NCBI GenBank assembly: GCA_000004985.1
Contig: GG738903.1
DNA from: Naegleria gruberi
Lineage: Eukaryota
Reading direction: 5' to 3' (one strand)
Length of the DNA stretch: 64,000 bases
The notes below the pieces were generated by a model, which did not search any database, was not told the origin of the DNA, and was given only the letters and a program-made list of their open reading frames with translations. Below, in pieces: positions 1 through 64,000 of this stretch (the first letter of the stretch is position 1; the number at the start of each line of letters is the position of its first letter). The translations under genes and the position numbers were made by a program.

Positions 1-431
1 GATTTGCACATTTTGCTCTTGGAAAATTTTACATGAAAAATCAAAAATATCAAAAGGCGTGTGAAGCATTCACTCAGTCAACCGAGAAGAAATTTACAAA
101 ATCTCAATTTGAATTAGGTCTCTTAATGAGAAATGGATCTCCTGATGGAATGGTTTCGAAAAATCCTGAACGTGCTCTCGAATTATTCAAAAAATCGAGA
201 TGGGAACCACAAGCTCATAAGGAATTAGTTGAAATGTATCTGAATGGTGAAGGTACAGATCCAAGTTATTTGAAAGCAGCTTTTCAGACATGTATTTATT
301 ACATTGTCAAGTTTGTAAATAGCAGATTCTTCCTCGTATTGCTATTCTTGATGGAATTATTACTTGCTCTTATGGATGCAGTTTTGTCTATCGTTTTGGG
401 AATTGTTGGAATCTTTGGTGTCCTTGTTTGA
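1..431 (+). CDS. Sel1-like (TPR-like) repeat protein, 5'-partial (continues upstream of window); hydrophobic C-terminal tail
   Basis: In-frame translation from nt 3 gives FAHFALGKFYMKNQKYQKACEAF...GEGTDPSYLKAAFQ, the Sel1 repeat signature (A..LG..Y..G.GV..D..KA...); ORF 33..431 ends in a hydrophobic stretch. Confidence 0.5.
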   Translation, partial: FAHFALGKFYMKNQKYQKACEAFTQSTEKKFTKSQFELGLLMRNGSPDGMVSKNPERALELFKKSRWEPQAHKELVEMYLNGEGTDPSYLKAAFQTCIYYIVKFVNSRFFLVLLFLMELLLALMDAVLSIVLGIVGIFGVLV

Positions 432-648
432 GTATTTCATGGATATTAATAAAAATTATCGTCGTCTTACTTCAGTTCTGTAATTTTTTCACCATTTTTA
501 CTCGAAATCAGTTTTGTGAAGGAAATAACTTGTTGTAAGCACTTCAATATGAACATTTTCATAATGTCATGGAAAGGATAATTTCTCCAATAGGTAATTA
601 TTAGATCTTCCAAGCAAATGAGAATCCCAAGTGATTGAACAACAGTTG

Positions 649-692
649 CCGACTATCACCGACTGTTTCCGACTATTTCCGACTATTTCCGC
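649..692. repeat. Four tandem copies of a 10-nt motif GACTRTYWCC, about 65-105 nt upstream of the P450 start codon
   Basis: Sequence ccgactatcaccgactgtttccgactatttccgactatttccgc read directly. Confidence 0.6.
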
Positions 693-755
693 TTTAAATT
701 CTTCAAACTGAATCCTCAACATTGAAAAAACAATGTCAAAAAAAACAAACTCAAA

Positions 756-2405
756 ATGATTGGTCCAATACTTTTAGCATTGAGTTTAGCTCTCATTGGC
801 GTGATTGCACTTAAAATCTACAAGAATATTCAAAAAGCAAAGGGAATTCCTGGTGTTTGGCAAGTTTTGGATAATTCTCCTTGTTACATTCCAATTCTCT
901 CTCCATATTTTTATATGGGATCTGAAAATCATCTCATTGAGGTGGCAACGAAGAGAGGTGATCCAGAAACTGGTACTTTACGTATCACAACAATGAATCT
1001 TAATAGAATATTCGTTTCGGATAGAGAAATGTTGAAAGACATTCACTCTAGAAAGTTGGGTTTCTTCCCAAAATCAAAAACATTCCTTGAACCAACTGAA
1101 GTATTTGGTGGACACATAGTTTCGGCTCCAGATACCGATTCTTGGAAGAAACATCACAATACCATTTCTCCAGCTTTTAGCTCTAATAATTTAGAATACA
1201 TGTCACATGTTTCCAGTGAAACTGTTGATACTATGGCTCAATGCCTTTGGAATCCTGACATTGAAAGCAAAGGAGAACATGTAATTGATAGAGTTGACAA
1301 GTTATTTACCAATTTGACATTGGACATTTTGGCAAAATGTAAGTGTCTTCTATTTTACATTGGAAATTCAATTATTCTCATCACAATAATCACAACTAGC
1401 TGCATTTGGAGCAAGTTTCTCAATCTTTGTTCCAAAAGAAATGGAAAACACAAATGAAGTCATCATGGGAAGAAAATTGAAAGATTCAGTTGACAATATT
1501 TTCAATATTGGTTTCGTTATTAGAATTGGTTTTCCTAAATTCATGCATGCCACATTATTTAAATGGTTTGGTTTGGATAAAGATATTGACAGATTTGTTG
1601 AAAGAGTTCAAAACTTGATTGACCAAAAGAAAGAGGAAATTGAACGTGATGGAGAAGTTTCTACAAGAGATGTTGTATCATTGATGATTCAAGAGAATTT
1701 GAATAACAAAGAATTGACCAAAGAAGAAATCCTATCCAATGCTTTTATATTTTTCATTGCTGGTAAGTTTTCAGTTGACCAAAAACTAATTATTGACTCT
1801 AAACTCTTCAAATAATAGGAATGGACACTAGCTCAAATACATTGCAATGGTTCCTCTATGAAATTGCCAAAAATCCATCTCTCCAAAAACGTTTACAAGA
1901 AGAAGTTGACAACATTCTTCCAAACAAGAGAAAACCAACTTTTGACGATTACAATCAATTGAATTTGATCACCGCTTGCATTCATGAAACATTGAGAGTA
2001 CATCCTCCAGTGACCAGTGTTGCAAAGGATTGTGCCAAACCTGTCCAATTAGGTCCATTTCACATTCCAAAAGGATCTGTCATTTATTCATTCTTGACAG
2101 CTGCCAACAAGAATCCAAAAGTTTGGCCAAACGCTCTTGCTTTCAATCCAGATAGATTCTACGATCCCGATGTAAAATCCAAGTCTGCCAATGACTATAC
2201 CTTATTAAGCTTCTCAATGGGTTTAAGAAAATGCTTGGGAATGAAATTTGCCTTGATTGAAATGACTTGTGTTTTGGCCAGAATGTTGCAATATTATGAG
2301 TTTGAATTGTTGAATGATGAATCTGTTGATCCAGTGATGAATTTTAGTAAGCTAACTGTAAAGCCAAGCAATTTGAGAATTCGTGTGATTAAGAGAACTA
2401 ATTAA
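756..2405 (+). CDS. Cytochrome P450 monooxygenase, 3 exons approx join(756..1338,1412..1762,1819..2405)
   Basis: N-terminal membrane anchor; I-helix FIAG|GMDTSS reconstituted across the intron at 1763-1818 (GTAAGT...AG); heme-binding loop FSMGLRKCLGMKF; donor GTAAGT at 1339; intron-1 acceptor at 1410/1411 is less certain. Confidence 0.85.
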
Positions 2406-2626
2406 ATTCTATATTCATCAAGTAGTGGAAATACTTGTTCTGTATTGATCTAAAGAAAACCAGGTCCAACTCTACAAAGTTGTAAAACTCACAACCATTT
2501 AAGAAACAATTAAAAATAGAATGGAATGACAGTTAGGAATTCTCACGTTGTGAACCAACAATTTTAAACCCATCACGTGCTCTCACCAACCAAAAACAAC
2601 TCTTTAAAAAAAACAAATCGAAAACA

Positions 2627-4066
2627 ATGCAATACCATAGCACAAGACTTGGAACTGCATCTATCAATCTCCTAACTGAAGCCATTGATGAAACAATCAA
2701 AACAGGAGTCGAGGTTATGATATTCTCCTCTTCATATGAGAGTCCAGTTTCATGTCGTTGCACTTTACGTTGTGGCACTACTTTGTACTTGAATAATATT
2801 AGAGTTTACAATGATTTTGCTGTTAGTATTCAACTTGAAGCTTGCATTGATATTGGTACAATTTCCAAGATTGGAGTTTGGATTGGACATAAGGACTCTG
2901 CAACAATTAGTAATGGGTCGTATGTTGAATTGATATCAGATTGGGTTACTTTGAATGGTGAAAGTGAAAAGAAAGCTTATAATTACCCTGGCTTGTTTCT
3001 GGGTTTGTACTCCAACTCAAACAAATTCCATAGAAAATTACAAGCTGTTCGCAGTGATCATTGTAATCTTCCATTGACACACACCAGATATTATGCTAAC
3101 ATGGTTACTGGACATGCCAAGGAGAAATGTCCTGTTTTTGGTAGATTCACTGTGGATCTTTCAAAACCATTTTCTTTGAGAAGTTTGGCGTTTATTTATT
3201 ATAGAGATACCAATTTGATTCCATCTTTACAAAACTTTGAATCCAATGCACCTGTTGTCTCAGTCAACACTGTTGATGGATTTACCTATCATGGTAAATT
3301 TCAACCACTGGGAGAAGAAGGTGGTTGTTTATCTGATTTTGGAATTAATTCTAGTCTTATGTGGAAACATCATCCATTTGGTCTTAAGAATTCCAGATCC
3401 AAGAATGAAGTCACTAATCAATTTATTGATATTAAGGGTGAATGCTTTCTATCCCTTGGTGTTTCTGTATCTTTGAGCACATTACCAAACACAAATACCA
3501 ATCCAAGTAATATTTTACAAAATACATATAACAAAAATCAATGTAGTCAACCAACATTTTTTCAAATAACAGGTGATCAAAACGTAGAGCTCCATCAAAA
3601 GACAGACAAGGACTTTGAGACCTTCTTTACAAAATTTAAAGATCTGGTTTGTGATTGTGCTAATGATTTGGTTGATAAATATACTGGTGAATTTTCTGAA
3701 TGTGTCAGAAATTATGGTAAACTGTATCAACATTACGCTGGTGTCAACATTCAGCTTTTAGTTGAATCAGTTATCAACAATATTCAAAGTGGTTTGAATA
3801 TGAATGATGCAGGTGCACACATTGAATTAGTGAAACAACTTGTTGCAGACTTTTTAGGACATATGTATAATCACTATTGTGCTTTCATTACAAATATAAA
3901 CAATAATCAAAATGCATTGCCTCCAAAGGTTAACCAATTAAGGATGAATTATTATGCTAAAACTCAAAAAATAGCCGACAGTATTGCATCATTCCATCAA
4001 GACTTGGATAAGATTTCTAGACGTATCGATGCTTATAAAGAATGGAGACAAACAATGATGGAATAA
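2627..4066 (+). CDS. Hypothetical protein, 479 aa, single exon, no recognised domain
   Basis: Long uninterrupted ORF with coding-like composition in a gene-dense context. Confidence 0.45.
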   Translation: MQYHSTRLGTASINLLTEAIDETIKTGVEVMIFSSSYESPVSCRCTLRCGTTLYLNNIRVYNDFAVSIQLEACIDIGTISKIGVWIGHKDSATISNGSYVELISDWVTLNGESEKKAYNYPGLFLGLYSNSNKFHRKLQAVRSDHCNLPLTHTRYYANMVTGHAKEKCPVFGRFTVDLSKPFSLRSLAFIYYRDTNLIPSLQNFESNAPVVSVNTVDGFTYHGKFQPLGEEGGCLSDFGINSSLMWKHHPFGLKNSRSKNEVTNQFIDIKGECFLSLGVSVSLSTLPNTNTNPSNILQNTYNKNQCSQPTFFQITGDQNVELHQKTDKDFETFFTKFKDLVCDCANDLVDKYTGEFSECVRNYGKLYQHYAGVNIQLLVESVINNIQSGLNMNDAGAHIELVKQLVADFLGHMYNHYCAFITNINNNQNALPPKVNQLRMNYYAKTQKIADSIASFHQDLDKISRRIDAYKEWRQTMME

Positions 4067-4210
4067 TAACCAATCGAACAGGGCAACTATATTAACTCAT
4101 GTGTAAATAACAAAATAAACAATATTCAACAAATAATCTCCCAATTATTTTTCAATTTTCAATAATTTTAATTGACGATCTTATATTTGTTATTATTTAA
4201 TTAATTACAA

Positions 4211-5512
4211 TCATTGATTTAAACATTGTTGTAAAACTGATATCATTGTTCTCCTACTTTCTGGAATTAAGCAATGAACCACTGGATAGCAATGAAATTG
4301 ATAATCTTCAGTAATGACCACTAATTTATCCTTGTTTACATTGCTTACTTTGGAATTTAACAATTTTACGAAATATTCCATTCCAGGAGCCATTTCTTCA
4401 TGTTTACTATAATTGATAATCCACTTGGATTTGAAGAATTTCGAATACATTTCAGAATCTTGAGATTCCAATTGTTGCATATTGGATAATATTGAGAAAT
4501 TGTCTCTATCTGATTCAGATATACATCTATCTATTAATTCCATCATGTCTCTTGTCAAAACAATTACATTTTCCTCTTTCCACTCTTCCTTAGTTACAAT
4601 TTTTGCTGAAGTATCACATGGAGGAGAAAATAGAGCAATAGAATGAACTGGCCATACCTTCAAATCTCCATAATTCATTAATTGAAAAGCCATCATTGTC
4701 AAGTGACAGGCTCCAGCTGAAAAACCTGTCAAAATAATATCCTGAGCTGGAATTCCCTTTTCTTCGATTAAATATTTGAAACATTCTTTACAATCTTCCA
4801 ATTGATCTGTTAGCGAATGTGTCAACATTCTTCTATCCATATTTTCGTGATGAGCTGGATCTTCAACTAATCTATACTCAATTGACAATATGTGTGAGCA
4901 TTTGACTTTTGACGTTTTGTTCACTTGTTCGATACCATACATAATTGATTGAGCATCCAAACCTAAAGGATTACCTGAGATGAAACCTCCACCATGAGCA
5001 AATAACATAACTTTTCCTCTTTTTTCACAATTTTTCATTGTAATCCAATACGAATCTCTCAATTTCTCAATCTTTTCAACCTTCTCTGCACACCCAAACC
5101 AAGAATCGTCCAATTTGGGATAGAAACGATTCTTTTGAATTCTTGTTTCCATTCGATAATCAACAACTGAATTACGTTTCAGATTTCTTCTTCGCAATAG
5201 CAAATTCCACAAACGGGATTCATTCGATAATTGAGCAGCACTAGTATCCTCCACCTCGTCGTATAAAGTTCCATATCTATCACAACTTGAACATAACTGT
5301 TTCAACCACTGATAAACAACGTAAAAAAAGACTGCCAATGGAAAAATAGCTCTGGCTAGGAGGTACTCGAATGACGGCATTTTTTTAACTGAATCAGCTC
5401 TATTAATGGTCTTGGATCTAGACACCGATGAGGAGTATATTATTTGAGGAATAGGAGAAAGGAGTTTGCGGTAACGAATCCATCCATTACAATCAGATTC
5501 CTGAAAGATCAT
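4211..5512 (-). CDS. Alpha/beta-hydrolase fold-3 esterase/lipase (arylacetamide deacetylase / HSL-like) with N-terminal TM segment
   Basis: Oxyanion-hole motif HGGGF (LFAHGGGFISG) and nucleophile elbow GFSAGA; true start may be the internal Met (MPSFEYLL...). Confidence 0.7.
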   Translation of the reverse strand: MIFQESDCNGWIRYRKLLSPIPQIIYSSSVSRSKTINRADSVKKMPSFEYLLARAIFPLAVFFYVVYQWLKQLCSSCDRYGTLYDEVEDTSAAQLSNESRLWNLLLRRRNLKRNSVVDYRMETRIQKNRFYPKLDDSWFGCAEKVEKIEKLRDSYWITMKNCEKRGKVMLFAHGGGFISGNPLGLDAQSIMYGIEQVNKTSKVKCSHILSIEYRLVEDPAHHENMDRRMLTHSLTDQLEDCKECFKYLIEEKGIPAQDIILTGFSAGACHLTMMAFQLMNYGDLKVWPVHSIALFSPPCDTSAKIVTKEEWKEENVIVLTRDMMELIDRCISESDRDNFSILSNMQQLESQDSEMYSKFFKSKWIINYSKHEEMAPGMEYFVKLLNSKVSNVNKDKLVVITEDYQFHCYPVVHCLIPESRRTMISVLQQCLNQ

Positions 5513-5579
5513 GACTAAATTATTCCACTATGTAAGTTATCAATGCTATTCAAAATGTTTTTATTGAAAGAGTCAAAAT

Positions 5580-8500
5580 TTACTTCTTGTATTGTGTTTG
5601 AAGCATGTTGAGATAATCGTGAGCAGAATCTTCTGTAGTTGTTTGTTTTTGTACTCTGTTTTGTCTGTGCTTGGCTCTTGATTGCTTGAACAATTCTGAT
5701 GGATTGTAATCTTCGGAGGATGTTGAAGCAGTAGATGAAGATGAGGATGCCTCTTGTGTCTTGGTTTCTTGTTGTACTTGTTGGGAGGAACCTTCTTGTT
5801 GAACTTGTTGAGATTCATTTTGTTGTAATCTTCTCTTTTCATGTTTTGGCTTTCCATTCTTACCGAAATTAAATGGGTGTTCATTGGCATTGTTTGCTTC
5901 ATTAGAATTCAAAATCTTGAAGGAACTTCCATTGTTAGTATTCTTATTATTGTTATTTGGTTGGAATTGTCTTTGCTTGTATGGTTGTTGTGGTCTTTGA
6001 TTGTTTGGTTGTTGAGTTTGAGGAGAGGCTGGTTGTTTTTGATTATTTTGAACCTTTGGCATATCATAATTGTAGCTTGAAGTGGTAAAGTAATGTTCCT
6101 TAGTATAGTCAACATTTTGCTTATAGCTATACTTCTTTTGTTCATTATCATAAACTCTAATGTACTTCTTCTTGTCCAAATTAACCAAAGATCTCAAACT
6201 GACAATAGCACCTCTAGCAGTGGACAATCTGGAACCAAATGTTGAACCTCCAACAAATTCTTCATCAAAAATAACTTGCCCATTATCACCATCAATACCA
6301 ACCAAAGTACCAACAAGACCGAATCTAGCAGAACCAGATCCACTCATTTGCATGACACGATGTCCAAGAGCAAAATCAGCAATATAGAAAAGATTTGGAC
6401 ATGGATCTTCTGGTTTGTGCACAAATACAGGATCAATAACAATAGATTGCAAGGCAGGTGTTTGAGCAGGTTGTTTGCTGAATTCAATAGCTGCTTCTTC
6501 AATAGCCTTCAAAGCAGAAACTGGTAAAACATCTTGTTCAATATCAACAAATGGCAAGCTACGGAAACCTTGTTCATCAATCCACTTGGTAATTTCAGCA
6601 ACCTTTGTTTGATAGTACTTGTCCTTTTCATGATTATCCTTCAAGGTATTAGGGAAGAAGAGTTCACATCTGAATGGAATATCTTGCTCAAGTTTGGCAA
6701 CAAAATCTGGGAATGCTTGACAAAAGTTGCCAATAAGTGTCATTGCCTTATCGGAAAGTTCCCAATCACCAAAAGTACCTCCAACAGAGAACTTATTAGA
6801 AAGAGGTTTGGTGAACAAACTACCACCATCAAAGTTGAGGAAGTATGAGTCATCGAGATTTTGCTCATTAAAGTCACACTTGCAATATCCAACAATTCTC
6901 TTTGATGACTTCTTTGATCTTAATCCTAAACCGACATTTGGAGTGAGTTTGGTATTTGACAATTCCAATCTAATACTACCAATCAAGAGACCCAAAGCCT
7001 TCTTTGTCAAACCAAGTCTCTTAGAAGCAATATGGAGAGGCACGTACTTTTCAGCAGCAAACTCGGTAACAGCTTCCTTAGGGAACTTTGGTCTAGGAGT
7101 TTGATCAGAGTAAGGAGTGGTGAGTGAAACCTTGAGGAATTTCTTATCATAACCAGCAACCTTACCCAAGGAGGCATATGATTGATCTCCCAAAACAAGA
7201 ACAGTACTATTGACTGGATATTCCTTTTCAACAGCTTGTGGACCTGTTTCAGCAAACTTGCTATCTGGAGTTGGTTCATAATCATCTGGAAGGACAATCA
7301 ATGAATGTGGATAAGCAAATTCATCTCTGTGGAATGATTTCTTGATACCAAACTTGTCACGTTTCATTCCCTTGAATAACTTGACAAATAACAACACTTT
7401 AACATTACCAATATCAAGACCATATCTTCTCAAAAGTACATTCTTATGATAAGAATATTCCTTTCTAAACATTTCAGCATCCCTTTCATTGTGATATTCT
7501 GGTTCACTATTTTCAAAATAGCTTGCTCTTTCATCAGCAATGCTGGACAAGATACCCAATCTTGGGTATGGATATCCAATGTAAACCTTCTTACCAATGT
7601 ACTTACTCAAACCTTGAGCGGCCTTGACAGATTCTTCAATTACAAATTCATCATCCATCATTTGATCCCTTGAGTATTGAGGGTTCATGTTGATAACCAA
7701 ACTTGGCTTTTTACTTGGATGTCCAAAAAGTGCAATACCAACATCCTTCTCTTCAACTTGAGTAGTCTTACAATCTAAAACTGGGAATCCCTCCAAGTTA
7801 TGCTTTCCAATCTTGACACCATCACATAGCTTTGGCAAGAATTTTTCATATTTTGGAAGTTCAATAACTTGTTCCTTAACGTGAGAGTTAATAATTTCAG
7901 GAAGAGAATTATCTTCAAGGGAAGAAGCAACATTGACTGAGACAGAAGTGTCATAGGTAAAGAGGAAATTGTCTCCAAATCTATTTCTCTTCTTTTCAGC
8001 TTCACTCAAAAGAGAATCATCAACACTTTTGATAGCTTCCAATAAACGATTTTCATCAATGAAAGGCAACAAGGAAACTCCTTCATAATCATACTTGGTT
8101 CCTTCACGATCAATGAAGAATTCCTTTGGATAAAAATCATGGATTGGTGATGATTCCAAATAGAGTTTACGGAAAGGTTCTGGGAGAATCTTGCAACTTC
8201 CTTCTGGTAGGACACCCAAAAGTTGTTCAAAAGGTCTGAATGGTGTACCAGCATCAAATACGATATCAGCAGCATATTGGCCAATGTTGACAAGGTCTGT
8301 AGCAATTGGTGCATAGTGGAATGGATAGAACCATCTCCAAGAAATCAATTGATTGTAATAATATTTAAATACCCATACAAGACCTTCAGCATATGAACGA
8401 ACAACCTTGGCAACTTCTTCCTTATTATCGTAATCAATGTTGAGTTTAGTTTCATAGTAAGCCTTATGCCAAACGTTAAAATCGAAACCATTGTCACCAA

Positions 8501-10159
8501 TAGACTTTAACAAGAGGTCATTGACTTCTTCAACTTCTACACCTTCTTCATCTTCAAGATCCTCATCAGCATCAACTCCGTAATTTACAGTTGCTGGAGC
8601 ATTGAAATCCATAACACTGGACATGCCGACAACTAGTCCCATGTCCTTTTCAGTGTGATCACCATCATTGACAAACAATTCCTCTTGTTGGAGTAAATGT
8701 TTCTTCAAGCTTCCTGGTGAAAGTTCATTAGCAAATGAATCGAGAACACTGGAGGCATTTTCTACAGTGGCCTCGGTTTGTGGATGGTTAACAGAATTTC
8801 CGACTGATTTGAATCCTTCGGAATCAACCACTTGCTTAGCACCTCTTCTTCTTCTAGTCTTTCTATTTTCTCTCAACCTAGCAGTATATCTTTGTTCCAT
8901 CATTGATGATTCTTGGGAAGCAAGAGCTCTAACGAAATCTTGCACACGTTCCAAGTGAACATCTCCTAGCTCAGTTAAATAACCTGATTTTGGTAAAATT
9001 TGCTTGTAAATATCAATCATTGTGTTAATACTTCCTTCTTTGATATCCAATGTTGGCATGTGAGGAAGGAAATCGTTACCAGTAAAGAATATGAAAAATA
9101 CAAAGTCATCAATAATTCTTTCCAAATCATATTCGAATGAAAGTTTTTGTTCCAAAAGAGCTTGTCTAAACTCGAAATCTAAATATTGTCTTAATGCACA
9201 TAAATGTAACAAGTGGAACTTTTCAGCGAATGGCTTATTACTAGACTTTTCTTTAGAATCATTATTTCTATATTGTTCAAAGACATCTTCACGAAGAAGC
9301 ATAAAGTGAGGTTCGTGAGTAACTAATCCTAGACAAATCAAGTCAGCATCAAGACCATACAAACAATGTCTTTCGTTTGGTTGATAACCAGCTTCCATCT
9401 TTCTACCACGAATAAAGTTCATAATCTTGTGTTCACCTTCACCTGGCACTTCGTGTCCTGACAAGATAACTTTACATTGTTGCCATTTGATATCTGTTTG
9501 CATCTTGCTATGAATGAAATACTTCAAATGCATACTCAATTTGGCCATAAATTCTGTTCCTGGAGTGATACAGTTAGAATCGAACAAGTTGTCCCTTTCA
9601 GGCACTTTTTCTCCTTTTTGTTCGAGCTTTTTACGTAATTGTTGTTCATCAAAAACTTTTCTAAAACGTCTCGATCGTTGTTGGTTCATCTTGGCTCTTG
9701 GTGCAACACCATCCAAAGCTAAGAAGAAGTGTTTGGAAGGCTTAATCAATTGGAAAAGTTGATCAATGTAACGGAAAATCTTCAAAATCATTTCCTTCTC
9801 GGTTAATTGAGCCTTTAATTCATCATCCTTGTGTGTACAGTTGTGAATAATACCGTTCATATCAAGGTATAAATTGTCTGTCATTATGTTGATGATGTAA
9901 TTTGATATAATTCAAATAAATTTAATATTATTATTATTTGGTGATGAAGTTTGTAACAATTATATGGTATTATATTAGATGTATTATTAGTATATTGTTG
10001 TATGAGGTTGTTAGTGATGGATTGAAAAATGTCAAGTTAAAATCTTGTTGTATTCTAACAATTAAACTTACCCACAGTTGGTATAGTTGCCTCAGTAAGT
10101 GAGGAAGCAATACATGGATATCTTTCAGAGAGCCATTTGAAAAGTCTTGGTACACCCAT
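5580..10159 (-). CDS. XRN1: 5'-3' exoribonuclease XRN1 (Kem1-like), 2 exons join(complement(5580..9877),complement(10072..10159)); Q/N-rich C-terminal tail
   Basis: Exon 1 encodes MGVPRLFKWLSERYPCIASSLTEATIPTV; donor GTAAGT; a 194-nt intron (9878..10071); exon 2 continues DNLYLDMNGIIHNCTH...GEGEHKIMNFIR...LYGLDADLI, the conserved XRN catalytic core; total about 1460 aa. Confidence 0.9.
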
Positions 10160-10618
10160 ATCTATTCTATTTTTCTACTACTACTATTAATCTAGTTTTG
10201 TTCTTATATATACAATAATTACAAATTATATTATTCAATAATTTGTCTATTATCCAAATTCGCTCTCAAGAAGATGCTACTCTCTCTTGTCTTTAAAAAA
10301 ACACACAATGCACGTTGCTGTTGTGATTTGTTGTTGTTGTCGTCTCGAGATGATGAATCAACACACACGATAATAAATATTATCTTTCGATATTTTTTAT
10401 AACTTATTTTTGGATCACAACATCCTTCAATAAGCTTTTGTTAAGTGGCTACGAGCAACAAGTCAGAGAATGAATATTCAATCTCAACAATCACAATTCC
10501 CAACCTAACAAAAGCATGATTGATCAATTTTAAGAATGCACAAGCTTTCCCTTTCAAAGTTCCATCACAAAGAATTAAAATTTTAAAAAAATTAATAAAA
10601 TATTAATAATATTAAAAA

Positions 10619-10999
10619 ATGTCGAATAGGAATTTGATGAATCTTGCCCAGGTGTTGGGAATGTTGGCGAATAGGGATCGTGATGATGATGTAATTATGG
10701 GAAATTCATTATCCTCTTCATCTTCAGCCTCTGTTGATTCTACTTTGGAATCTTTCCTCTCCAATAATAACAATAACAATGAAAGTAAATATTTCGTTAT
10801 GGATAGAGGAGGCTCCTCCAATTTATTTGATCAAACTCCTTCACTCTTTTCTACAATGGGAAGTGGTGGATTTCGTGCCATGGCAAAGCCTTTCGATGAA
10901 GATCTTCGTCAATATATTCAAGATCCCTATATTCGTGATCGTGAAGTGGAAATGCGATTGAAAGCAATGAAGGACGATTTCAAGATTCCAAAGAATTAA
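10619..10999 (+). CDS. Small hypothetical protein (126 aa), Ser/Asn-rich
   Basis: ORF only; no recognisable domain. Confidence 0.3.
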   Translation: MSNRNLMNLAQVLGMLANRDRDDDVIMGNSLSSSSSASVDSTLESFLSNNNNNNESKYFVMDRGGSSNLFDQTPSLFSTMGSGGFRAMAKPFDEDLRQYIQDPYIRDREVEMRLKAMKDDFKIPKN

Positions 11000-11455
11000 T
11001 TGGAATTAATTTGATTATTATTCAAACACTCAACTACAAATGTATTGAAACAATGAATAATTATATGTACAATGAATAATGTAAATTACTAGTCACTCAT
11101 CTCAGCATGAACCAAATGAAACTCTAATGTTAGCATTATTTCTGTTAACAGAAGAATAAATATACAGAAATATTAACATCATAAAAGATCAAATATCGAC
11201 AATTTACATTTACAATTGCTTACAAAATTTCCAAGTACGAAAAAAATGTCTCTCCATCATCCGAGTCCTTCCGTAGATAACAATGCTTCCCGTATGCAAA
11301 GGAGATTGAATACCTTGTATTCTCATCTTGTGATGGCCTCTAATTTCTCCCCGATCAATGATTTGGGAATGATGAAAAATTATCATGACGAAATTATAGT
11401 GGAAAATAATAAGACAAATGCAGCAGGTGGAAAGGAAAAGACTACAAGTATTCTC

Positions 11456-12664
11456 ATGAATAAATTTCCAAAGGGAATGATTGAAGAGAGTGATTTCAAG
11501 ATTGTACAAGTTGACTTTGAACAACCATTGGCAAGTGAAGGTGATTGGATTGTCATTAAATTGTTACAGTTGAGTAAGTGAAAAATGAAATGAGATAATT
11601 AAATGTTTCAAAGGTGTTGATCCATATATGAGAGCAAGAATGGCTCCAAAAACTCCAAAAGGATATTTTCCAGCATTCAAATTGAATGAACCATTGCATG
11701 GTGGATGCATTGCTAAAGTTCTTTCATCATCAACAAGTGTTCAACATAGGTACAAACAAGGAGATTTATTATTTGGATATTTCAATTGGCAACTTGTACA
11801 AAAGGTAACTGTTGGTGCAAAGTTTGAAACAATTTATCAAATTGTAAAAATTGATCCCAAGTTGAAAGTTCCTTCATCAAATTACTTGGGTATCTTGGGA
11901 ATGCCAGGAGTTACTGGTAAGTATTATCTGTGAAGATTAGTGGAATAATTTTGAATAGCATATCATGGATTTTTGGATATTTGTCAACCAAAGAAGGGGG
12001 AAGTTGTTGTTGTGAGCGCAGCATCTGGTGCAGTAAGTTTCTTTTGATTTCTTTTTCTCATTTTCAAATAGGTTGGAAGTATTGTAAGTTAATTTTAATG
12101 AATAATTATTAAAATTTCACCAAGGTTGGACAAATTGCCAAATTGAAAGGATGTTTTGTTATTGGAATAAGTGGCGGTTCTGAAGAAGCCATGAAAGAAT
12201 TGAAATCTGCTGGATTCGACTCACTGATCAACTATAAAGACTACCCATCAACATCCACACTGAAAACAGCTATTGAAAAGGCATCTCCTTCTAAGGAGGT
12301 TGATTGTTATTTTGACAATGTTGGAGGATACATTCTCGATGCTGTAACTTTGTGTATGGCCAAATATGGAAGAATGTCACTTTGTGGAGCTATCAGCCAG
12401 TACAATGATACAGGTGCTGAGATGGGACCTAGAATGAATTCTCTCTATGTTGTTAGAGAGTTGAAAGTTCAAGGATTTTTAATTTCTTCCTATCAGAAGC
12501 GATACCAAGAAGCTGTTCAACAATTAGCTCAATGGACTTTGGAAGGAAAATTGAAGGCCCTTGAAACCAAAGTTAAGGGATTTGAAAATACTCCTAAAGC
12601 TATCATTAGACTCTTCTCAGGAGAGCAAAAGCTCGGCAAAATGATTGTAGATTGTGTTGAATAA
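11456..12664 (+). CDS. NADP-dependent oxidoreductase, MDR superfamily, PTGR1 / leukotriene-B4 12-hydroxydehydrogenase-like; 4 exons approx join(11456..11573,11614..11916,11959..12032,12125..12664). Start is uncertain: the ORF is open from 11216
   Basis: Spliced product reads ...DFKIVQVDFEQPLASEGDWIVIKLLQL|SVDPYMR...LGILGMPGVTG|AYHGFLDICQPKKGEVVVVSAASGA|VGQIAKLKGCFVIGISGG..., matching the PTGR1 motifs LSVDPYMR, GMPGLTAY and VSAAAGAVG; all three introns have GTAAGT/GTAAG donors and AG acceptors. Confidence 0.8.
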
Positions 12665-12819
12665 AAGGTTAACTCCCTCTGATTTGAGAAGCTAAGCGTT
12701 GTCTAGCCACATCAGTACTGAGGTTGAAGACAACTTGGGAACCTGTGGTGCAGTGATAATTCTCATTAGTAAAAGTCACTATTGAATAATTTTATGACCT
12801 TGAAAGAAAAAAAGGTTAT

Positions 12820-12892
12820 CTCCCCCTGGTGGGCTCGAACCACCGACCTGCAGATTAACAGTCTGACGCTCTACCGACTGAGCTAAGGGGGA
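12820..12892 (-). tRNA. tRNA-Asn (anticodon GTT), 73 nt, no encoded CCA
   Basis: Cloverleaf folded by hand: acceptor TCCCCCT/AGGGGGA, D-arm GCTC-AGTCGGTA-GAGC, anticodon loop CTGTTAA, T-arm GGTGG-TTCGAGC-CCACC, discriminator G. Confidence 0.85.
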
Positions 12893-14130
12893 TCACATTA
12901 AGGATATTTTGCAGCCTTATTCTGAAAATATCCACTTATACCTTTCTTTAAATATTTGCGTTGGGAAATATCTCAATAACTTCTTTTGAGTTTCTAAATT
13001 AGCATCTTCGCGTGCTGCTATTTTCTTGCCATTAGGACTTGGGTATATGTACCTGAAATAGGCTGATTGGAATTTGAGTTTTTGGTAATGTAAGGTGTTG
13101 AGGTTATTTCTTCTTTTGCTGTTTGGCACCAATGTTTAAATAAATGGCAACACTCTTGTCATAGGTCATCTGTTTCAAAATCGCCAATACAAATTGTTTT
13201 GGAGTTCCTGTTGAGGTTTTCTACAGATTTAACCTTTTATCCATCCACAAGGAAGTTAAAGTAGCTACTTTTGATTCATCTTTGAATGAGGAATACTTTG
13301 GATATTGAACATTTTTGGTTGAGTGCAAATTCTTATTTACAGATCCTCCATGGAGTGGGAAAGTTGCGTTTTCCAATTTTTTGGCAACTAACATCCACAA
13401 CATTTTCAATTTTAATACATCTCACTCTGAAGGATGTTTCTGGATTCTTTGTTATTGGTTCAAGCCAAATAGAATCCAGCAATAATAATATTTATCAACA
13501 TGAAGAGAACTGGCTTTAATATTATCGACAATCATTTTCCGATAACATGATCACACAGTATTTAAAAATTCCACTAGACTCATTTTTTTTTAAAGTGAAA
13601 AAATCAAACCAATCGGGCGGGAAACTTACGCGCACAAATTTTCCCTCCAAATCAAAACTAATCTTTTCGTTGTATTAATCATAAATGAACTCAAGTAACA
13701 TAAAAACTTATTATTCCAATAACACCTACTCAATACTTTCTAAAACAATCTCTCACTATCCATCAAACGAAACGTTTTGTTGATTCAATTCTCTTATTAA
13801 TCACTCGATTACCTCAAGCATGGTTTCGAATAAAAATTGATGGGTAAAGATAAATCACTTACCAAAATGGAAAGCCTAACTTTCATTCAGGTTTTGGAAA
13901 CTCGGTCATGAACAAGGTAAGATTGAAAAAAAACGTTAGAAACGAATTCCTTTTGGCGTTTCGAATATTGTTTCGTCATCACTACTCTGTCTAGATTGTA
14001 TTCTATTCATCATCGTTCATCATCACAACAACATATTGTAAATATAACAAAAATTCTCTTCCTTTCGAATAACAATTAGTTCGGAATCGTCGTCATCATT
14101 TCTAATAGTAATATTTTAATAATACGAAAA

Positions 14131-15732
14131 ATGGGCGTTCAACAAAGCTCATCGTCATCAGGAGGTGGTGTTGGTGTTGGTCTAGATCATTTACTTCATT
14201 CCATAACCATCAATTCTGGTCAATATCTAGCAGGTGATGATGATGAAAAAATTGTCGGACAAATTCAAACCACTAGACAAACACGTTCTCTTTTCAATAC
14301 ACGAATTAATCGAGTAAATTCATCATCTAAACCTGTTGGTAGTAATGGTAAAATAGACAAGTCAAATGCCACAACTCCACCCATTGGAATGTTAAATTCT
14401 GAAGCGATGGAAAGAGTTAGAGATAAATTAGTGAATGCATCTTCAATGTGGTTGAGTATTGATGATTCGAATCGTGAACAATCAAGTTTACAAAAACGAA
14501 TTTTGAATGGTTCAGGAACAACTTCGATATTACATTTTAGAAGAAGAGCTGCTTCGTCACCTGAGGAACGAGAGAAATTGATAATGACATTGGCAATGTA
14601 TTTGAGTCATAAGGAAGAAATGTTGACTTCGTATATGGCATCTGACTGGATGTCATCTGTTAGAATTATTGAGAAAATGTTAATTCCGAGTGAATATTCA
14701 CAGTTTATAGAGTTGGCTGTTCAAGTTATTGATGAGAATTTTGAATTGCCAAGTGAAGATTCAGAATCTCTAAAGAAGAAAAAGAATCATAATAGAAATA
14801 GGTCAGGAGGAATTTTGTCATCTGTTTCACATCATCAACATAGACGTCAAGCTGTGCCTAAAAATCAAAATTTGACGCCTCAACCATCTACTGTAGAAAC
14901 ACAATATGTAAATATCAAACTAATGATTGTTCCTCAGCAACTAAAATACTCGACGCTTGTAGAGGCATGTTTTCCAGTTTTGGAAAGCTTTTTAATTGAT
15001 CCAATGGATGGAATTGCAGATAGTTTTGCAGTTTCACTTGTTGTAGATAATTGGTTCCTCTATTTTGAACCTGACACTAACTTGATTATACCAAAGAAAT
15101 TATACTGTACAGCCAAATCATTTGTGGATGAGCAAATTCCCACATTTGTACGAGTTCAACACAAATCCAATCAGATTCAATCCCTACTTGCATCATGTGT
15201 GAGTAAGTGGAACAATTCAATGTATTTTAAAGCATCCAAGACAGATGATATGCACACCATGTCCATGGAAGAACATGTAGAACCTTCTCTTGAAGATTCA
15301 TTCAGTGATAGATCGACTGCCAGCAGTTTGAATCAAAAATATTATGGAAATTCGTTTGATTTTATTGAAGACTTTTTTGTAAACTATCTCAAATTTGATT
15401 TTATCAACACACCAACTGCCAAATATTTACAATCATTTTTACAAAATGTACAAAAATTCGGATTTAGTGAATTAATGTTTAATGCAAGTGATGACCTCTC
15501 ATCCAAATATGGAGAGGAATTGAGATTGGCCAAGGATGGAAAGCTCAGCTTTTTAGACTCTGGTGAGTTGGATTTTTTTATGGATAAGCTTTCCTTGGCT
15601 ATTCAAGAGAATGAACCAATTTTCGAAACAATACCGAGCGATTGTTTGGAGAATAATCCATTCGTTGCACTGAATATCTTGAATGGAGCATTCAACATAC
15701 AATATATAGACGAGGATGAGTATGAATTATAA
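14131..15732 (+). CDS. Hypothetical protein, 533 aa; N-terminal MGVQQSS fits an N-myristoylation consensus (MGxxxS)
   Basis: Long single ORF; Ser/Gly-rich N-terminus; no known domain recognised. Confidence 0.5.
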   Translation: MGVQQSSSSSGGGVGVGLDHLLHSITINSGQYLAGDDDEKIVGQIQTTRQTRSLFNTRINRVNSSSKPVGSNGKIDKSNATTPPIGMLNSEAMERVRDKLVNASSMWLSIDDSNREQSSLQKRILNGSGTTSILHFRRRAASSPEEREKLIMTLAMYLSHKEEMLTSYMASDWMSSVRIIEKMLIPSEYSQFIELAVQVIDENFELPSEDSESLKKKKNHNRNRSGGILSSVSHHQHRRQAVPKNQNLTPQPSTVETQYVNIKLMIVPQQLKYSTLVEACFPVLESFLIDPMDGIADSFAVSLVVDNWFLYFEPDTNLIIPKKLYCTAKSFVDEQIPTFVRVQHKSNQIQSLLASCVSKWNNSMYFKASKTDDMHTMSMEEHVEPSLEDSFSDRSTASSLNQKYYGNSFDFIEDFFVNYLKFDFINTPTAKYLQSFLQNVQKFGFSELMFNASDDLSSKYGEELRLAKDGKLSFLDSGELDFFMDKLSLAIQENEPIFETIPSDCLENNPFVALNILNGAFNIQYIDEDEYEL

Positions 15733-15747
15733 CGGAACAAATAAAGT

Positions 15748-17463
15748 TTATTCTGATTTAATGGACCATTTCAACTTTTTACAGCTTTCCAATAACTTGT
15801 AACCAAGTGATGTAATGAGTTGATTATCTTGTAAAGTAATATCCCTTAAGGAAACAAGGGTACTGGTCGAGCATGTTAAAGCTTCGATATCGTCATCTGA
15901 AAAATAATAAGTAATCAAAACAACATTCTTAAATGTCTCATTTTGAGACATTATTGGAATAAAGTTGATTGTTTTTAAATCTTCATAACTTTCTAATGGC
16001 TTTGCATTCCTTATACTTAAAGTTTTCAATTTGTTAAATACTGTTGATTTTGCAAGGAACAATAAATCACTAACTATTAAGGGCAAGCTTAAAGTTAATG
16101 TTGTAATGTTTGAAAAAATTTCACAAGTACTAAACATTTGATATCCTTTCAAATTGCTCTCTTTCCTATCAATACTCAATTGTTTAAGGGTAGACAGTGA
16201 AGAATAATTGCAAAGTTGTATTAAAATATCAGTTTCTGATTCCTTCTCCTGCTGCGTACGGAAAATAACTGTTGAAAGGGTTTTGAGATGGGGAGATTTA
16301 AACATATTAAAAAAATCGGTATTCTTTGGATCAATAATTTGAATTGTTTCCAAATTACAAAGTGTAGTATTTTCTGACAAAGAGGAAACACCTATTTCAC
16401 TAATACTTTCTAGAGATAGAGACTTCAATTTTGGAAATTTGAATCCACAAATAATATCATCCAAACAATTCCACGTTCTAAACTCAAGAATTTGTAGGTT
16501 TGGGCATTCCATATCTGAAATTCCACTATTGTGCAATTTGTGCACATTTTTATCATTTATCCACAGTGTTATCAAGGATTTACATTTAAATATATCAATT
16601 ATAGAGTAATTATTATTAATAAATACTAATGCCTTGAAATCTTCAAGAAGTGATAATTTGGATATTTTAATTAGATCAGTATCTTGCACAATATTTAAAT
16701 GCAAAATTTTAAGACTATTTGTAAAGTTATTTACAACGTGTGAAATTGAAAATGAACTCTTAAGGTTTGTCAAGTATAATTCTGTCAAATTATAATAAAA
16801 GTATTTTTCAAAAGAAATACCGCTAAAGGTTCCTTCAAGAGCTAAACTTTTAACTGTAGTGAGGTCTCTGTTTGTCAATTGTGAAAAATCAGACGTACAA
16901 TTTGCAGAAAATAACTTGATAGTGTTCAACTTTTTGCTTCTATGAAGAACTTCAATACCGTGTAAATCAAGTGGTCTGGAATCAAAACTTTCTAAATTCT
17001 CAAAAAATTGAGAATTCATGAAGCTTAAAACTGTATCTGTTTTTTGCAAATTAATTATTTTGAATCTCTTCAATAAAGAAGCAGCTCTCAAGAATTGACG
17101 AGAAACCAACAACAATTTGAAACCTTCCAAATCAGGAAGAAATTCCAACAAGTAAACAATTACATCATCACACATAATTTCCGTTTTCTTTGAGAGTTTC
17201 ACTTTTTTTCTTTCCTTATTCCCTTCTTCAATAGTTGGCTGTATCTTATTGAATATTAGATGATTATTTTCCAATACATTATCGTCATCATTAGAAAGAA
17301 CGTTGCTCTTTCTCTTTTCTCTTTCCATTTGCAATTCAATTTGTTTTGTTCGCTCCCTAGCCATCATATATTGAAAAGCCTGATCCGATGTCCAACCACT
17401 TTTCTCAAGTAATTGCAAAACATCACCAAGGCTTTCGTTACTTGTTTGTGTAATGGGTTCCAT
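15748..17463 (-). CDS. F-box-like / leucine-rich-repeat protein, 571 aa
   Basis: DVIVYLLEFLPDLEGFKLLLVSRQF resembles an F-box; downstream repeats LxxLxLxxN/C are typical of LRR (AMN1/FBXL-like). Confidence 0.6.
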   Translation of the reverse strand: MEPITQTSNESLGDVLQLLEKSGWTSDQAFQYMMARERTKQIELQMEREKRKSNVLSNDDDNVLENNHLIFNKIQPTIEEGNKERKKVKLSKKTEIMCDDVIVYLLEFLPDLEGFKLLLVSRQFLRAASLLKRFKIINLQKTDTVLSFMNSQFFENLESFDSRPLDLHGIEVLHRSKKLNTIKLFSANCTSDFSQLTNRDLTTVKSLALEGTFSGISFEKYFYYNLTELYLTNLKSSFSISHVVNNFTNSLKILHLNIVQDTDLIKISKLSLLEDFKALVFINNNYSIIDIFKCKSLITLWINDKNVHKLHNSGISDMECPNLQILEFRTWNCLDDIICGFKFPKLKSLSLESISEIGVSSLSENTTLCNLETIQIIDPKNTDFFNMFKSPHLKTLSTVIFRTQQEKESETDILIQLCNYSSLSTLKQLSIDRKESNLKGYQMFSTCEIFSNITTLTLSLPLIVSDLLFLAKSTVFNKLKTLSIRNAKPLESYEDLKTINFIPIMSQNETFKNVVLITYYFSDDDIEALTCSTSTLVSLRDITLQDNQLITSLGYKLLESCKKLKWSIKSE

Positions 17464-18175
17464 GCTTAATCAAGTGGCGCCACTTTTTTTTTGTGTGCTG
17501 TAAACAATTATTGCTGTTCACACTACAGTTAGAGTGTGAGCTCTTAAATTTCCTGAATAGGACATTAAGTTGAAATTAAGCTTAATAAATTGAAGAGCAT
17601 CCTGATGAGTTTAATATATTGTGTATTGAACATGATTCTCCTATTACAAAACCAAAGAGTAGTGAATTTTATTGATGGTGTGATGACCATTAAGTTATTT
17701 CCCTTCAATGATCGGAAGTGAACTTGCTGATGATATTGATGATAAAAGATGTGCCAATTCACAACTCGGATGAATAATACTAAGTGGAAAACTCCAAATA
17801 TCCAAAAACTATTATTCGCAGTTGTTGAATTAACATTCGAAGAAAGTTGTTCATAAAATAGTTCTAAAAAATTGTGCAACGTTATGCTAAACGATCATCA
17901 CACCATTCATCATCAATATTAACAACAACAACAACAACATTTTAGTGGATAAATTTATCTTTTGAATCTCCCATATGATACCAATAGTAATAATAATATT
18001 ATTTTGTGGGAATGTTCAGAACATTCTTCACCTGAAGTGAGTGCAATCTCCCGATAAATTGATTCATCATCAATAATAACAACAATCATGATGCATTGTA
18101 GATGATGATGATGTGGCGAGCCTGATGTTGTGTGTTGGAACTCACATTCCAGAGTAACCAATTGTTCATCAAAAA

Positions 18176-19251
18176 ATGTCACAACTCCATATGATAGAAG
18201 ATTTGAACGATGATGTATTTCACATTATTTTATCTTTTCTTCCATTCACAGATTTAAATCGACTACCATTGATTAGTAAGAACAATTTCCGAATGTCTCA
18301 ACTTGCTCTCTCTGACACGTATCATGAAACCAACTACCGTACAAAGATTGCCTATTTTAATGGAACTACTTATTCGTATTATTATCACCCATATGCTATG
18401 GAATTTTACAAAGAATATTTAAATATTACATGCAATTTTAGAAGAAATTTAATTAATTTTCAATTGAAAGTTAATGAATTGATTGCGGAAAATTATTCGA
18501 AACAAGAAGAAGCTCTGAAAACTAAATTTGATACTGTAGAGCTGTATCGACCATTTCAGGAAATTAAAAATTCAATTAACGTGGAACAAATTGAGAAACA
18601 AAAGTCTCGATTGAAGATTATCATATGTGGAGAAGGAGCTGTTGGAAAAACAAGCCTTATTCATAAATTATATTATGGCAAAATACCTGAATACTTTCCA
18701 GGAAATTGTGAGTTGGAAATTGGATATGGATATTTGAATAATGTAACAATGAACAAATTTGTAACATTGACATTGTGGGATACTGCTGGTCAAAAGTAAG
18801 TTCAATTTCTGTAATTTAGAGTTAATTAAAAAATTCATATTTCAGAGATTATGATAAGTTGAGACCACTTTCATATCCATATACAGATGTATTTTGCATT
18901 TGTTTCACTAGGATTAGTTCAAAATCTTTCAAAAAGATTCCATCTCGTTGGGTTCCTGAAATTAATCACCATGCACCAAACTCTGCTCTGGTTTTAATTG
19001 GATGTAAATTTGATCTTTTATCAGATACTGATGTGATTACAAAGCTAAGATACAGACATTTTGATTCAGCTGTCAAATATGAAAATTCAGTTCAAATGGC
19101 AAAGAATATTGGAGCATTAACATATATTGAAACATCTGCACTGACTGGTGAGGGAAACGTTTCAGATTTTGCTGAGATTATTACTAAATGTCATGCCATG
19201 TTTAGAGAAATATATCCTATCAAATCAGAAAAGAAGTGTATCATTTGCTAG
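18176..19251 (+). CDS. Rho-family small GTPase with an approx 130-aa N-terminal extension containing an F-box-like motif and a C-terminal CAAX box (CIIC); 2 exons join(18176..18795,18846..19251)
   Basis: F-box-like LNDDVFHIILSFLPFTDLNRLPLISK; P-loop [36 protein letters not shown] spliced across a 50-nt GTAAGT...CAG intron; C-terminal KKCIIC. Confidence 0.8.
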
Positions 19252-19305
19252 GCAATAAAAAGGTCATGAATTCAGCTCTTTGTTGGATCACGAACATTTG
19301 GAGAA

Positions 19306-19652
19306 TCAATACTTGAAGATCTTCATGCTTTCTTGTGGAGGAGCAAATGCACTAATATCTTCATTTTGATTAATATCCCTAGCAAAGAAGAAAAAGTCTG
19401 GATCGCATCTAATTGGTACCAAACCAATTCTATGAGCAAGGACTTCGTCTTGAATAATAGATGTATTTGTTACGATAAACAACTTTTTCAATACAGAGGA
19501 ATTGGTATGTATATAGCGCGATGAAATGGTATATATATCGTTTTAACTTATACCAACTCAACATTGTCTGTGGCTTGATGATTTCGTCTAGCGGAAATTA
19601 ATATAATATAATTAAATAATAAAGATGAGTAATGTAGTGCTTGCAATCGCAT
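19306..19652 (-). pseudogene. RNA polymerase I/III subunit AC40 (RPAC1)-like fragment; only the N-terminal part is present
   Basis: Encodes ...[29 protein letters not shown], near-identical to the AC40 motif [25 protein letters not shown]; there is no room for the remaining approx 230 aa before the convergent Rho gene. Confidence 0.5.
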
Positions 19653-20107
19653 TTGGTTTATTATTAATAATAAGAGTATTAGTGATTATTTTGTTGAATA
19701 TTATATTGAATCCATCACAGCAACGATCAGATTATAGAATCATAAATGAAAACCACTTTAGTATTTATTACGATATATACCTGAACGGTATGCCATGATG
19801 TATTTTTCTAATTGATCAAACATATTTTCGAGTTTAGTTTTTGCTTGTGAAGTAGTTAATGTTGCGATAAGATGATATCTATGATCTCTGAAGTCAACGA
19901 ACTCACGGCAGAGCCTACGAGGAGATTTTTGCTTCATTGAATTATACATAAAATCCAATTCACAGCAAGCAATTATGATGTCCAGTGCCCAAAGAGGAAG
20001 AAGGAGAAAGTTGTCAAGAAGGAAAAGGAGAAGGTTGTCACTCATCTGATAAAATTTTGTCGAGTCGTTCTAGATTTTTTTTATGGCAGAAAGGCTTTTA
20101 TTTACAA

Positions 20108-23100
20108 TTAGAACTGCGATGATGAAGAAACTTGTATCGTTTGGCCAGCAATTAACTCCATACAACTCAATGGTTTTTTCGATGATGCAACACTGAACAA
20201 ATGATCATCATCGCTGACATGTGAAACCGCCAAACCTCCAAAGAACGCATTCTTCATCTTTTGTCTCACTGTAAGCTTTTTAAGATTGGTGAAAAAGCTT
20301 CCTACTTGTTTCTTTCGTTGTTTCTCTTGGATTCTTGCCTCTCGTAATTCCTTTTCTCTTCGTTCTTGGACGATGACGTGCGTTTTGGTCATGTTTTGAA
20401 TGAAGTGAGCGACGATGCTTATCAGGGTCCTCTTTTCAATTTCCATATTTTGGTGCGGTTTCAGAGATTCTGATAATGTTTCGTCTGAAATAGTTGATGG
20501 TATACCATTTGGATTCTCGTCTTTCATGATATCTTTCTCACCAAAGAGTTCTTGAGTGGATTTGAGTGAGTGTTCTGCTTTGGTTAGTAATTGGTCAATT
20601 TTGACAATTTGAGTTTCTGCCATTTCAATAATTGGTCCAATAATTTCAATAAATCGATCAGTTTCGTCCAAAAGATTCTTCTCTTTCATAGATTCCATTA
20701 ATTTAAATGTCTTTCTCACTGAATCGACTTCATCTTTGAATTGTTGGATTTCTTCTCTGATGAGGAAGAAATTCATTGGTGCACATTTTGGAATATTAGA
20801 AAGCTCACTATCCAATTTTAAAATTTCAGGGAATTTTTCTTGACATAATTGACACAACACATGAATCATGGTCTTTTTCTGATCAGTTGATTTGACTTGT
20901 TCCAATACACTTAATGACGAAACCTTGAATCCATAAAGATTTTGCATTTTAGAATTCCCAGTATTCAAATAATTACTAATTGTCAAGACAAGTGACAGCA
21001 AATTAAGCCAACTTGGTGAGTTCTGCAATTGATCGCAAGCACCAATAATTATTTCCAGCTTGTTTCGAATATTCATTGCTGTAGAAGCCAAATTGAATTT
21101 AAACATCCAGGCAGCAATTCTATTCAGTGAGAATGGAATATCACGAATTTCATAAATAAACTTCTCGACCAATCCTAGAACCTTAACATTCATTGGATTT
21201 TGAGGAAGATTTTCCAATTCTTCAGCTGTTTTTGTAACACTTTCAACTTCTTCACTTGTTGGCATGCACTTAGATAGACAGGAAACAAGCTCTGTATCGT
21301 ATGATTCGTCCATTTGTAGAATACCCCTTCTCAATCTTGCAAATTTCATTTCATCAGTTTCGTCCTTATTGAGCTTCTTGATGGATTTCAATTGGATTGA
21401 AATCATGTAAGATTTGTTTTGATCCAAAACTTTCACTTCCTCAATCTTTGGTTTGTTGTTTGCTGGTTTCTCCTTTTCGGCTGGTTTCTTACTGATTTCC
21501 ACTTTCTGGAAGGTCTTTCCCAACGATTCCAAATCAATCTTCTTGATTAGTTCATTGGTATTTTCGGCAAGTTTCTTCTCCACAAAAATTGTCTTTTTCA
21601 CTTCGGTGTTCAGTATCCTTTCGAGGAAGATTGGTTTCGTGGCAGTACTTGGTTTTGCTTTTGGTAATTGAGGAAGATCTGAAAGAGCTCCCACATTTCC
21701 AACAGGTGGTGTTGGACAAGAATTACTTCCAGAAGGTGGAAGAGGAATTCCAGAATTCATTCCAGGAGGGAGTGGAACTCCTGTTGTAACAGGAGGTTGT
21801 GGAATGACTGGAACTTCTGGTGGAGTAGCACTAGTTGAAATGTTCTCTACAGGTTGCAATTGTGAAATTTCAACTGGTTTGGCAGATTGTTCTTGTAGTT
21901 GACTGACAACTGTTTCTACTACATGTTGATTGACTTGTTCAGGTTTCTCTTCATCCAATGAAGTAGCATTATTGATAATATTCTTATTGAAATCATCTTG
22001 TTCTTGTTTCTTTACCTTTTTTTCAAGGTTTGTTTTTTGGGTTTCTAATTTTGCATTTTCATTTTCCAATTTAAGAATATATTGCCTCATTTGTTCAATA
22101 TCCTTCCGTTGTTCAATTTCTGTTTCTGTGGTGAAAGTGACCTTATCTTCATTGATTGCAATTTTCAAAATTCTATCAATTGTCTTCCATGAATTGTAAA
22201 TTTCTCCCACACTTTGATTCTTAATAACTCCAAATTTGGTCAATCTCAACATGGTATTTAAACTATTCACAAAAATATTGTTAATTTGATTCGATTCATT
22301 GCTCAAACTTGTCAAGTAACTGGAAATTGATTTGGAAATCTCAATAGGATTAGTCGTATCCACATCTTCCAAAATTCCCAAACAAGTATCATGATAATAT
22401 TTGGAGAAATGTTTCTCAAATGCACCAACTTGCAATAAAACATTCGAATAAATTGGTTCCTTTCCCAAATCAATATCCAAATCATCAATAATCTCCTCAA
22501 TTCTCAAATGAATTTGTTTTGCAGAAGTGTGCATTCCCAAACCTTTCAATTCCTTAACAATCATTGATTTAATTCCCTCATTTGGAGATTTTGAAATCAA
22601 TCCATTGAAAAACACCATCAATGCCATAATATATTGCTTACTATTTCCCTTACATAAAATCTCCTCAGCATGATTTTCTAAATTTGCCAAATCATTGAAA
22701 CTTTTCCCTAAAAAGTGAAATCTTTTTGGTTCACTTTTAATTTTCTTAAAAAGGTAAAAATTTTCCAAAATCAAAGCATGAGTATCGACATTCTCAATAT
22801 GAATATTCAAAATAGCTGTCAGGAGAAGTAAGGCCTCAGCTCTCAATTCTAAAGATTCGCAATCAAGAATTAAAACTAAAGCTCTCAAAGCATCTCGATC
22901 TTTCAAGAAGAATTCTCTTGAAAATTCTGAAGCATCTAAAAGTTTTTGGGTGCATTTGAGGAAGTGAACTTCGAGAGGGATTCTATCCTTATTGATTTTA
23001 TCTGAAACAAGTTCTGAATGATCGAGTGAAGTAGTCATCATGGTCAACCCGCCACCTGTCAAGAAATCTGAAATCCATTTTGAGTATTTTGAATCCTTTG

Positions 23101-23620
23101 CCATATCATTTGAATTTTCTGAATCTTCTTCATCGATTCTATCTACACACACCTCCAAAACTTCACTAATTGTCTTCAAAATATTCGAATCATAATTCGA
23201 ATCTTTAAATTGTTGTAAAATTTCTTCACAACCATTTTCGATAATTGAAATCAATTTCTGAGAAAGATTAAAATTATTCTCTGGTACAAAAATTGTAGAA
23301 GTATCCAATACTTCAGACATGTCATTTGCCAGAAAGAAACCTGTCATGTTTGTTGTTGGACGATCAATCAGAGTTTCGAATATATGTTCAGTGAAAGAAG
23401 AAAACTTGGCAGAAGATGTTGGTTGTTCCGTAGCAGTGGTAATATGTTGTGTAGAGGAGAAAATATCCGAATTATTGCTAACAGTAACTTTGGACCTTTC
23501 TGTTTCGTTTAAATTAGTTTCATTATTCGATGATGATGATGGAAACACATCTTGTAATGTTGGTTGTTCATGAATTGAAGATCCTTCATCATTGGAAGTG
23601 TGACTGTCAGCATCCTCCAT
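20108..23620 (-). CDS. Formin (Diaphanous-type: N-terminal GBD/FH3-like region, coiled coil, Pro-rich FH1, FH2), 1170 aa
   Basis: FH1 PPEVPVIPQPPVTTGVPLPPGMNSGIPLPP followed by an FH2-like region (KPIFLERILNTEVKKTIF...GCMPTSEEV...NYLN.GN); single long ORF. Confidence 0.85.
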   Translation of the reverse strand: MEDADSHTSNDEGSSIHEQPTLQDVFPSSSSNNETNLNETERSKVTVSNNSDIFSSTQHITTATEQPTSSAKFSSFTEHIFETLIDRPTTNMTGFFLANDMSEVLDTSTIFVPENNFNLSQKLISIIENGCEEILQQFKDSNYDSNILKTISEVLEVCVDRIDEEDSENSNDMAKDSKYSKWISDFLTGGGLTMMTTSLDHSELVSDKINKDRIPLEVHFLKCTQKLLDASEFSREFFLKDRDALRALVLILDCESLELRAEALLLLTAILNIHIENVDTHALILENFYLFKKIKSEPKRFHFLGKSFNDLANLENHAEEILCKGNSKQYIMALMVFFNGLISKSPNEGIKSMIVKELKGLGMHTSAKQIHLRIEEIIDDLDIDLGKEPIYSNVLLQVGAFEKHFSKYYHDTCLGILEDVDTTNPIEISKSISSYLTSLSNESNQINNIFVNSLNTMLRLTKFGVIKNQSVGEIYNSWKTIDRILKIAINEDKVTFTTETEIEQRKDIEQMRQYILKLENENAKLETQKTNLEKKVKKQEQDDFNKNIINNATSLDEEKPEQVNQHVVETVVSQLQEQSAKPVEISQLQPVENISTSATPPEVPVIPQPPVTTGVPLPPGMNSGIPLPPSGSNSCPTPPVGNVGALSDLPQLPKAKPSTATKPIFLERILNTEVKKTIFVEKKLAENTNELIKKIDLESLGKTFQKVEISKKPAEKEKPANNKPKIEEVKVLDQNKSYMISIQLKSIKKLNKDETDEMKFARLRRGILQMDESYDTELVSCLSKCMPTSEEVESVTKTAEELENLPQNPMNVKVLGLVEKFIYEIRDIPFSLNRIAAWMFKFNLASTAMNIRNKLEIIIGACDQLQNSPSWLNLLSLVLTISNYLNTGNSKMQNLYGFKVSSLSVLEQVKSTDQKKTMIHVLCQLCQEKFPEILKLDSELSNIPKCAPMNFFLIREEIQQFKDEVDSVRKTFKLMESMKEKNLLDETDRFIEIIGPIIEMAETQIVKIDQLLTKAEHSLKSTQELFGEKDIMKDENPNGIPSTISDETLSESLKPHQNMEIEKRTLISIVAHFIQNMTKTHVIVQERREKELREARIQEKQRKKQVGSFFTNLKKLTVRQKMKNAFFGGLAVSHVSDDDHLFSVASSKKPLSCMELIAGQTIQVSSSSQF

Positions 23621-23865
23621 TGTTCTACTTATTTTTTTTAATGAAAGTTGACTGGAGTAATGAAACGTCCAACATCAATCACAATTTTCATTGTCAAAAT
23701 TTGGTAACAAGCAATACAAGCTTTCAAGTGAAAACCATTTTATGAAGAGGTCAGTAAAATTCCTTAGTATTAAGAGTTTCGAATATAAGAACAAGGAACA
23801 CATTCCTTTGATCATCAAGGAACATAAAAAAAACAAAAAATCAAAAATTGTAAAAAATCAAAAAA

Positions 23866-24651
23866 ATGATAAAATTTCTTTCTTCGTTTTTTCAAAGTCA
23901 AACAAGCACGACAATTAATTCAACTGAAATCGATCAAGTTTATAAAAATCCCGATTCGAATATTCTTGAAAAGGTACCTGCGGAAATTATTGTAAAAATT
24001 ATGAGTTATCTACTCGTAAATGATGTGAATTATTTTGGTCAATCGTGTCGAGTTTATTTTACTTTATTATTTGGACAAGATTTATCGAGATTGAAATCAA
24101 TTCAACAAATTAAAAAGAGTTTCGTCTGGAGAAATATGGAAGAAATATTAAAATGCAATGAATTGAAGAAGGAATATGAAAAAGATGAGCTGGCAGTAAT
24201 GATTCAAACCCAAATATGGAAACCTTTAGTTTCGTATTATTTTCCTCAATTTGTTTCAACATTGAACATCAAAAATTGGATGCATGTACTAAGGAGAAGG
24301 ATAACTCATTTAATAGTTCATCATTCATCGAGTCTTCCTGTCAAAAAACACTTTCCATCTGAACCATTTAAGGAAATCAAAACTTTGGATGATTTTATGA
24401 CCTATCCACGAGATACAGTATTGCCATTAGTTTCTTTCATTGAAAACTGTTCAGACTGGGAATACGAATGTCCCTTAAAGAATGCCAAAATGTCATTTGT
24501 CTCTCAACAAGTCAATTTCTGTCATGTCTGTAAAGAAAATGTTTATGAAGTGAGAAGTGAGGATCAATTTATCGAACACGTTGAGAAGGGTCATTGTGTG
24601 GCTTATGGAATGACTGGTGTTTCTATTAAGGGAAAGAGAAAATTCAAGTAA
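23866..24651 (+). CDS. F-box-like protein with a C-terminal C2H2-like zinc-finger motif, 261 aa
   Basis: VPAEIIVKIMSYLLVNDVNYFGQSCRVY is F-box-like; CHVCKENVYEVRSEDQFIEHVEKGHC near the C-terminus. Confidence 0.5.
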   Translation: MIKFLSSFFQSQTSTTINSTEIDQVYKNPDSNILEKVPAEIIVKIMSYLLVNDVNYFGQSCRVYFTLLFGQDLSRLKSIQQIKKSFVWRNMEEILKCNELKKEYEKDELAVMIQTQIWKPLVSYYFPQFVSTLNIKNWMHVLRRRITHLIVHHSSSLPVKKHFPSEPFKEIKTLDDFMTYPRDTVLPLVSFIENCSDWEYECPLKNAKMSFVSQQVNFCHVCKENVYEVRSEDQFIEHVEKGHCVAYGMTGVSIKGKRKFK

Positions 24652-24790
24652 AGAAGAAAATGGTTAATTCTCAATCCATAACTTAGAAACCTTTTGTGAA
24701 AATGAATAGTTTTAATATCATATCTTGATATTATAAAGTAATAAAATTTGGAACCAAATGGTATTGGATTAAATCTTCAAGGAAATTTTA

Positions 24791-24858
24791 TTCCGAACAA
24801 ATTCCGAAAAAAATGGTTAGCGTCATTCCGAGGTTTTTGAGCCAAAAATAATTCGGAA
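24791..24858. promoter_or_regulatory. Four copies of the palindromic motif TTCSGAA (heat-shock-element-like GAA/TTC units, atypical spacing) 180-250 nt upstream of the Hsp70 ATG; TATTTAAG at about 24912
   Basis: ttccgaa at 24791 and 24802, ttccgag at 24826, ttcggaa at 24852. Confidence 0.3.
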
Positions 24859-25036
24859 GCTTTTTGATGGTGATGAAGTTTATTTTCGGGATGTGTGTTT
24901 TGGAGAGTAGTATTTAAGTGATGACACCAATCTCAAATTGAAAATAACAATCAAGAAAAAAGAAGCAATTCAACAATTGAAAGCGAAACAAGCTAACTTG
25001 TAAATAATAATAGTAAATAGTAATAATAACAACAAG

Positions 25037-26983
25037 ATGTCATCTGCTGAAGTATTTGATGGAGCTATTGGTATTGATTTGGGAACAACTTATTCATGTG
25101 TTGGTGTTTATATGGGAGATAATGTAGAAATCATTCCGAATGATCAAGGTAATAGAACAACACCTTCCTATGTTGCATTCACTGATGAAGAACGTTTAAT
25201 TGGTGATGCTGCCAAGAATCAAGTTGCAATGAATCCACACAATACAGTATTTGATGCTAAACGTTTAATTGGTAGAAAGTTTTCCGACTCAACAGTTCAA
25301 GATGATATGAAACATTGGCCATTCAAGGTCATTACAAAGAGTGATGAGAAACCATACATTCAAGTTGAATACAAAGGAGAATCACATGTTTTCACACCAG
25401 AACAAATCTCATCCATGGTCTTGACTAAAATGAAGGATATTTCAGAACAATATTTGGGTAAACAAGTCAAGAAGGCAGTCATTACAGTTCCTGCCTATTT
25501 CAACGATTCACAAAGACAAGCAACCAAGGATGCTGGTGCAATTGCTGGTTTGGAAGTTTTGAGAATTATCAATGAACCAACAGCTGCTGCCATTGCTTAT
25601 GGTTTGAATAAGAAGGGTGAGAGAAATGTTTTGATTTTCGATTTGGGTGGTGGTACTTTTGATGTTTCAATTTTGAATATTGAGGATGGTGTTTTTGAAG
25701 TGAAAGCCACTGCTGGTGATACCCACTTGGGAGGAGAAGATTTTGATAACTTGATGGTTCAATTCTGCTGTCAAGAATTTAAGAGAAAGTACAAGAAGGA
25801 TATTCAAGAAAATCCAAGAGCATTAAGAAGATTGAGAACTGCTTGTGAAAGAGCCAAGAGAAATTTATCATCAGCTGCTAACGCTTCAATTAATGTTGAT
25901 TCAATTATGGACGGAATTGATTTGGATATTTCAATGACTCGTGCTAAATTTGAACAATTGAATATGGACTTGTTTAAGAAGTGTTTCGAACCAGTCAAGA
26001 AGGTTTTACAAGATTCAGGATTGGACAAGGCACAAATTGATGATGTTGTTTTGGTTGGTGGTTCAACACGTATTCCAAAAGTTCAAGAAATGCTCAGAGA
26101 ATTCTTCAACGGTAAAGAATTGTGCAGATCAATTAATCCAGATGAAGCTGTAGCTTATGGTGCTGCAGTTCAAGGTGGTGTTTTAACTGGTAAGGAAACC
26201 AAAGTCTTACTGATCGATGTTACTCCACTTTCATTGGGTATTGAAACAGCTGGTGGTGTCATGACCAAATTGATTGAAAGAAATTCAACCATTCCATGTA
26301 AGAAATCTGAAATCTTCTCAACCTATGCTGATAATCAAACAGCAGTCACTATTCAAGTCTTTGAAGGAGAAAGAACCTTGACAAAGGATAATCACTTGTT
26401 GGGAAGATTTAACTTGGAAGGTATTCCACCAGCACCAAGAGGTGTTCCAAAGATTGAAGTCACATTTGAAATTGATTCTAATGGTATTATGAAAGTTTCT
26501 GCCAAGGATACTTCATCTGGTAAGACACAAAACATTACCATCAAGAATGAACAAGGACGTTTGAGTAAGGAAGAAATTGAAGAAATGGTCAAGAAGGCCA
26601 AGGAAATGGAACAATTTGATAAGGAATTGAAAGAAAAGATTGATGCCAAGAATCAATTAGAGGCCTACGCCTATCAAATGAAATCCACTGCTGATGATCC
26701 AAACTTGTCTGGTAAATTATCAGATGCTGATAAGAATACCATCAAGAAGACATGTGAGGAAGTTATTAATTGGTTAGATAATAATTCTACCTATTCAAAG
26801 GATGATATTGAAAAGAAAAGAAAAGAATTGGAAGGTAAATGTGCACCAATTGTTAGCAAGCTGTATCAACAAGGAGCTGGTCAACCAGAATTCACACCAA
26901 ATGGAGCAAACTTTACCTCATCAGGTAATACTTCCAGTGGTTCTGAATCAAAGCCAAAGTTTGAAGATGTTGATGTTGATTAA
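25037..26983 (+). CDS. HSP70: Cytosolic Hsp70 (Ssa/HSPA-type), 648 aa, intronless
   Basis: [22 protein letters not shown] and [14 protein letters not shown] signatures; Gly/Ser-rich C-terminal tail ending EDVDVD. Confidence 0.95.
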
Positions 26984-27221
26984 ATAAACAAACCATTTCT
27001 CATCTCTACCAACACTCGAGTTGATGCAACATTCTTAATTGAAGCGAAAAGGCAAAAGATTTCAAAGAGATACTACTCGCAAGATTTAAAATCGAAATAG
27101 ATAAGGACTTTAATGGAATTGTTTTCTGTAAAAAAGTTAACCCCGAAGAGATCAATATCCATTCTAATAAATTATCAGTTGATAATTTAATAGAGAAGTT
27201 GGGTTTGTTCAAAAGAAAAGA

Positions 27222-27599
27222 ATGGGAACAATGGATCGTTTATTTGATAATTTTATGAGATTGTACATTATATTGCTTACTGCGCAAACTAATCTAGAAC
27301 AAATGCAAGTTGACAATACTATCATTAGCAGAAATCAAGAACAGGAACTAAACCAAACTAGAAGTGAAGAATTTTCCACACACACAACAAACGGACTAGA
27401 TGTTTACACTGATTCGAATAGTGTCCTTTCTGATAATTTCTTGCAAAGTAAACCACTTGCAAGCACAAGACTTGTTGAAAGCTCACCGAAGACAGAATTG
27501 AATTTTGTACTGGTTAGTGCCTCAACCATTGCAGAGACATGTTATTTGAAAGTTAAAAGAGGTAGAGGAAGACCAAGAAAAAATAGCCTTAACAAATAG
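27222..27599 (+). CDS. Small hypothetical protein with a C-terminal AT-hook (KRGRGRPRKNS)
   Basis: ORF with a GRP-core AT-hook motif; weak support. Confidence 0.3.
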   Translation: MGTMDRLFDNFMRLYIILLTAQTNLEQMQVDNTIISRNQEQELNQTRSEEFSTHTTNGLDVYTDSNSVLSDNFLQSKPLASTRLVESSPKTELNFVLVSASTIAETCYLKVKRGRGRPRKNSLNK

Positions 27600-27665
27600 T
27601 TTTTCTCCAAATTCGAAACTAAAGTTTCTAAAAAAGTCAACAACATTATTATAAATTTAGATTAT

Positions 27666-30600
27666 TTATTTGAGTGAATCCATTAGATTTTTAGTTTCAG
27701 TTCTAGATTTCAACAATTGACCATTAGTAAGTCCCTTTGCAAGTAAGCCCATAAGATTATTTGGTTTCTTCTTAGTTTCTTCTTCCTTCTTAGCAAGATT
27801 CATTAATCCAGCAAAGAAATTGTTTGCATTCTTCTTTCTTTCTTCTTGCTGTTTTCCAAGCACTGACAAGAGTTTGTTTTCCTCATCACCAGTTGGAGTT
27901 TTGGCAGATGTTGGAGTGAGTGATGACAAGAGCGAGGTCTTTGATTTCAAACTTGACAGATCAAATGATGGGGATTGAGGAGTGGCATTGATAGATGGTT
28001 TAGTAAGCAAAGAAGTTGCAGTAGTTGATGAAGCTGCCTTCTTTCTTTGCATTAATAATTCCTTCTTCTTATCAAATCCAAGTTGTTTCTCATTCTTCTT
28101 TTTGGTTTCTTCTTGAAGTTTCTTTTGTTTTTCCTTTTCTTCCTTTTCTCTCTTGGCTTTCAAATCTTCACAGGCCTTATTCAAACTCTCGACAAAGTTG
28201 TGAATTTGAGTAAAGAATGTATCAGGTTTGTCAAGTAAATCTTGTGGCTTTTCGTCGAAGAGAGCTGCAATGAGTTTGAGATTTTCCTCAACAGTTGTTC
28301 TTGATTTTTCAATAATTTCCAATTGGTTTTGAGCTGTGCCGATGGTTTCTTCCATAACTTCGAGGAATCTATCTTTAGGATGGATATTCTTTTCCTTCTT
28401 CATCTTTTCAAAGAAGTTCTTGGTCTTTTTGGTATCTTCTTGGAGTTTCTTGATATCTTGGTCAATTGGAGCAAGTTGCAAACGAGTACATGTTTGTACA
28501 GATGACAAATCATTTGAAACTGTCAACAATTCAGGGAAATTATCTTGACACACTTGAGCCAAGTATTGAAGCATACTCTGCTTTGGATCTCTAGCTTTCA
28601 TAGTTTGCATCTTTTCGAGAGAACTAATCTTGAAACCATAAATGTTTTGCAACTTTTTGTTTGGAGCATGTTGATTGATATAGTTACCAATTGTCAAAAT
28701 GAGAGCCAAAATATCATGCAATTTGGTGGATGCTTGCAATTCCTTACAACCATTGAGCATTGAATCAAGTTTTGGTCTAATGGCAGAAATTCTGGAACCC
28801 AATTTGAGTTTAAAGTCCCACGATTGAACTCTTGTCAATGGAGATGGAATATCCAATAAGAAGGTGAAGAATGTTTCAGCCATTGGAATAACCTTCTTTG
28901 GTGCATCTGGATCCTCAGAAACTTCCTCTTCCTTGGTATCATCAAGATATTTCTGAATAACTGGAATTTCCTCATCGAGTGGCATGCAACCACTCAAAAC
29001 TTCAATGTTATTATCATCGACTGTCTTTTCGTCCATTTCAATGATGGCATTTCTGTAACGAGCACATTTCATTTGATCAGTTTCTGAATTATCCAACTTT
29101 TTAAGAGCAGAGAATTGAATGGAAATGTTATTCGAACGTTTACCATCAATTAAAATGATTTCTTCGACCTTTTTCTTTGCTGGTTGATCGGTGGCAATTG
29201 CCTTTTCCTCAACTTTTTCAAAAGCTTCCTCAATAGTTCCCAAATCAATCTTCTTAATCCATTCATTTGTCTTTTCAGCAATTCCATTCTTGATAAAGAT
29301 TGTTTGTTGAATGTTGGTTTGTGGAATTGTGTCAAAGAAGAAAACCTTGGTCTTTCTTCTTGGTTTAGCATTTGGTAATGTTGGAAGAACTGGTTTCTTG
29401 ACACCAGGAAGCATTCCCATTCCAGGTGGAGGAGGCATTCCAGGTAAACCACCCATTCCAGGTGGAGGTGGCATTCCCATACCTGGAGGCATTGGAACAC
29501 CTGAACCTGGAGGCATTGGAATTCCAGGTAAACCACCAGGTGGAGGAGGAACACCCATTCCTGGTGGCATTGGAATACCTGAACCAGGTGGAGGAGGAAT
29601 TCCCATACCAGGAGGCATTGGAATGCCTGAACCAGGAGGTGGTGGAACGCCCATTCCTGGTGGCATTGGAATACCAGATCCAGGTGGAGGAGGAACACCA
29701 GATCCACTTGGCAAACCACCAGGTGGAGGAGGAACAAATCCAGTTGAACCAGGTGGAGGAGGAACACCACCAGTAGCACCTGTCTCACTTGGTAATTTCA
29801 AATTATTGACCTTCATGAATTCTTCCAATTGCATAGCTCTCTGGTTGATGACACGAATTTCCTTGATTTGAACTTCAAGTTTTTCCTTTTCAGCTTCAGC
29901 TTCCTTCAACTTATCGGTCAAGGTCAAATTTTCTTCCTTAGATTTGGTCAATTCAAGTTTGAGAGTTTCTTCTTTGGAAAGATTAGTCACAGCATTCATG
30001 AATGATGAAAGAGTTTGTTTACGTTTCTTTGAACGTTCCTCAGCATCTCTCTTCTCGAGCTCTTGCTTTTGTTGGAAGAGCTCCTTCTTCATGTTCATAA
30101 TTTCATTTTCCAAGTCCAAAATTGTACGTTGTTGAGTCTTGACCAAACCATCGAGTTCAATTTCCTTTTCTGTTGTGAATTTGACCTTATCTTCTTTGAT
30201 GGCTACTTTCAAAAGGTTTTCAACAGTTGCCCATGATTTGTTAATTTCTTCAATTTCTATACCTTTAGACTTGCTGATAATTCCAAATTTGGTCAATTTC
30301 AACATGGAATTCAAAATATTTACAAAGCTGTTGTGAGCAGAGCTTGAAGAGCTAGCTTCATCATCCTTATTCAAGGTAATCAAGTAATTTGAAATTGATC
30401 TGGCAATATCAATAGGGCTACTAAGATCAATTTCATCCAAATCCTTGATGGAGGAAGATTCCTCATCGTGTTCTTCAGCAAATGAATTGAAAACACTTTC
30501 GAATGCCTTGATTTGTAAGAAAATATTCGAGAGTGGAGATTCCTCATCGTCCTTATCAATATTTTGCTCCTCAGCCAATACCTCATACTTCAAGTAAATG

Positions 30601-32138
30601 TACTTTACAGCCATGTGAAGTCCCAAATTCTTCCATTCACGCATCAATGAGATTCTAACACCTTCATTTGGAGAAACAGAGATCAATGAATTGAAAAAGA
30701 TCATGGTTGTCAAGACATAGGAAGCAATTGCTCCATTAAACATGTCATCAACTTCCAAATTTTCACCAGCCAAAAAGTTTAAACTATCAATCAAGAAATG
30801 GAAACGTTTTGGTTCTCTCTTGATCAATTTAAAGCTTGTCAATGCGTCAAGAATCAATTCGAAACCATCCATATTCTCAACATTCAAATTCATAATCACA
30901 GAAAGCAAAAGCAAAATTTGTGATCTCAATTCCAATGAATTGGAATCCAAAGTAAGAACCAAAGTTCTCAAAATATCCTTGTTCTTAAAGAAACAACCTC
31001 TAGCATAATCGGAAGTATTCAAAATTGTTTCAATACACTTTAAACAGTAAACTTCCTTTGTTTCCTTCTCTTCATCTGCAGAAGTTGACAATGCAGTCGA
31101 TGCCAAACAATCTGCCAATGAAGTGAGACCTCCCTCATTCAAGAAACCTCTCAACCACACTGAGTACTTGACCTCTTCAGAAGTTGTTGAAATTTCCAGT
31201 AAACTTTGATCTTCTTCAGCTGAAAGAGTTGAACAAATTGTCAACACTTCAGAAATTGTCTTTAACTGCAACAAATCAAAATTTCTCTCTGTAAACTTTT
31301 TGATAATCAAAGAGGGACTTGCATTGATAGCTTTCAATGTCAATTGTTCTTGTTTGTTCAAGTGATTTTCTTTGATTAAATTGTCTTCCTCTTCTTCTTT
31401 ACTAATTTGCTTTGGAGGAGTGGCATCTTTCTTTCCGAACATACCACCCATCAATTTTTGAATTCCTGACATTCTCTTTGAACTAACAGAAACTCTAGGT
31501 GAAAGCATATCAAGAAAATTATTCGAATCCAACGTTGGAGAAGTAACTTTTGGAGTTGTCTTCTCCTCATGAACCTCCTCACCAAACACCATATCACCAG
31601 TAAATGCACTAAAATTACCAGATCTTCTCTTATTAGCAGCAAAATTCAATGAAGATGGAGTAATTGACTCAACATTGAGTGTATCAAAACATGAAGATGA
31701 TGATGACAATGATTTGGAATTGGGTGGTGTTGATTGATTGGTTGTTGGAGGAGAGGTTTTCCTTCCAGAACCATTACCATTAGCAGAACCAGAACCAGCA
31801 AACATTTGTGCAAAGATGTTTGATGATGAGTTATTGTTGGAATTTGGAGATTTTGATGTTGTTGGATGTTGATGGGTTGTATTGGAGGAGGAGGAAGAAT
31901 GGAGGGGAATGAAATCTTGATTCCTTTTTGGAGATTCGTCTTCATTTGCTGGTGGAGAAGCTAATTTTACTTGGAAAGCTTCCTCTTCTTGTTTTTGATT
32001 GTTTGTTCTTGGAGTGATGATGGTTTCGGTGGTGATTTTGCCTAGGGAGCTGGATTGTCTTGTGATGATTGGTGGAATTTTACCAGTCTCATTGTTTAGT
32101 CCAGTTTCGTGTGGTGTTTCGGATGACATTTTACACAA
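27666..32138 (-). CDS. Formin paralog 2 (GBD/FH3-like region, FH1 with highly repetitive poly-proline, FH2), 1490 aa
   Basis: About 10 tandem GIPMPPGMGVPPPPGS(G) units; FH2-like region RKTKVFFFDTIPQTNIQQTIF...GNYIN; N-terminal region collinear with formin 1 (ISEVL..C, GGLT, EDKV.FTTE.EIE). Confidence 0.85.
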   Translation of the reverse strand: MCKMSSETPHETGLNNETGKIPPIITRQSSSLGKITTETIITPRTNNQKQEEEAFQVKLASPPANEDESPKRNQDFIPLHSSSSSNTTHQHPTTSKSPNSNNNSSSNIFAQMFAGSGSANGNGSGRKTSPPTTNQSTPPNSKSLSSSSSCFDTLNVESITPSSLNFAANKRRSGNFSAFTGDMVFGEEVHEEKTTPKVTSPTLDSNNFLDMLSPRVSVSSKRMSGIQKLMGGMFGKKDATPPKQISKEEEEDNLIKENHLNKQEQLTLKAINASPSLIIKKFTERNFDLLQLKTISEVLTICSTLSAEEDQSLLEISTTSEEVKYSVWLRGFLNEGGLTSLADCLASTALSTSADEEKETKEVYCLKCIETILNTSDYARGCFFKNKDILRTLVLTLDSNSLELRSQILLLLSVIMNLNVENMDGFELILDALTSFKLIKREPKRFHFLIDSLNFLAGENLEVDDMFNGAIASYVLTTMIFFNSLISVSPNEGVRISLMREWKNLGLHMAVKYIYLKYEVLAEEQNIDKDDEESPLSNIFLQIKAFESVFNSFAEEHDEESSSIKDLDEIDLSSPIDIARSISNYLITLNKDDEASSSSSAHNSFVNILNSMLKLTKFGIISKSKGIEIEEINKSWATVENLLKVAIKEDKVKFTTEKEIELDGLVKTQQRTILDLENEIMNMKKELFQQKQELEKRDAEERSKKRKQTLSSFMNAVTNLSKEETLKLELTKSKEENLTLTDKLKEAEAEKEKLEVQIKEIRVINQRAMQLEEFMKVNNLKLPSETGATGGVPPPPGSTGFVPPPPGGLPSGSGVPPPPGSGIPMPPGMGVPPPPGSGIPMPPGMGIPPPPGSGIPMPPGMGVPPPPGGLPGIPMPPGSGVPMPPGMGMPPPPGMGGLPGMPPPPGMGMLPGVKKPVLPTLPNAKPRRKTKVFFFDTIPQTNIQQTIFIKNGIAEKTNEWIKKIDLGTIEEAFEKVEEKAIATDQPAKKKVEEIILIDGKRSNNISIQFSALKKLDNSETDQMKCARYRNAIIEMDEKTVDDNNIEVLSGCMPLDEEIPVIQKYLDDTKEEEVSEDPDAPKKVIPMAETFFTFLLDIPSPLTRVQSWDFKLKLGSRISAIRPKLDSMLNGCKELQASTKLHDILALILTIGNYINQHAPNKKLQNIYGFKISSLEKMQTMKARDPKQSMLQYLAQVCQDNFPELLTVSNDLSSVQTCTRLQLAPIDQDIKKLQEDTKKTKNFFEKMKKEKNIHPKDRFLEVMEETIGTAQNQLEIIEKSRTTVEENLKLIAALFDEKPQDLLDKPDTFFTQIHNFVESLNKACEDLKAKREKEEKEKQKKLQEETKKKNEKQLGFDKKKELLMQRKKAASSTTATSLLTKPSINATPQSPSFDLSSLKSKTSLLSSLTPTSAKTPTGDEENKLLSVLGKQQEERKKNANNFFAGLMNLAKKEEETKKKPNNLMGLLAKGLTNGQLLKSRTETKNLMDSLK
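29380..29790. repeat. Intragenic tandem repeat (27/48-nt periodicity) encoding the FH1 poly-proline tract of formin 2
   Basis: Repeated ggaggaggcattccaggtaaaccacc / cctggtggcattggaatacctgaaccaggtggaggagg units read directly; the artefactual ORFs on both strands here are typical of such repeats. Confidence 0.7.
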
Positions 32139-32902
32139 TCAAAAGGGAAATGTATATACAATACGTGTACAAAATGCAAGTTACAGATTGGACGAAACAA
32201 TCACAAAGGTATATTGTTTAGTTTTTTTTCTTGATTTTTTATTAGAAAGGGAGATGCACAAAATGAAATGTGATTACAACTGTTGATGGTTGACTTCAGT
32301 GGACTGAAATGGGTGAAGTCATCTGTCAGCCATAAACTGTGTCGGTAATTCATTTTCAGACATATTCGAATAGAATGGAATTTACAAAACTTTGATATTA
32401 GTAAAGAATGTCCCATTCTAATTAACTTGTCTTTTTTCACTTTTATTTAGTCAATTGGTGCAAGATGTTTTCATCACACACCTTAATGTTTTGTAAGATT
32501 TGTACTAATTTATAAAAATGATTGATTTGGAAATTTAATAAAATTTAAATGGAGTTACAAATGCGCTGAAAATGCATAGACAATATTATTCGATTCTCGC
32601 ACTGTGAAAATGCACAATATTAGAAACTTCCATTCTTCTAATTTCATTGCACTTGATATTTGTCAAAGATTTACCTTCCCAATAACAATTTGCATGGATA
32701 AATTGTGTTCAAGAATTGAGACAAGTTTTTGATAATTGTTTTTTGGAATTGACATTCCAAATAGATCTATAACTTGAAGTTTGGCGTGTAATGGACCGCT
32801 ACTCACATAGATTTCATATCATCCACACTAACACGAACTTTCCCATTCTATCTCATTGCCTTTCAATATGTCATTCGGCTAAATGAATCAAAAGACAAAA
32901 AA

Positions 32903-34963
32903 ATGGCTAAATGTCACATTTGTTTATTCACACTAATGTTAGTGCTTTTAATTTCATGTTCTACAGAGGCTGGAATTTCGTCTGGACTTTTGTCAAAGGT
33001 GAAGGATGGTGATTGTGTGGTTGGGGTGAGAACGTTTCTGATAATGTTTGTGTGGAAACATAAATTTTCAAACGAAACTTTGACGAAATTGATTACTGCT
33101 AAAGATAACGATTCCAGAAGAAAGTATTTGGTCGAATCGTTGCAGGAGAGAGGTTTAACTATTGGTACCATACGCGATTATACACCTTTTCTTTCGAGTT
33201 ATTTCAAATATTCTAATCTTTCACTTTCTCATGGCCTTTCGAATAGCATACTATCATCTAGCTATTTTTCTATTTACCCACAAGTTGACATGTGTCAAAG
33301 AAGAGATTATTTTACGAGATATGATGCCATTTTGTTAGATCCCTATAACTTTGCTTATTACGTCAGGTTTTACAGAGATGTTGGGATGACATCTGGCATC
33401 TACATGAACAGTGATGACTTTGTGGCTGTACCACTCATTCCCTTCGAAGTCTACACTCAAACTACAAGAAATCAAGTTTCCTCCTTATTTGATTTGAATG
33501 TTGCAAGCTGTGATGCAAAACCTGACATTTCTGATGCGCAGTTTTTGAGAAGGTTGACAGGTTATGCTAATTTCTCACAACAAGATGTTGAAATAATTGG
33601 TAATGTTACTGGGAAATCACAAGTTTATGGAAATTGGACACTTGTGAATAACTTTCTAAATATGGAAATGGCAGAACTTACCATAAATGAAACATGGCAA
33701 CAATTACTACCTTCCACATGCTATATGTGTTCAACTGATGGTTGTTATGGTGAAAATTTCTGGCCGGTTCTTGATCTTTTCATCATTCCACAGTTACTAA
33801 TTATAGTAATTTACTTTTTATTACTTTTTGGGTTGAAAATTTACAAAAAACCTTCAATGAAACGAAGAATTGGAATTCCCTATACCCCAATTCATATCCT
33901 GGCTATCGTGATTACCTTTACTGGGCTCTCTAGAACTTGTGTTGGCTTTTGGTATAGTGCATGTTTGTTTAGTTTCTTTTGGTGGATATTGATCTATGTC
34001 AGTACAATTATTCGATTCTACTATTTGCGTAATTTGTATGCTCTCATAGTGATGTTTCCAAATAGAGAAAAGATGTTGAAAATGTTAGCTTCTCAGAAAG
34101 TTGGAATACTCATGACAGTTATGTTGACTTTTGTCATTTCACAAATATTGAATCTAGTCAGTGTTTACTTTTTTGTGAATGAAGATAAGGTTGGGGCTGA
34201 TTTTTATAGACCCATTATTGGTATCATTCTTTTATTATCATTGTGGGTCTTTGGTGGTTGTTGCTTTTTATTAGATTTGTTTCTCCAGAGAAAAACTATT
34301 CGAAAGGGTGGCATTCGAAAGTTTTTCTTCTTTGATGATCCATTCTACTTGAGAATAGACTTGATTTCTTCCATATTACCTGTCATTATTGCAATAATTA
34401 CTGGAATTGAGGTTTCCTCAAATGAAGGTATTGAAGCTCTTTCAATTTTCACAGGAATTTTCAATACCTTACTTTGTTTTAGTTTAGTTCAGATTAGTGG
34501 AGGAAATGTGCTAATGATTGAGATTTACAAAATGGTAAAAAGACGAAAGGAATCTTCACAATTGACCTGGGATCAAGAATTAACAAATTCAGATTTACTC
34601 CAAATTTTAAAGGAATATTCCGAAAAGGAGTTTAGTTCAGAGAATTACGAATTTTATATCAAGTTGAAATCACTTCAGAATAGAAAATTTATCAAGTTGA
34701 AGGAATTGCAAGAAATAGAAGCTGAATTTATTCGAAACTATTCAAAATACGAAGTGAATATTCCATCTTCATGCAAAAAGACTTTTTATGAACTTTTAAA
34801 CAAATGCCAAGAAGAATCCCAATTAGAATTTCAATTAATTTGGGATTGTGTTGCTCCAGAATTATTACTCAACCTTCAAGATACCTTCAATCGATTACAA
34901 GATACCTCAATATATGCCAAATGGCTTTCAGTTCAATCTTTGAAAGAAAACAATAATGTTTAG
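32903..34963 (+). CDS. 7TM receptor with C-terminal RGS domain (GPCR-RGS hybrid, AtRGS1 / fungal GprK-like), 686 aa, with signal peptide and an approx 260-aa ectodomain
   Basis: Signal peptide MAKCHICLFTLMLVLLISCS; seven hydrophobic helices between aa about 290 and 540; RGS signature LLQILKEYSEKEFSSENYEFYIKLKSL...EIEAEFIRNYSKYEVNI. Confidence 0.7.
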   Translation: MAKCHICLFTLMLVLLISCSTEAGISSGLLSKVKDGDCVVGVRTFLIMFVWKHKFSNETLTKLITAKDNDSRRKYLVESLQERGLTIGTIRDYTPFLSSYFKYSNLSLSHGLSNSILSSSYFSIYPQVDMCQRRDYFTRYDAILLDPYNFAYYVRFYRDVGMTSGIYMNSDDFVAVPLIPFEVYTQTTRNQVSSLFDLNVASCDAKPDISDAQFLRRLTGYANFSQQDVEIIGNVTGKSQVYGNWTLVNNFLNMEMAELTINETWQQLLPSTCYMCSTDGCYGENFWPVLDLFIIPQLLIIVIYFLLLFGLKIYKKPSMKRRIGIPYTPIHILAIVITFTGLSRTCVGFWYSACLFSFFWWILIYVSTIIRFYYLRNLYALIVMFPNREKMLKMLASQKVGILMTVMLTFVISQILNLVSVYFFVNEDKVGADFYRPIIGIILLLSLWVFGGCCFLLDLFLQRKTIRKGGIRKFFFFDDPFYLRIDLISSILPVIIAIITGIEVSSNEGIEALSIFTGIFNTLLCFSLVQISGGNVLMIEIYKMVKRRKESSQLTWDQELTNSDLLQILKEYSEKEFSSENYEFYIKLKSLQNRKFIKLKELQEIEAEFIRNYSKYEVNIPSSCKKTFYELLNKCQEESQLEFQLIWDCVAPELLLNLQDTFNRLQDTSIYAKWLSVQSLKENNNV

Positions 34964-35200
34964 AACATTCCAACTCTATTAATGGGTTATTGGCATAATA
35001 AATATGATAATATTTCAATGAACCAAATATCAGAAAGCATGGGAAACTGATGAATAGGTTACTTGTTTGCCCTTTTTGTAAAGTAATGAAATATGGTGAT
35101 TTCAAAGATGGTCTCCTTTCATCTTTATTCAAAGATGTGAATGTCTAAAGCATTCTTTTGAACTCTTTTGTTGCATGGCCATTCTTGTTTCAAAGTTGGT

Positions 35201-36484
35201 TTAACTCCTTAATGCCAATGTATAATAGTATGGTACCAAGAAATTGTACAATACAAATAATGGATCTGTGGTTGGTATCTTTTTCAAAACTCTCATCGAG
35301 TACCAAAATCTCTTTTCATCAGTTCCAATTTGATGTCTCTCCACAATGGCTAACTTCTCTCCTGGATAAATGTTACCATGCTTTGGACTCTTGTAGACAT
35401 ATTGGATGTACTTGTGTGCATCAGAGTTGGTTGTTCTGGCCGCATAGATGTATCTGTCAATAACGAGTGCCAACACACTAGTTTCATTGGCAGAAAAGAT
35501 TGCAAAATCAGAATTACTAGGGTCACTCGATGTTGAAATTGCAGTGTCCAATTGTTTGATAGATCCCAACTCTGCATCTCCACATCCAAATATTGTGAAT
35601 TTTTCAGATTTTTCAAAAGCTAAATAAGGTGTTTGACTTCCAACTTCCATGACATAATCTAATTGAAATTAAATAGTATTTAACCAGAAATAATATTATT
35701 ATTAAATAATTAATAATACTACATATTACATACGGTGCTTTGTTGATCCATGAACATTATACAATCTGTATTTGAATAATTCAGGACTATTCAATTCACA
35801 ATACTGATCGTATTTAGGATAGGAATCACAAATTCCATTCTTTGCAAATGAAAAATAATTCAAATAGGTAACAGAGCTTGTTTCAACTCTTGTGTAGGTG
35901 TAATCTCCAGGATTACCAACAACCAGTGAAGAATTCCAAACCACATCATTATTAGCCTCATTCATATAATTTTCAATAGCACTATCCGTAAATGGTTGAC
36001 AATTATAATTTGTTGGTTTAGGAACGACGGCTTTTGTCAGAATGACTTCTGTTACTATAAAGTAGAGAGAAAAACCAATTAAAAGTGCTGCAATAATCAA
36101 TCCAAGACTAATATAAACTGCTCTATTCATATACTTGTTCCAATCAATGGTCGGTTTTTGTGGTTGTTCAAATTCTTCCAAGTCTTTTGCGTTGGCAACA
36201 TCCTTAATATTATTATGGGTGTTTATCCTTGTTGGTACCTCCTCCAATTCCTCTTCCGATGAATTTCTATCCAGTGAAGATAATGGTGCCGACGACTGAT
36301 GAATAGTAGGTTCCTCATCATCATGTTGTCCATACTTGGATACTTTTTTTAATGCTGATTTTTTAGGTGAATGTAGAGTAACAACATTTCCGTGATTGTA
36401 TGAATGACCCACCGAGTAATGATGATGATGGTCGTGATTGGGCGAGTTTGCTGGTGAGTGATTGAATGATTCTTCGTTATTCAT
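35201..36484 (-). CDS. Hypothetical single-pass (type II) membrane protein, 2 exons join(complement(35201..35658),complement(35734..36484)); His-rich cytosolic N-terminus
   Basis: Exon 1 ends ...GSTKH|c with a GTATGT donor; 75-nt intron; CAATTAG acceptor restores the frame into ...HYVMEVGSQTPY; TM segment AVYISLGLIIAALLIGFSLYFIV. Confidence 0.5.
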
Positions 36485-36731
36485 TTTTTTTTGATTTTTT
36501 TTAATTAATATTAATTTTTCGGGTGATGATTTTCAATTTGGGTAACGGATCTTTATTTGGAAAACATATTATTATTATTATTGTAATACAGTATTAAATA
36601 GTATTAAGATGATTTACCATTGCAATGGAATACCATCGAATTGAATAAAGATTCCGCGTATGCATAAATTTTTTTCTCAAATTTGTAAAGTTAAGGGAAA
36701 TAAATGTTTGTTTTTATTGAACATTGTGGTA

Positions 36732-37298
36732 TTACTTTCCAAATTTCATCTTAATGTTGGTAATTGAAATTTCTTGTTCAGATTCTTCATCATAGTCAAA
36801 ATATTCCATATTTTCCAAGTTGACTTCAAATTTGTTTCCATCACTGAAAGCAACCAATCCTTCACTTCCTTCTGGTTCCCATTTGACAATATCAACACCA
36901 CGACACTGTACACAACCAACTGTCAATTCACCCTAGCACATACAGAACTACTTACATCAAATTGAACGAGTGGGAAGAATTTTTCACTTTGAGTAATTTC
37001 CTTAAATGATCCACTAATCACATCAATGGTGGCATGTCTCTTGCAGACAGAGCATGAAAAGTTAACATTGGTAGCACTAGTTCCTGCCTTAACATTCTTA
37101 TCTTCCTTTTCATTTTCACAAATAAAGATGTGCTTGGCGTGTTCAGTTTGGCTGTAAGATCGTTTGTTAATATTAAATTCATTGCTTCCGATAAATGTCT
37201 ACTCACCAATTTGGACACTTGACTTTAACTCTCCAGGTAAAAGCAGCTGGATCTTCAATGGTGACCTTCTCCAATCCTTGGAGTGTCATGGCTACCAT
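36732..37298 (-). CDS. CXXC-motif zinc-binding protein CZIB (DUF866/UPF0587, C1orf123-like), approx 162 aa, 3 exons join(complement(36732..36932),complement(36956..37151),complement(37207..37298))
   Basis: MVAMTLQGLEKVTIEDPAAFTWRVKVKCPNC | QTEHAKHIFICENE...NFSCSVCKRHATIDV...LVQFD | GELTVGCVQCRGVDIVKWEPEG...; two CxxC pairs and a length typical of the family; intron 1 is 55 nt (GTGAGT..TACAG); intron 2 is only 23 nt (GTAAGT..CTAG). Confidence 0.7.
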
Positions 37299-37958
37299 TC
37301 ATCATTTATATTAATTATTATTAATTTTGTTAGCATTTAATCATGATGTTATTAATATATATAATATTTCATCAATATGTTCATCATCATCGTGTTTGAT
37401 AATAACACCAATTTCATTATTCCGAACCAATCATCAAATCATCATCATATGTAATTAATTATAATAATTATTATTAATCCAACAAGAGTTGAAATACAAA
37501 AGGAAGAAAATTCATAATGATGAAAATGATAAAATCAGGTATTAATTGTGTTAGATTCCGATTGAAAAATTCCGAATAAAAGAAACGAACCAACTTCGAG
37601 GGTTTGTTTTGGCATTTTTTTTGTGTTTTTTTTAGGTGCAAATTTGGAATTTGGAATGTAAAATGATTAAAAAGGAAATTTTGTTTTTTTTTGAGAATTG
37701 TTGAGGGAATTGAAAATTTGATTTCTATTTATGTAATATTTTAATGAATTAAAAGAAAAATTAATGAAATTATTAGGAATATTGAAGGTTTGGAAAGAAA
37801 AATTGAATTGAAGAGTTTGATTTGGTTGTTCTAGATGAGAAAATTCCAAAAGGAGCTGGTGTTCCAAATGTTCTCACTTTAATTCCATAATTGACAAAAT
37901 TGCAAAATTTCCAAATTAATTTTCATTTTTTATAATTTTAATAAAAAATTAAAAATAA

Positions 37959-38798
37959 TTAAAAATAAAATAATTTTTCAAACCTACCAATACAGGAAGG
38001 ACAATTAGTAACCTTCCACGACTGCAAAGCTTCCGAATCACTAATCACCACATGAACCTTATTATTCTTAATCAATTCAAATTGTTCATCAAAAGATGTA
38101 AAAATTTTCTTGGCAAGTGGCAGCGTTTGATTCGCCAATGTTTCATAATAAGTTCCAAAATATGCTGCAACGATAATATCAGGCGAATTCAACTGTGAAA
38201 TATCTTTCAAATTTGCAAAAGTTGCATTATTTTCCTTATTTAGTAACGTTCGTAAAAATCCATTTGCAGTAGATCCATATCCACAATCAGAAAACTGAAC
38301 CTTGGACCTTCTCTCTGTAGTATATGTCGAATCAGCAACTGAAACATCACATTCCTCAGTTTCCACTGCCTTCTTCATCGATTCAAAGAATCCATCAGTG
38401 GCATTTACATATACGAAACGAGTTGCTAGGGAAGTTCCATATTTTGAGTTGATTGCACTCACTAATTCCAATCCAACCCTTTTGTAAATATCTGCCCACA
38501 TTGTGTCAGAAGTTACACCATCATAGCAGAGCTTTAATTCTTTAACTGAGCTTGGAATGGGAAATTTGGTTGGCCAACTGGGATTACTGGTGCACGCAGG
38601 AACACTGAATGCAACAGTATTGGCAATATAATTAATAAACGATTTGGAGGAAGACACTTGTTTCATGGCTGCATTAATCATTTGGTTGAATTCGATGGAA
38701 ACTAGCTGGTTAGGGATTGTAGATGTTTGACAGTGAATTGCCTTCCAATAAAACATTAGAAAGAGGATAATGGGAAGAGCTCTCATTGATAACGACAT
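37959..38798 (-). CDS. Secreted periplasmic-binding-protein-like protein (solute-binding family 3 / ionotropic-glutamate-receptor ligand-binding-like), approx 279 aa
   Basis: Signal peptide MRALPIILFLMFYWKAIHC; CDVSVADSTYTTERRSKVQFSDCGY resembles the PBPb / Lig_chan motif (D.A.A.TIT.ER...DFS.PY). Confidence 0.5.
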   Translation of the reverse strand: MSLSMRALPIILFLMFYWKAIHCQTSTIPNQLVSIEFNQMINAAMKQVSSSKSFINYIANTVAFSVPACTSNPSWPTKFPIPSSVKELKLCYDGVTSDTMWADIYKRVGLELVSAINSKYGTSLATRFVYVNATDGFFESMKKAVETEECDVSVADSTYTTERRSKVQFSDCGYGSTANGFLRTLLNKENNATFANLKDISQLNSPDIIVAAYFGTYYETLANQTLPLAKKIFTSFDEQFELIKNNKVHVVISDSEALQSWKVTNCPSCIGRFEKLFYF

Positions 38799-38933
38799 TT
38801 TTTTCAATTTAGAGATAAGGAATCGATAGATTTTGTTGGATTATTATCTTTGACCGAAACTGATGCTCATTGGCAACACCGAGATTGATTGGGAAAAAAA
38901 CCATCAATAGCTTTCTAATTTATTGTAGAAAAT

Positions 38934-41900
38934 TTACAAGAAAATAAACATTGCTGCCACAAATACGACCAACAAATGAGATAGATATTGTCTACTTGGG
39001 TTTGAATGATTCAATCTTAATGATTGGCTAATGATTGGTGAGGTTTTGGATGGTTGGATTGGAGGTTTCTGTTGGGCTGCGCTAAAAACTTGAATAATAT
39101 CGAATGCATTGTGAATTGAAGTACCACTCTCATCCAGATTAAGCTCTCTGTTTGAAGAGGTGCTTTTCATGATCGATTCTGTATGAATAAAACAAGTGTT
39201 GACCTGTACACTTTCTGATGAACCTATTGGAAACATGTTTGATTGGATGGTAAATTTGAAACCTAATTGGAAATTAATTAATGGAAACTTGATCAATTCA
39301 GTTCCATATTGTGAAGAAACGACTTGGTTATCAATTAAGTGAAGCCAATTTGACATGGTTGTAGAATTATATCTTTGACAACCGTAGGAATTCTGAGATG
39401 GATCATAGGTTGGCATTGAAACTCCTGATTTTGTGCAACAGAGATAGGCATTCTTAATAGATAACGAGATTGATGAAGGAAGAGATGAGGATTTTCCATT
39501 AGAATCTACAATATTAACCAAAACGTGTGGAGAATCTGAAATTGTGAATAAATTTTTAGGTTGACCAAAGTTGTTGGAATATAGATTAACTTGAGTTGAG
39601 TATTTGAGTTCGGTTGGAGGAGGGTTGATTGGCATAGTGTAAGATAAAGAAATACTTAACAAAACTTGAACAATTTTCTCACCGGTTCTAACTTGAATTG
39701 AAAAGGTAAAAATTCCAGAAATGTACGAAACTTTCTGCTTTGAGCTAATAATGAGATTATAACTATTTGGTTGATATTCACTCAAGATAATATCAAAATC
39801 AATATTTTGATAAGGTTGGGAGCCCAAATAACTCACAGAGACCACAGTCACATTATTAGTAAATAATTTGCCTGATAGGGAGAACAATCCATCCTGAATA
39901 GTAATAATTTCTTTTCTGTAATTTACATTAACATTGTCTCCAAAAGTCATGTTTCCATTCACGTCCATACCAATCATTTGGTGAGAGGATAAAACAAGCT
40001 TAACTTGATGATTCACTCCATAATTCACAATTTCACAATAATCTCCATTTTGAGAATCGAATTTGTTGGTGATTAGTCCAATATTAATTGGAACGTTTAG
40101 GGTGAGAACAGTTCCTGAGGAATCTAGCTGTTTAACAATACGAGAATCATTCATCAAAGTGGAGATGCTGGTTGTGAGTGAGTATTGGGCTTGACATTCG
40201 AATAATTGTTCTGGTTGGAAGGATGGTTGATTCTTGGAACAGGAATCAATGCTGGAATGAGAAATTACAGTTTGGTTTGTGGTAGAGAGAAGGCTCTTTG
40301 GTATTTTGATAGAGTAGGTCAATTGGTAGCCTCCACCTGAACTAGAAACGCTCACTATTGGGGTCTCTGATAATTGAGAGCATGGATTTTCTTGAGTATC
40401 TTGAATATCACATCTAATACCAAAACTTCCTAATGGACATGTTTCACATGAAGTTGCATTAGTGCAAGTGTTACATGTAATTAAGCATGTCTCAGTACAG
40501 TTTCGTCCAAAATATCCGAATTGACAAACTAAACAAGTAGAATTGGAAATATCGCAACTAATGCATCTTTCAGGACATTCAACGGATGGTATTCCATTAT
40601 TATCATCCCCTGAATCAACTTGCAAACTATTCAATACAGGAATATCGTATGCAGTTGTAAATAAAGAACTAGCCGATTCGAATGTAAGTTTAAACTTTGA
40701 AGGAAGGATAGCACCTTGGATTGGAACCAATTCGAATGTCAATTGGCTATCAGTACACAAAGTGTTGATTCCACTGAAATAATTTCTCAAAACAATCACG
40801 TTATTGTTTTGATCGAAAGCTTTCAGATAGAGGAAGGCTTCTTGATCACTTTGTTGTAATGATTTTTGAAGGGATTCTCTCCAATAATGGTCCATTCCAT
40901 TGATTTTCACATTTATAATGGTAGTATTGATATTGGAAAGTCTTTCAAGGTTTGTTAGACCTTTGTCGAAACTTAGAGAAATGTCAGTATTTGGCAAATT
41001 CTCAACAGAAAATGAAATAGATTGAGAAGTAATTAAATGAGTATAACCAAACAGGAAATTACCATAATTCGTCTTAAATGAAATTGGCAATCTTTCAATA
41101 ACATTGCTCGATCCAATATAATCTGGAACTCTCGAACTAGCTGTCATGATTGATGAAGGATCTGAAAAAGAAGGTGGAATATTTTTAGTACTTGAGCTGA
41201 GATAAACTTTTCCAATTGGATAGGAGGCGAATTGTTGTTTGAGAACAATTCCAGATTTTCCAGAATTCTTTTCACGTGTCAAAATTTCAGAAAGGTCTTT
41301 GTAACCATAACCAAATGTGCTTGGATTCATAGAGATGGAAATTGGTTCATTATATTTGGGAACATGAACTAGGGAAAGTTCTAATTGGAATGTCTTGGTA
41401 GTTGTTGCAAGATTCTTGAGACGAATTTGGACGAAACGATCGAATACTACACAATTTCCCTTGATATTCGAAATTGAGTCAGTATCCAATACGAACATGT
41501 TATTATCTACTGTCTTGGTAAGAGTATTGTAGACATATCCATCACTTGTTACAATTCGAATGTCAAGCTCAAAATTATTGACAATCAAATTGCCAGTTGT
41601 AGAATCAATAACTCTCAAGTAAACTTTAGAATTGGTATTCAGAGCAACACTGTCATAGAAAGTTCTACAATCGAATGCAAAATAAGTTTGTTCTTGACTT
41701 GCTAAATTTTTGGCACTTGATGGAATTCCATTTACAAGTTTGTAATTTGGAAATACTGAAATAGTGACAGGTTTAGTAGTTGCAATACCAACTTCTGTTC
41801 CGTACTGATTATCCTTCAACATTGGGATATAGCTTCCTGTTTGAGTCAGAGTATAGGTCAATCCAACACCAGGTTTAGGTTTAGCATAGAAAGCTCTGTA

Positions 41901-44387
41901 AATTTCATAGTCAGTGTAAAGCTTGACGTTCAATTCATTGTTAACTGGACGAACGAATAGATAAGGATAGACAACGTCCTTATCACCGAACTTTAAACCA
42001 ATCAATCGATTCAAATTATCTTGAACAACTGAAGCGTCAGAAGGAGAAAATTCGAAATAAGGATCGAATCTAATAGAATTCAACTCTAATGGAAAGTCTG
42101 GGTCATTAGGAATGAGCTGAATTACTACGTAATGATCTGCAGATTCATAATTGTTTTGCATGGTAATTGGATAAAAGTAATTTCCAAGAATAGACCAATA
42201 AGGATACGTTTCTTCATACTTTCGTCCATCAGTTTGTACGAATCTTCCGTTCTGGAGCCATGCCTCATAGACATAGGCATCAAAACAGCCATATGAATCC
42301 ATTACTACACCAAATTTTGGAATCTTTCTATTGACTTTTTGGATAAATGTTACCATTGTAGAAGTGTCTCGAATAGCTTGTCTTGGATAACTTAAGGTTT
42401 CTGAACTTTCGATTGGTTGATAAGCAAAAACCTGTTCAAACTGGATAGTGAGGGAGTTGATAGGATTGATAATAAAATCTGTGTTGTTGAGGAATGCAGA
42501 ATAAACATATTTCGAATTGGAACTGTCGTAAAATTCTGAAAAACCTGTCAATGGAGTTTGGAGTTGGGGTACAATGCTGGATTTTGTTGAAAATGAAATG
42601 AATGAGAAAGTATTGAGAATATTTCTCAAATGTTTAAAGATTGTCCTTTTTGAAATCAAAACTGAATTCTTTGGAGTGCTACTAAACTCGATAGTATTTG
42701 TTGTAGAGCCAGTAATGACAGTTTCGTTAATGTAATTAACTGGAATAGGATTGTTGGCCGAAACTGTGGAATTACTAGCAGTTGCTGAGAAGAATGTTGT
42801 TTGGAGAGAGTAGGTACCACTAATACTTGGAATATGAGTGTAAGTAATTACTTCAAAAGACTTGGAAAAAGTGTCCTTAACGTCAATTGAAAGTCCAAGT
42901 TTGTAAAAAGCATCAAACTTTACAAAAAGAGAAGCCGATGATCTGGAGACTGTGCCTTCAGTATGAATTTGACCTTTGATTGTTGGAATGATGGCAACTT
43001 CAGCAGAAGGCAACCATGAAGTTAATTCGAATTTGAATTTAGGATAAACTGCGAGCTCAGCAGTGGCATTACCTTCCATGAAAATTCCAGGAGATTTGGA
43101 GCTCCAAACAAGACCATCACCTTCATTGATATCAGAAAAACCAGTACCTGACTCATACTTGTAACCAACATATTTAGAATAAGAGACCAAAAAGTTTCGT
43201 CTATATTCAATCTTTCCAGAGGCCTCAATATTCAGCTTATACTCGAGAGAAGGTGTAATATCAAGTGAAAAGAGATAAAACAAGGAAATCTTAATAGGCG
43301 CAGGTAACTTGTACAAGGTTCCCTCTTTTGTTTTCGAATAGCTTGCTTGGTAACTGAACAATAATGTTGCATTAGCTAGAGTTTGACCGCCTACGAGAAT
43401 TTTAGCAGAGCTAACTTTCCACCAACCCAATTCAATTTCTGCCTTGATTTCTAAATTAACAGTTGCAAAGCAATCAAGACAATCAATGGTGAAGGAAGTT
43501 GTTCCATTAACATATTTGTATAATCCAATAGAAGGATTTTTGACTTTTTGCTCAGCAATGTCATAATTGAAACCAGTATTGAATAGACGATAGGTTGTAG
43601 AGTATCTCTTGTTGGTTGGTTCACTAATTTGCAAAGTATTCGAATCTACCATGTTTCTAACAAGTGGAACTGAATAATAATCAACTTTCAAGTCATAGAA
43701 CAAATCTTTTGGCATAATTTTCTTAACATGAAACTTGACTCTCACCATGTTATCCTCACCATATCTAATTTCTCTAGCCAAAACCAAAAAAGCTTGGATA
43801 TTTTCATTACCATATTTGGTGTCTGTGTCTTGACCATAGCATTGCCATTGTTTACCAATAACAAGTCTAGAACCAGGAATTAATCTCTTTGAAGTGGAAT
43901 GACCATTAGCAAAATCAATGTCTAGTTGATTGTCAGAACATTTGACATCCCAGACGTTTACGTCATGGTCAAGCATGGACACACCAGAAATTACTTTTCC
44001 ATACAATGAGTAGATGTGATGAGAGCCATGGATGATAGCTTGTCCGCTTTGTGACACTGTCATGTAGTCTTCTTCCTTTAGAATTTCATGTGGGTTTCTT
44101 CTTCTTTTTAAAGATTCTTCTGAATGTTTATATTCGAAAAGTGAAAATCCATACGAATCTGTTTGTGAAGCATGTACGAATTCGTTGTTGTTCTTGAAAG
44201 GATGAATAGTTGGTGAAGTAAATCCAATATCCAATGCCTTTCCAATGAAAATACTTTCGTCTAGCAAATTTCTGGACCGAATCTTCTTGCCAAACATTCT
44301 TTGGGTGGGAAATGAAGGTTGTTGAGCACTAAATACCACGCAACCACTCAACAACAATAAAACTAATAACCATGTGCTAACTTTCAT
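38934..44387 (-). CDS. Very large type I surface protein (1817 aa): signal peptide, huge novel ectodomain, furin/laminin-EGF-like Cys-rich cluster, C-terminal TM anchor
   Basis: MKVSTWLLVLLLLSGCVVFSAQQ; CPERCISCDISNSTCLVCQFGYFGRNCTETCLITCNTCTNATSCETCPLGSFGIRCD; C-terminal LSHLLVVFVAAMFIFL. Confidence 0.7.
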   Translation of the reverse strand: MKVSTWLLVLLLLSGCVVFSAQQPSFPTQRMFGKKIRSRNLLDESIFIGKALDIGFTSPTIHPFKNNNEFVHASQTDSYGFSLFEYKHSEESLKRRRNPHEILKEEDYMTVSQSGQAIIHGSHHIYSLYGKVISGVSMLDHDVNVWDVKCSDNQLDIDFANGHSTSKRLIPGSRLVIGKQWQCYGQDTDTKYGNENIQAFLVLAREIRYGEDNMVRVKFHVKKIMPKDLFYDLKVDYYSVPLVRNMVDSNTLQISEPTNKRYSTTYRLFNTGFNYDIAEQKVKNPSIGLYKYVNGTTSFTIDCLDCFATVNLEIKAEIELGWWKVSSAKILVGGQTLANATLLFSYQASYSKTKEGTLYKLPAPIKISLFYLFSLDITPSLEYKLNIEASGKIEYRRNFLVSYSKYVGYKYESGTGFSDINEGDGLVWSSKSPGIFMEGNATAELAVYPKFKFELTSWLPSAEVAIIPTIKGQIHTEGTVSRSSASLFVKFDAFYKLGLSIDVKDTFSKSFEVITYTHIPSISGTYSLQTTFFSATASNSTVSANNPIPVNYINETVITGSTTNTIEFSSTPKNSVLISKRTIFKHLRNILNTFSFISFSTKSSIVPQLQTPLTGFSEFYDSSNSKYVYSAFLNNTDFIINPINSLTIQFEQVFAYQPIESSETLSYPRQAIRDTSTMVTFIQKVNRKIPKFGVVMDSYGCFDAYVYEAWLQNGRFVQTDGRKYEETYPYWSILGNYFYPITMQNNYESADHYVVIQLIPNDPDFPLELNSIRFDPYFEFSPSDASVVQDNLNRLIGLKFGDKDVVYPYLFVRPVNNELNVKLYTDYEIYRAFYAKPKPGVGLTYTLTQTGSYIPMLKDNQYGTEVGIATTKPVTISVFPNYKLVNGIPSSAKNLASQEQTYFAFDCRTFYDSVALNTNSKVYLRVIDSTTGNLIVNNFELDIRIVTSDGYVYNTLTKTVDNNMFVLDTDSISNIKGNCVVFDRFVQIRLKNLATTTKTFQLELSLVHVPKYNEPISISMNPSTFGYGYKDLSEILTREKNSGKSGIVLKQQFASYPIGKVYLSSSTKNIPPSFSDPSSIMTASSRVPDYIGSSNVIERLPISFKTNYGNFLFGYTHLITSQSISFSVENLPNTDISLSFDKGLTNLERLSNINTTIINVKINGMDHYWRESLQKSLQQSDQEAFLYLKAFDQNNNVIVLRNYFSGINTLCTDSQLTFELVPIQGAILPSKFKLTFESASSLFTTAYDIPVLNSLQVDSGDDNNGIPSVECPERCISCDISNSTCLVCQFGYFGRNCTETCLITCNTCTNATSCETCPLGSFGIRCDIQDTQENPCSQLSETPIVSVSSSGGGYQLTYSIKIPKSLLSTTNQTVISHSSIDSCSKNQPSFQPEQLFECQAQYSLTTSISTLMNDSRIVKQLDSSGTVLTLNVPINIGLITNKFDSQNGDYCEIVNYGVNHQVKLVLSSHQMIGMDVNGNMTFGDNVNVNYRKEIITIQDGLFSLSGKLFTNNVTVVSVSYLGSQPYQNIDFDIILSEYQPNSYNLIISSKQKVSYISGIFTFSIQVRTGEKIVQVLLSISLSYTMPINPPPTELKYSTQVNLYSNNFGQPKNLFTISDSPHVLVNIVDSNGKSSSLPSSISLSIKNAYLCCTKSGVSMPTYDPSQNSYGCQRYNSTTMSNWLHLIDNQVVSSQYGTELIKFPLINFQLGFKFTIQSNMFPIGSSESVQVNTCFIHTESIMKSTSSNRELNLDESGTSIHNAFDIIQVFSAAQQKPPIQPSKTSPIISQSLRLNHSNPSRQYLSHLLVVFVAAMFIFL

Positions 44388-44585
44388 TTTTTTGTCTCGA
44401 TAATTGCGTTTGAAAGCTAGACGAATTGTTCGAAACTGGTCGTTGAGAATACGAAACTTCTATATAAGGAAGAACCGAAAAAAATAATGGAATCTGCGTG
44501 CCAAAGCAAGGATGGGAATTCATTCTACAAACTACAACATGACACCTTTTTCATCTTAATATTTTACAATATTTCTTCAAGGATG

Positions 44586-46343
44586 TTATTGATTAAAAAA
44601 CTGTTTCGAAAGAATTTTGACATCTTTTTCTGCAAAATCCAAGTCTGTGAATATTTCCAATCTTTCCTGAGGAGTGAATTTGACTAAATGGTTGCATAAT
44701 TGTTTCACAAAAGCCAATTTGGAAGATTTTTTGAAAATTGGAAAGCAAGCTTTACAAAAAGCAACAATTTCTTCATCTGAAACAGTTAGAGAAATAATTC
44801 GTTCCTCAAGCATATTGATGGTATTTTCAGGAAATCCCAAACGATGTCCGTATGAGAACAATTCCAGTAAATTATTTTCATCCAGTTTTTCAAACTTTCC
44901 AGTGTAAATAAAATTGCACAACTCTTGAATAACTGAAAAGTTGCATCCTTGAATTTCAAGTGTTGGAATTTCATCATGGAGAGCGGATTCTTTCATTCTT
45001 TCTGTTTCATCGAAATTAGAGTTGAGTAAAATATTGAAAAACATGGATCGTTCCGATAAGAAGTCTTTGTGACATAGTATTGATTCTGTAGATTCAACAA
45101 AGAAAACCTCTTCTAGATAATTCTCAATTTTGATTTGGACATTACACAAACTTCGTTGCAATTTCTCAAACTTGGACCTACTTTCAAAGGAGCTGTGGAA
45201 AATACAACCTTTCAAGTCCTTCTTGAATAGTTCATCTGATTCCTTCATTGCAATGTTAATATCCTTTCTATGATCCCTGAATATATCTACAAAATTATAC
45301 ATTCCCAAGCTTTCCATCCAATCACAATAGTCTTGCTTTTGAGTGAATCTTTCCAAACTTTCTAATTTTGTGCATTTCTTTGGATTTTCCGTTCTCACGA
45401 TACAACCCGTGTAAATCCATACCAGTAGATTATCGAATTGAATTTTGGTCAATGGAACTGGTCCCAAATCAATATGTCGCAACTCTTCTCTTTTAAAAAA
45501 ATCTCTAATTTCAGAATCATCATCTGGTATTAAATTCTTCATTGCATCAAATTCGTCTGTTGGTCTTTTAAAATTTTTCTTTTGATTTACAACCAAGATT
45601 TGTTCCTTAATTTGCTCAATTTTTCTATCATAATCCTTTATCTTCAATGCTTTCTTGTTAATAGAATTGAAATATTTCTCAATCTCCAGTTTTGTTTTCA
45701 AATTAACTATGGCCAATTCATCACTTGTTAAGGTGTAGCTTGTTTTTTGTGGAATAGGTCTCTCCTTATTTACCAGAGCAAAATAGAGTAGCATTGGCCA
45801 TCTCTTCAAAATAATCCACCAATGACAGTAGTAAATTGTATCCTCCTCATTCTTTCCGAATCTAATTCTAATAGTCAAATCACTCTCTTCTGGTTTAGTT
45901 CCATAAATAACCCTCCTTGCCATTTTCATCATGAATAGATCGAGTGGCTTGAACTGATCTTGTTCATACGTTTGTTCACCAATATCTTCACAATCCCCAT
46001 TTTTCATTTTGAACATCTTTAGTCCTTCATATGAATTATAAACTCTCAACAATTCTCTAACTCGTAATGACAAGGCATTCATATAACACCTTGCATTTTT
46101 ATCATCACGAGCTCCCAATTCCGATAAATATTTGACCAAATTCAAATGTCCACATAAACAAGCATAATAAAGTGGTGTATTTCCATACCGATCGGGTTTA
46201 TGCAAGTCTGATATTTTAATTGTGGCTCGGACCCTATTCAAATCTCCAACTTTGCAAAATGAATAAATATCGCTCTTTGGAGAGAGTGGAGAGGTTAGCC
46301 CTACTCGTTGTTGATACATTTTTTTCTGATGAACTTGTTGCAC
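44586..46343 (-). CDS. Ankyrin-repeat and BTB/POZ domain protein, 585 aa
   Basis: N-terminal ankyrin repeats (GNTPLYYACLCGHLNLVKYLSELGA); BTB-like segment near the C-terminus (KDFLSERSMFFNILLNS...ALHDEIPTLEIQGCNFSVIQELCNFIYTGKF). Confidence 0.7.
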   Translation of the reverse strand: MQQVHQKKMYQQRVGLTSPLSPKSDIYSFCKVGDLNRVRATIKISDLHKPDRYGNTPLYYACLCGHLNLVKYLSELGARDDKNARCYMNALSLRVRELLRVYNSYEGLKMFKMKNGDCEDIGEQTYEQDQFKPLDLFMMKMARRVIYGTKPEESDLTIRIRFGKNEEDTIYYCHWWIILKRWPMLLYFALVNKERPIPQKTSYTLTSDELAIVNLKTKLEIEKYFNSINKKALKIKDYDRKIEQIKEQILVVNQKKNFKRPTDEFDAMKNLIPDDDSEIRDFFKREELRHIDLGPVPLTKIQFDNLLVWIYTGCIVRTENPKKCTKLESLERFTQKQDYCDWMESLGMYNFVDIFRDHRKDINIAMKESDELFKKDLKGCIFHSSFESRSKFEKLQRSLCNVQIKIENYLEEVFFVESTESILCHKDFLSERSMFFNILLNSNFDETERMKESALHDEIPTLEIQGCNFSVIQELCNFIYTGKFEKLDENNLLELFSYGHRLGFPENTINMLEERIISLTVSDEEIVAFCKACFPIFKKSSKLAFVKQLCNHLVKFTPQERLEIFTDLDFAEKDVKILSKQFFNQ

Positions 46344-46364
46344 ACGAGGTTCTGATTTGTAAAG

Positions 46365-47048
46365 TTACACTCTCCTGACCAAACATACAATTTCTGAATT
46401 GTTTGCAATCTGTAAATCCTCTAAAGTTGACTTGCTTTCAAGTACCTTTCTATTTTCAAATATTTGATTATTAATTCTCAATCCAATCATTTCTTTAATT
46501 ACTCCACTCTTCAATGCAAGCCATTCCACTACTTCACCCAGTAAAACACAACTTTTAAAACCTCCTTCAAAGCTCATTCCATTCATAAACTTGAATTTCA
46601 ATATTACATCACCCTGATTAGTTTTGCTAGTCAATTCCTCAACCCTTTTACTGTCCTCCTCCAAGTCTTTAATTTCATCTTCCAAATCTTCCATTTCCGA
46701 ATCTTCGTCCATTTCAAATTTTCCCTCTTCATACAAATTTGTTGGATTATGATCATCTTCCTTCTCAACCCGATGAATAATTTGTCCCTTTGACAAAATA
46801 TCATCAATATCAATATTCAACTTCTCGGCAATCTTCATAGTACATTGCAATATGTGTAATGATAGTTCCTTCTCTTGTTCTGTCGTCAATACCATCTGAA
46901 CACCTAAAGGAAAAGCAAAATTAGGAGTGTTAGAACCAGCACTATGACCACACCAAGGGCATTTGCCAGTACTAATATTAATACCAGTATATGTGGATGA
47001 ACAATTTTGCAATGCTCCGATCAAGTAATTAAACTCAGTTCTGTCCAT
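46365..47048 (-). CDS. UBX-domain (ubiquitin-like fold) protein with N-terminal Cys/His-containing motif and acidic linker, approx 227 aa; start set at the internal Met MDRTEFNYL
   Basis: C-terminal DVILKFKFMNGMSF...RKVLESKSTLEDLQIANNSEIVCLVRR has a UBX-like pattern; CPWCGH motif near the N-terminus. Confidence 0.45.
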   Translation of the reverse strand: MDRTEFNYLIGALQNCSSTYTGINISTGKCPWCGHSAGSNTPNFAFPLGVQMVLTTEQEKELSLHILQCTMKIAEKLNIDIDDILSKGQIIHRVEKEDDHNPTNLYEEGKFEMDEDSEMEDLEDEIKDLEEDSKRVEELTSKTNQGDVILKFKFMNGMSFEGGFKSCVLLGEVVEWLALKSGVIKEMIGLRINNQIFENRKVLESKSTLEDLQIANNSEIVCLVRRV

Positions 47049-47386
47049 GTTATTGTGTGCGAATTTTTTTTTATATGAAAAATTTCCAGTTATTAGAGGT
47101 GGGAAAAAGTTGTTTACAAAACTGTAAATATTGAAGTAAATTCTTTGAAAACATTTGGACCAAGTCACAACAGCATATCGGCCAATCAATATTGCTAATT
47201 GCCCAAGTTTTTCTTCCTTGACCTATCCAAGCAAATATTCCAATTGCATGATATAGATTGGTCAATTTGAATTATTACAGATCTCTGAAAACCTTTTCAT
47301 TGAAAAATAAGTTCCAAAAAGGAATCAATAATTGTAAGTTTATAGTTTTTTCGAAATTAAATAAAATTCTGTGAAAATTAGTGAAA

Positions 47387-48040
47387 TTACTCCTCATCAA
47401 TTAATTGTTCTCTTCCATCTTGATCCATTCCAGATTCATTGAGATGATCAATATCATCTGCACCCATATTTTCCTCAGTTAACATATCCAACCAACGAAT
47501 ATTTGCCAAGCAACCAATCACTGCAATCACCCAATAAACTTCACACAAACAAACAACCAGAAATGAAATTATAACCAGTGCACTTTCTCCAGTCATGTAC
47601 CATAAGAATATGCACACAAAGATGGCACCCAAACCAAGAACTGCTTGGAAAACAGCTCCGAAAAGGGAACACATGGCCATCCATCTTGGTGGTTGCTGTT
47701 TAAAGTTTAGAACAATCCAGATAATGGAGGTGATTACACAGCCAAAGACAATGATGGGTGAAGCAATTAGAACGTATCGAAAGACGACAAATTTATCACT
47801 GGTCGGGTTGGACGAAACTTGTGTAAAATAATAAATGTCAATGATTACTGAAAAGATAAAGACGAAGAGAGTTGTTAATAACTGTAGGATTGCCATGCCT
47901 TTGTAGGCGAACTTTTTCTCACCCAGACTTCTGGCAAGGTTGGAGAAGTATGACATTTTTTTTGTTAGAAGTTGGACGAATTTCCCAAATTGGACTTCAA
48001 CTTGTATCAATGCAGTGTCGGAACTCATTTTTTGATGCAA
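47387..48040 (-). CDS. Hypothetical 4-TM membrane protein, approx 210 aa
   Basis: Four hydrophobic helices (LLTTLFVFIFSVIIDIYYF; LIASPIIVFGCVITSIIWIVL; LFGAVFQAVLGLGAIFVCIFLWY; LVIISFLVVCLCEVYWVIAVIGCL) and an acidic C-terminus. Confidence 0.45.
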   Translation of the reverse strand: MHQKMSSDTALIQVEVQFGKFVQLLTKKMSYFSNLARSLGEKKFAYKGMAILQLLTTLFVFIFSVIIDIYYFTQVSSNPTSDKFVVFRYVLIASPIIVFGCVITSIIWIVLNFKQQPPRWMAMCSLFGAVFQAVLGLGAIFVCIFLWYMTGESALVIISFLVVCLCEVYWVIAVIGCLANIRWLDMLTEENMGADDIDHLNESGMDQDGREQLIDEE

Positions 48041-48548
48041 TTTGGTTTGCCAAAGTGGCGGCTGCTAACGGCCGAAGTAAAAATGTCACATTGGGTGACC
48101 TAATAAAAAAATTATTTATTCAAAAACTATAAGTATTCACATTGCGATATTTTGAAATTAGGTAGTAAAACACCCATTGATGGATTTTATGAAAAATCAT
48201 TTGTTGAAAGATTTATTTCGGGATTTTATAAAATAAATATTTAATATTAAAAATAAATCAAAATAGGACGTGATGATTTACTCACTTATTTCAGTGTTTG
48301 GTTCAGCACGGTTTCAATTTTATAAAAATTCACATGTTTTTAATTATTAATATAATTGATTTCCCGAGCCAAACGCCGAAATAAATGACTTGTAATTGTT
48401 GCAAAGTGGTATGTCAGAAAGTAGGTCGATAATTTTTTTCATTTTTTCAAGTGTTTTTTTTTTAGATCAGTGACAGTTCAATAATTCCACTAGTTAAGAG
48501 AAAACAAATGCCAATAAAACAAAGGAAGCATTCAAAGCAATGTTCTGT

Positions 48549-48598
48549 NNNNNNNNNNNNNNNNNNNNNNNNNNNNNNNNNNNNNNNNNNNNNNNNNN
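48549..48598. other. Assembly gap (50 N)
   Basis: Run of n characters in the sequence. Confidence 1.
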
Positions 48599-48691
48599 CA
48601 TTACAAAGACTACAAAATTGCAGGCCCGCCTCTGTATTGCAAAGTAGAGATAGTATTACAATCATTGTTACAAAGATTTGTTTAATAGTAT

Positions 48692-49687
48692 TTACAAATC
48701 TGTTGATCCATTATTTACAAGTGTTTGAGTTTCTGGAAGTTTGATATTTTCACTCACAAACTCTCCGAAATATTTCAAAAAGTCATTCTTACAAGAAATT
48801 TCCTCAGGTGTCACTTGTTGAGAAGAACAATCCATAGATTGAAGCATTGAAACTGACTGCACAGTATCTCCATTTCTTTCCATACATCCTTTGAATTGAG
48901 TTGAGCATGATTGTGTCAGTGCTTTAAAGTAAAATTGATTGACTTGAATTTTACACAATTCTAAAAAGTTTGGATAATTGAAAGATTGATGACTGGAAAT
49001 ATTATTCTGAATGCATTCAATTAATTCCTTCTTTTCCTTAGGATAATGTTCATCTACTATCGAATCAATTCTATTCTTATTATAGTTGGACATTAGCTTT
49101 TTCTTCAAATTGGAGAGAATTGAAATTGAATCATTTGATGAAGAGAGATTTTTCACAACATCTGGGAATACTCTAGAGAAGCTTCCCTTTTCCATCCAAT
49201 CATTACTAATCAGCTTATCATACTCGTTATATTTTTGCTTATATTCGGCACTATTATTGTGACACTCATTAATTTCATTGAAGATTTTCGACCTAGTATT
49301 TTCATTTCTAATAAATTCATCGTTCAATTGCCAATTAGATTTGTTCATACTAGTACGTTGTTGGAATGAATATTCATCATCATTTACATATTTCTTACGA
49401 TGATATAAATCTTGATTTGTTGCTTTTTCTGTAAAATGTTTCCTACTATTTTCATTAACACATGGCAAACCCTCTTGTCCATATAACATTCTCATTGCAC
49501 AAGTTTCCACTAATAGGGATTGTTGTGATGCAGTTAGAGGACGTTGACGATAATTTCTAACCATGAGTCTTTCAGCATCTGTGATAACATTCTTACAAAT
49601 GGTGGCAACATGGAAAAGTTCAAAAACTTGATTCTGTTGTTCTTCAATAGAAAGTGGACTATCGGATGATGAGGTGTTTGAAGACAT
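48692..49687 (-). CDS. Hypothetical protein, 331 aa, no recognised domain
   Basis: Single long ORF starting MSSNTSSSDSPLSIEEQQ. Confidence 0.45.
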   Translation of the reverse strand: MSSNTSSSDSPLSIEEQQNQVFELFHVATICKNVITDAERLMVRNYRQRPLTASQQSLLVETCAMRMLYGQEGLPCVNENSRKHFTEKATNQDLYHRKKYVNDDEYSFQQRTSMNKSNWQLNDEFIRNENTRSKIFNEINECHNNSAEYKQKYNEYDKLISNDWMEKGSFSRVFPDVVKNLSSSNDSISILSNLKKKLMSNYNKNRIDSIVDEHYPKEKKELIECIQNNISSHQSFNYPNFLELCKIQVNQFYFKALTQSCSTQFKGCMERNGDTVQSVSMLQSMDCSSQQVTPEEISCKNDFLKYFGEFVSENIKLPETQTLVNNGSTDL

Positions 49688-50275
49688 GATGTTGCTATTT
49701 GTTTTTGATTGAATTAATGTTGTGAGAATCCTCTTTGTTAAATCTTTTTAATAATATCCAATTTTGAGAATCCTTTCCTTCTTCAATATTTCAAAATAAA
49801 TTAAAACCAAGGTGTGGAATGCACTCGTTGAAAGCTTTGCTTTTTTTTGACTTTGAAAATCAACAGAGTAGTGGTGGCCAATTATTCTCCTCAACAAATA
49901 CCGACAATAATCGCAATTTAGCCAACTAATATTTTCTAATTCACCTTCATCATAAAATAAGATTTTTAAGTGGCGACTTGCGCTATTTTTTTAAAGTTCA
50001 TTTCTAGTGCAAAACCTACAGTTAGAAAAGGCGGGAAAATAGAAGGGCAGATTTGAATTAAAAAAATGGCCCAACAGTGATAAGAGTCGGCGGCTGCAGT
50101 GGCTTAAACCAACAAGAGAAGAGGACAAGAATTGAATGTCTTTTGTTATTGTTATGAGTGCAAGAATATCTTGTTAATTTTTTTAAAGTGAAATATGGAA
50201 AATTACTGGATTGAGAAGAGGAAGCTTTTGGAATTTAATTAATTTGTCATCATCACAAAGTAAATTAAAAAGAAA

Positions 50276-51333
50276 ATGAATAATAATACTAGTACTTCAA
50301 GTGTGGATGAAGGAGTTAATGGGTGTAAATTTCTATTTATTGGAAAGACTAGAATTAATTTCTTCACCCCTCCCATCATTTCTGAGAATGCTCGATTCCA
50401 GCTGAGTTATAAAGACTCACTCAAAAAGACAAGCTATGAGATTGTTGTTGACTACTTTTTGGAGTGGTTGGGAATTGTACTGATAGGCATATTGGCAGCA
50501 ATCTTGTTCAATGTTGATTTTCCTTACACTCTCTACTTTAGATTGGATGATCCTTCAATTCAATATCCCAATACTGGAACACAAACCATCAGCTTTAACC
50601 TCATTGTTACACTATTCATCTTTGTGGTGCCAGCTGTTGTTATTATTCTATTTCAGCTGATTTTTGTGAGAAATCTTCACGACTTTCATCATGTTGCTCT
50701 AGGAACCTTGCAATCCCTTGCTTTTAACATGCTGTTCATGATGTTCTTTTGGTTTTTCTATCCGGCTCACAGGCCAAACTTTCTGGAGACTTGTAATCCC
50801 ATACCAGAGAAGATTGTACAAGTGGCCCTGAAAAGAGCACAACCCTATAATAATATTATTTACTTTCTTCCCCAAGAGATTTGTTCCGATCCAAGTAGGT
50901 TCACCAAGATGCAAGTGAACAATACACCTGGATTCCCAAGTGGTCATGCATCCAACTTGTTTTCTGTTTGGATGTTTGTAATCTTGTATTTATTTGCAAA
51001 ACTCAAGGCAGTAAGTAGTTGTTTCATTTCATTCCTCTTTAATTTCTTAATCAGCTTTCGTCCTATAGTAGAATTGGAAAAACAATTAGTAGAGCAATAA
51101 GTGCTCCAAGAAGAGGATGGTTCATATTTCCATGTATAGTATTATTAATTATGGGAGCTGCGATTTGGATTGGACTATTTTCAAGAATTTTAGATAATCA
51201 ACACACATGGATACAAGTCATCACTGGATCAATATTTGGTTTTACAATTCCTATTTTCGTTTACTTATTCAAATTTGGAAGTGCCTTTGGACCAGATTCA
51301 CATATTCCTTTGTATTATTATTGGACTAGTTAA
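50276..51333 (+). CDS. PAP2-family lipid phosphate phosphatase, 2 exons join(50276..51010,51055..51333)
   Basis: Six TM helices; PAP2 motif 2 PSGH (GFPSGHAS) in exon 1; motif 3 SRxxDxxHxxxDV (SRILDNQHTWIQVITG) in exon 2; a 44-nt GTAAGT...CAG intron joins them in phase 0. Confidence 0.7.
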
Positions 51334-51989
51334 AAATACACAATTTATTATTATTAATTGTCATAATTATAATATTATATTACCTACAGTCACGTCTCGA
51401 ATAATGCGGAGTCAGTCGATTTTTAAAACACTCCAAATTATTTGCATCCATTTTGTAATGAATTGATATGTTTTATGCATAAATCCTAACTTTTGATAAT
51501 CTTGACAGCCATAAAGATGCCCAAGACTTATTGAAAGTGAAAGTGAAGATGCCCTTACCAAAGAATGCATCAGAGCTAATGTAAATGTGACTTGTCATTC
51601 AACATCCAATGTAAGCTAAGAGATTTGCAAGCCGAATGGTATGATGAGCAAGCAGAAATTATCATCAACAATAAGAAGAAGGACATTAAAGTCTCAACAC
51701 AGCAACTAATTAACTGGACATCAATGGCATTAACTTCAGTAGAAGATAGAACAATTGTGAGTGGGTTCAAACAGGATTAGGCCTTGCAAAGGACGGTAGT
51801 GAAGATGATGAAGTGCTTTAGAAGAAGCATGCTGAAGAATAACACTCCGAATTATTTTTGTTGTTGTTGCAATTTTTTTTTGAAAATCGACCTCCGGAAT
51901 AATAAAAAACCGCATTATTCGAGACGTGACTGTAATATTATTTTAATATTAGGAAAATCATCAACAAATAATATTTTTCAAAACGGTAT

Positions 51990-52886
51990 TTATTCAACAA
52001 CATCACCACCATTAACATGAATGGTTTGACCAGTTACGTATGAAGAATCCTTACTTGCCAAGTAGACATAAGCTGTGGCGCATTCAAATGGTTGACCAGC
52101 TCGACCCAAAGGAGTAGATTTACCAAATTCCTTCATCTTATCCTCAGGGAATGTACTTGGAATAAGTGGAGTCCAGATTGGACCAGGAGCAACACTATTG
52201 ACAAGAATACCTCTTGAAGCCAAATTACTTGCCAATGATCGAGTGAAGGTAGTGATTGCTCCCTTAGTGGAAGAGTAATCCAATAAGACATCCTTGCCTC
52301 TGTAGGAAGTTACACTGGTAGTATTGATGATTCTACCGGTTTGATCTGGAAGATACTTGAGTGCAGCTCTTGCCATGTAGAAATAGGAAAAGATATTTGT
52401 TTTGAAGGTATTTTCCAGTTGTTCATCACTGATATCTGTCAAATCTTGTTGAACAGTCTGAGTAGCTGCATTATTGACGAGAATGTCGAGTTTGGAGAAT
52501 TCCTTAACTGTCTTTTCAACTGCCTGATTACAAAAATCAGAAGTTCTAACATCTCCTGGAATAAGAAGACATTTTCTTCCTTCCTTTTCAATGAGTTGTT
52601 TTGTTTCTTGAGCATCCTTCTCCTCTTCCTTCAAGTAGACAATTGCCACATTGGCTCCTTCTCTGGCAAAGAGGATTGAAACTGAACGTCCAATTCCTGA
52701 ATCACCTCCAGTAATGAGAGCAACCTTGTCACGTAACTTGTTAGATCCTTTGTAATAGTCTGGATCGTCGTATTGTGGAGCAGTGAGCATGACATGCTCA
52801 AGACCTGGTGGTGATTGTTCTGGTTGCTTTCTGACTTCCTCCTTTGAGAATGAGGTTGGTTTGGATGATATTTGGCCAGTTGACAT
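51990..52886 (-). CDS. Short-chain dehydrogenase/reductase, classical SDR (YghA / glucose-dehydrogenase-related type), 298 aa
   Basis: TGGDSGIGRS cofactor motif, NNAA, catalytic YSSTKGA (YxxxK). Confidence 0.8.
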   Translation of the reverse strand: MSTGQISSKPTSFSKEEVRKQPEQSPPGLEHVMLTAPQYDDPDYYKGSNKLRDKVALITGGDSGIGRSVSILFAREGANVAIVYLKEEEKDAQETKQLIEKEGRKCLLIPGDVRTSDFCNQAVEKTVKEFSKLDILVNNAATQTVQQDLTDISDEQLENTFKTNIFSYFYMARAALKYLPDQTGRIINTTSVTSYRGKDVLLDYSSTKGAITTFTRSLASNLASRGILVNSVAPGPIWTPLIPSTFPEDKMKEFGKSTPLGRAGQPFECATAYVYLASKDSSYVTGQTIHVNGGDVVE

Positions 52887-53081
52887 TTTTTAAGCTAGTA
52901 TTTTGATGTGGAGGCAAATCCTCAAACATTTTATTCATTTACAATAATGGTTTAGATGGAATATTTCCATGTTTGGTTTTGCTAAATTGAATTTTTCCAT
53001 AAACTCATTAGGTATTTTAGGATGGGCTAATTTATTCAACTTGCTAATAGTACAATCTTTCTACTTGTAAAAAGGATAGGT

Positions 53082-53936
53082 TTATCTTCTGAAAGTATTC
53101 ATTCTATTGATATTATTCATAGTATTTTGTTGATGCATTCTTTGCATGTTCTGGCTATGAATATTTTGATGCATTCTCATATTGTCGTGCATTCTGTTCA
53201 TGTTTTGATGATGCATTCTCATGTTATTCTCGTTGGTTCTGCGATTTTGCTCATTGGTTCTATGGATATTTTCATTCATTCGTCTAATATTTTCTCTATG
53301 TATTTCGTTACTTCTGTTAATTGATTCGTTCGTTCTACGGATGCTATCATGTAATCTTCTATTCTCCTCAGCTCTTCTCATGTTATCAAAAACACTATTG
53401 AAATGCTGATCATCGTTATCATCATCATCATTGGCGTAGTATTGAGCTTCTCCTGAGCCATCCATATAAATAGTTCCTCCATTCGACAAATCAACAGGTT
53501 GACCATTAATGTACATTGTAAATCCAGAATTTCGCTGAGGTGGTACATATTCATTCGATTCAGCACCCTCTTGTTGCTCTTGTTGTTGAGGTGGAACATA
53601 TGATTGAGGTTGCTGTTGTCCATCATTCACATAATATTGAGAATAGCCAGCATTTCCATTCGAGACTTGATAAGGCTGAGCATTGTTAAAGTTAACATAA
53701 TTGCCACCAGCAAACATATTATTTCCAAAACCAAACACTAATCCATTATTATTATTATTTGAGCTAGTTCCATTCTCCTGGGCAACCAATCCAGGAATCA
53801 ACAAAACGTCAAATATCTGTCCCACTCCACACAATCCAAATGTGAACAAGTAAACAATACCCATCGTCCACGAATTCAAATAAAATCGATGAATACCAAA
53901 TAAACCAAAGAAACAAAGTGCCCACAGCACATACGC
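53082..53936 (-). CDS. TM2-domain protein with long Asn/Gln/His/Arg/Met-rich low-complexity C-terminal tail; a probable short 5' exon at complement(54003..54020) (MKFACS) joined through a 66-nt intron
   Basis: AYVLWALCFFGLFGIHRFYLNSWTMGIVYLFTFGLCGVGQIFDVLLIPGLV matches the TM2 domain (..G.HRFYLG...G...D); the in-frame ATG lies only in the upstream mini-exon, while the continuous ORF begins at GTG. Confidence 0.55.
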   Translation of the reverse strand, partial: AYVLWALCFFGLFGIHRFYLNSWTMGIVYLFTFGLCGVGQIFDVLLIPGLVAQENGTSSNNNNNGLVFGFGNNMFAGGNYVNFNNAQPYQVSNGNAGYSQYYVNDGQQQPQSYVPPQQQEQQEGAESNEYVPPQRNSGFTMYINGQPVDLSNGGTIYMDGSGEAQYYANDDDDNDDQHFNSVFDNMRRAEENRRLHDSIRRTNESINRSNEIHRENIRRMNENIHRTNEQNRRTNENNMRMHHQNMNRMHDNMRMHQNIHSQNMQRMHQQNTMNNINRMNTFRR

Positions 53937-54303
53937 CTATTTTGGAAATATTTAAAAAAAAACAACATGTAAGATAACGACATGATAGATCACATAATAA
54001 ACCGAACATGCAAATTTCATAATAACATAATTAATAAATATAAATAATATTCGTGATGATGATGAACCAATCGCCACGTAATTTTTTGGTTCATGAAAGT
54101 GGGTAAATGGAGCATCCAAAGTGTTGGCGGGAAAAAAATCAAATTCGCGAAACGTACCATAGTAATGTCTTTCATTTTTTTTTGAGGTTGAAAATTAAAA
54201 GCGCTGAGATATTCAATCAGAGTTGAAATTGAAGGTTACAAAGAAGGAGAATGGTTACAAGTCACCTGTGATTTCGGAGTTGGTCATTTTGATTGGAATG
54301 TTA

Positions 54304-55321
54304 GAAACAGAGTTTCAAAACGAAACATCGCCACTGTATCCTTGTGAATAAGGCCCTTCTCCTGCTATTGTTTCAATAATTCCATTCCTTGATACCTTTC
54401 GAATAGCATTATTGCCACTATCGGATATATACATTTCATCGTTGGAAGAAACAAAAACATGCATTGGATAATTGAGTTGGGCATTTGTTGCTGAGCTACC
54501 ATCTCCTTCAAATCCATCATTTCCATTTCCTGCTATTGTTTTAATTATTCCACTTTTAGAACCTTTCTAATTCTAAAATTATTAGAATCTGTAATATAAA
54601 TTTCTCCATTAGAGTTTACAAATGTGCTCATTGGACAATTGAGTTGAGCCTGAGTGGCCAATCCGTCATCTCCACTGAATCCTTCGTTTCCATTTCCAGC
54701 TATCGTTTCAATTATTCCACTTTTCGAAACCTTTCTAATACGATGATTTGCTGAATCCGTAATATATACCTCTTCGTTGAATACAAATACATTCATTGGA
54801 CAGTTGAGCTCGGCATTAATTGCCAAACCACCATCTCCTGAACATCCTAATTTTCCATTTCCTGCTATTGTTACAATATTTCCGTTTTGTAAAACCTTTC
54901 TAACTCGATTATTCAGATAATCCGAAATATAAACTTCTCCATTTTCTGAAACAAACACACTCGTTGGATAATTTAATTTGGCATTAATAGCTGGACCATT
55001 ATCTCCTTCAAATCCACCTTCTCCATTTCCAGCAATCGTTTCAATTATTCCATTATTCGAAACCTTTCTAATTCGATGATTATGATAATCTGCAATATAT
55101 ACTTCCTCCTTTACAACAAACACACCATTTGGATAATTTAATTTAGCATTAATTGCCAATCCACCATCACTCGAAAACCCCAATTCACCATTCCCTGCTA
55201 CTGTCATGATTTTCTGATTATTTAATTTTCTAATTCGATGATTGTTGCAATCAGCGATAAAAATTTCATCATTTGATGAAACAAAAACGCACGTGGGTCC
55301 GAAGAGTTGAATTGGAGGCAT
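54304..55321 (-). CDS. NHL-repeat (six-bladed beta-propeller) protein interrupted by an apparent 1-nt frameshift near 54555-54562; either a sequencing error or a pseudogene
   Basis: Five repeats of YITD..N.RIRKV...G.I.TIAGNG..GFSGDGG.A..A.LN.P in ORF 54545..55321; a sixth repeat (SGIIKTIAGNGNDGFEGDGSSATNAQLNYPMHVFVSSNDEMYISDSGNNAIRKV) continues in the -1 frame down to the stop at 54304. Confidence 0.6.
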
Positions 55322-55529
55322 TTTTTTCTTGTTTTTTACAACGACAATGAACTTTGATTTTCACAACTGTAAAATTCATTTAATCTTTTGGATTCAAGTC
55401 GTATATGGCTCAGGATGGTGAAATTGGTTACATATTTAACGATCGAGGAATAATAAACTAAAACTAAAGGAAAGTCTATACATTAATTTAGTTTTAATTA
55501 TTATTTACAAATTATTAGTTTTTAAATGA

Positions 55530-56387
55530 CTATTTTCCAAGGGCCTTATTTAACAATTCCACAGTGTGTTTCCAAACTGTTTCTCTGATACTATCGCTAT
55601 GACTCTTTGTCACTTTTGCTGGCTCTCCATGTTCATCCAATAAATGGAAACCCTTCCGTGTCGATTCTGAACTTAATCCCTTGTAAATATTGTCGGCACA
55701 TTGTTCTGGAGATCTGGCAAAGTTTTGGAAGAAACGTGTGGTCCATCTCACGACAGCTGGCATTTCACGTCCCCATTGTGTGGCAATGAATCCAGGAGCT
55801 TGATGAATGAATGCAATATTTTGATTGCCTTCCTCTTTGGATAATTGATCCATGGCTAGATCATTGTAAAATCCAGCTGCATCTGCTGCATTCTTCAATG
55901 TAAAATTGTGTTTCAAATCCAAATCATCCAATTTAGTGTAAGGTGAATGAACACCAGCTGATAAAACAGTCAAGACTCTCACATCTGAATTCTTTGATGT
56001 CAATCTCAATAAATCTTGCAATTGTCTCACAAACATAACTCTTCCATAATAATGAAGTGCCAATTTAACATCAATTCCTTCCTTTGTTTCTGTTCTTCCA
56101 TTCATACTTGCAATTCCCTGTGAGAGAACACAATAATCCAATCGATCATGATTTTGTTTATATTCCTCACACACTTTTTCAATATCCTTCATGAGAGAGG
56201 CATCCACTTTGATCATTTCAAACTTTCCTTCTGGATTCAATTTTTTCATTTCTTCAATAATTTCCTTTCCTGCTTCTTCACTTCTTCCCATAATTGAAAC
56301 ATTGAATTTTTGAGAGGCAAATTTAATTGCCAATGCTCTTCCGATACCTGATGTACCTCCAACACACAGTGCTTGTTTAGTAGCCAT
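55530..56387 (-). CDS. Short-chain dehydrogenase/reductase family protein (Rossmann fold), approx 286 aa; start set at MATKQALCVGG
   Basis: N-terminal GGTSGIGRALA dinucleotide-binding motif; the ORF is open further upstream, but Met 56387 sits directly before the Rossmann motif. Confidence 0.7.
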   Translation of the reverse strand: MATKQALCVGGTSGIGRALAIKFASQKFNVSIMGRSEEAGKEIIEEMKKLNPEGKFEMIKVDASLMKDIEKVCEEYKQNHDRLDYCVLSQGIASMNGRTETKEGIDVKLALHYYGRVMFVRQLQDLLRLTSKNSDVRVLTVLSAGVHSPYTKLDDLDLKHNFTLKNAADAAGFYNDLAMDQLSKEEGNQNIAFIHQAPGFIATQWGREMPAVVRWTTRFFQNFARSPEQCADNIYKGLSSESTRKGFHLLDEHGEPAKVTKSHSDSIRETVWKHTVELLNKALGK

Positions 56388-57867
56388 TTTTGTTTCTGAT
56401 AAATTTGTAGAGATGATTGTTGTTTTGTTTTTTTTTGAAATTATTTGAGAGATTTGCAAGAAGTTTTTATTCGCTGCGTTCATCCGGGAAGACTTTGAGG
56501 CATAAGTACAAAAAAATTGATAAACACCACTGGTCCCAGCACAATTTGACCCTCCACCATTGTTAATCTGAGTCATCTCTCATCAGGAAATCTTCTCTCT
56601 TCAACCTCTGCGTATTGGATGGTACTTCTCTTGTTTGAATGTATTTTGAAGGTTCCAGTTGATAACCGAAACGATATGTTCTGAGCACTCTTTCCAGCAT
56701 AGAAGCTTTGAAAGTATGCTCAGCACATAATTGACATCATGATAAATTATTGGAAAGTGAGCAATCATGGTTGTTCAACACTGTAGTTCCTTCTTTCGTC
56801 AGCAAAATGAACAGAAAGTTATACCACTCACCATATTTATAAATAATCTATTTTTATTAATTGCTATTTTTATTATTTTTTAATTGAAATTAATTTTTAT
56901 TAACATTAATTTCAATTAAAAAAAAATGCCTAAACCAAATCATCTGATCCTGAACCATGGCAGTTAATGAAGAAAGTAAGTAGTTTATAGTAAATAATTA
57001 ACAATTTGAACAGAATTAATTGAGTTATTCAGTGAAACTCAAAAACAAGCCTAAATCCAATTTAAACTAAAACAATTGATCAACGTAAGTTTTTTTATCA
57101 TTTCAACTTTTATTTAACTAAAAACCTAGTCCGCACAATCAAACCAGCAACAGCAGTCATTAACAAATGTAAGTTTAAACCGATTTATTTATTGATGATT
57201 AACATATTTTTTTGTTAAATATCTGAAATTTTCAACTGTCACAAAGAGAAGGGTATTGAGTTGATTCATTAGTTGTAAGTCACTTTTCTTTTATTGTTAT
57301 TAATTCAAAACTAACAAGAATACATTATTGAAGAGCCCTTAACTGACCCGAAGAGGATGATCTTGAAGAAGGCTGACAGAACTCATGGTGCTTCAAATCA
57401 ACTGTTTCTTCTTGGCCTTTTCGTTAGCACTGAATCAATGATGATTAAGCTTATATTACGGCTGTGATGTGGTGCCATTTTTTTGTTGATTACTTCCAAT
57501 TTATTTAGGTTGACCACAACTATTTTCAATAAACATTTTTCTTCAACTACAAGTCAAATCAAGTCTTCTGAGAACAATGTAAAGTGAGCAATCTGAGCAC
57601 ACATACTAGCACACCCCCCAGAACAGTGCTCAGAAGACTTCTCAGCACACCTCTCAGAACTGTGCCCAGATCAATCCCAGCACAGATTCCTAGCACAGTG
57701 CCTAGAAGTGTGCTGGAGATGATTTACCTGGGAAGCCCCTGGGATGACCACTCGGAATAAATTGCTTTTGAAAAAGATAAATTGATGCGCACGCAGCTTG
57801 GATGTGCTGAGGAAAATTAAAACGTACGAGCAGAGATTTCATTTCTACTACTGTTTGGCTCATTGTT

Positions 57868-59503
57868 TCAATTTCCAATAACTTCAGAATAGTAATTAGT
57901 GCTAGATTGTTCTGGATGATGATGAAGAAGAAGTGGTGAATGATTGGAGGAAAAATTTTGTTTGGATTTGAAACAACAGGAATAGCAAGATTTCAATTCA
58001 TCCATTTCGAATTCAATGTTGAGTAAACTGGCTGTAACGAGAAGGAGAATTAAGCTTGATAATATGTCGAGGGTTTGTTTCAGAGCACTTTCATTGGAAA
58101 TGCCAAGACTTAGGGCAATAGAAATGCAGAATGCAATGTAAACTAGAGTGATAAATACAAGATATTTGGCAAACTGAAAGATTTCGAATATAATTTAGAA
58201 AAGGTTAATGAAGAAACATACCTGACTTTTCCAAATGCTCACATCTGAAACTTTCTTCAGTGCTCTTCCAATAATTATTCCAAAAATTACGAATACTATT
58301 CAAATTGTAAATAGATTGCGAACCATTTCATAACTTACCTAATAGAGCAAGTGAAAATCCATTCAAAAAGTAAACTTTGGTCAAGACACGTTCCTTTGGC
58401 AAAACAAGAAGCATAGTTATTGGAACTGCAACTCCAAAAAATGACATTAGAAATGGAATTCCATAAATCAACAAGCTGTAAATTAAATTCTTCTTATTGA
58501 AAAAAACCAAAACCTTCCTCATCCAACCTCCCAACCATGAGAAGAGTGCCAACAATAATATAATATTCAAACAATCAATAATAGTTGGTACAATTAAGGC
58601 AATACCGTCTTCTGGATCTAACACAACAGCAAACATGTAAAATATTGCCTCTATCAATAATTTGAGCATTGTGTAAGAAATGGTGAGCATGTGAAAGAAT
58701 GACTTTGTTCTGATTGAATGGACCAGTTTTGGAATAAACACAATAAATAATCCAATAAAAAACTCTCCAACAATAATAGATTCCAACAATGCACGAATGG
58801 CAATGTGAATTATTTTGTCACTATTATAAGGTAAACATTTTGGTTGGTAGTATCCATTTGATAAACAAGTGCAATAGTAGGAAAATTCATTTTTGGACAG
58901 TTCACTTGTTTTAGATTTTGAATTATTGAACAGGAATGGAATTCCATATTCGAATGTTCCACAAAATAGCATTGAAGTTGGAAAATTGGTAATGGCCTGT
59001 TGTACAATCTCATTGTTTGCTTTACATTCCCTTCTCCTCACCAAATCTCTAAACACAACACTGTTATTTCCACAATATTGACATGCATTGATCCATTCCT
59101 CAACTGAACTATCCGAATGTTTCATCAAATTGTGCATGGAATTTTCTGGTAATCCACCACATAATACATCTATACAAGTTCTATTCCACTTGACCTCCAA
59201 ATTCCTAATCTTTTTGCAAATATTTTCATTCGAAACAATATTAATTCGTTCACCATCCCACTTGACCTTCTCCGTATAAAGTACATCTTCACATGAAAAT
59301 CCATCAGGAATCCAACTTTCAATATAAATATCATCAATTGAACCCGACATTTTCGAAGAAACTCCTGAACATTGCTGAAAGAAAGGATTCAGCCACTGCA
59401 AAGAGTAAACATTACCAGAAATAAAAATTAAAATAATTAAAAGACTGATCACACTTCCCAATGATGTAGAAGAGATGTTCTTGTGAGATTCAAATCGATG
59501 CAT
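57868..59503 (-). CDS. Predicted 7TM membrane protein with a Cys-rich N-terminal ectodomain (GPCR-like), approx 514 aa, 3 exons join(complement(57868..58173),complement(58222..58295),complement(58339..59503))
   Basis: N-terminal signal/anchor; about 230-aa ectodomain with about 14 Cys; seven hydrophobic helices; donors GTAAGT and GTATGT, acceptors AATAG and TTCAG; introns of 43 and 48 nt keep the frame. Confidence 0.6.
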
Positions 59504-59764
59504 TTTTTTCTTTTGTAAATTGGCGGGAAATTTGATCTCTAGAAATTTATTGAAATGTGAAAACTAGTCGAACACAACAAATCAATAAATAGTATGGATG
59601 TAGAAAATTCCAGAATTATCTTGCGCTGTAATATTGTTTACAAGGAGCTTTAAATTAAATCTCCTGCGGAGTAACTCCTCAAACACTTCGTCGTGATTCT
59701 TGTGTTGTTTTTTCTTATCTCTTAAAAAAATGTCAAGATCGATTCTCGGCAATGCCTTTGTGTT

Positions 59765-60478
59765 GTGTTCCTTGTTGGTAATCTTTGCATTTGTTCCATT
59801 ATTAGTGGTGGTAAATTAAAGTATTCGAAACAAAGTATCAAAGAACCTCAACGTCCACTTCTTGCTCCACACTTTACCATGAAATGGAGAATTGTTGCCT
59901 CTACCAATGACAATTCTAGTATTCCACTTGATTGGCATCCTCTTCCACCAAAGAATGTGAAATACATGCTTGGTACTGGAACTACCTATTATGATTGGTC
60001 TCAAAAAGCCATGTTAGAAGTTTATGATGATTATTGTGTTCCAATCTTTGGTCCACTCACAGACAAGATCAATCAATTCAGATGTAATTTCCTTAATGTT
60101 AATTTGACAAGTTATCTCATTAGTTTGGATCCATCTCCATTTCCAAAATGTTGTGTGTTTGGTGAACAAGTTTTCCATCCTCCAGAACCAACCTTTTTGA
60201 ACAACATGTTCTACAATTCAAGTGCTGCACTTTTTGGTAAGCCAGTGGATTGGTGGGTTTTGGATACTGATCAGAATGATCCTGCAGAACCTTTCGGATA
60301 TGGTTTCTATCCAAAAGATCAAGTTAGTGGCTATCAAACACCTGCTGCTTTTTGGTTTAGAACTGTTGATGGATTTTCTATTCAATATTTCAAAGATTTT
60401 GAAGTGAAAAAGCCAGATCCATCTGTTTGGAAATTACCTTCATATTGTGTCAATGCTCCATCGTGTGGATATTTGTAA
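59765..60478 (+). CDS. Hypothetical (probably secreted) Cys-containing protein; a possible upstream signal-peptide exon 59730..59777 (MSRSILGNAFVLCSLL) joined via a 44-nt intron to 59822
   Basis: ORF 59765..60478; an upstream in-frame-after-splicing ATG with hydrophobic leader, GT donor at 59778 and AAAG acceptor at 59821. Confidence 0.45.
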   Translation: MFLVGNLCICSIISGGKLKYSKQSIKEPQRPLLAPHFTMKWRIVASTNDNSSIPLDWHPLPPKNVKYMLGTGTTYYDWSQKAMLEVYDDYCVPIFGPLTDKINQFRCNFLNVNLTSYLISLDPSPFPKCCVFGEQVFHPPEPTFLNNMFYNSSAALFGKPVDWWVLDTDQNDPAEPFGYGFYPKDQVSGYQTPAAFWFRTVDGFSIQYFKDFEVKKPDPSVWKLPSYCVNAPSCGYL

Positions 60479-61002
60479 ATTAAATTGATCAAATTAAAAA
60501 AGTTTTTCTTTATCAACTTTATTCGGAAGCCTTCTTCCTATCCAAGTTGGTGATGAAGAAGGTTTTGTATTTTTTATTTTTTTATTAAAATATTTAACGG
60601 TAATGTTGTGAGGCAACAAACACAATTGTCCATAAATAACATTAAAAACAACTTTGGAATAATAATTCACTATTTAAATCTTTTCAATACCATTCAACCA
60701 TTCTCTAACAACAAATCAAAGGTAACTTCTTTGCTGCTTTAAAATTTGCCGCCAAAACCAAGTACAATTTTCTTTAATACCGCCCACATGTTTATCCAAG
60801 TACATCACCACCAACCGATTAATGTTTTCCCTCGTAACAACACGTTCACCGTAAAGTTTCAGCAAACGCATCATAGGATTGTTATCACTAAAATTCAAAA
60901 AAAAAAATAGACGCACCCGATCCTGCCTTAATCAAGCTAGGAATTTGCAATACGATTTTGTATAATAATCAAACCCTATAATAATCATATACACTAGAGA
61001 AA

Positions 61003-61809
61003 ATGGGAAGTGCTTGTTCTTCGACCTCTAATGTTGCCGAAAAGGAAAAAGTTGAGGATGAACCAAAGACTCACAGAAGTACTAAGAAGGAATCATTCAA
61101 GAAGGAGCCACCAAAGGAACAAAAAGATCATGATGATAACAAATCAACAACCTCATCAAAATCGAGTAAATCAGGAAAACATAAACCAGCTAAGGTAGAG
61201 GAACAGGCAAAAGAAGTGCAAGCTGAAGAGGAAACTACATCGGAGAAAAAACAAGAAGAAACAAGTGAATGTGGATCGAATTCACCTCCAAAAATTGAGG
61301 AAAAGGCAGAAATTGAAGAGGAAGCTGAAGAAATTGAAAACAAGGAAGAAGAAGATAAGGAGGAAAGTGAAGAGGAAGCCGAAGAAGTAGACAATAAGGA
61401 GGAAGAAAATAAGGAAGAAGAGGCAAATGAGGAAGTAGAAGAGGAAGCTGAAGAAGTAGAAAACAAGGAGGAAGAAAATATGGAAGAAAATGAAGAAGAA
61501 TCATCTGAAAAGGTAGAAGAAGATTTGGAAAAGTTACAGGAAGATATTGAAAAGGTTGAGCAGGCTCTCGAAGAAGCTGAAGAACAACTTGATGAGCTTG
61601 AAAAGGAAGAAGAAAACCAAGAAGAAGCCAATGAAGAAGCAGAAGAACAACAGGAAGAAGAGCAGGAAGAGAAGGCAGCTCTCGATGAAGAGGAAGGAGA
61701 TGTAATGCAACCAGAAGATGACAATATTCAAGGTCTTGACAACCAAGAAGATGAACAAGCCGAAGCTGAACCAGAAGCAGAAGTTCAGGGTGGAGGTGAC
61801 GATGAATAA
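61003..61809 (+). CDS. Highly acidic Glu/Lys-rich low-complexity protein, 268 aa, with N-terminal MGSACSS (myristoylation plus palmitoylation-type motif)
   Basis: Translation; EEEAEEVENKEEEN-type repeats; Gly2, Cys5, Ser6. Confidence 0.5.
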   Translation: MGSACSSTSNVAEKEKVEDEPKTHRSTKKESFKKEPPKEQKDHDDNKSTTSSKSSKSGKHKPAKVEEQAKEVQAEEETTSEKKQEETSECGSNSPPKIEEKAEIEEEAEEIENKEEEDKEESEEEAEEVDNKEEENKEEEANEEVEEEAEEVENKEEENMEENEEESSEKVEEDLEKLQEDIEKVEQALEEAEEQLDELEKEEENQEEANEEAEEQQEEEQEEKAALDEEEGDVMQPEDDNIQGLDNQEDEQAEAEPEAEVQGGGDDE

Positions 61810-62397
61810 TCAATAGTAAAATTGTACATTAAAAACTTTAAGCAAAACAGATTACTGAATCTCAGATAGCATAGTGATGTAGTCCGTCATGAGTTGGTGA
61901 CACGCCGGTCTCCTCGGTTAATAATTAATGTGTAAATAAAGTTTTCCATCATATGAAACAGTATTAATGAAACCAAAAGTTTCACTTTGCCGAATGTGTT
62001 TTCAAAACAGTAAATCTTGTTAATTAATTTTTGTTCTTTTTTATTGTGGTTAGAATTTTTTATTGTTAAATCAAAAACTGCAGCAAGAAACAACTCCCTA
62101 AAAACTGTTACTAGTTTTAATCCCTTACGGATTTAATTAATTTCAAATAATCAGTTTGAAGCATTAATACTCAATTTTCTTAAGTAAAATACAGAGTATC
62201 TTCTCCTATAGTCAGAAATACAACTTTTGTGGTTGTGGTTCGGTAAATTCATTTATAAACAATGAAATGTTTTCCACAGTTAATATTCTAATTGAATTTT
62301 TTATTTACAATTAGTTCTTAATTTGGTAACCGACTTTACTATTACAATTGTATATTATTTTACATTATTTTAAAAAATTAATTTCACAAAAAAAAAT

Positions 62398-63354
62398 TTA
62401 AAGCTCATCAAAACTTTCCAATTCCTCCGTTTCAGTGTGTTCATCCTCCGTTGTTGATAAATTATCTTCAAATTGAGCAACTTGTTGTTTCAATTGTTGA
62501 ATTTCCAAATCTCTTTCAATAAGATCCTTATAGAGAGATGAGATAATCTTATTGTACTTGTTCATTTGTTCTTGAATGCTTTGTACCTTTCTCTCAGTCT
62601 TTGCCTTTTCCTTCTTTTTCTTCTTCTTTTCTTCCACTGAAAAGAGAGCTTTAAGTTTTCTAGGAGAGGCCATTGGTTCACTCCATGTGTCATTGTCAAA
62701 TTCTGATGAATTTCTATGATTGGAATTTGGAATTGGAATGAATAATTTGGATCTTTCTGTTTGTTGAGGAGTGACGTGAATAGGAGAATGATCATTCGAT
62801 GGACTAACTGGAGACATGGATTCACAGGTTGAAATCTCCTCTGAGGAGGTGGTGATCGTGGGAGGGAAGGAATGCTCTCTAGTGAGAGAGCTAGTGTTTG
62901 GAGAGGGAGTTTTCGATTGATTGGTCGAGTGAACATTTAACAGAGCTCCTGCTGATTTGGTAACAATTGGTTTGGAGAAGACCTCTGGGAAATCATTTGG
63001 ATTTCTCTTTTGAATTCTGTCAATGAGAAACATTTCATAATCGTCCGAATCTTCCACATATTGGTCGAATAGAATTTTCAATTGTTTGATGAGCTCGGCC
63101 TGTAATGGCTCGAAAATTTGCATAAAATCTTCACTCGTTAATCCATATTGTCGTCCACTTTCATTCTGAACTTGAAAAGATTCGTATAATTGTTTCACTT
63201 CATCCTCCTTCAATGATTTAAATCGAAACGTCATTGAATTTCCTCTCTTTCTCTTTACAATCGGTTCCTCAACCTTTAACTGATTCATAAACGATTGTTC
63301 ATCCTTATTAGATGTAGTAGATGCAGATGGTGAAGAATTCTTATTCGGTCTCAT
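62398..63354 (-). CDS. Hypothetical Ser/Thr-rich protein with C-terminal coiled-coil, 318 aa
   Basis: Single ORF; KKKKKKEKAKTERK...QQLKQQVAQFEDNL heptad-like C-terminus. Confidence 0.45.
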   Translation of the reverse strand: MRPNKNSSPSASTTSNKDEQSFMNQLKVEEPIVKRKRGNSMTFRFKSLKEDEVKQLYESFQVQNESGRQYGLTSEDFMQIFEPLQAELIKQLKILFDQYVEDSDDYEMFLIDRIQKRNPNDFPEVFSKPIVTKSAGALLNVHSTNQSKTPSPNTSSLTREHSFPPTITTSSEEISTCESMSPVSPSNDHSPIHVTPQQTERSKLFIPIPNSNHRNSSEFDNDTWSEPMASPRKLKALFSVEEKKKKKKEKAKTERKVQSIQEQMNKYNKIISSLYKDLIERDLEIQQLKQQVAQFEDNLSTTEDEHTETEELESFDEL

Positions 63355-63409
63355 TGAAAATCGTTTAAAAAAATGTGAAATACTACTCGTCTTTTCATGA
63401 GAAACTTTC

Positions 63410-64000
63410 TCATTCGAATTCGACTTCTGGAATTGCTGCTGCCGCTGCTGGTGCTTGCTCTTCCACCACAGTTTCCAATTTCACACTCGTAAATATAGCA
63501 TTCCACAATTCTGTCCACTCTTTCATTCGAATAAAATTCTCAAATTTTTCACAAATTTTTCGTTGCATTTCTCTTGATATTCCTAATAAGGAATGTGCAC
63601 TCGAAGACAAAACAGTATCAATATTATCGGAGTGTTTAACATCCACAACACTGACAAGATACTTTCTTATAATTCTGTCATATATTCTAATAAGTGAAAT
63701 TATTTGATTGCTTTCAAATGTCAATTTATATTTGACATTCTCCAATTCTGTCAGACAACTCAATAATCCTCTTCTATTCTTCTTAAACAGAAACTGTTCG
63801 AAAAATTCTCGATTTTCAATATTTGTTCTTTGTTTTACCATTTCGGAATTTTTAATTTCATCGCTGCCACTTGTCGAAATGATATTAATATTTAATCCAG
63901 CATAAATAACCCCAGCAAAAGAAAAGCAATCTTTATGAAATGGTTTTTTCTGACTATAGTGTGGAATTTGAAACGAACTGCCACATGTCAAAGTTGGTGC
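63410..64000 (-). CDS. Hypothetical protein, 5'-partial (ORF open to the window edge)
   Basis: ORF 63410..63991 remains in frame to nt 64000 (APTLTCGSSF...). Confidence 0.35.
   Translation of the reverse strand, partial: APTLTCGSSFQIPHYSQKKPFHKDCFSFAGVIYAGLNINIISTSGSDEIKNSEMVKQRTNIENREFFEQFLFKKNRRGLLSCLTELENVKYKLTFESNQIISLIRIYDRIIRKYLVSVVDVKHSDNIDTVLSSSAHSLLGISREMQRKICEKFENFIRMKEWTELWNAIFTSVKLETVVEEQAPAAAAAIPEVEFE

What the first reader, a model, noticed from the sequence alone, without database searches (positions are those of the whole stretch)
19306..19652. Orphan fragment of RNA polymerase I/III subunit AC40 (RPAC1) jammed against the Rho gene
The minus strand encodes ...[29 protein letters not shown], an almost perfect copy of the AC40 dimerisation motif. 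The ORF stops at 19306, only 55 nt from the convergent Rho gene stop, so there is no space for the C-terminal approx 230 aa. The flanking sequence outside the motif is poorly conserved. This suggests a truncated duplicate or pseudogene relic of an essential polymerase subunit. Less likely, the 3' part of the gene is spliced from beyond the Rho gene.
Basis: partly seen in the sequence, partly recalled or inferred. Interest (0 to 1): 0.5.

Follow-up and report, generated by a model that had tools for sequence, protein, structure and literature searches.

The report
Dead 164-bp RPAC1 gene fragment
A 164-base piece of the amoeba Naegleria gruberi's own RNA polymerase I/III subunit gene (RPAC1/AC40) has been copied into the spacer between two unrelated genes; it is a broken, non-coding scrap, and the real gene sits intact elsewhere in the genome, so the finding is real but ordinary.

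Summary
The AC40/RPAC1-like sequence is real. The window is Naegleria gruberi: the formin next door is 100% identical to an NCBI N. gruberi protein. RPAC1 homology is confined to window 19330-19493 on the minus strand, 164 bp. That is profile positions 104-164 of 420. Nothing else in the 64 kb matches RPAC1.

A full-length N. gruberi RPAC1 (P0189, 398 aa, both Pfam domains) lies on a different scaffold. The patch encodes IEKVVY, then one extra base that shifts the frame, then 39 residues identical to P0189. Eight further residues (SAFAPPQE) are identical to a close relative's RPAC1.

Against that relative's intronless gene, the DNA is 85% identical. There are 15 synonymous and 3 non-synonymous codon differences. 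At all three non-synonymous sites the patch carries N. gruberi's own residue.

The flanks show no homology. There is no in-frame ATG, no poly(A) tail, no target-site duplication and no repeat copy in the window.

It is therefore a recent, dead internal fragment of RPAC1. It most likely arose as a templated "patch" insertion during repair of a DNA break between the convergent Rho-type GTPase and formin genes. Interest is low.

The parts
19330..19493 (-). RPAC1-derived patch: 164 bp copied from the coding sequence of N. gruberi RPAC1. It corresponds to parent residues ~95-142 plus 8 codons that the annotated parent model skips.
   Evidence: blastn against the relative's RPAC1 gene (L002:10378-10540) gives 140/164 identical with 1 gap, E=3e-49. 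tblastn with P0189 gives E=1.6e-25 and with P0226 E=8e-30. It is the only RPAC1 profile hit in the whole window, 68.5 bits, profile positions 104-164 of 420. Its codon usage is coding-like, LLR 0.43 bits per codon.
19475..19492 (-). 5' part of the patch, read in the parental frame: IEKVVY, identical to P0189 residues 97-102.
   Evidence: Translation; P0189 sequence.
19473..19473 (-). One extra base (G on the minus strand) inside the Leu codon (CTA becomes CGTA). It shifts the reading frame between IEKVVY and TNTS...
   Evidence: It is the single gap in the blastn alignment. The window reads CGTA where L002 has ATA and P0189 has Leu. The two halves of the patch lie in different frames.
19330..19470 (-). 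3' part of the patch: [39 protein letters not shown], identical to P0189, followed by SAFAPPQE, identical to relative P0226.
19306..19491 (-). It has a TTG 'start' and no in-frame ATG upstream of the motif. The last 7 codons (SMKIFKY) and the stop lie outside the patch.
   Evidence: the ORF listing. The stop-to-stop segment 19542-19309 contains no Met before ...QESM.
19494..19757 (.). AT-rich spacer (about 18-32% G+C over most of its length) with no RPAC1 homology.
   Evidence: Local alignment to the upstream RPAC1 CDS scores no better than shuffles, 20 against a mean of 19.4. tblastx and the profile find nothing. G+C profile.
18176..19251 (+). Convergent neighbour: an F-box + Rho-type GTPase gene. 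Exon 1 is 18176-18795, the 50-nt GTAAGT...CAG intron is 18796-18845, and exon 2 is 18846-19251. The protein ends in the CAAX motif CIIC. An AATAAA lies at 19254-19259, before the patch.
   Evidence: Pfam Ras E=1.3e-29 and F-box E=0.0018. Intron coordinates. Sequence.
20108..23620 (-). Neighbouring formin (FH2) gene, which identifies the organism as N. gruberi. An AATAAA lies at 20102-20097 on the minus strand.
   Evidence: 100% identity over 1170 aa to NCBI 'FH2 domain-containing protein [Naegleria gruberi]'. Pfam FH2 E=2e-61. Sequence.

Best explanation
This is a non-functional, recently created fragment copy (a pseudogene fragment) of Naegleria gruberi's own RPAC1/AC40 gene. A 164-bp internal stretch of the RPAC1 coding sequence was copied from its locus on another scaffold. 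It was inserted into the 856-bp spacer between the 3' ends of a convergent F-box/Rho-type GTPase gene and a formin gene.

Shown:
- The identity of the donor gene and the sharp limits of the homology.
- A one-base frameshift.
- The lack of a start codon and of all other parts of the protein.
- The existence of an intact full-length RPAC1 elsewhere in the genome.

Inferred:
- The fragment does nothing. It cannot fold as AC40, because the dimerisation domain needs N- and C-terminal segments that are absent.
- It arose as a templated 'patch' or filler insertion during repair of a double-strand break, comparable to class 2 templated sequence insertions. This rests on its being short, internal to a CDS, without a poly(A) tail, without a target-site duplication, and without flanking homology.
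For: Organism: the formin is 100% identical to an N. gruberi protein.

Full-length parent gene: P0189 is 398 aa with PF01000 + PF01193. It lies on a 1,555,553-bp contig, whereas the formin's contig is 304,373 bp.

Patch limits: blastn against the relative's RPAC1 covers only 19493-19330, at 85% identity. The flanks are indistinguishable from shuffled sequence. tblastx of 13 kb around the relative's RPAC1 against the whole window hits only the patch. The heterolobosean RPAC1 profile hits only 19494-19312 in six frames of the 64 kb.

Origin in N. gruberi's own gene:
- IEKVVY plus 39 further residues are identical to P0189.
- Against the relative there are 15 synonymous and 3 non-synonymous codon differences.
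- At all 3 non-synonymous sites the patch carries the N. gruberi residue.

Dead:
- One extra base causes a frameshift.
- There is no in-frame ATG.
- Pfam finds no domain.

Insertion signatures: there is no poly(A) run after the patch, no flanking direct repeat, and no other copy of the spacer in the window. Class 2 templated insertions are described as DNA 'patches' from distant loci used in double-strand-break repair, without a target-site duplication or poly(A) (PMC5110952).
Against: - The parent gene's DNA could not be retrieved. Nucleotide identity, the exact breakpoints and junction microhomology are therefore unknown. The 3' limit (19330) is defined against a relative in a fast-evolving insert region, so it could lie up to about 24 nt further on.
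- No empty site from another strain or species was available, so 'insertion' and its mechanism are inferred.
- One indel with zero amino-acid substitutions is slightly odd. The indel could be a repair error, a later mutation or an assembly error.
- If the extra base is a sequencing error, a 90-odd-codon ATG-initiated ORF would exist.
- Transcription could not be examined.
Confidence: 0.78

Rival explanations
1. Remnant of a larger DNA-level duplication of the RPAC1 locus (an unprocessed pseudogene), later trimmed to 164 bp by deletions. Alternatively, an old decayed pseudogene whose centre was recently 'refreshed' by gene conversion from the functional gene.
For: By eye, weak echoes exist. 'ISARR...NVEL' upstream resembles 'IANAFRR...AIEK', and phmmer even aligned across my false splice junction. 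'IFKY*FSKC' downstream resembles 'VFxLxVxC'.
Against: None of these echoes survives testing:
- The AC40 and tail profiles find nothing outside the patch.
- DNA alignments of both flanks to the relative's CDS equal shuffled controls.
- The 'LFIV' continuation turned out to be a frameshifted EKVVYL.
- 'SARR' lies about 90 nt upstream of the patch start, whereas the corresponding 'AFRR' lies about 36 nt upstream in the gene.
- There is zero amino-acid divergence in the patch, which leaves little time for extensive trimming.
- The downstream side is occupied by a functional gene on the other strand.
Confidence: 0.08
2. Gene-fragment capture by a mobile element (Pack-MULE, Helitron or another transduplicating element) that inserted between the two genes.
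For: The spacer is fairly long for convergent genes (856 bp) and very AT-rich. It also contains an unexplained 95-codon ORF with weak coding statistics.
Against: No terminal inverted repeats or target-site duplications rise above chance around the patch. No second copy of any part of the spacer exists in the 64-kb window. No transposase-like Pfam hit appears in any frame of the spacer.
Confidence: 0.06
3. Assembly or cloning artefact: a chimeric read or a mis-join placed RPAC1 sequence in this spacer.
For: No independent assembly or reads could be checked. Exact-protein look-ups found no N. gruberi contig in the collection. The patch is near-identical to the parent, as a chimera would be.
Against: A 164-bp patch needs two chimeric junctions inside one read length, with unique sequence continuing on both sides into well-formed neighbouring genes. 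The patch also differs from the parent by an indel.
Confidence: 0.05
4. Functional element. Either a translated micro-protein carrying the AC40 dimerisation strand, or a transcribed sense/antisense RNA that regulates RPAC1, for example through RNAi.
For: The patch is 164 nt of near-perfect identity or complementarity to an essential mRNA, and it lies between two 3' ends where read-through transcription is plausible. If the extra base were a sequencing error, an ATG-initiated ORF of about 92 codons would exist (frame shown).
Against: There is no in-frame ATG and there is a frameshift as assembled. AATAAA signals for both neighbours lie before the patch, at 19254-19259 and 20102-20097. The isolated segment lacks the rest of both AC40 domains. 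No evidence of conservation is available.
Confidence: 0.03

Closest known systems
Class 2 templated sequence insertions / 'filler DNA' patches at repaired double-strand breaks (Onozawa & Aplan 2016, PMC5110952). Capture of cDNA or genomic fragments at breaks in yeast and plants is cited from my own knowledge, not checked here.
   Same: A short sequence (164 bp) copied from a distant, unlinked locus. It sits at a site with no homology to the donor and has no target-site duplication, no poly(A) tail and no mobile-element features.
   Different: The event itself, the empty site and junction microhomology were not observable here. Those systems were described in human, yeast and plants, and I know of no description for Naegleria. 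Whether the template was DNA or RNA cannot be told, because RPAC1 is intronless in relatives.
Pseudogene fragments / unprocessed (duplicated) pseudogenes
   Same: A disabled partial copy of a functional single-copy gene, with a frameshift and missing start and ends.
   Different: Typical duplicated pseudogenes keep flanking non-coding homology and larger portions of the gene. Here only about 12-14% of the CDS is present, with sharp edges inside the CDS.
Processed pseudogenes (retrocopies)
   Same: An intronless copy of coding sequence at an unlinked site.
   Different: There is no poly(A) tail, no target-site duplication and no 3' bias. The fragment is internal to the CDS. The parent is probably intronless anyway, so the lack of introns is uninformative.
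RPAC1/AC40 (POLR1C), the alpha-like subunit shared by RNA polymerases I and III
   Same: The patch encodes the most conserved AC40 segment ([19 protein letters not shown]), identical to N. gruberi RPAC1.
   Different: It is not a member gene. It covers only profile positions 104-164 of 420, is frameshifted and has no start. Both Pfam domains go undetected.

Membership tests
Functional RPAC1/AC40 gene | Complete ORF of about 330-460 codons containing both RNA_pol_L (PF01193) and RNA_pol_A_bac (PF01000) domains | tested here: not met
   Pfam finds no family in the conceptual product. Profile coverage is 104-164 of 420 only, and nothing else matches in the 64 kb. The true gene P0189 has both domains.
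Functional RPAC1/AC40 gene | Intact reading frame with an initiator ATG | tested here: not met
   A one-base insertion splits the patch into two frames. The stop-to-stop segment has no Met upstream of the motif.
Functional RPAC1/AC40 gene | Being the genome's only or orthologous copy | tested here: not met
   A full-length N. gruberi RPAC1 lies on a different scaffold. There is no synteny between the window and the relative's RPAC1 neighbourhood.
Split or spliced RPAC1 with distant exons | Other RPAC1 exons nearby, and splice sites at the edges of the fragment | tested here: not met
   No further RPAC1 similarity exists in the window. The candidate GT..AG 'intron' at 19483-19553 proved spurious. 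RPAC1 is intronless in two relatives.
Processed pseudogene (retrocopy) | Poly(A) tract at the 3' end | tested here: not met
   The sequence after the 3' edge reads AGCATGAAGATCTTC..., with no A-run.
Processed pseudogene (retrocopy) | Flanking target-site duplication | tested here: not met
   No flanking direct repeat was found.
Templated insertion / filler patch at a repaired double-strand break (class 2 TSI-like) | Short insert templated from a distant locus, with sharp ends, no homology of flanks to the donor, no target-site duplication and no poly(A) | tested here: met
   (different scaffolds). (sharp limits). (no target-site duplication). Definition from PMC5110952.
Templated insertion / filler patch at a repaired double-strand break (class 2 TSI-like) | An empty (pre-insertion) allele and junction microhomology consistent with end joining | not testable with these tools
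   No other N. gruberi strain, syntenic relative locus or parent-gene DNA could be retrieved.
Transposon-captured gene fragment (Pack-MULE/Helitron type) | Terminal repeats or characteristic ends, target-site duplication, and multiple genomic copies | tested here: inconclusive
   Nothing rises above chance in the local repeat scan, and there is no second copy within the 64 kb. The genome-wide copy number could not be examined.

The most novel reading that the evidence does not exclude
The patch is transcribed by read-through from either convergent neighbour, or from the minus-strand spacer. This would give about 164 nt of RNA that is near-perfectly sense or antisense to the RPAC1 mRNA. That RNA would feed Naegleria's RNAi machinery and tune Pol I/III subunit levels. 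A weaker version is that this is the first documented templated-insertion repair scar in a heterolobosean, and that it is polymorphic among N. gruberi strains.
Probability: 0.04. Interest if true: 0.5.

Novelty: new member of a known kind. Interest (0 to 1): 0.15.

Why it matters
It matters little for biology: it is one more dead gene fragment. It has three modest uses.

- Annotation. The locus should not be called as an RPAC1 gene or exon.
- A marker of DNA-repair outcomes. It is a clean, young example of a short unlinked CDS fragment inserted in a protist intergenic spacer. That could serve as a strain-polymorphism marker, or as a marker of repair outcomes, in Naegleria.
- A check on the parent gene model. 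The patch preserves eight codons (SAFAPPQE) that the annotated N. gruberi RPAC1 model skips. Together with the uninterrupted ORFs in relatives, this suggests that the reference model wrongly removes a 51-residue coding insert as an intron.

Tried and rejected
1. I first built a two-exon model: '...ISARRNHQATDNVEL' + a 71-nt GT..AG intron (19553-19483) + 'LFIVTNTS...'. phmmer and the AC40 profile even aligned across the junction and gained about 5 bits. DNA comparison with a relative's gene showed the model is wrong. 'KKLFIV' is IEKVVYL read out of frame after a 1-nt insertion, and the 'upstream exon' is unrelated.

2. I suspected decayed homology running through the stop ('FKY*FSKCS*SNKELNS' against 'FRLQVRCT..SSDPNELYV'). 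The full and tail-specific profiles give no signal there.

3. The first word-indexed homologue search with the 86-aa conceptual product returned only 6 metagenomic fragments. It missed N. gruberi's own RPAC1 even though 39 consecutive residues are identical. Negatives from that index are unreliable.

4. The exhaustive representative search listed 150 AC40s but no Naegleria sequence, because of clustering at 50% identity.

5. Exact-product look-ups for the window's formin, Hsp70, LRR protein, the 61- and 95-codon ORFs, P0156 and P0189 found no N. gruberi contig. Exact look-ups of my guessed gene models were also negative.

6. A metagenome scan for a syntenic Rho locus gave only a GTPase 42% identical, which was not useful.

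7. Literature searches for Naegleria with RPAC1/AC40 found nothing relevant.

8. Pfam and PDB searches of every spacer ORF, looking for a second captured fragment or a transposase, found nothing significant.

9. Rfam found only a distant tRNA.

Full report
**What is in the sequence**

The window is AT-rich (about 33% G+C) and densely packed with long ORFs. On the minus strand, 19306-19491 reads [60 protein letters not shown]. The stop is at 19306-19308. That is 54 nt from the TAG (19249-19251) of a convergent plus-strand gene. That gene encodes an F-box plus a Rho-type GTPase and ends in a CAAX box (Pfam Ras E=1.3e-29; one 50-nt intron). On the other side lies a minus-strand formin, 20108-23620 (FH2 E=2e-61).

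The similarity to AC40/RPAC1 is far beyond chance:
- phmmer against PDB gives E=1.2e-10 to S. pombe RPAC1, with RPB3 chains about seven orders of magnitude weaker.
- An AC40 profile built from retrieved full-length sequences gives 53.6 bits, covering profile positions 93-133 of 349.

**Organism and the real gene**

The formin ORF is 100% identical over 1170 aa to 'FH2 domain-containing protein [Naegleria gruberi]' on a 304,373-bp contig. A profile search with protist AC40s then recovered the genuine N. gruberi RPAC1:
- P0189 is 398 aa, carries PF01000 + PF01193, and lies on a different contig of 1,555,553 bp.
- The same search also recovered Willaertia magna RPAC1 (P0213) and a close Naegleria-like metagenomic RPAC1 (P0226).

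A full-length RPAC1 exists elsewhere in the genome.

**Anatomy of the fragment**

P0189 reads ...[49 protein letters not shown].... The window encodes TNTS...NEDI identically, 39 residues. It continues with SAFAPPQE, which is identical to P0226.

I retrieved the DNA of P0226's gene. It is L002:10001-11467, an uninterrupted ORF. blastn of the window against it gives a single alignment: window 19493-19330, 140/164 identical, with one gap.

That alignment shows the six codons before TNTS are also present, but in another frame. The window reads ATT GAA AAA GTT GTT TAT = IEKVVY, exactly as in P0189. It then reads CGTA where the gene has a Leu/Ile codon.

Against the relative, 18 codons differ: 15 synonymously and 3 non-synonymously. 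At all three non-synonymous sites (V, C, F) the patch has N. gruberi's own residue. The donor was therefore N. gruberi's own gene lineage, after its split from the relative.

The 45 codons directly comparable with P0189 show no amino-acid change. A neutrally evolving copy must then be very young. By my rough estimate, zero changes in about 100 non-synonymous sites puts divergence below about 3%.

**Edges and surroundings**

Outside 19330-19493 nothing is RPAC1-like:
- Local DNA alignments of both flanks to the adjoining CDS of the relative score the same as shuffled sequence.
- tblastx of the relative's 13-kb RPAC1 neighbourhood against the 64-kb window finds only the patch, so there is no synteny.
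- A heterolobosean RPAC1 profile run on all six frames of the window gives a single hit, 19494-19312, profile positions 104-164 of 420. All other scores are negative.

The stop-to-stop frame holding the motif has no ATG before it, and Pfam recognises no domain in the conceptual product.

There is no A-run after the patch, no flanking direct repeat and no convincing inverted repeat. No second copy of any part of the 856-bp spacer exists in the window, and no transposase-like or other domain appears in any spacer frame. AATAAA motifs follow both neighbouring stop codons closely, at 19254-19259 on the plus strand and 20102-20097 on the minus strand. The neighbours' mRNAs therefore probably end before the patch; that is an inference. 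The patch keeps coding-like codon usage (0.43 bits per codon, against a mean of 0.35 for real genes), while the spacer next to it falls to 18-28% G+C.

**Interpretation**

The fragment is a dead, internal, 164-bp copy of RPAC1. It cannot be a functional AC40:
- It lacks about 95 N-terminal codons and 250-310 C-terminal codons.
- It is frameshifted.
- It has no start codon.

It is not an exon of a split gene either. No other pieces are present, and RPAC1 is intronless in both relatives examined.

The mechanism of origin is inferred, not shown. The fragment is short, unlinked to its donor and sharply bounded inside a CDS, and it has no poly(A), target-site duplication or element features. These traits fit the 'patch' type of templated insertion made during double-strand-break repair, the class 2 templated sequence insertions of PMC5110952. 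They fit that better than retroposition, segmental duplication or transposon capture. The extra base may be a repair error, a later mutation or an assembly error.

The rivals are listed with the tests that would separate them: a larger duplication later trimmed, or an old pseudogene refreshed by gene conversion; transposon capture; an assembly chimera; and a regulatory or peptide function. None has positive support.

**False leads, recorded for honesty**

I first believed in an upstream exon and a 71-nt intron, and in decayed homology beyond the stop codon. Profile tests and the DNA alignment refuted both.

The first homologue search missed the parent gene despite 39 identical residues, so its silence meant nothing.

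**Limits**

I could not obtain the N. gruberi RPAC1 locus DNA, other N. gruberi strains, reads or expression data. Nucleotide identity to the parent, the exact 3' edge (19330, possibly up to 24 nt further), junction microhomology, presence/absence polymorphism and transcription all remain untested.

**Verdict**

It is an ordinary kind of feature, and a new instance of a known kind. Interest is low, about 0.15.

Noticed in passing
Not in the window: N. gruberi RPAC1 model P0189 compared with L002:10001-11467 and L003:3001-4278. The patch codons concerned are 19330-19353.: The annotated N. gruberi RPAC1 (398 aa) lacks a 51-residue segment after ...NQNEDI. That segment is coding in the uninterrupted ORFs of a close Naegleria-like relative and of Willaertia magna. 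The patch preserves its first 8 codons (SAFAPPQE). The reference model probably removes a coding insert as a spurious intron, with a weak GTGCAT donor.
   Followed up: partly
window 18176-19251 (+): A gene fusing an N-terminal F-box-like region to a Rho-type GTPase domain with a CAAX end (CIIC). It has one 50-nt GTAAGT...CAG intron at 18796-18845. My spliced 341-aa model is not in the protein collection as an exact sequence.
   Followed up: partly
window 19758-20045 (-): A 95-codon ATG ORF lies just downstream of the formin stop. It has no Pfam or PDB match. Its codon statistics are weak: 0.086 bits per codon, below the 5th percentile (0.134) of real coding chunks. It contains a 24-nt tandem duplication at 19992-20039. 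It may be non-coding spacer or an orphan gene.
   Followed up: partly
window 19465-19479 and about 19765-19779 (-): The 15-mer TATCGTAA[C/T]AAATAC occurs twice, matching at 14 of 15 positions. In the patch copy it includes the frameshifting extra G. The second copy lies about 290 nt upstream in the spacer. In shuffle tests, 16 of 300 reach the same score, so this is borderline. It may be chance, or a hint of local template switching.
   Followed up: partly
window 19297-19327 (-): The sequence immediately 3' of the patch (ATGAAGATCTTCAAGTATTGATTCTCCA) loosely echoes the patch's own 3' end (ATGAAGATATTAGTGCATTTGCTCCTCCA). This is not significant: 52 of 300 shuffles reach the same score.
   Followed up: partly
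window 12820-12892 (-): A single tRNA-Asn (GTT) gene. It is the only Rfam or ARAGORN hit in the window.
   Followed up: no
window 25037-26983 (+): An intronless cytosolic-type Hsp70 (648 aa) whose C-terminus ends ...KFEDVDVD rather than the usual EEVD motif. The EEVD expectation comes from my own knowledge.
   Followed up: no
search results: Many of the best database 'proteins' matching the motif are 55-100-aa ORFs beginning MAIEKV... These are evidently prokaryote-style gene calls on short eukaryotic contigs that start at the Met of EVPTMAIEK. It is a reminder that such collections are full of AC40 exon-level fragments.
   Followed up: no

What the first reader, a model, noticed from the sequence alone, without database searches (positions are those of the whole stretch)
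32903..34963. Seven-transmembrane receptor with an intramolecular RGS domain and a large ectodomain
The product has a signal peptide, an approx 260-aa extracellular domain, seven TM helices and a C-terminal RGS box (FSSENYEFYIKLKSL...EFIRNYSKYEVNI). 7TM-RGS proteins (AtRGS1 in plants, GprK-type in some fungi) couple ligand sensing directly to G-alpha GTPase acceleration. The large N-terminal domain, not obviously related to known ligand-binding modules, is unusual.
Basis: partly seen in the sequence, partly recalled or inferred. Interest (0 to 1): 0.55.

Follow-up and report, generated by a model that had tools for sequence, protein, structure and literature searches.

The report
Naegleria seven-helix receptor fused to RGS
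This is a real Naegleria gruberi gene for a cell-surface seven-helix receptor whose tail is an RGS domain, which switches G proteins off; it belongs to a large family of such proteins already described in Naegleria, so it is ordinary apart from its poorly understood outer domain.

Summary
Window 32903..34963 (+) is one 686-codon ORF, identical to N. gruberi NEG-M protein NAEGRDRAFT_81447 (UniProt D2VW55, "Uncharacterized protein"). It encodes a signal peptide, a ~265-aa glycosylatable, Cys-containing ectodomain, seven TM helices and a C-terminal RGS box.

- **Topology:** K+R counts are 21 on the cytoplasmic side and 2 in the outer loops.
- **Model:** an AlphaFold2 model built on a 105-sequence family alignment has pLDDT 90.
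- **Pfam:** the RGS hit is only marginal (24.1 bits against a 23.9 cutoff).

N. fowleri has 28 7TM-RGS proteins whose RGS boxes are proven GAPs (Bosch et al. 2022), and N. gruberi has 229 RGS proteins.

The ectodomain is not a one-off. It recurs in at least 55 clusters, and every member sampled is heterolobosean. It may be a degenerate periplasmic-binding-protein type II (NMT1/THI5-like) module, but that evidence is only transitive. Interest is low to moderate.

The parts
32903..34963 (+). Complete single-exon CDS (686 aa plus stop) = NAEGRDRAFT_81447 / UniProt D2VW55
   Evidence: ORF list. Exact-sequence look-up. 92% identical over the full length to paralogue NAEGRDRAFT_73295.
32903..32968 (+). 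Signal peptide, aa 1-22 (MAKCHICLFTLMLVLLISCSTEA|G)
   Evidence: Hydropathy peak 2.08 at the N-terminus. Helix 5-18 with low pLDDT in the model. The cleavage site is inferred from the -3/-1 rule; no SignalP was run.
32969..33763 (+). Ectodomain, aa 23-287: an alpha/beta core (aa ~25-186), then a helical part and a Cys-rich stalk
   Evidence: 7 N-glycosylation sequons. pLDDT mostly 80-96. Conserved C131 (65/67), D172, P180, C203. Alignable in at least 55 family clusters. No direct Pfam, NCBIfam or PDB sequence hit. hhalign to NMT1-like paralogue ectodomains: probability 88%, E 2.9e-6, over aa 84-237.
33713..33760 (+). Juxtamembrane Cys-rich stalk, aa 271-286 (STCYMCSTDGCYGENF; C273, C276, C281)
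   Evidence: Family consensus is LPSTCxxCxxxxC. C273 is present in 60/84 sequences, C276 in 61/84 and C281 in 51/71. Disulfide bonding is inferred.
33764..34543 (+). Seven-transmembrane domain, aa 288-547 (TM1 288-310, TM2 323-344, TM3 347-376, TM4 398-425, TM5 429-461, TM6 483-503, TM7 510-541/547)
34013..34039 (+). Cytoplasmic end of TM3: motif RFYYLRNLY (aa 371-379) with near-invariant R371
   Evidence: R371 is present in 98/99 family sequences and Y379 in 93/103. R371 is invariant in the 62-sequence alignment. Its role as a DRY-like or ionic-lock arginine is inferred.
34322..34363 (+). Cytoplasmic start of TM6: motif FFFFDDPFYLRIDL (aa 474-487) with near-invariant D479, P480 and R484
   Evidence: D479 98/99, P480 97/99, R484 96/98. 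This is the hallmark motif of the family.
34544..34579 (+). Short TM7-to-RGS linker, aa 548-559
   Evidence: In the model the TM7 helix runs to about aa 547 and the RGS helices start at 556-563. The post-TM7 stretch is basic (K+R = 5 over aa 542-562).
34580..34951 (+). RGS box, aa 560-683; the protein ends 3 residues later, with no C-terminal tail

Best explanation
The gene encodes a plasma-membrane receptor-GAP of the 7TM-RGS class.

Shown by computation here:
- A signal peptide directs the N-terminus outside.
- A ~265-aa glycosylated, disulfide-stabilised ectodomain sits on a GPCR-fold seven-helix bundle.
- A canonical RGS box hangs about 12-15 residues after TM7 on the cytoplasmic face.

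Inferred from the conserved G-alpha contact residues and from biochemistry on N. fowleri relatives:
- The RGS box binds the transition state of one or more of the many Naegleria G-alpha subunits and accelerates their GTP hydrolysis. This holds G-alpha, especially 'self-activating' fast-exchanging G-alpha, in the GDP state near the receptor.

Inferred only, by analogy with AtRGS1 and from the near-invariant TM3-end Arg (R371) and TM6-start D479-P480...R484 motifs:
- Binding of an extracellular cue to the ectodomain shifts the helix bundle and changes how well the tethered RGS box reaches G-alpha-GTP, or removes the receptor from the surface. The cue is thereby translated into a change in G-alpha-GTP level.

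The nature of the cue is unknown. The ectodomain may descend from a small-molecule-binding PBP-II (NMT1/THI5/SsuA-like) module.
For: **Gene reality and conservation**
- Intact 686-codon ORF, identical to a deposited N. gruberi protein.
- Its paralogue is 96% identical in the ectodomain, 88% in the 7TM and 96% in the RGS.

**Topology**
- Signal peptide, 7 sequons in the ectodomain, 7 hydrophobic helices, and K+R 21 inside against 2 outside.

**Folds**
- AF2 pLDDT 90.2, pTM 0.87.

**GAP competence**
- All RGS4 contact residues are retained and 90-99% conserved over about 90 family members: N619 87/88, E580 90/92, N581 88/91, R664 82/87.

**Family**
- The ectodomain+7TM profile finds 106 cluster representatives.
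- All 17 sampled clusters that carry an organism name are Naegleria, Willaertia or Acrasis. Most members carry the C-terminal FSxEN/RGS signature.

**Literature**
- N. fowleri has 28 7TM-RGS proteins. The RGS boxes of Nf 7TM RGS2-4 accelerate GTP hydrolysis on Nf G-alpha 2, 3, 5 and 7, and the switch-1 G-to-S 'RGS-insensitive' mutation abolishes this (PMC9283941).
Against: - The Pfam RGS score is only 0.2 bits above the gathering cutoff, and UniProt does not name this protein as an RGS protein.
- No experiment exists for this protein or, to my knowledge, for any N. gruberi 7TM-RGS.
- Bosch et al. state that it is undetermined whether Naegleria 7TM-RGS proteins are surface receptors and how cues alter GAP activity.
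- The protein lacks the C-terminal phospho-acceptor tail through which AtRGS1 endocytosis is triggered; it ends 3 residues after the RGS box.
- No ligand-binding fold could be assigned to the ectodomain directly.
- Plasma-membrane rather than endomembrane location is assumed, not shown.
Confidence: 0.7

Rival explanations
1. Dual-function receptor. The 7TM bundle is a genuine GPCR that activates (as a GEF) slow-exchanging G-alpha on ligand binding. The fused RGS box then provides built-in rapid shut-off or kinetic sharpening, rather than tonic repression of self-activating G-alpha.
For: - The 7TM has a true GPCR fold.
- It has a near-invariant Arg at the cytoplasmic end of TM3 and an acidic/Pro motif at the start of TM6, the positions GPCRs use for G-protein coupling.
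- Naegleria has both slow- and fast-exchanging G-alpha, and both types interact with 7TM-RGS boxes (PMC9283941).
- De Mendoza et al. note that 7TM-RGS proteins and canonical GPCRs coexist in several lineages.
Against: - No 7TM-RGS protein has been shown to have GEF activity.
- No sequence similarity to any Pfam GPCR family.
- A 12-15 residue tether places the RGS box where a coupled G-alpha would sit, which may sterically compete with GEF-type coupling (inference).
Confidence: 0.15
2. Constitutive membrane-anchored GAP or adhesion molecule. The ectodomain has a structural or adhesive role and does not bind a diffusible ligand. The protein simply localises RGS activity to a membrane domain.
For: - No recognisable ligand-binding fold by direct search.
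- De Mendoza et al. report RGS fused to at least one TM domain in most eukaryotic lineages.
- Other Nf 7TM-RGS proteins have adhesion-type ectodomains (GPS, EGF, lectin).
Against: - A simple anchor would not need a conserved seven-helix GPCR fold with near-invariant cytoplasmic TM3/TM6 motifs.
- It would also not need a conserved 265-aa ectodomain kept at 96% identity between recent paralogues.
- No GPS, EGF or lectin domain is detected here.
Confidence: 0.1
3. The RGS box is a non-catalytic G-alpha-binding (effector or scaffold) module, as in GRK2 or mammalian RhoGEF RH domains.
For: The Pfam score is marginal. Some RGS domains have lost GAP activity (de Mendoza et al.).
Against: - The catalytically important Asn (RGS4 N128 -> N619) and the SxEN and DxxR contact residues are all present and almost invariant in the family.
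- The fold superposes at 1.7-1.8 Å on R4-type GAP-active RGS boxes, not RH domains.
- Even the Naegleria RGS-RhoGEF uses a canonical interface with GAP activity.
Confidence: 0.04
4. Annotation artefact or pseudogene: a chance ORF, or a decaying duplicate of NAEGRDRAFT_73295.
For: A 92%-identical paralogue lies on the same scaffold. No expression data were examined.
Against: - The 686-codon frame is uninterrupted.
- Differences from the paralogue are mostly in TM helices, while the ectodomain and RGS stay 96% identical.
- All family-invariant residues are intact.
Confidence: 0.01

Closest known systems
Naegleria fowleri 7TM RGS proteins (Nf 7TM RGS1-4 and 24 others; Bosch, Jeck & Siderovski 2022, PMC9283941)
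   Same: Same genus and same architecture (N-terminal ectodomain, 7TM, C-terminal RGS). N. fowleri RGS-domain proteins fall in the same 7TM sequence family found here: P0006, P0034, P0093 and P0123. The canonical RGS/G-alpha interface residues are shared.
   Different: The four studied proteins have EGF-like, lectin and GPS-motif ectodomains. This protein has none of these by Pfam and instead carries the family's ~265-aa alpha/beta plus Cys-stalk module. I could not map Nf 7TM RGS1-4 accessions onto my hits. No biochemistry exists for this protein.
Arabidopsis AtRGS1 (plant 7TM-RGS)
   Same: It has 7TM plus a cytoplasmic C-terminal RGS box acting as a GAP on a self-activating G-alpha. It is the functional model for receptor-GAP signalling (PMC3386157, PMC9283941).
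   Different: From established knowledge, not tested here: AtRGS1 has essentially no ectodomain, a longer TM7-RGS linker, and a C-terminal Ser-rich tail whose phosphorylation drives endocytosis. The window protein has a 265-aa ectodomain, a ~12-residue linker and no tail. Among the 106 hits of the ectodomain+7TM profile search of 1.84 billion proteins, the 20 clusters whose sources I looked up include no plant protein; 17 carry heterolobosean names, and AtRGS1 itself was not compared.
Class C GPCRs (mGlu, GABA-B, TAS1R, GPR156/158)
Trichomonas vaginalis and fungal (GprK-type) 7TM-RGS proteins
   Same: The same domain order and the same presumed receptor-GAP logic (PMC3865004; PMC3971589).
   Different: No detectable sequence relationship of the 7TM or ectodomain at HMMER sensitivity. 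These are probably independent fusions (inference).
Bacterial PBP type II solute-binding proteins of the NMT1/THI5/SsuA family (Pfam PF09084)
   Same: Three paralogues' ectodomains match PF09084 in the same region: P0086 24.4 bits, P0054 22.3 bits, P0083 17.9 bits (cutoff 20.5). Four carry the KNITxxxDLxxKxIAV signature. The window-type ectodomain aligns to these with hhalign probability 88%, E 2.9e-6. The order of strands and helices at aa 86-186 fits a PBP-II lobe (my reading).
   Different: - The window ectodomain and family consensus give no direct hit to Pfam, NCBIfam or PDB.
- hhalign to an (undiverse) E. coli SsuA profile gives nothing.
- The N-terminal lobe appears reduced.

Membership tests
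7TM-RGS architectural class | Seven transmembrane helices | tested here: met
7TM-RGS architectural class | RGS box C-terminal to TM7 and on the cytoplasmic side | tested here: met
   RGS at aa 560-683, after TM7. The signal peptide, ectodomain sequons and an odd helix count, together with K+R 21 inside against 2 outside, place it in the cytoplasm. This is a prediction, not an experiment.
7TM-RGS architectural class | GAP activity on a cognate G-alpha | not testable with these tools
   Only indirect evidence: contact residues are conserved, and GAP activity has been shown for N. fowleri 7TM RGS2-4 boxes.
RGS domain (Pfam PF00615) | Score at or above Pfam's gathering threshold | tested here: met
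   24.1 bits against a 23.9 cutoff, E 4.9e-5, covering 85 of 117 profile positions. This is marginal. 34 of 62 family members match Pfam RGS at E <= 0.001.
RGS domain (Pfam PF00615) | All-helical RGS-box fold | tested here: met
RGS domain (Pfam PF00615) | G-alpha switch-contact residues (RGS4 S85, E87, N88, N128, D163, S164, R167) | tested here: met
Family conservation is 90-99%.
Heterolobosean 'DDPFY' 7TM-RGS family (defined here) | RFxYLRNLY after TM3 and FFDDPFxxRxDL before TM6, with a C-terminal FSxEN...EVN...DTxxR RGS | tested here: met
   All motifs are present. The profile search finds 106 representatives. All 17 sampled clusters that carry an organism name are Naegleria, Willaertia or Acrasis.
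Class C GPCR | 7tm_3 transmembrane domain by sequence | tested here: not met
   No Pfam 7TM family matches the window's 7TM or the family consensus, even at E <= 10.
Class C GPCR | 7TM structurally closest to class C | tested here: inconclusive
Class C GPCR | Venus-flytrap (PBP type I, ANF_receptor) ectodomain plus a 9-Cys CRD | tested here: not met
   No ANF_receptor or NCD3G hit. The stalk has only 3 conserved Cys.
AtRGS1 orthologue group | Sequence-level homology of the 7TM to plant RGS1, minimal ectodomain, C-terminal phospho-tail | tested here: not met
   The protein has a 265-aa ectodomain and no tail after the RGS. Among the 106 hits of the ectodomain+7TM profile search, none of the 20 clusters I looked up is a plant protein. 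AtRGS1 itself was not aligned.
Adhesion-type Nf 7TM RGS (GPS/EGF/lectin ectodomains) | GPS motif, EGF repeats or lectin domain in the ectodomain | tested here: not met
   No such Pfam hit at E <= 5. The juxtamembrane CxxCxxxxC lacks the HL-T/S cleavage motif (sequence).
PBP type II / NMT1-THI5-like solute-binding domain | Direct profile match of the window ectodomain | tested here: not met
   No Pfam, NCBIfam or PDB hit for the sequence, the 23-sequence profile or the consensus. hhalign to an SsuA profile gives probability 0% (that profile had >=79% identical members, so its power is low).
PBP type II / NMT1-THI5-like solute-binding domain | Transitive homology through paralogues that match NMT1 | tested here: inconclusive
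   - P0086 scores 24.4 bits over NMT1 positions 66-213; P0054 22.3 bits; P0083 17.9 bits.
- Window-type subfamily against these: probability 88%, E 2.9e-6, 138 columns.
- The 99.4% value is circular, because the two alignments share members.
PBP type II / NMT1-THI5-like solute-binding domain | Two-lobed alpha/beta fold with hinge strands, by structure comparison | not tested
Whole-chain fold-search lists are filled by GPCR and RGS hits. afdb50 was unavailable.

The most novel reading that the evidence does not exclude
The family-specific ectodomain may be a degenerate periplasmic-binding-protein type II (NMT1/THI5/SsuA-like) solute sensor. If so, heteroloboseans independently assembled a 'class-C-like' receptor (clamshell, Cys stalk, GPCR-fold 7TM) and wired it to a GAP (RGS) output instead of a GEF output, then expanded it to dozens of paralogues. 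That would give 7TM-RGS receptors, whose ligands are unknown in almost every lineage, a predictable small-molecule binding pocket that can be screened.
Probability: 0.35. Interest if true: 0.55.

Novelty: new member of a known kind. Interest (0 to 1): 0.27.

Why it matters
7TM-RGS 'receptor-GAPs' are the proposed ancestral way of controlling self-activating G-alpha in plants and many protists. Outside Arabidopsis, however, almost nothing is known about what they sense.

This gene adds little by itself. It is already in GenBank, and its family is documented in Naegleria.

The analysis does show three things:
- UniProt leaves this protein unnamed, apparently because the RGS score sits at the threshold.
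- It belongs to a family of more than 100 clusters, in which every member sampled is heterolobosean. The family has a confidently modelled GPCR-fold bundle and near-invariant TM3/TM6 cytoplasmic motifs.
- The large ectodomain is a shared module that may derive from a bacterial-type solute-binding protein.

If the last point holds, it offers a concrete route to de-orphanising these receptors. That includes those of the pathogen N. fowleri, where G-protein pathways are discussed as drug targets.

Tried and rejected
- **First AF2 run.** With the 7-sequence alignment it gave pLDDT 45 and was useless outside the RGS box. It cost one of the two jobs, so no ectodomain-only model could be made.
- **Direct identification of the ectodomain failed.**
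  - phmmer and hmmsearch against PDB gave only chance-level hits: staphylopine dehydrogenase E 0.05 and a T2SS protein E 1.5.
  - Pfam on 23 ectodomains at E <= 5 gave nothing for the window sequence.
  - Pfam and NCBIfam on family consensus sequences gave nothing.
  - The NMT1-like subgroup profile against PDB gave nothing.
- **E. coli SsuA profile.** I fetched E. coli SsuA (a bona fide NMT1 member) and its homologues. The 120 returned were all >=79% identical, and hhalign to the window-type ectodomain gave nothing.
- **Circular comparison.** Protein comparison A6 vs A7 gave 99.4%, but I reject it as evidence because the two alignments share members.
- **The look-up of encoding contigs.** It returned no record for the window protein or its paralogue, so there was no DNA-level dN/dS and no synteny check.
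- **Second copy in the window.** I searched for a second family member or any other RGS box; none was found.
- **GPS, EGF and lectin.** I considered these adhesion-type ectodomains, as in Nf 7TM RGS1-4; they are not present.
- **Pfam 7TM assignment.** None for the window's 7TM or the family consensus.
Full report
**1. What is at the coordinates**

Window 32903..34963 (+) is a single ATG-initiated ORF of 686 codons plus stop. It lies in a ~34% GC eukaryotic region. At that composition, about 7% of random codons are stops, so an open frame this long is not a chance event (my estimate).

The translation is identical to GenBank EFC38959.1 / XP_002671703.1, NAEGRDRAFT_81447 of Naegleria gruberi (UniProt D2VW55, "Uncharacterized protein"). 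The window is therefore from the published N. gruberi genome, and the single-exon model agrees with the deposited one.

A 92%-identical paralogue, NAEGRDRAFT_73295 (D2VW88, named "RGS domain-containing protein"), lies on the same 304-kb scaffold. It is not inside this window. No other family member or RGS box is in the window.

Neighbouring genes are unrelated: two formins, Hsp70 and a BTB-ankyrin protein.

**2. Anatomy and topology**

Hydropathy gives an N-terminal signal-like segment (aa 1-22) and seven further hydrophobic segments between aa 288 and 541.

The 265-aa stretch between them holds 7 of the protein's 8 N-x-S/T sequons. It also holds family-conserved cysteines: C131 in 65/67 sequences, C203 in 53/69, and the juxtamembrane C273/C276/C281.

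The three predicted cytoplasmic loops plus the post-TM7 linker contain 21 K+R. The three outer loops contain 2. This fits N-out/C-in.

The first-stage refutation test was a helix count other than seven with the RGS outside. That is not met.

**3. Structure**

A first AlphaFold2 run with 7 sequences failed (pLDDT 45).

A HMMER profile of the ectodomain+7TM was then searched against 1.84 billion representatives. It returned 106 family members. With a 105-sequence alignment, the model reached pLDDT 90.2 and pTM 0.87.

**4. Is the RGS box likely to be active?**

The Pfam hit is marginal: 24.1 against 23.9 bits. This probably explains why UniProt leaves this protein unnamed while naming its paralogue.

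The residues by which RGS4 contacts the G-alpha switch regions all have counterparts. The RGS4 sequence was recalled from memory and verified by its canonical numbering.

| RGS4 residue | Window residue | Family conservation |
|---|---|---|
| S85 | S578 | 83/91 |
| E87 | E580 | 90/92 |
| N88 | N581 | 88/91 |
| N128 | N619 | 87/88 |
| D163 | D660 | 80/87 |
| S164 | T661 | 78/87 |
| R167 | R664 | 82/87 |

That pattern is what purifying selection on a working G-alpha interface would give.

**5. The family**

The 7TM carries two striking cytoplasmic motifs:
- RFYYLRNLY at the end of TM3, with R371 in 98/99 sequences.
- FFFFDDPFYLRIDL at the start of TM6, with D479 in 98/99, P480 in 97/99 and R484 in 96/98.

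Their positions correspond to where GPCRs carry the DRY arginine and its TM6 partner. A switch role is my inference, not a result.

I looked up twenty clusters, including the strongest and the weakest hits. All 17 that carry an organism name come from Naegleria gruberi, N. fowleri, N. lovaniensis, Willaertia magna or Acrasis kona. The other three are unnamed metagenome or EukProt entries. At HMMER sensitivity, no member from outside the Heterolobosea was seen.

34 of 62 members scanned match Pfam RGS at E <= 0.001. Most of the rest carry the FSxEN motif at the expected distance.

**6. The ectodomain**

It is not peculiar to this gene. At least 55 family clusters have an alignable ectodomain of similar length. 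It is modelled confidently, with pLDDT mostly 80-96.

Direct searches find nothing. These covered Pfam, NCBIfam and PDB, using the sequence, a profile and the consensus.

There is a transitive lead:
- Three paralogues match Pfam NMT1/THI5-like (a periplasmic-binding-protein type II family) at the equivalent place.
  - P0086 scores 24.4 bits over profile positions 66-213, and P0054 scores 22.3 bits; both are above the 20.5 cutoff.
  - P0083 scores 17.9 bits.
- Four paralogues carry the typical KNITxxxDLxxKxIAV signature.
- A profile of 16 window-type ectodomains, none of them those paralogues, aligns to them with hhalign probability 88%, E 2.9e-6, over window aa 84-237.
- The strand/helix order of aa 86-186 in the model fits one PBP-II lobe ending in a long crossing strand (my reading).

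Evidence against:
- No PBP appears in the (truncated) fold-search lists.
- The NMT1-like subgroup profile hits no PDB chain.
- A profile of E. coli SsuA homologues does not align to the window-type ectodomain. All of those homologues were >=79% identical, so the power of this test is low.

I rate the PBP-II origin at about 0.35-0.4.

**7. Mechanism**

*Shown computationally:* an N-out glycoprotein with a GPCR-fold bundle and an intact RGS box tethered about 12 residues after TM7.

*Inferred from family knowledge:* the RGS box acts as a GAP on Naegleria G-alpha.
- In N. fowleri, the RGS boxes of 7TM RGS2-4 accelerate GTP hydrolysis on G-alpha 2, 3, 5 and 7.
- They bind only the AlF4(-) state, and are blocked by the switch-1 G-to-S mutation.
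- G-alpha 5 and 7 are self-activating (PMC9283941).

*Inferred by analogy with AtRGS1:* an extracellular cue changes the availability of the RGS box and thereby G-alpha-GTP levels. The authors of the N. fowleri study state that this step is undetermined.

Unlike AtRGS1, the protein has no C-terminal tail after the RGS box. A phosphorylation-driven endocytosis switch would therefore have to use other sites.

Rivals, in order of my confidence:
- a GEF+GAP dual receptor
- a constitutive anchored GAP or adhesion molecule
- a non-catalytic RGS
- a pseudogene

**8. Comparison and novelty**

The architecture is a known kind:
- 7TM-RGS proteins are described in plants, Trichomonas, many 'bikonts', chytrids, filastereans and ichthyosporeans (PMC3971589).
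- Specifically, N. fowleri has a 28-member family (PMC9283941).
- N. gruberi has 229 RGS proteins.

The protein itself is deposited but uncharacterised. I therefore file it as a new (unannotated) member of a known kind.

It is not an AtRGS1 orthologue, not a class C GPCR by sequence, and not of the adhesion-type (GPS/EGF/lectin) Nf subgroup. Those membership features were tested and not met.

The parts that go beyond the literature I could read are:
- the definition of the family by its DDPFY-type 7TM motifs, found so far only in heteroloboseans
- the shared ectodomain and its possible PBP-II ancestry

A library search found no paper linking PBP domains to Naegleria 7TM-RGS proteins, but the library is incomplete.

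**9. Verdict**

Surprise value is low, because the class is established in this very genus. There is modest residual interest in the ectodomain.

Interest is 0.27. The most novel admissible reading is the PBP-II 'class-C-like' receptor-GAP, at probability ~0.35 and interest 0.55 if true.

Noticed in passing
window 32903-34963, compared with the paralogue on the same scaffold (outside the window): UniProt names the 92%-identical paralogue D2VW88 'RGS domain-containing protein' but leaves this protein (D2VW55) 'Uncharacterized'. The Pfam RGS score here is 24.1 bits against a 23.9 cutoff, so automatic annotation sits on a knife edge. 28 of 62 family members scanned do not match Pfam RGS at E <= 0.001, although most keep the contact motifs.
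   Followed up: partly
window 37959-38807 (-) and 38934-44387 (-): A 282-aa ORF has a sub-threshold match to bacterial solute-binding protein family 3 (SBP_bac_3, 25.1 against 26.4 bits). It lies 126 bp downstream of a 1817-aa ORF with no Pfam hit at E <= 1e-4. The two may be one gene split by an intron, or a separate PBP-like protein. The 7TM-RGS ectodomain profile does not match it.
   Followed up: partly
window 20108-23620 (-) and 27666-32138 (-): Two formin genes (FH2 domain, E ~1e-61 each) lie within 12 kb, separated by an Hsp70 gene (25037-26983, +) and a 261-aa ORF. The second formin has a Diaphanous GTPase-binding domain and a long poly-proline FH1 region.
   Followed up: no
family members P0002, P0003, P0005 (N. 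gruberi and Willaertia gene models): Several deposited paralogue models look truncated or internally deleted. P0002 (499 aa) and P0003 (561 aa) lack the signal peptide and the N-terminal part of the ectodomain. P0005 lacks TM4-TM5. These are probably gene-model errors rather than biology.
   Followed up: no
family members P0059, P0060, P0062, P0066, P0071 (1186-1371 aa): Some paralogues carry 700-830 aa ahead of the 7TM, roughly three times this protein's ectodomain. No Pfam domain was detected in the members scanned at E <= 0.001.
   Followed up: no
window 35726-36484 (-): The immediate downstream neighbour is a 252-aa ORF with a His-rich N-terminus and one hydrophobic segment. It has no Pfam hit and its function is unknown.
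   Followed up: no

What the first reader, a model, noticed from the sequence alone, without database searches (positions are those of the whole stretch)
37959..44387. Secreted periplasmic-binding-protein-like gene directly downstream of a roughly 1800-aa Cys-repeat surface protein
Two same-strand genes are separated by only about 135 nt. The upstream gene encodes an 1817-aa type I membrane protein with a completely novel ectodomain, a furin/laminin-EGF-like Cys cluster and a TM anchor. The downstream gene encodes a signal-peptide protein whose core (CDVSVADSTYTTERRSKVQFSDCGY) resembles bacterial solute-binding family 3 / iGluR ligand-binding domains. A free-standing secreted PBP-like protein is uncommon in eukaryotes. 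The spacing leaves almost no room for an independent promoter, which suggests co-regulation, read-through, or a recently split or fused gene.
Basis: partly seen in the sequence, partly recalled or inferred. Interest (0 to 1): 0.5.

Follow-up and report, generated by a model that had tools for sequence, protein, structure and literature searches.

The report
Amoeba surface solute-binding protein beside orphan glycoprotein
Two ordinary neighbouring genes of the amoeba Naegleria gruberi: an orphan 1817-residue surface glycoprotein, and a bacterial-type amino-acid-binding ("Venus flytrap") protein from a wider amoeba family that probably sits on the cell surface; nothing shows that the two work together.

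Summary
The window is Naegleria gruberi. Both ORFs exist on the minus strand, 135 nt apart.

**Small gene (NAEGRDRAFT_73258).** It is a real relative of bacterial family-3 solute-binding proteins.
- Its own Pfam score is just under threshold, at 25.1 bits against 26.4.
- A family profile hits solved amino-acid-binding proteins at E=6e-20.
- The carboxylate-binding Arg is invariant in the family.

The protein is not one of a kind. At least 70 clusters exist (Naegleria, Willaertia and unnamed environmental sequences), mostly built as signal peptide, binding domain and C-terminal hydrophobic tail (GPI-signal-like).

The annotated 279-aa model misses a 111-nt intron and a last exon. The tail appears only after a +1 frameshift.

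**Large gene.** It has a signal peptide and a C-terminal hydrophobic end with no cytoplasmic tail, so it looks GPI-type rather than type I. It has one 13-Cys cluster and no Pfam or PDB match.

**Linkage.** The idea is unsupported. A 135-nt gap is ordinary in this window, each gene has its own targeting signals, and the adjacency is absent at four homologous loci.

Precedents exist: the GPI-anchored EhVFT of Entamoeba and PfVFT1 of Plasmodium. Interest is modest.

The parts
38934..44387 (-). Large gene: single-exon ORF of 1817 aa, predicted surface glycoprotein (12% Ser, 7.6% Thr, 16 N-x-S/T sequons).
   Evidence: ORF and composition. No Pfam family at E<=1 for the whole protein, nor at E<=10 for five segments. 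No PDB sequence match at E<=1. The exact sequence is not in the 15-billion-protein collection.
44325..44387 (-). Signal-peptide-like N-terminus of the large protein (MKVSTWLLVLLLLSGCVVFSA).
   Evidence: These are the most hydrophobic windows of the protein. Translation checked.
40380..40577 (-). Cys cluster, aa 1271-1336: 13 Cys, containing two copies of the spacing C-x2-C-x5/6-C-x2-C-x8-C.
   Evidence: Cys positions and sequence. No furin, EGF or laminin profile or PDB match.
38937..38975 (-). C-terminal hydrophobic stretch LLVVFVAAMFIFL, ending at the stop codon. GPI-attachment-signal-like, with no cytoplasmic tail.
   Evidence: mean Kyte-Doolittle value 3.26.
38799..38933 (-). Intergenic spacer of 135 nt. 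It holds AATAAA 9 nt after the stop and a second in-frame stop (TGA) nine codons after the first.
   Evidence: The spacing is ordinary for the window.
37988..38798 (-). Small gene, exon 1 (aa 1-270 plus one base). It holds the signal peptide (38730..38798), a family-specific helical and Cys-containing N-terminal extension, and most of the SBP3-type bilobed domain, including invariant R163 and D254.
37877..37987 (-). Intron missed by the public gene model: 111 nt, GTAGGT...AAAG, 12.6% GC, with stops in all frames.
   Evidence: Homologues read straight through the junction.
37773..37876 (-). Small gene, exon 2: (V)RTFGTPAPFGIFSSRTTKSNSSIQFFFPNLQYS*. It supplies the last strand region of the binding domain.
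   Evidence: V271, F274, G275, A278, P279, F280, G281, F283, T287 and T288 are identical to P0002.
37741..37806 (-). Hydrophobic tail SIFLSKPSIFLIISLIFLLIH* in another frame, reached only if one base is added. Probably the family's C-terminal anchor signal, lost through an assembly error or a real frameshift.
   Evidence: At the 3' ends of 29 other ORFs, only the large protein's own tail is as hydrophobic next to a stop (3.26 against 3.21; the next is 2.39). 30 of 46 full-length family members have such a tail.

Best explanation
These are two independent neighbouring genes in the gene-dense nuclear genome of Naegleria gruberi. Each encodes a protein routed to the cell surface.

**Small gene (NAEGRDRAFT_73258)**
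- It belongs to a family found in Heterolobosea (Naegleria, Willaertia) and in many unnamed environmental sequences.
- The family architecture is: signal peptide; a helical, Cys-containing extension of about 60 aa; a bacterial family-3 (type II) solute-binding 'Venus flytrap' domain; and a C-terminal hydrophobic GPI-type signal.
- Shown here: the homology, the fold, conservation of the Arg and Asp that hold the carboxylate and amino groups of an amino-acid ligand in GlnBP, and the family architecture.
- Inferred: it binds an alpha-amino acid or a similar small polar solute in the cleft between its two lobes and closes on it.
- Inferred: tethered to the outer membrane leaflet, it acts as a sensor or co-receptor for nutrient or prey cues. 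This would resemble the GPI-anchored PBP-type receptor EhVFT of Entamoeba, and is distinct from acting as part of a bacterial-style ABC importer.

**Large gene**
- It encodes an orphan Ser/Thr-rich surface glycoprotein of 1817 aa.
- It has a signal peptide, two furin-repeat-like Cys motifs and a GPI-type C-terminus.
- It is most likely a coat or adhesion protein (inferred).

**Adjacency.** The 135-nt spacing reflects genome compactness, not an operon, read-through or a split gene.
For: **Organism and gene identity**
- The small ORF is 100% identical to N. gruberi XP_002671762.1 / D2VW57.

**Homology to family-3 solute-binding proteins**
- Pfam SBP_bac_3 gives E=1.6e-5 for this protein. Relatives score 32.3 and 32.0 bits, above the cut-off, and 13 of 25 members hit.
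- The family profile against PDB sequences gives AncCDT-1 at E=6e-20 and Glu/Gln/Arg-binding proteins at 1e-13 to 1e-7.
- hhalign against GlnBP gives probability 93.5%, with R163=R75, T158=T70 and D254=D157.

**Fold**
- AlphaFold2 with a 25-sequence alignment gives pLDDT 82.9 and pTM 0.74.
- Foldseek finds 159 PDB matches at E<=1e-3, and the top 50 listed are nearly all solute-binding proteins or their close derivatives.

**Family and architecture**
- The profile search finds 133 representatives at E<=1e-3 and 70 at E<=1e-10.
- Named members are N. fowleri, N. lovaniensis (three), N. gruberi (two) and Willaertia (two).
- Signal peptides and C-terminal hydrophobic tails are seen.
- Y120, G136, C150 and R163 are invariant, and further Cys are nearly invariant.

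**Gene model**
- The intron and exon 2 are supported. The frameshifted tail is supported.

**Independence of the two genes**
- No shared neighbours and no relative of the large gene were found at loci L002, L004, L005 or L006.

**Precedent**
- EhVFT is a GPI-anchored PBP-superfamily protein that controls motility and phagocytosis in Entamoeba (PMC12965686).
Against: - The protein's own Pfam score (25.1 bits) is below the gathering cut-off (26.4).
- In the assembly as it stands, the N. gruberi protein ends without a hydrophobic tail. The anchor needs a +1 frameshift that I cannot verify.
- No GPI predictor or experiment was available. A short C-terminal membrane anchor is not excluded.
- The ligand and the signalling role are inferred only from conserved residues and from an analogy with a different PBP class.
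- The synteny test is weak. The family has many paralogues and Naegleria species are very divergent, so true orthologues may not have been compared.
- Orphan status of the large protein is not established.
  - The word-indexed search demonstrably misses true relatives.
Confidence: 0.7

Rival explanations
1. One reading: the two genes form a functional unit. They would be co-transcribed or read through, or would be the halves of a recently split or fused gene. The binding protein would work with the giant surface protein.
For: The genes share a strand and lie 135 nt apart. Both are predicted surface proteins. The two ORFs happen to be in the same reading frame.
Against: - The gap is the third shortest of 16 tandem gaps, with seven at or below 221 nt.
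- Two in-frame stops separate the ORFs.
- The large protein ends with its own C-terminal signal, and the small one starts with its own signal peptide, as do its homologues.
- No relative of the large protein lies next to family members at four other loci.
- Sharing a frame has a one-in-three chance.
Confidence: 0.06
2. In N. gruberi the small protein is truly soluble and secreted, ending ...NLQYS as in the assembly. It would act as a released scavenger or binder of an extracellular solute, not as a tethered receptor.
For: The assembled sequence gives an in-frame stop before any hydrophobic tail. 16 of 46 full-length family members lack a tail. PfVFT1 of Plasmodium is a signal-peptide VFT protein with no recognisable anchor (PMC13199436).
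Against: A strongly hydrophobic tail followed by a stop sits in the +1 frame at the expected distance. Among 29 other ORF 3' ends, only the large protein's own tail matches it. The closest full-length homologues (P0002, P0003, P0005, P0006) all have the tail.
Confidence: 0.18
3. The protein is the substrate-capture component of a eukaryotic uptake system. It would deliver amino acids to a membrane transporter, as lipid-anchored binding proteins do in Gram-positive bacteria.
For: The closest relatives by sequence and fold are ABC-importer binding proteins. In Willaertia a family member lies directly downstream, on the same strand, of an ABCB-type half-transporter gene.
Against: - The scanned neighbours carry no BPD_transp_1 or ABC_tran family, and gene tables for the N. 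fowleri and N. lovaniensis loci list none.
- The Willaertia transporter has the exporter-type fold family (ABC_membrane), and that adjacency is seen only once.
- More distant hits to the family profile fuse an SBP_bac_3 domain to protein kinases (P0079, P0110), which points to sensing.
Confidence: 0.1
4. The small protein is an enzyme that evolved from a binding protein, like cyclohexadienyl dehydratase.
For: The best PDB matches include the reconstructed ancestors of cyclohexadienyl dehydratase and the enzyme itself.
Against: The top match, AncCDT-1, is itself an amino-acid-binding protein and not an enzyme, as its PDB title states. The ligand-holding Arg and Asp of binding proteins are kept. 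A surface-anchored architecture does not suit an aromatic amino-acid biosynthesis enzyme.
Confidence: 0.03

Closest known systems
Bacterial polar amino-acid-binding proteins of ABC importers (Pfam SBP_bac_3: GlnBP, HisJ/LAO, ArtJ, reconstructed AncQR and AncCDT-1)
   Same: Homologous bilobed type II fold. The T-x-E-R motif has an invariant Arg aligned to GlnBP R75, and an Asp is aligned to D157. Size and secretion are similar. Gram-positive members are likewise lipid-tethered (my own knowledge).
   Different: - It is a eukaryotic nuclear gene with a spliceosomal intron.
- It has an extra N-terminal helical extension of about 60 aa.
- It has nearly invariant Cys (C69, C91, C150, C172, C269, C272), suggestive of disulfides.
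- It has a eukaryotic signal peptide and a GPI-type tail.
- No permease or ATPase genes lie beside it.
- Its own Pfam score is just below the cut-off.
EhVFT of Entamoeba histolytica (PMC12965686)
   Same: An amoeba protein built as signal peptide, periplasmic-binding-protein-fold domain and GPI signal, with no transmembrane or cytoplasmic part. It is shown experimentally to be on the plasma membrane and to affect motility and phagocytosis. It is the best functional analogue.
   Different: EhVFT is a type I PBP (ANF_receptor / LIVBP-like, related to class C GPCR ectodomains). It is not SBP_bac_3. It comes from a different supergroup (Amoebozoa) and has no sequence relationship beyond the superfold. 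Nothing is known experimentally about the Naegleria protein.
PfVFT1 (Pf3D7_0606800) of Plasmodium falciparum, PDB 5jkq
   Different: No anchor signal is recognised in PfVFT1. Identity is 11%. It did not appear in the PDB sequence search with the family profile (best 60 of 66 listed).
Ligand-binding domains of ionotropic glutamate receptors (Lig_chan-Glu_bd, S1S2)
   Different: No ion-channel membrane domain interrupts the two lobes. There is no Lig_chan-Glu_bd Pfam hit. It is clearly nearer to bacterial binding proteins.
Furin-like / laminin-EGF Cys-rich repeats (for the large protein)
   Same: Two copies of the spacing C-x2-C-x5/6-C-x2-C-x8-C, with a G-Y/S-F-G motif before the last Cys. This resembles furin-like repeats as I recall them.
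   Different: No Pfam match even at E<=10 on the isolated segment, and no PDB match. There are only two units in 1817 residues.

Membership tests
SBP_bac_3 (PF00497), family-3 solute-binding proteins | The protein's own score reaches Pfam's gathering cut-off. | tested here: not met
   25.1 bits against a cut-off of 26.4, E=1.6e-5, covering aa 114-179 only. The spliced 304-aa form scores 24.8 bits.
SBP_bac_3 (PF00497), family-3 solute-binding proteins | Close relatives reach the cut-off, and a family profile matches solved members. | tested here: met
   - P0003 scores 32.3, P0007 32.0 and P0060 27.7 bits.
- 13 of 25 members hit at E<=1e-3.
- The profile against PDB gives E=6e-20, with 66 chains at E<=0.01.
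- hhalign against GlnBP gives probability 93.5%.
SBP_bac_3 (PF00497), family-3 solute-binding proteins | Bilobed type II periplasmic-binding-protein fold. | tested here: met
SBP_bac_3 (PF00497), family-3 solute-binding proteins | Conserved Arg (alpha-carboxylate) and Asp (alpha-amino) ligand contacts of amino-acid-binding members. | tested here: met
   R163 is invariant in 25 sequences and aligns to GlnBP R75. D254 aligns to D157. The residue roles, and the GlnBP sequence used, come from my own knowledge.
SBP_bac_3 (PF00497), family-3 solute-binding proteins | Works with an adjacent ABC permease and ATPase. | tested here: not met
   The flanking ORFs that were scanned give no BPD_transp_1 or ABC_tran family. 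The N. fowleri and N. lovaniensis loci also lack them.
SBP_bac_3 (PF00497), family-3 solute-binding proteins | Demonstrated ligand binding. | not testable with these tools
   Needs recombinant protein with ITC or thermal-shift assays.
Ionotropic glutamate receptor | Lig_chan-Glu_bd profile hit, and a channel membrane domain between lobes S1 and S2. | tested here: not met
   No Lig_chan-Glu_bd or Lig_chan hit at E<=1. The protein is 304 aa with no helix predicted beyond those of the signal peptide and the bilobed domain. It gives only weak matches to iGluR chains.
GPI-anchored surface protein | N-terminal signal peptide, plus a C-terminal hydrophobic stretch ending at the stop and preceded by small or polar residues. 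| tested here: met
   Large protein: MKVSTWLLVLLLLSGCVVFSA... at the start and ...NHSNPSRQYLSH-LLVVFVAAMFIFL* at the end. Judged by inspection only; no GPI predictor was available.
GPI-anchored surface protein | The same features in the small protein. | tested here: inconclusive
   30 of 46 full-length family members have the tail. In this window it is present only in the +1 frame.
GPI-anchored surface protein | Actual lipid attachment. | not testable with these tools
   Needs PI-PLC release, Triton X-114 partitioning or mass spectrometry.
Furin-like / laminin-EGF repeat proteins (large protein) | Match to a curated Cys-rich repeat profile. | tested here: not met
   Zero Pfam families at E<=10 for aa 1255-1350. 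Best PDB match is E=0.44, to an unrelated protein.
Polycistronic, co-transcribed or split gene pair | Spacing shorter than the genome's norm, and adjacency conserved in relatives. | tested here: not met
   The gap ranks third of 16 tandem gaps. The adjacency is absent from L002, L004, L005 and L006.
Polycistronic, co-transcribed or split gene pair | A transcript spanning both genes. | not testable with these tools
   No transcript data were available.

The most novel reading that the evidence does not exclude
Heterolobosean amoebae carry an expanded and so far undescribed family of lipid-tethered, bacterial-type (family 3) amino-acid-binding proteins. These would serve as cell-surface chemosensors or co-receptors for prey or nutrient cues. 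More distant amoebozoan relatives fuse an SBP_bac_3 domain directly to protein kinases. That would be an origin of eukaryotic Venus-flytrap receptors from SBP3, independent of iGluRs and class C GPCRs and possibly seeded by gene transfer from bacteria. A less likely variant is that they feed a eukaryotic transporter, which would be a binding-protein-dependent uptake system outside prokaryotes.
Probability: 0.25. Interest if true: 0.6.

Novelty: new variant of a known kind. Interest (0 to 1): 0.28.

Why it matters
The gene pair itself is ordinary. What remains useful falls into three points.

1. **A corrected gene model for NAEGRDRAFT_73258.** The public model misses an intron and a terminal exon, and a probable frameshift hides the anchor signal.
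2. **An uncharacterised family.** This gene belongs to a sizeable family of surface-directed, bacterial-type amino-acid-binding proteins in Naegleria and Willaertia, which includes the pathogen N. fowleri. A GPI-anchored binding-protein-fold receptor was recently shown to control motility and phagocytosis in Entamoeba. These proteins are therefore reasonable candidates for how free-living and pathogenic Naegleria sense amino acids or prey. As surface proteins they could also serve as antigens.
3. **An unexplained large protein.** An 1817-residue predicted surface protein has no recognisable domain. It is a candidate adhesin or coat protein that current annotation does not explain.

Tried and rejected
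**Homologue searches**
- The word-indexed search with the large protein returned nothing, not even itself.
- The same tool given a 25-sequence family alignment failed to return most of those 25 sequences. Its negatives are therefore weak evidence, and I do not claim that the large protein is a proven orphan.
- Two metagenome scans found no relative: one with the large protein and one with the small-family alignment.

**Structure and domain searches on the large protein**
- AlphaFold2 on aa 1-1200 without an alignment gave pLDDT 30.5. That is unusable, so no fold search was run on it.
- Pfam on five segments at E<=10 found nothing.
- PDB sequence searches of the whole protein and of the Cys cluster found nothing significant.
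- BLAST found no internal repeats and no paralogue in the window.

**Other checks**
- The afdb50 fold library was not available, so the taxonomic spread could not be checked through AlphaFold DB.
- The poly(A)-signal argument was tested and dropped. A(A/T)TAAA occurs within 60 nt after 14 of 29 stops, but also within 80 nt upstream of 10 of 29 start codons.
- Rfam finds nothing in 35000..46000.
- A second intron as the route to the hydrophobic tail was rejected, because there is no GT between the SNSS codons and the tail.
- Literature searches for the locus tags and accessions of this gene and its relatives found no paper.
- The handing-in rule rejected the spliced protein. The profile search (A2) and the structure model (A3) therefore used the 279-aa form, which lacks exon 2.

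Full report
**1. What is there**

The window has about 30-39% GC and is densely packed with long ORFs. The small ORF is 100% identical to Naegleria gruberi XP_002671762.1 / EFC39018.1 / D2VW57 / NAEGRDRAFT_73258, on a 304-kb contig. Scanned ORFs elsewhere in the window include ordinary eukaryotic genes: two formins, Xrn1, Hsp70 and a BTB/ankyrin protein.

Both ORFs of the finding exist on the minus strand. The large one is 38934..44387 (1817 aa). The small one is 37959..38798 (279 aa from its first ATG). They are separated by exactly 135 nt.

**2. The small protein is a true family-3 solute-binding-protein relative**

- *Pfam.* On its own it scores E=1.6e-5 and 25.1 bits on SBP_bac_3, just under the 26.4-bit cut-off. 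It has no Lig_chan-Glu_bd hit.
- *Family.* An exhaustive profile search found 133 cluster representatives at E<=1e-3, 70 at E<=1e-10 and 21 at E<=1e-30.
  - The named members are all heteroloboseans: N. fowleri FDP41_000021; N. lovaniensis C9374_002535, _002538 and _008029; the N. gruberi paralogue NAEGRDRAFT_68554; and two Willaertia magna proteins.
  - UniRef already labels several of them 'Solute-binding protein family 3/N-terminal domain-containing protein'.
  - Several relatives pass the Pfam cut-off (32.3, 32.0 and 27.7 bits). 13 of 25 aligned members hit at E<=1e-3.
- *Solved structures, by sequence.* A profile of 25 members matches AncCDT-1 at E=6e-20, a glutamate-binding protein at 1e-13, and GlnBP and Arg-binding proteins at about 1e-7 to 1e-9. 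iGluR ligand-binding domains reach only 6e-4 to 3e-3.
- *Solved structures, by fold.* AlphaFold2 with that alignment gives pLDDT 82.9 and pTM 0.74.
  - Foldseek returns 159 PDB matches at E<=1e-3. The 50 listed are nearly all solute-binding proteins or their derivatives, mostly amino-acid- and opine-binding (best 1.5e-8).
It aligns the invariant R163 to R75, T158 to T70 and D254 to D157. To my knowledge these residues hold the alpha-carboxylate and alpha-amino groups of the ligand.

The homology claim stands.

**3. It is not one of a kind, and probably not free**

Full-length relatives share one architecture:
- a signal peptide;
- a conserved helical extension of about 60 aa (F-x-x-A-I-D-A-A, P-x-C);
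- the bilobed binding domain, with nearly invariant Cys;
- a hydrophobic C-terminal stretch that ends at the stop codon.

30 of 46 hits of 270-350 aa have such a tail. This is the layout of a GPI-anchored protein, or at least a C-terminally tethered one.

**4. The public gene model is incomplete**

- The 279-aa model stops inside what is really an intron. A GTAGGT donor at 37987 and an AG acceptor at 37877 remove 111 nt of 12.6% GC. They join an exon encoding (V)RTFGTPAPFGIFSSRTTKSNSS....
- That exon aligns residue for residue with the environmental homologue P0002. tblastn with P0002, P0003 and P0005 runs across the junction.
- In the assembly the frame then ends ...IQFFFPNLQYS* at 37773.
- In the +1 frame, at the expected distance, lies SIFLSKPSIFLIISLIFLLIH* (37741..37806).
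- At the 3' ends of 29 other ORFs in the window, only the large protein's own tail is as hydrophobic next to a stop (3.26 against 3.21; the next best is 2.39).
- I conclude that one base is probably missing, either in the assembly or in this strain. There is no GT that would allow a second intron.

**5. The large protein**

- It has a clear N-terminal signal peptide. Its last 13 residues (LLVVFVAAMFIFL) are hydrophobic and run straight into the stop, preceded by ...NHSNPSRQYLSH.
- With no cytoplasmic residue after the stretch, a GPI-type signal fits better than the 'type I TM anchor' of the finding.
- It is Ser/Thr/Asn-rich and has 16 N-glycosylation sequons.
- It has only 29 Cys. Thirteen of them lie in aa 1271-1336, as two units of C-x2-C-x5/6-C-x2-C-x8-C.
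- That spacing recalls furin-like repeats. However, no Pfam model matches the whole protein or five separate segments, even at E<=10. No PDB sequence matches either.
- There are no internal repeats and no paralogue in the window.
- A single-sequence AlphaFold model of aa 1-1200 was unusable, with pLDDT 30.5.
- The exact sequence is not in the 15-billion-protein collection, so the public model, if there is one, differs.
- I could not run an exhaustive homologue search. The word-indexed search that returned nothing is demonstrably insensitive. 'Completely novel' therefore means 'no recognisable domain', not 'proven orphan'.

**6. Is the pairing meaningful?**

- The 135-nt gap is the third shortest of 16 same-strand gaps between ORFs of at least 150 aa in this window: 45, 67, 135, 195, 198, 208, 221... 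with a median of about 350. The larger values are inflated by missed exons.
- Each gene has a complete set of targeting signals. Two in-frame stops separate the ORFs. Sharing a frame has a one-in-three chance.
- The N. fowleri (L002), N. lovaniensis (L004), Willaertia (L005) and environmental (L006) loci of family members have no large same-strand upstream gene of this kind. They give no tblastn match to any other ORF of the window.
- This is not a strict orthologue test, because the family has many paralogues. Even so, there is no positive evidence for linkage.
- I could not examine transcripts.

**7. How it most likely works**

- *Shown:* homology, fold, conserved ligand-holding residues and family architecture.
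- *Inferred:* the protein is exported and tethered to the outer leaflet, and it closes on an amino-acid-like ligand.
- *Inferred:* because it has no cytoplasmic part, it must signal or hand over its ligand through a partner.

Two observations favour sensing over transport.
- More distant hits to the family profile from Cavostelium (P0110) and an unnamed assembly (P0079) are SBP_bac_3 ectodomains fused through one TM helix to a Tyr/Ser-Thr kinase.
- Entamoeba EhVFT has the same architecture (signal peptide, PBP-fold domain, GPI signal), built on a type I PBP. It has been shown to sit on the plasma membrane and to regulate motility and phagocytosis (PMC12965686).

The transport alternative has one hint. 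In Willaertia, a family member lies directly downstream of an ABCB half-transporter gene.

**8. Novelty and verdict**

The domain is known, and automated annotation already names the orthologues. Free-standing or GPI-anchored Venus-flytrap proteins have precedents in protists. I found no paper on this Naegleria/Willaertia family. The surface-anchored SBP3 architecture is a new variant of a known kind, of modest interest. The headline of the finding, a functionally linked gene pair, is not supported.

Noticed in passing
L005 10001..13229 (Willaertia magna JBEGDK010000064.1): The annotated 557-aa protein P0023 looks like a merged model. ORFs 10001..10897 and 10952..11899 encode the membrane domain and the ATPase of an ABCB-type half-transporter. 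A separate SBP3-family gene, with its own signal peptide and hydrophobic tail, follows at about 12200..13229 on the same strand. This is a binding-protein gene directly downstream of an ABC transporter gene in a eukaryote, but it is seen only once.
   Followed up: partly
P0079 (unnamed Logan assembly, 667 aa) and P0110 (Cavostelium apophysatum transcript, 673 aa): Receptor-kinase architecture: signal peptide, SBP_bac_3 ectodomain (E about 1e-15), a TM segment matched in P0110, and a Tyr/Ser-Thr protein kinase domain (E=2e-55 and 1e-74). This is a family-3 binding domain used as a kinase-receptor ectodomain in amoebae.
   Followed up: partly
window 20108..23620 (-) and 27666..32129 (-): Two formin genes (FH2 domain, E about 1e-61 each) lie 4 kb apart and share 34% identity over about 1150 residues. 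This is an old local duplication.
   Followed up: partly
L004 (N. lovaniensis PYSW02000016.1): Two family members, C9374_002535 and C9374_002538, lie on the same contig with locus tags three apart. This suggests the family expands by local duplication.
   Followed up: no
L001 76..776 and L007 84..754 (ENA metagenome contigs): These are the closest relatives of the small gene, at 51% and 64% identity, from unnamed AT-rich environmental eukaryotes. L001 appears to have an intron at a different position (after ...YKSVV) and none at the N. gruberi intron site. L007 changes frame twice.
   Followed up: partly
window 36485..37740: A stretch of about 1.25 kb downstream of the small gene has only short minus-strand ORF fragments (for example 36732..36926 and 37018..37218). 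It may be a small multi-exon gene and was not analysed.
   Followed up: no
window 44586..46343 and 46365..47189 (-): The BTB/ankyrin ORF and the next upstream ORF are only 22-45 nt apart on the same strand. They are either an even tighter gene pair than the one in the finding, or two exons of one gene.
   Followed up: no
tool behaviour: The word-indexed protein search, given an alignment as its query, failed to return most of the proteins in that alignment (only P0001 and P0060 came back). 'No hit' from it should not be read as absence.
   Followed up: yes
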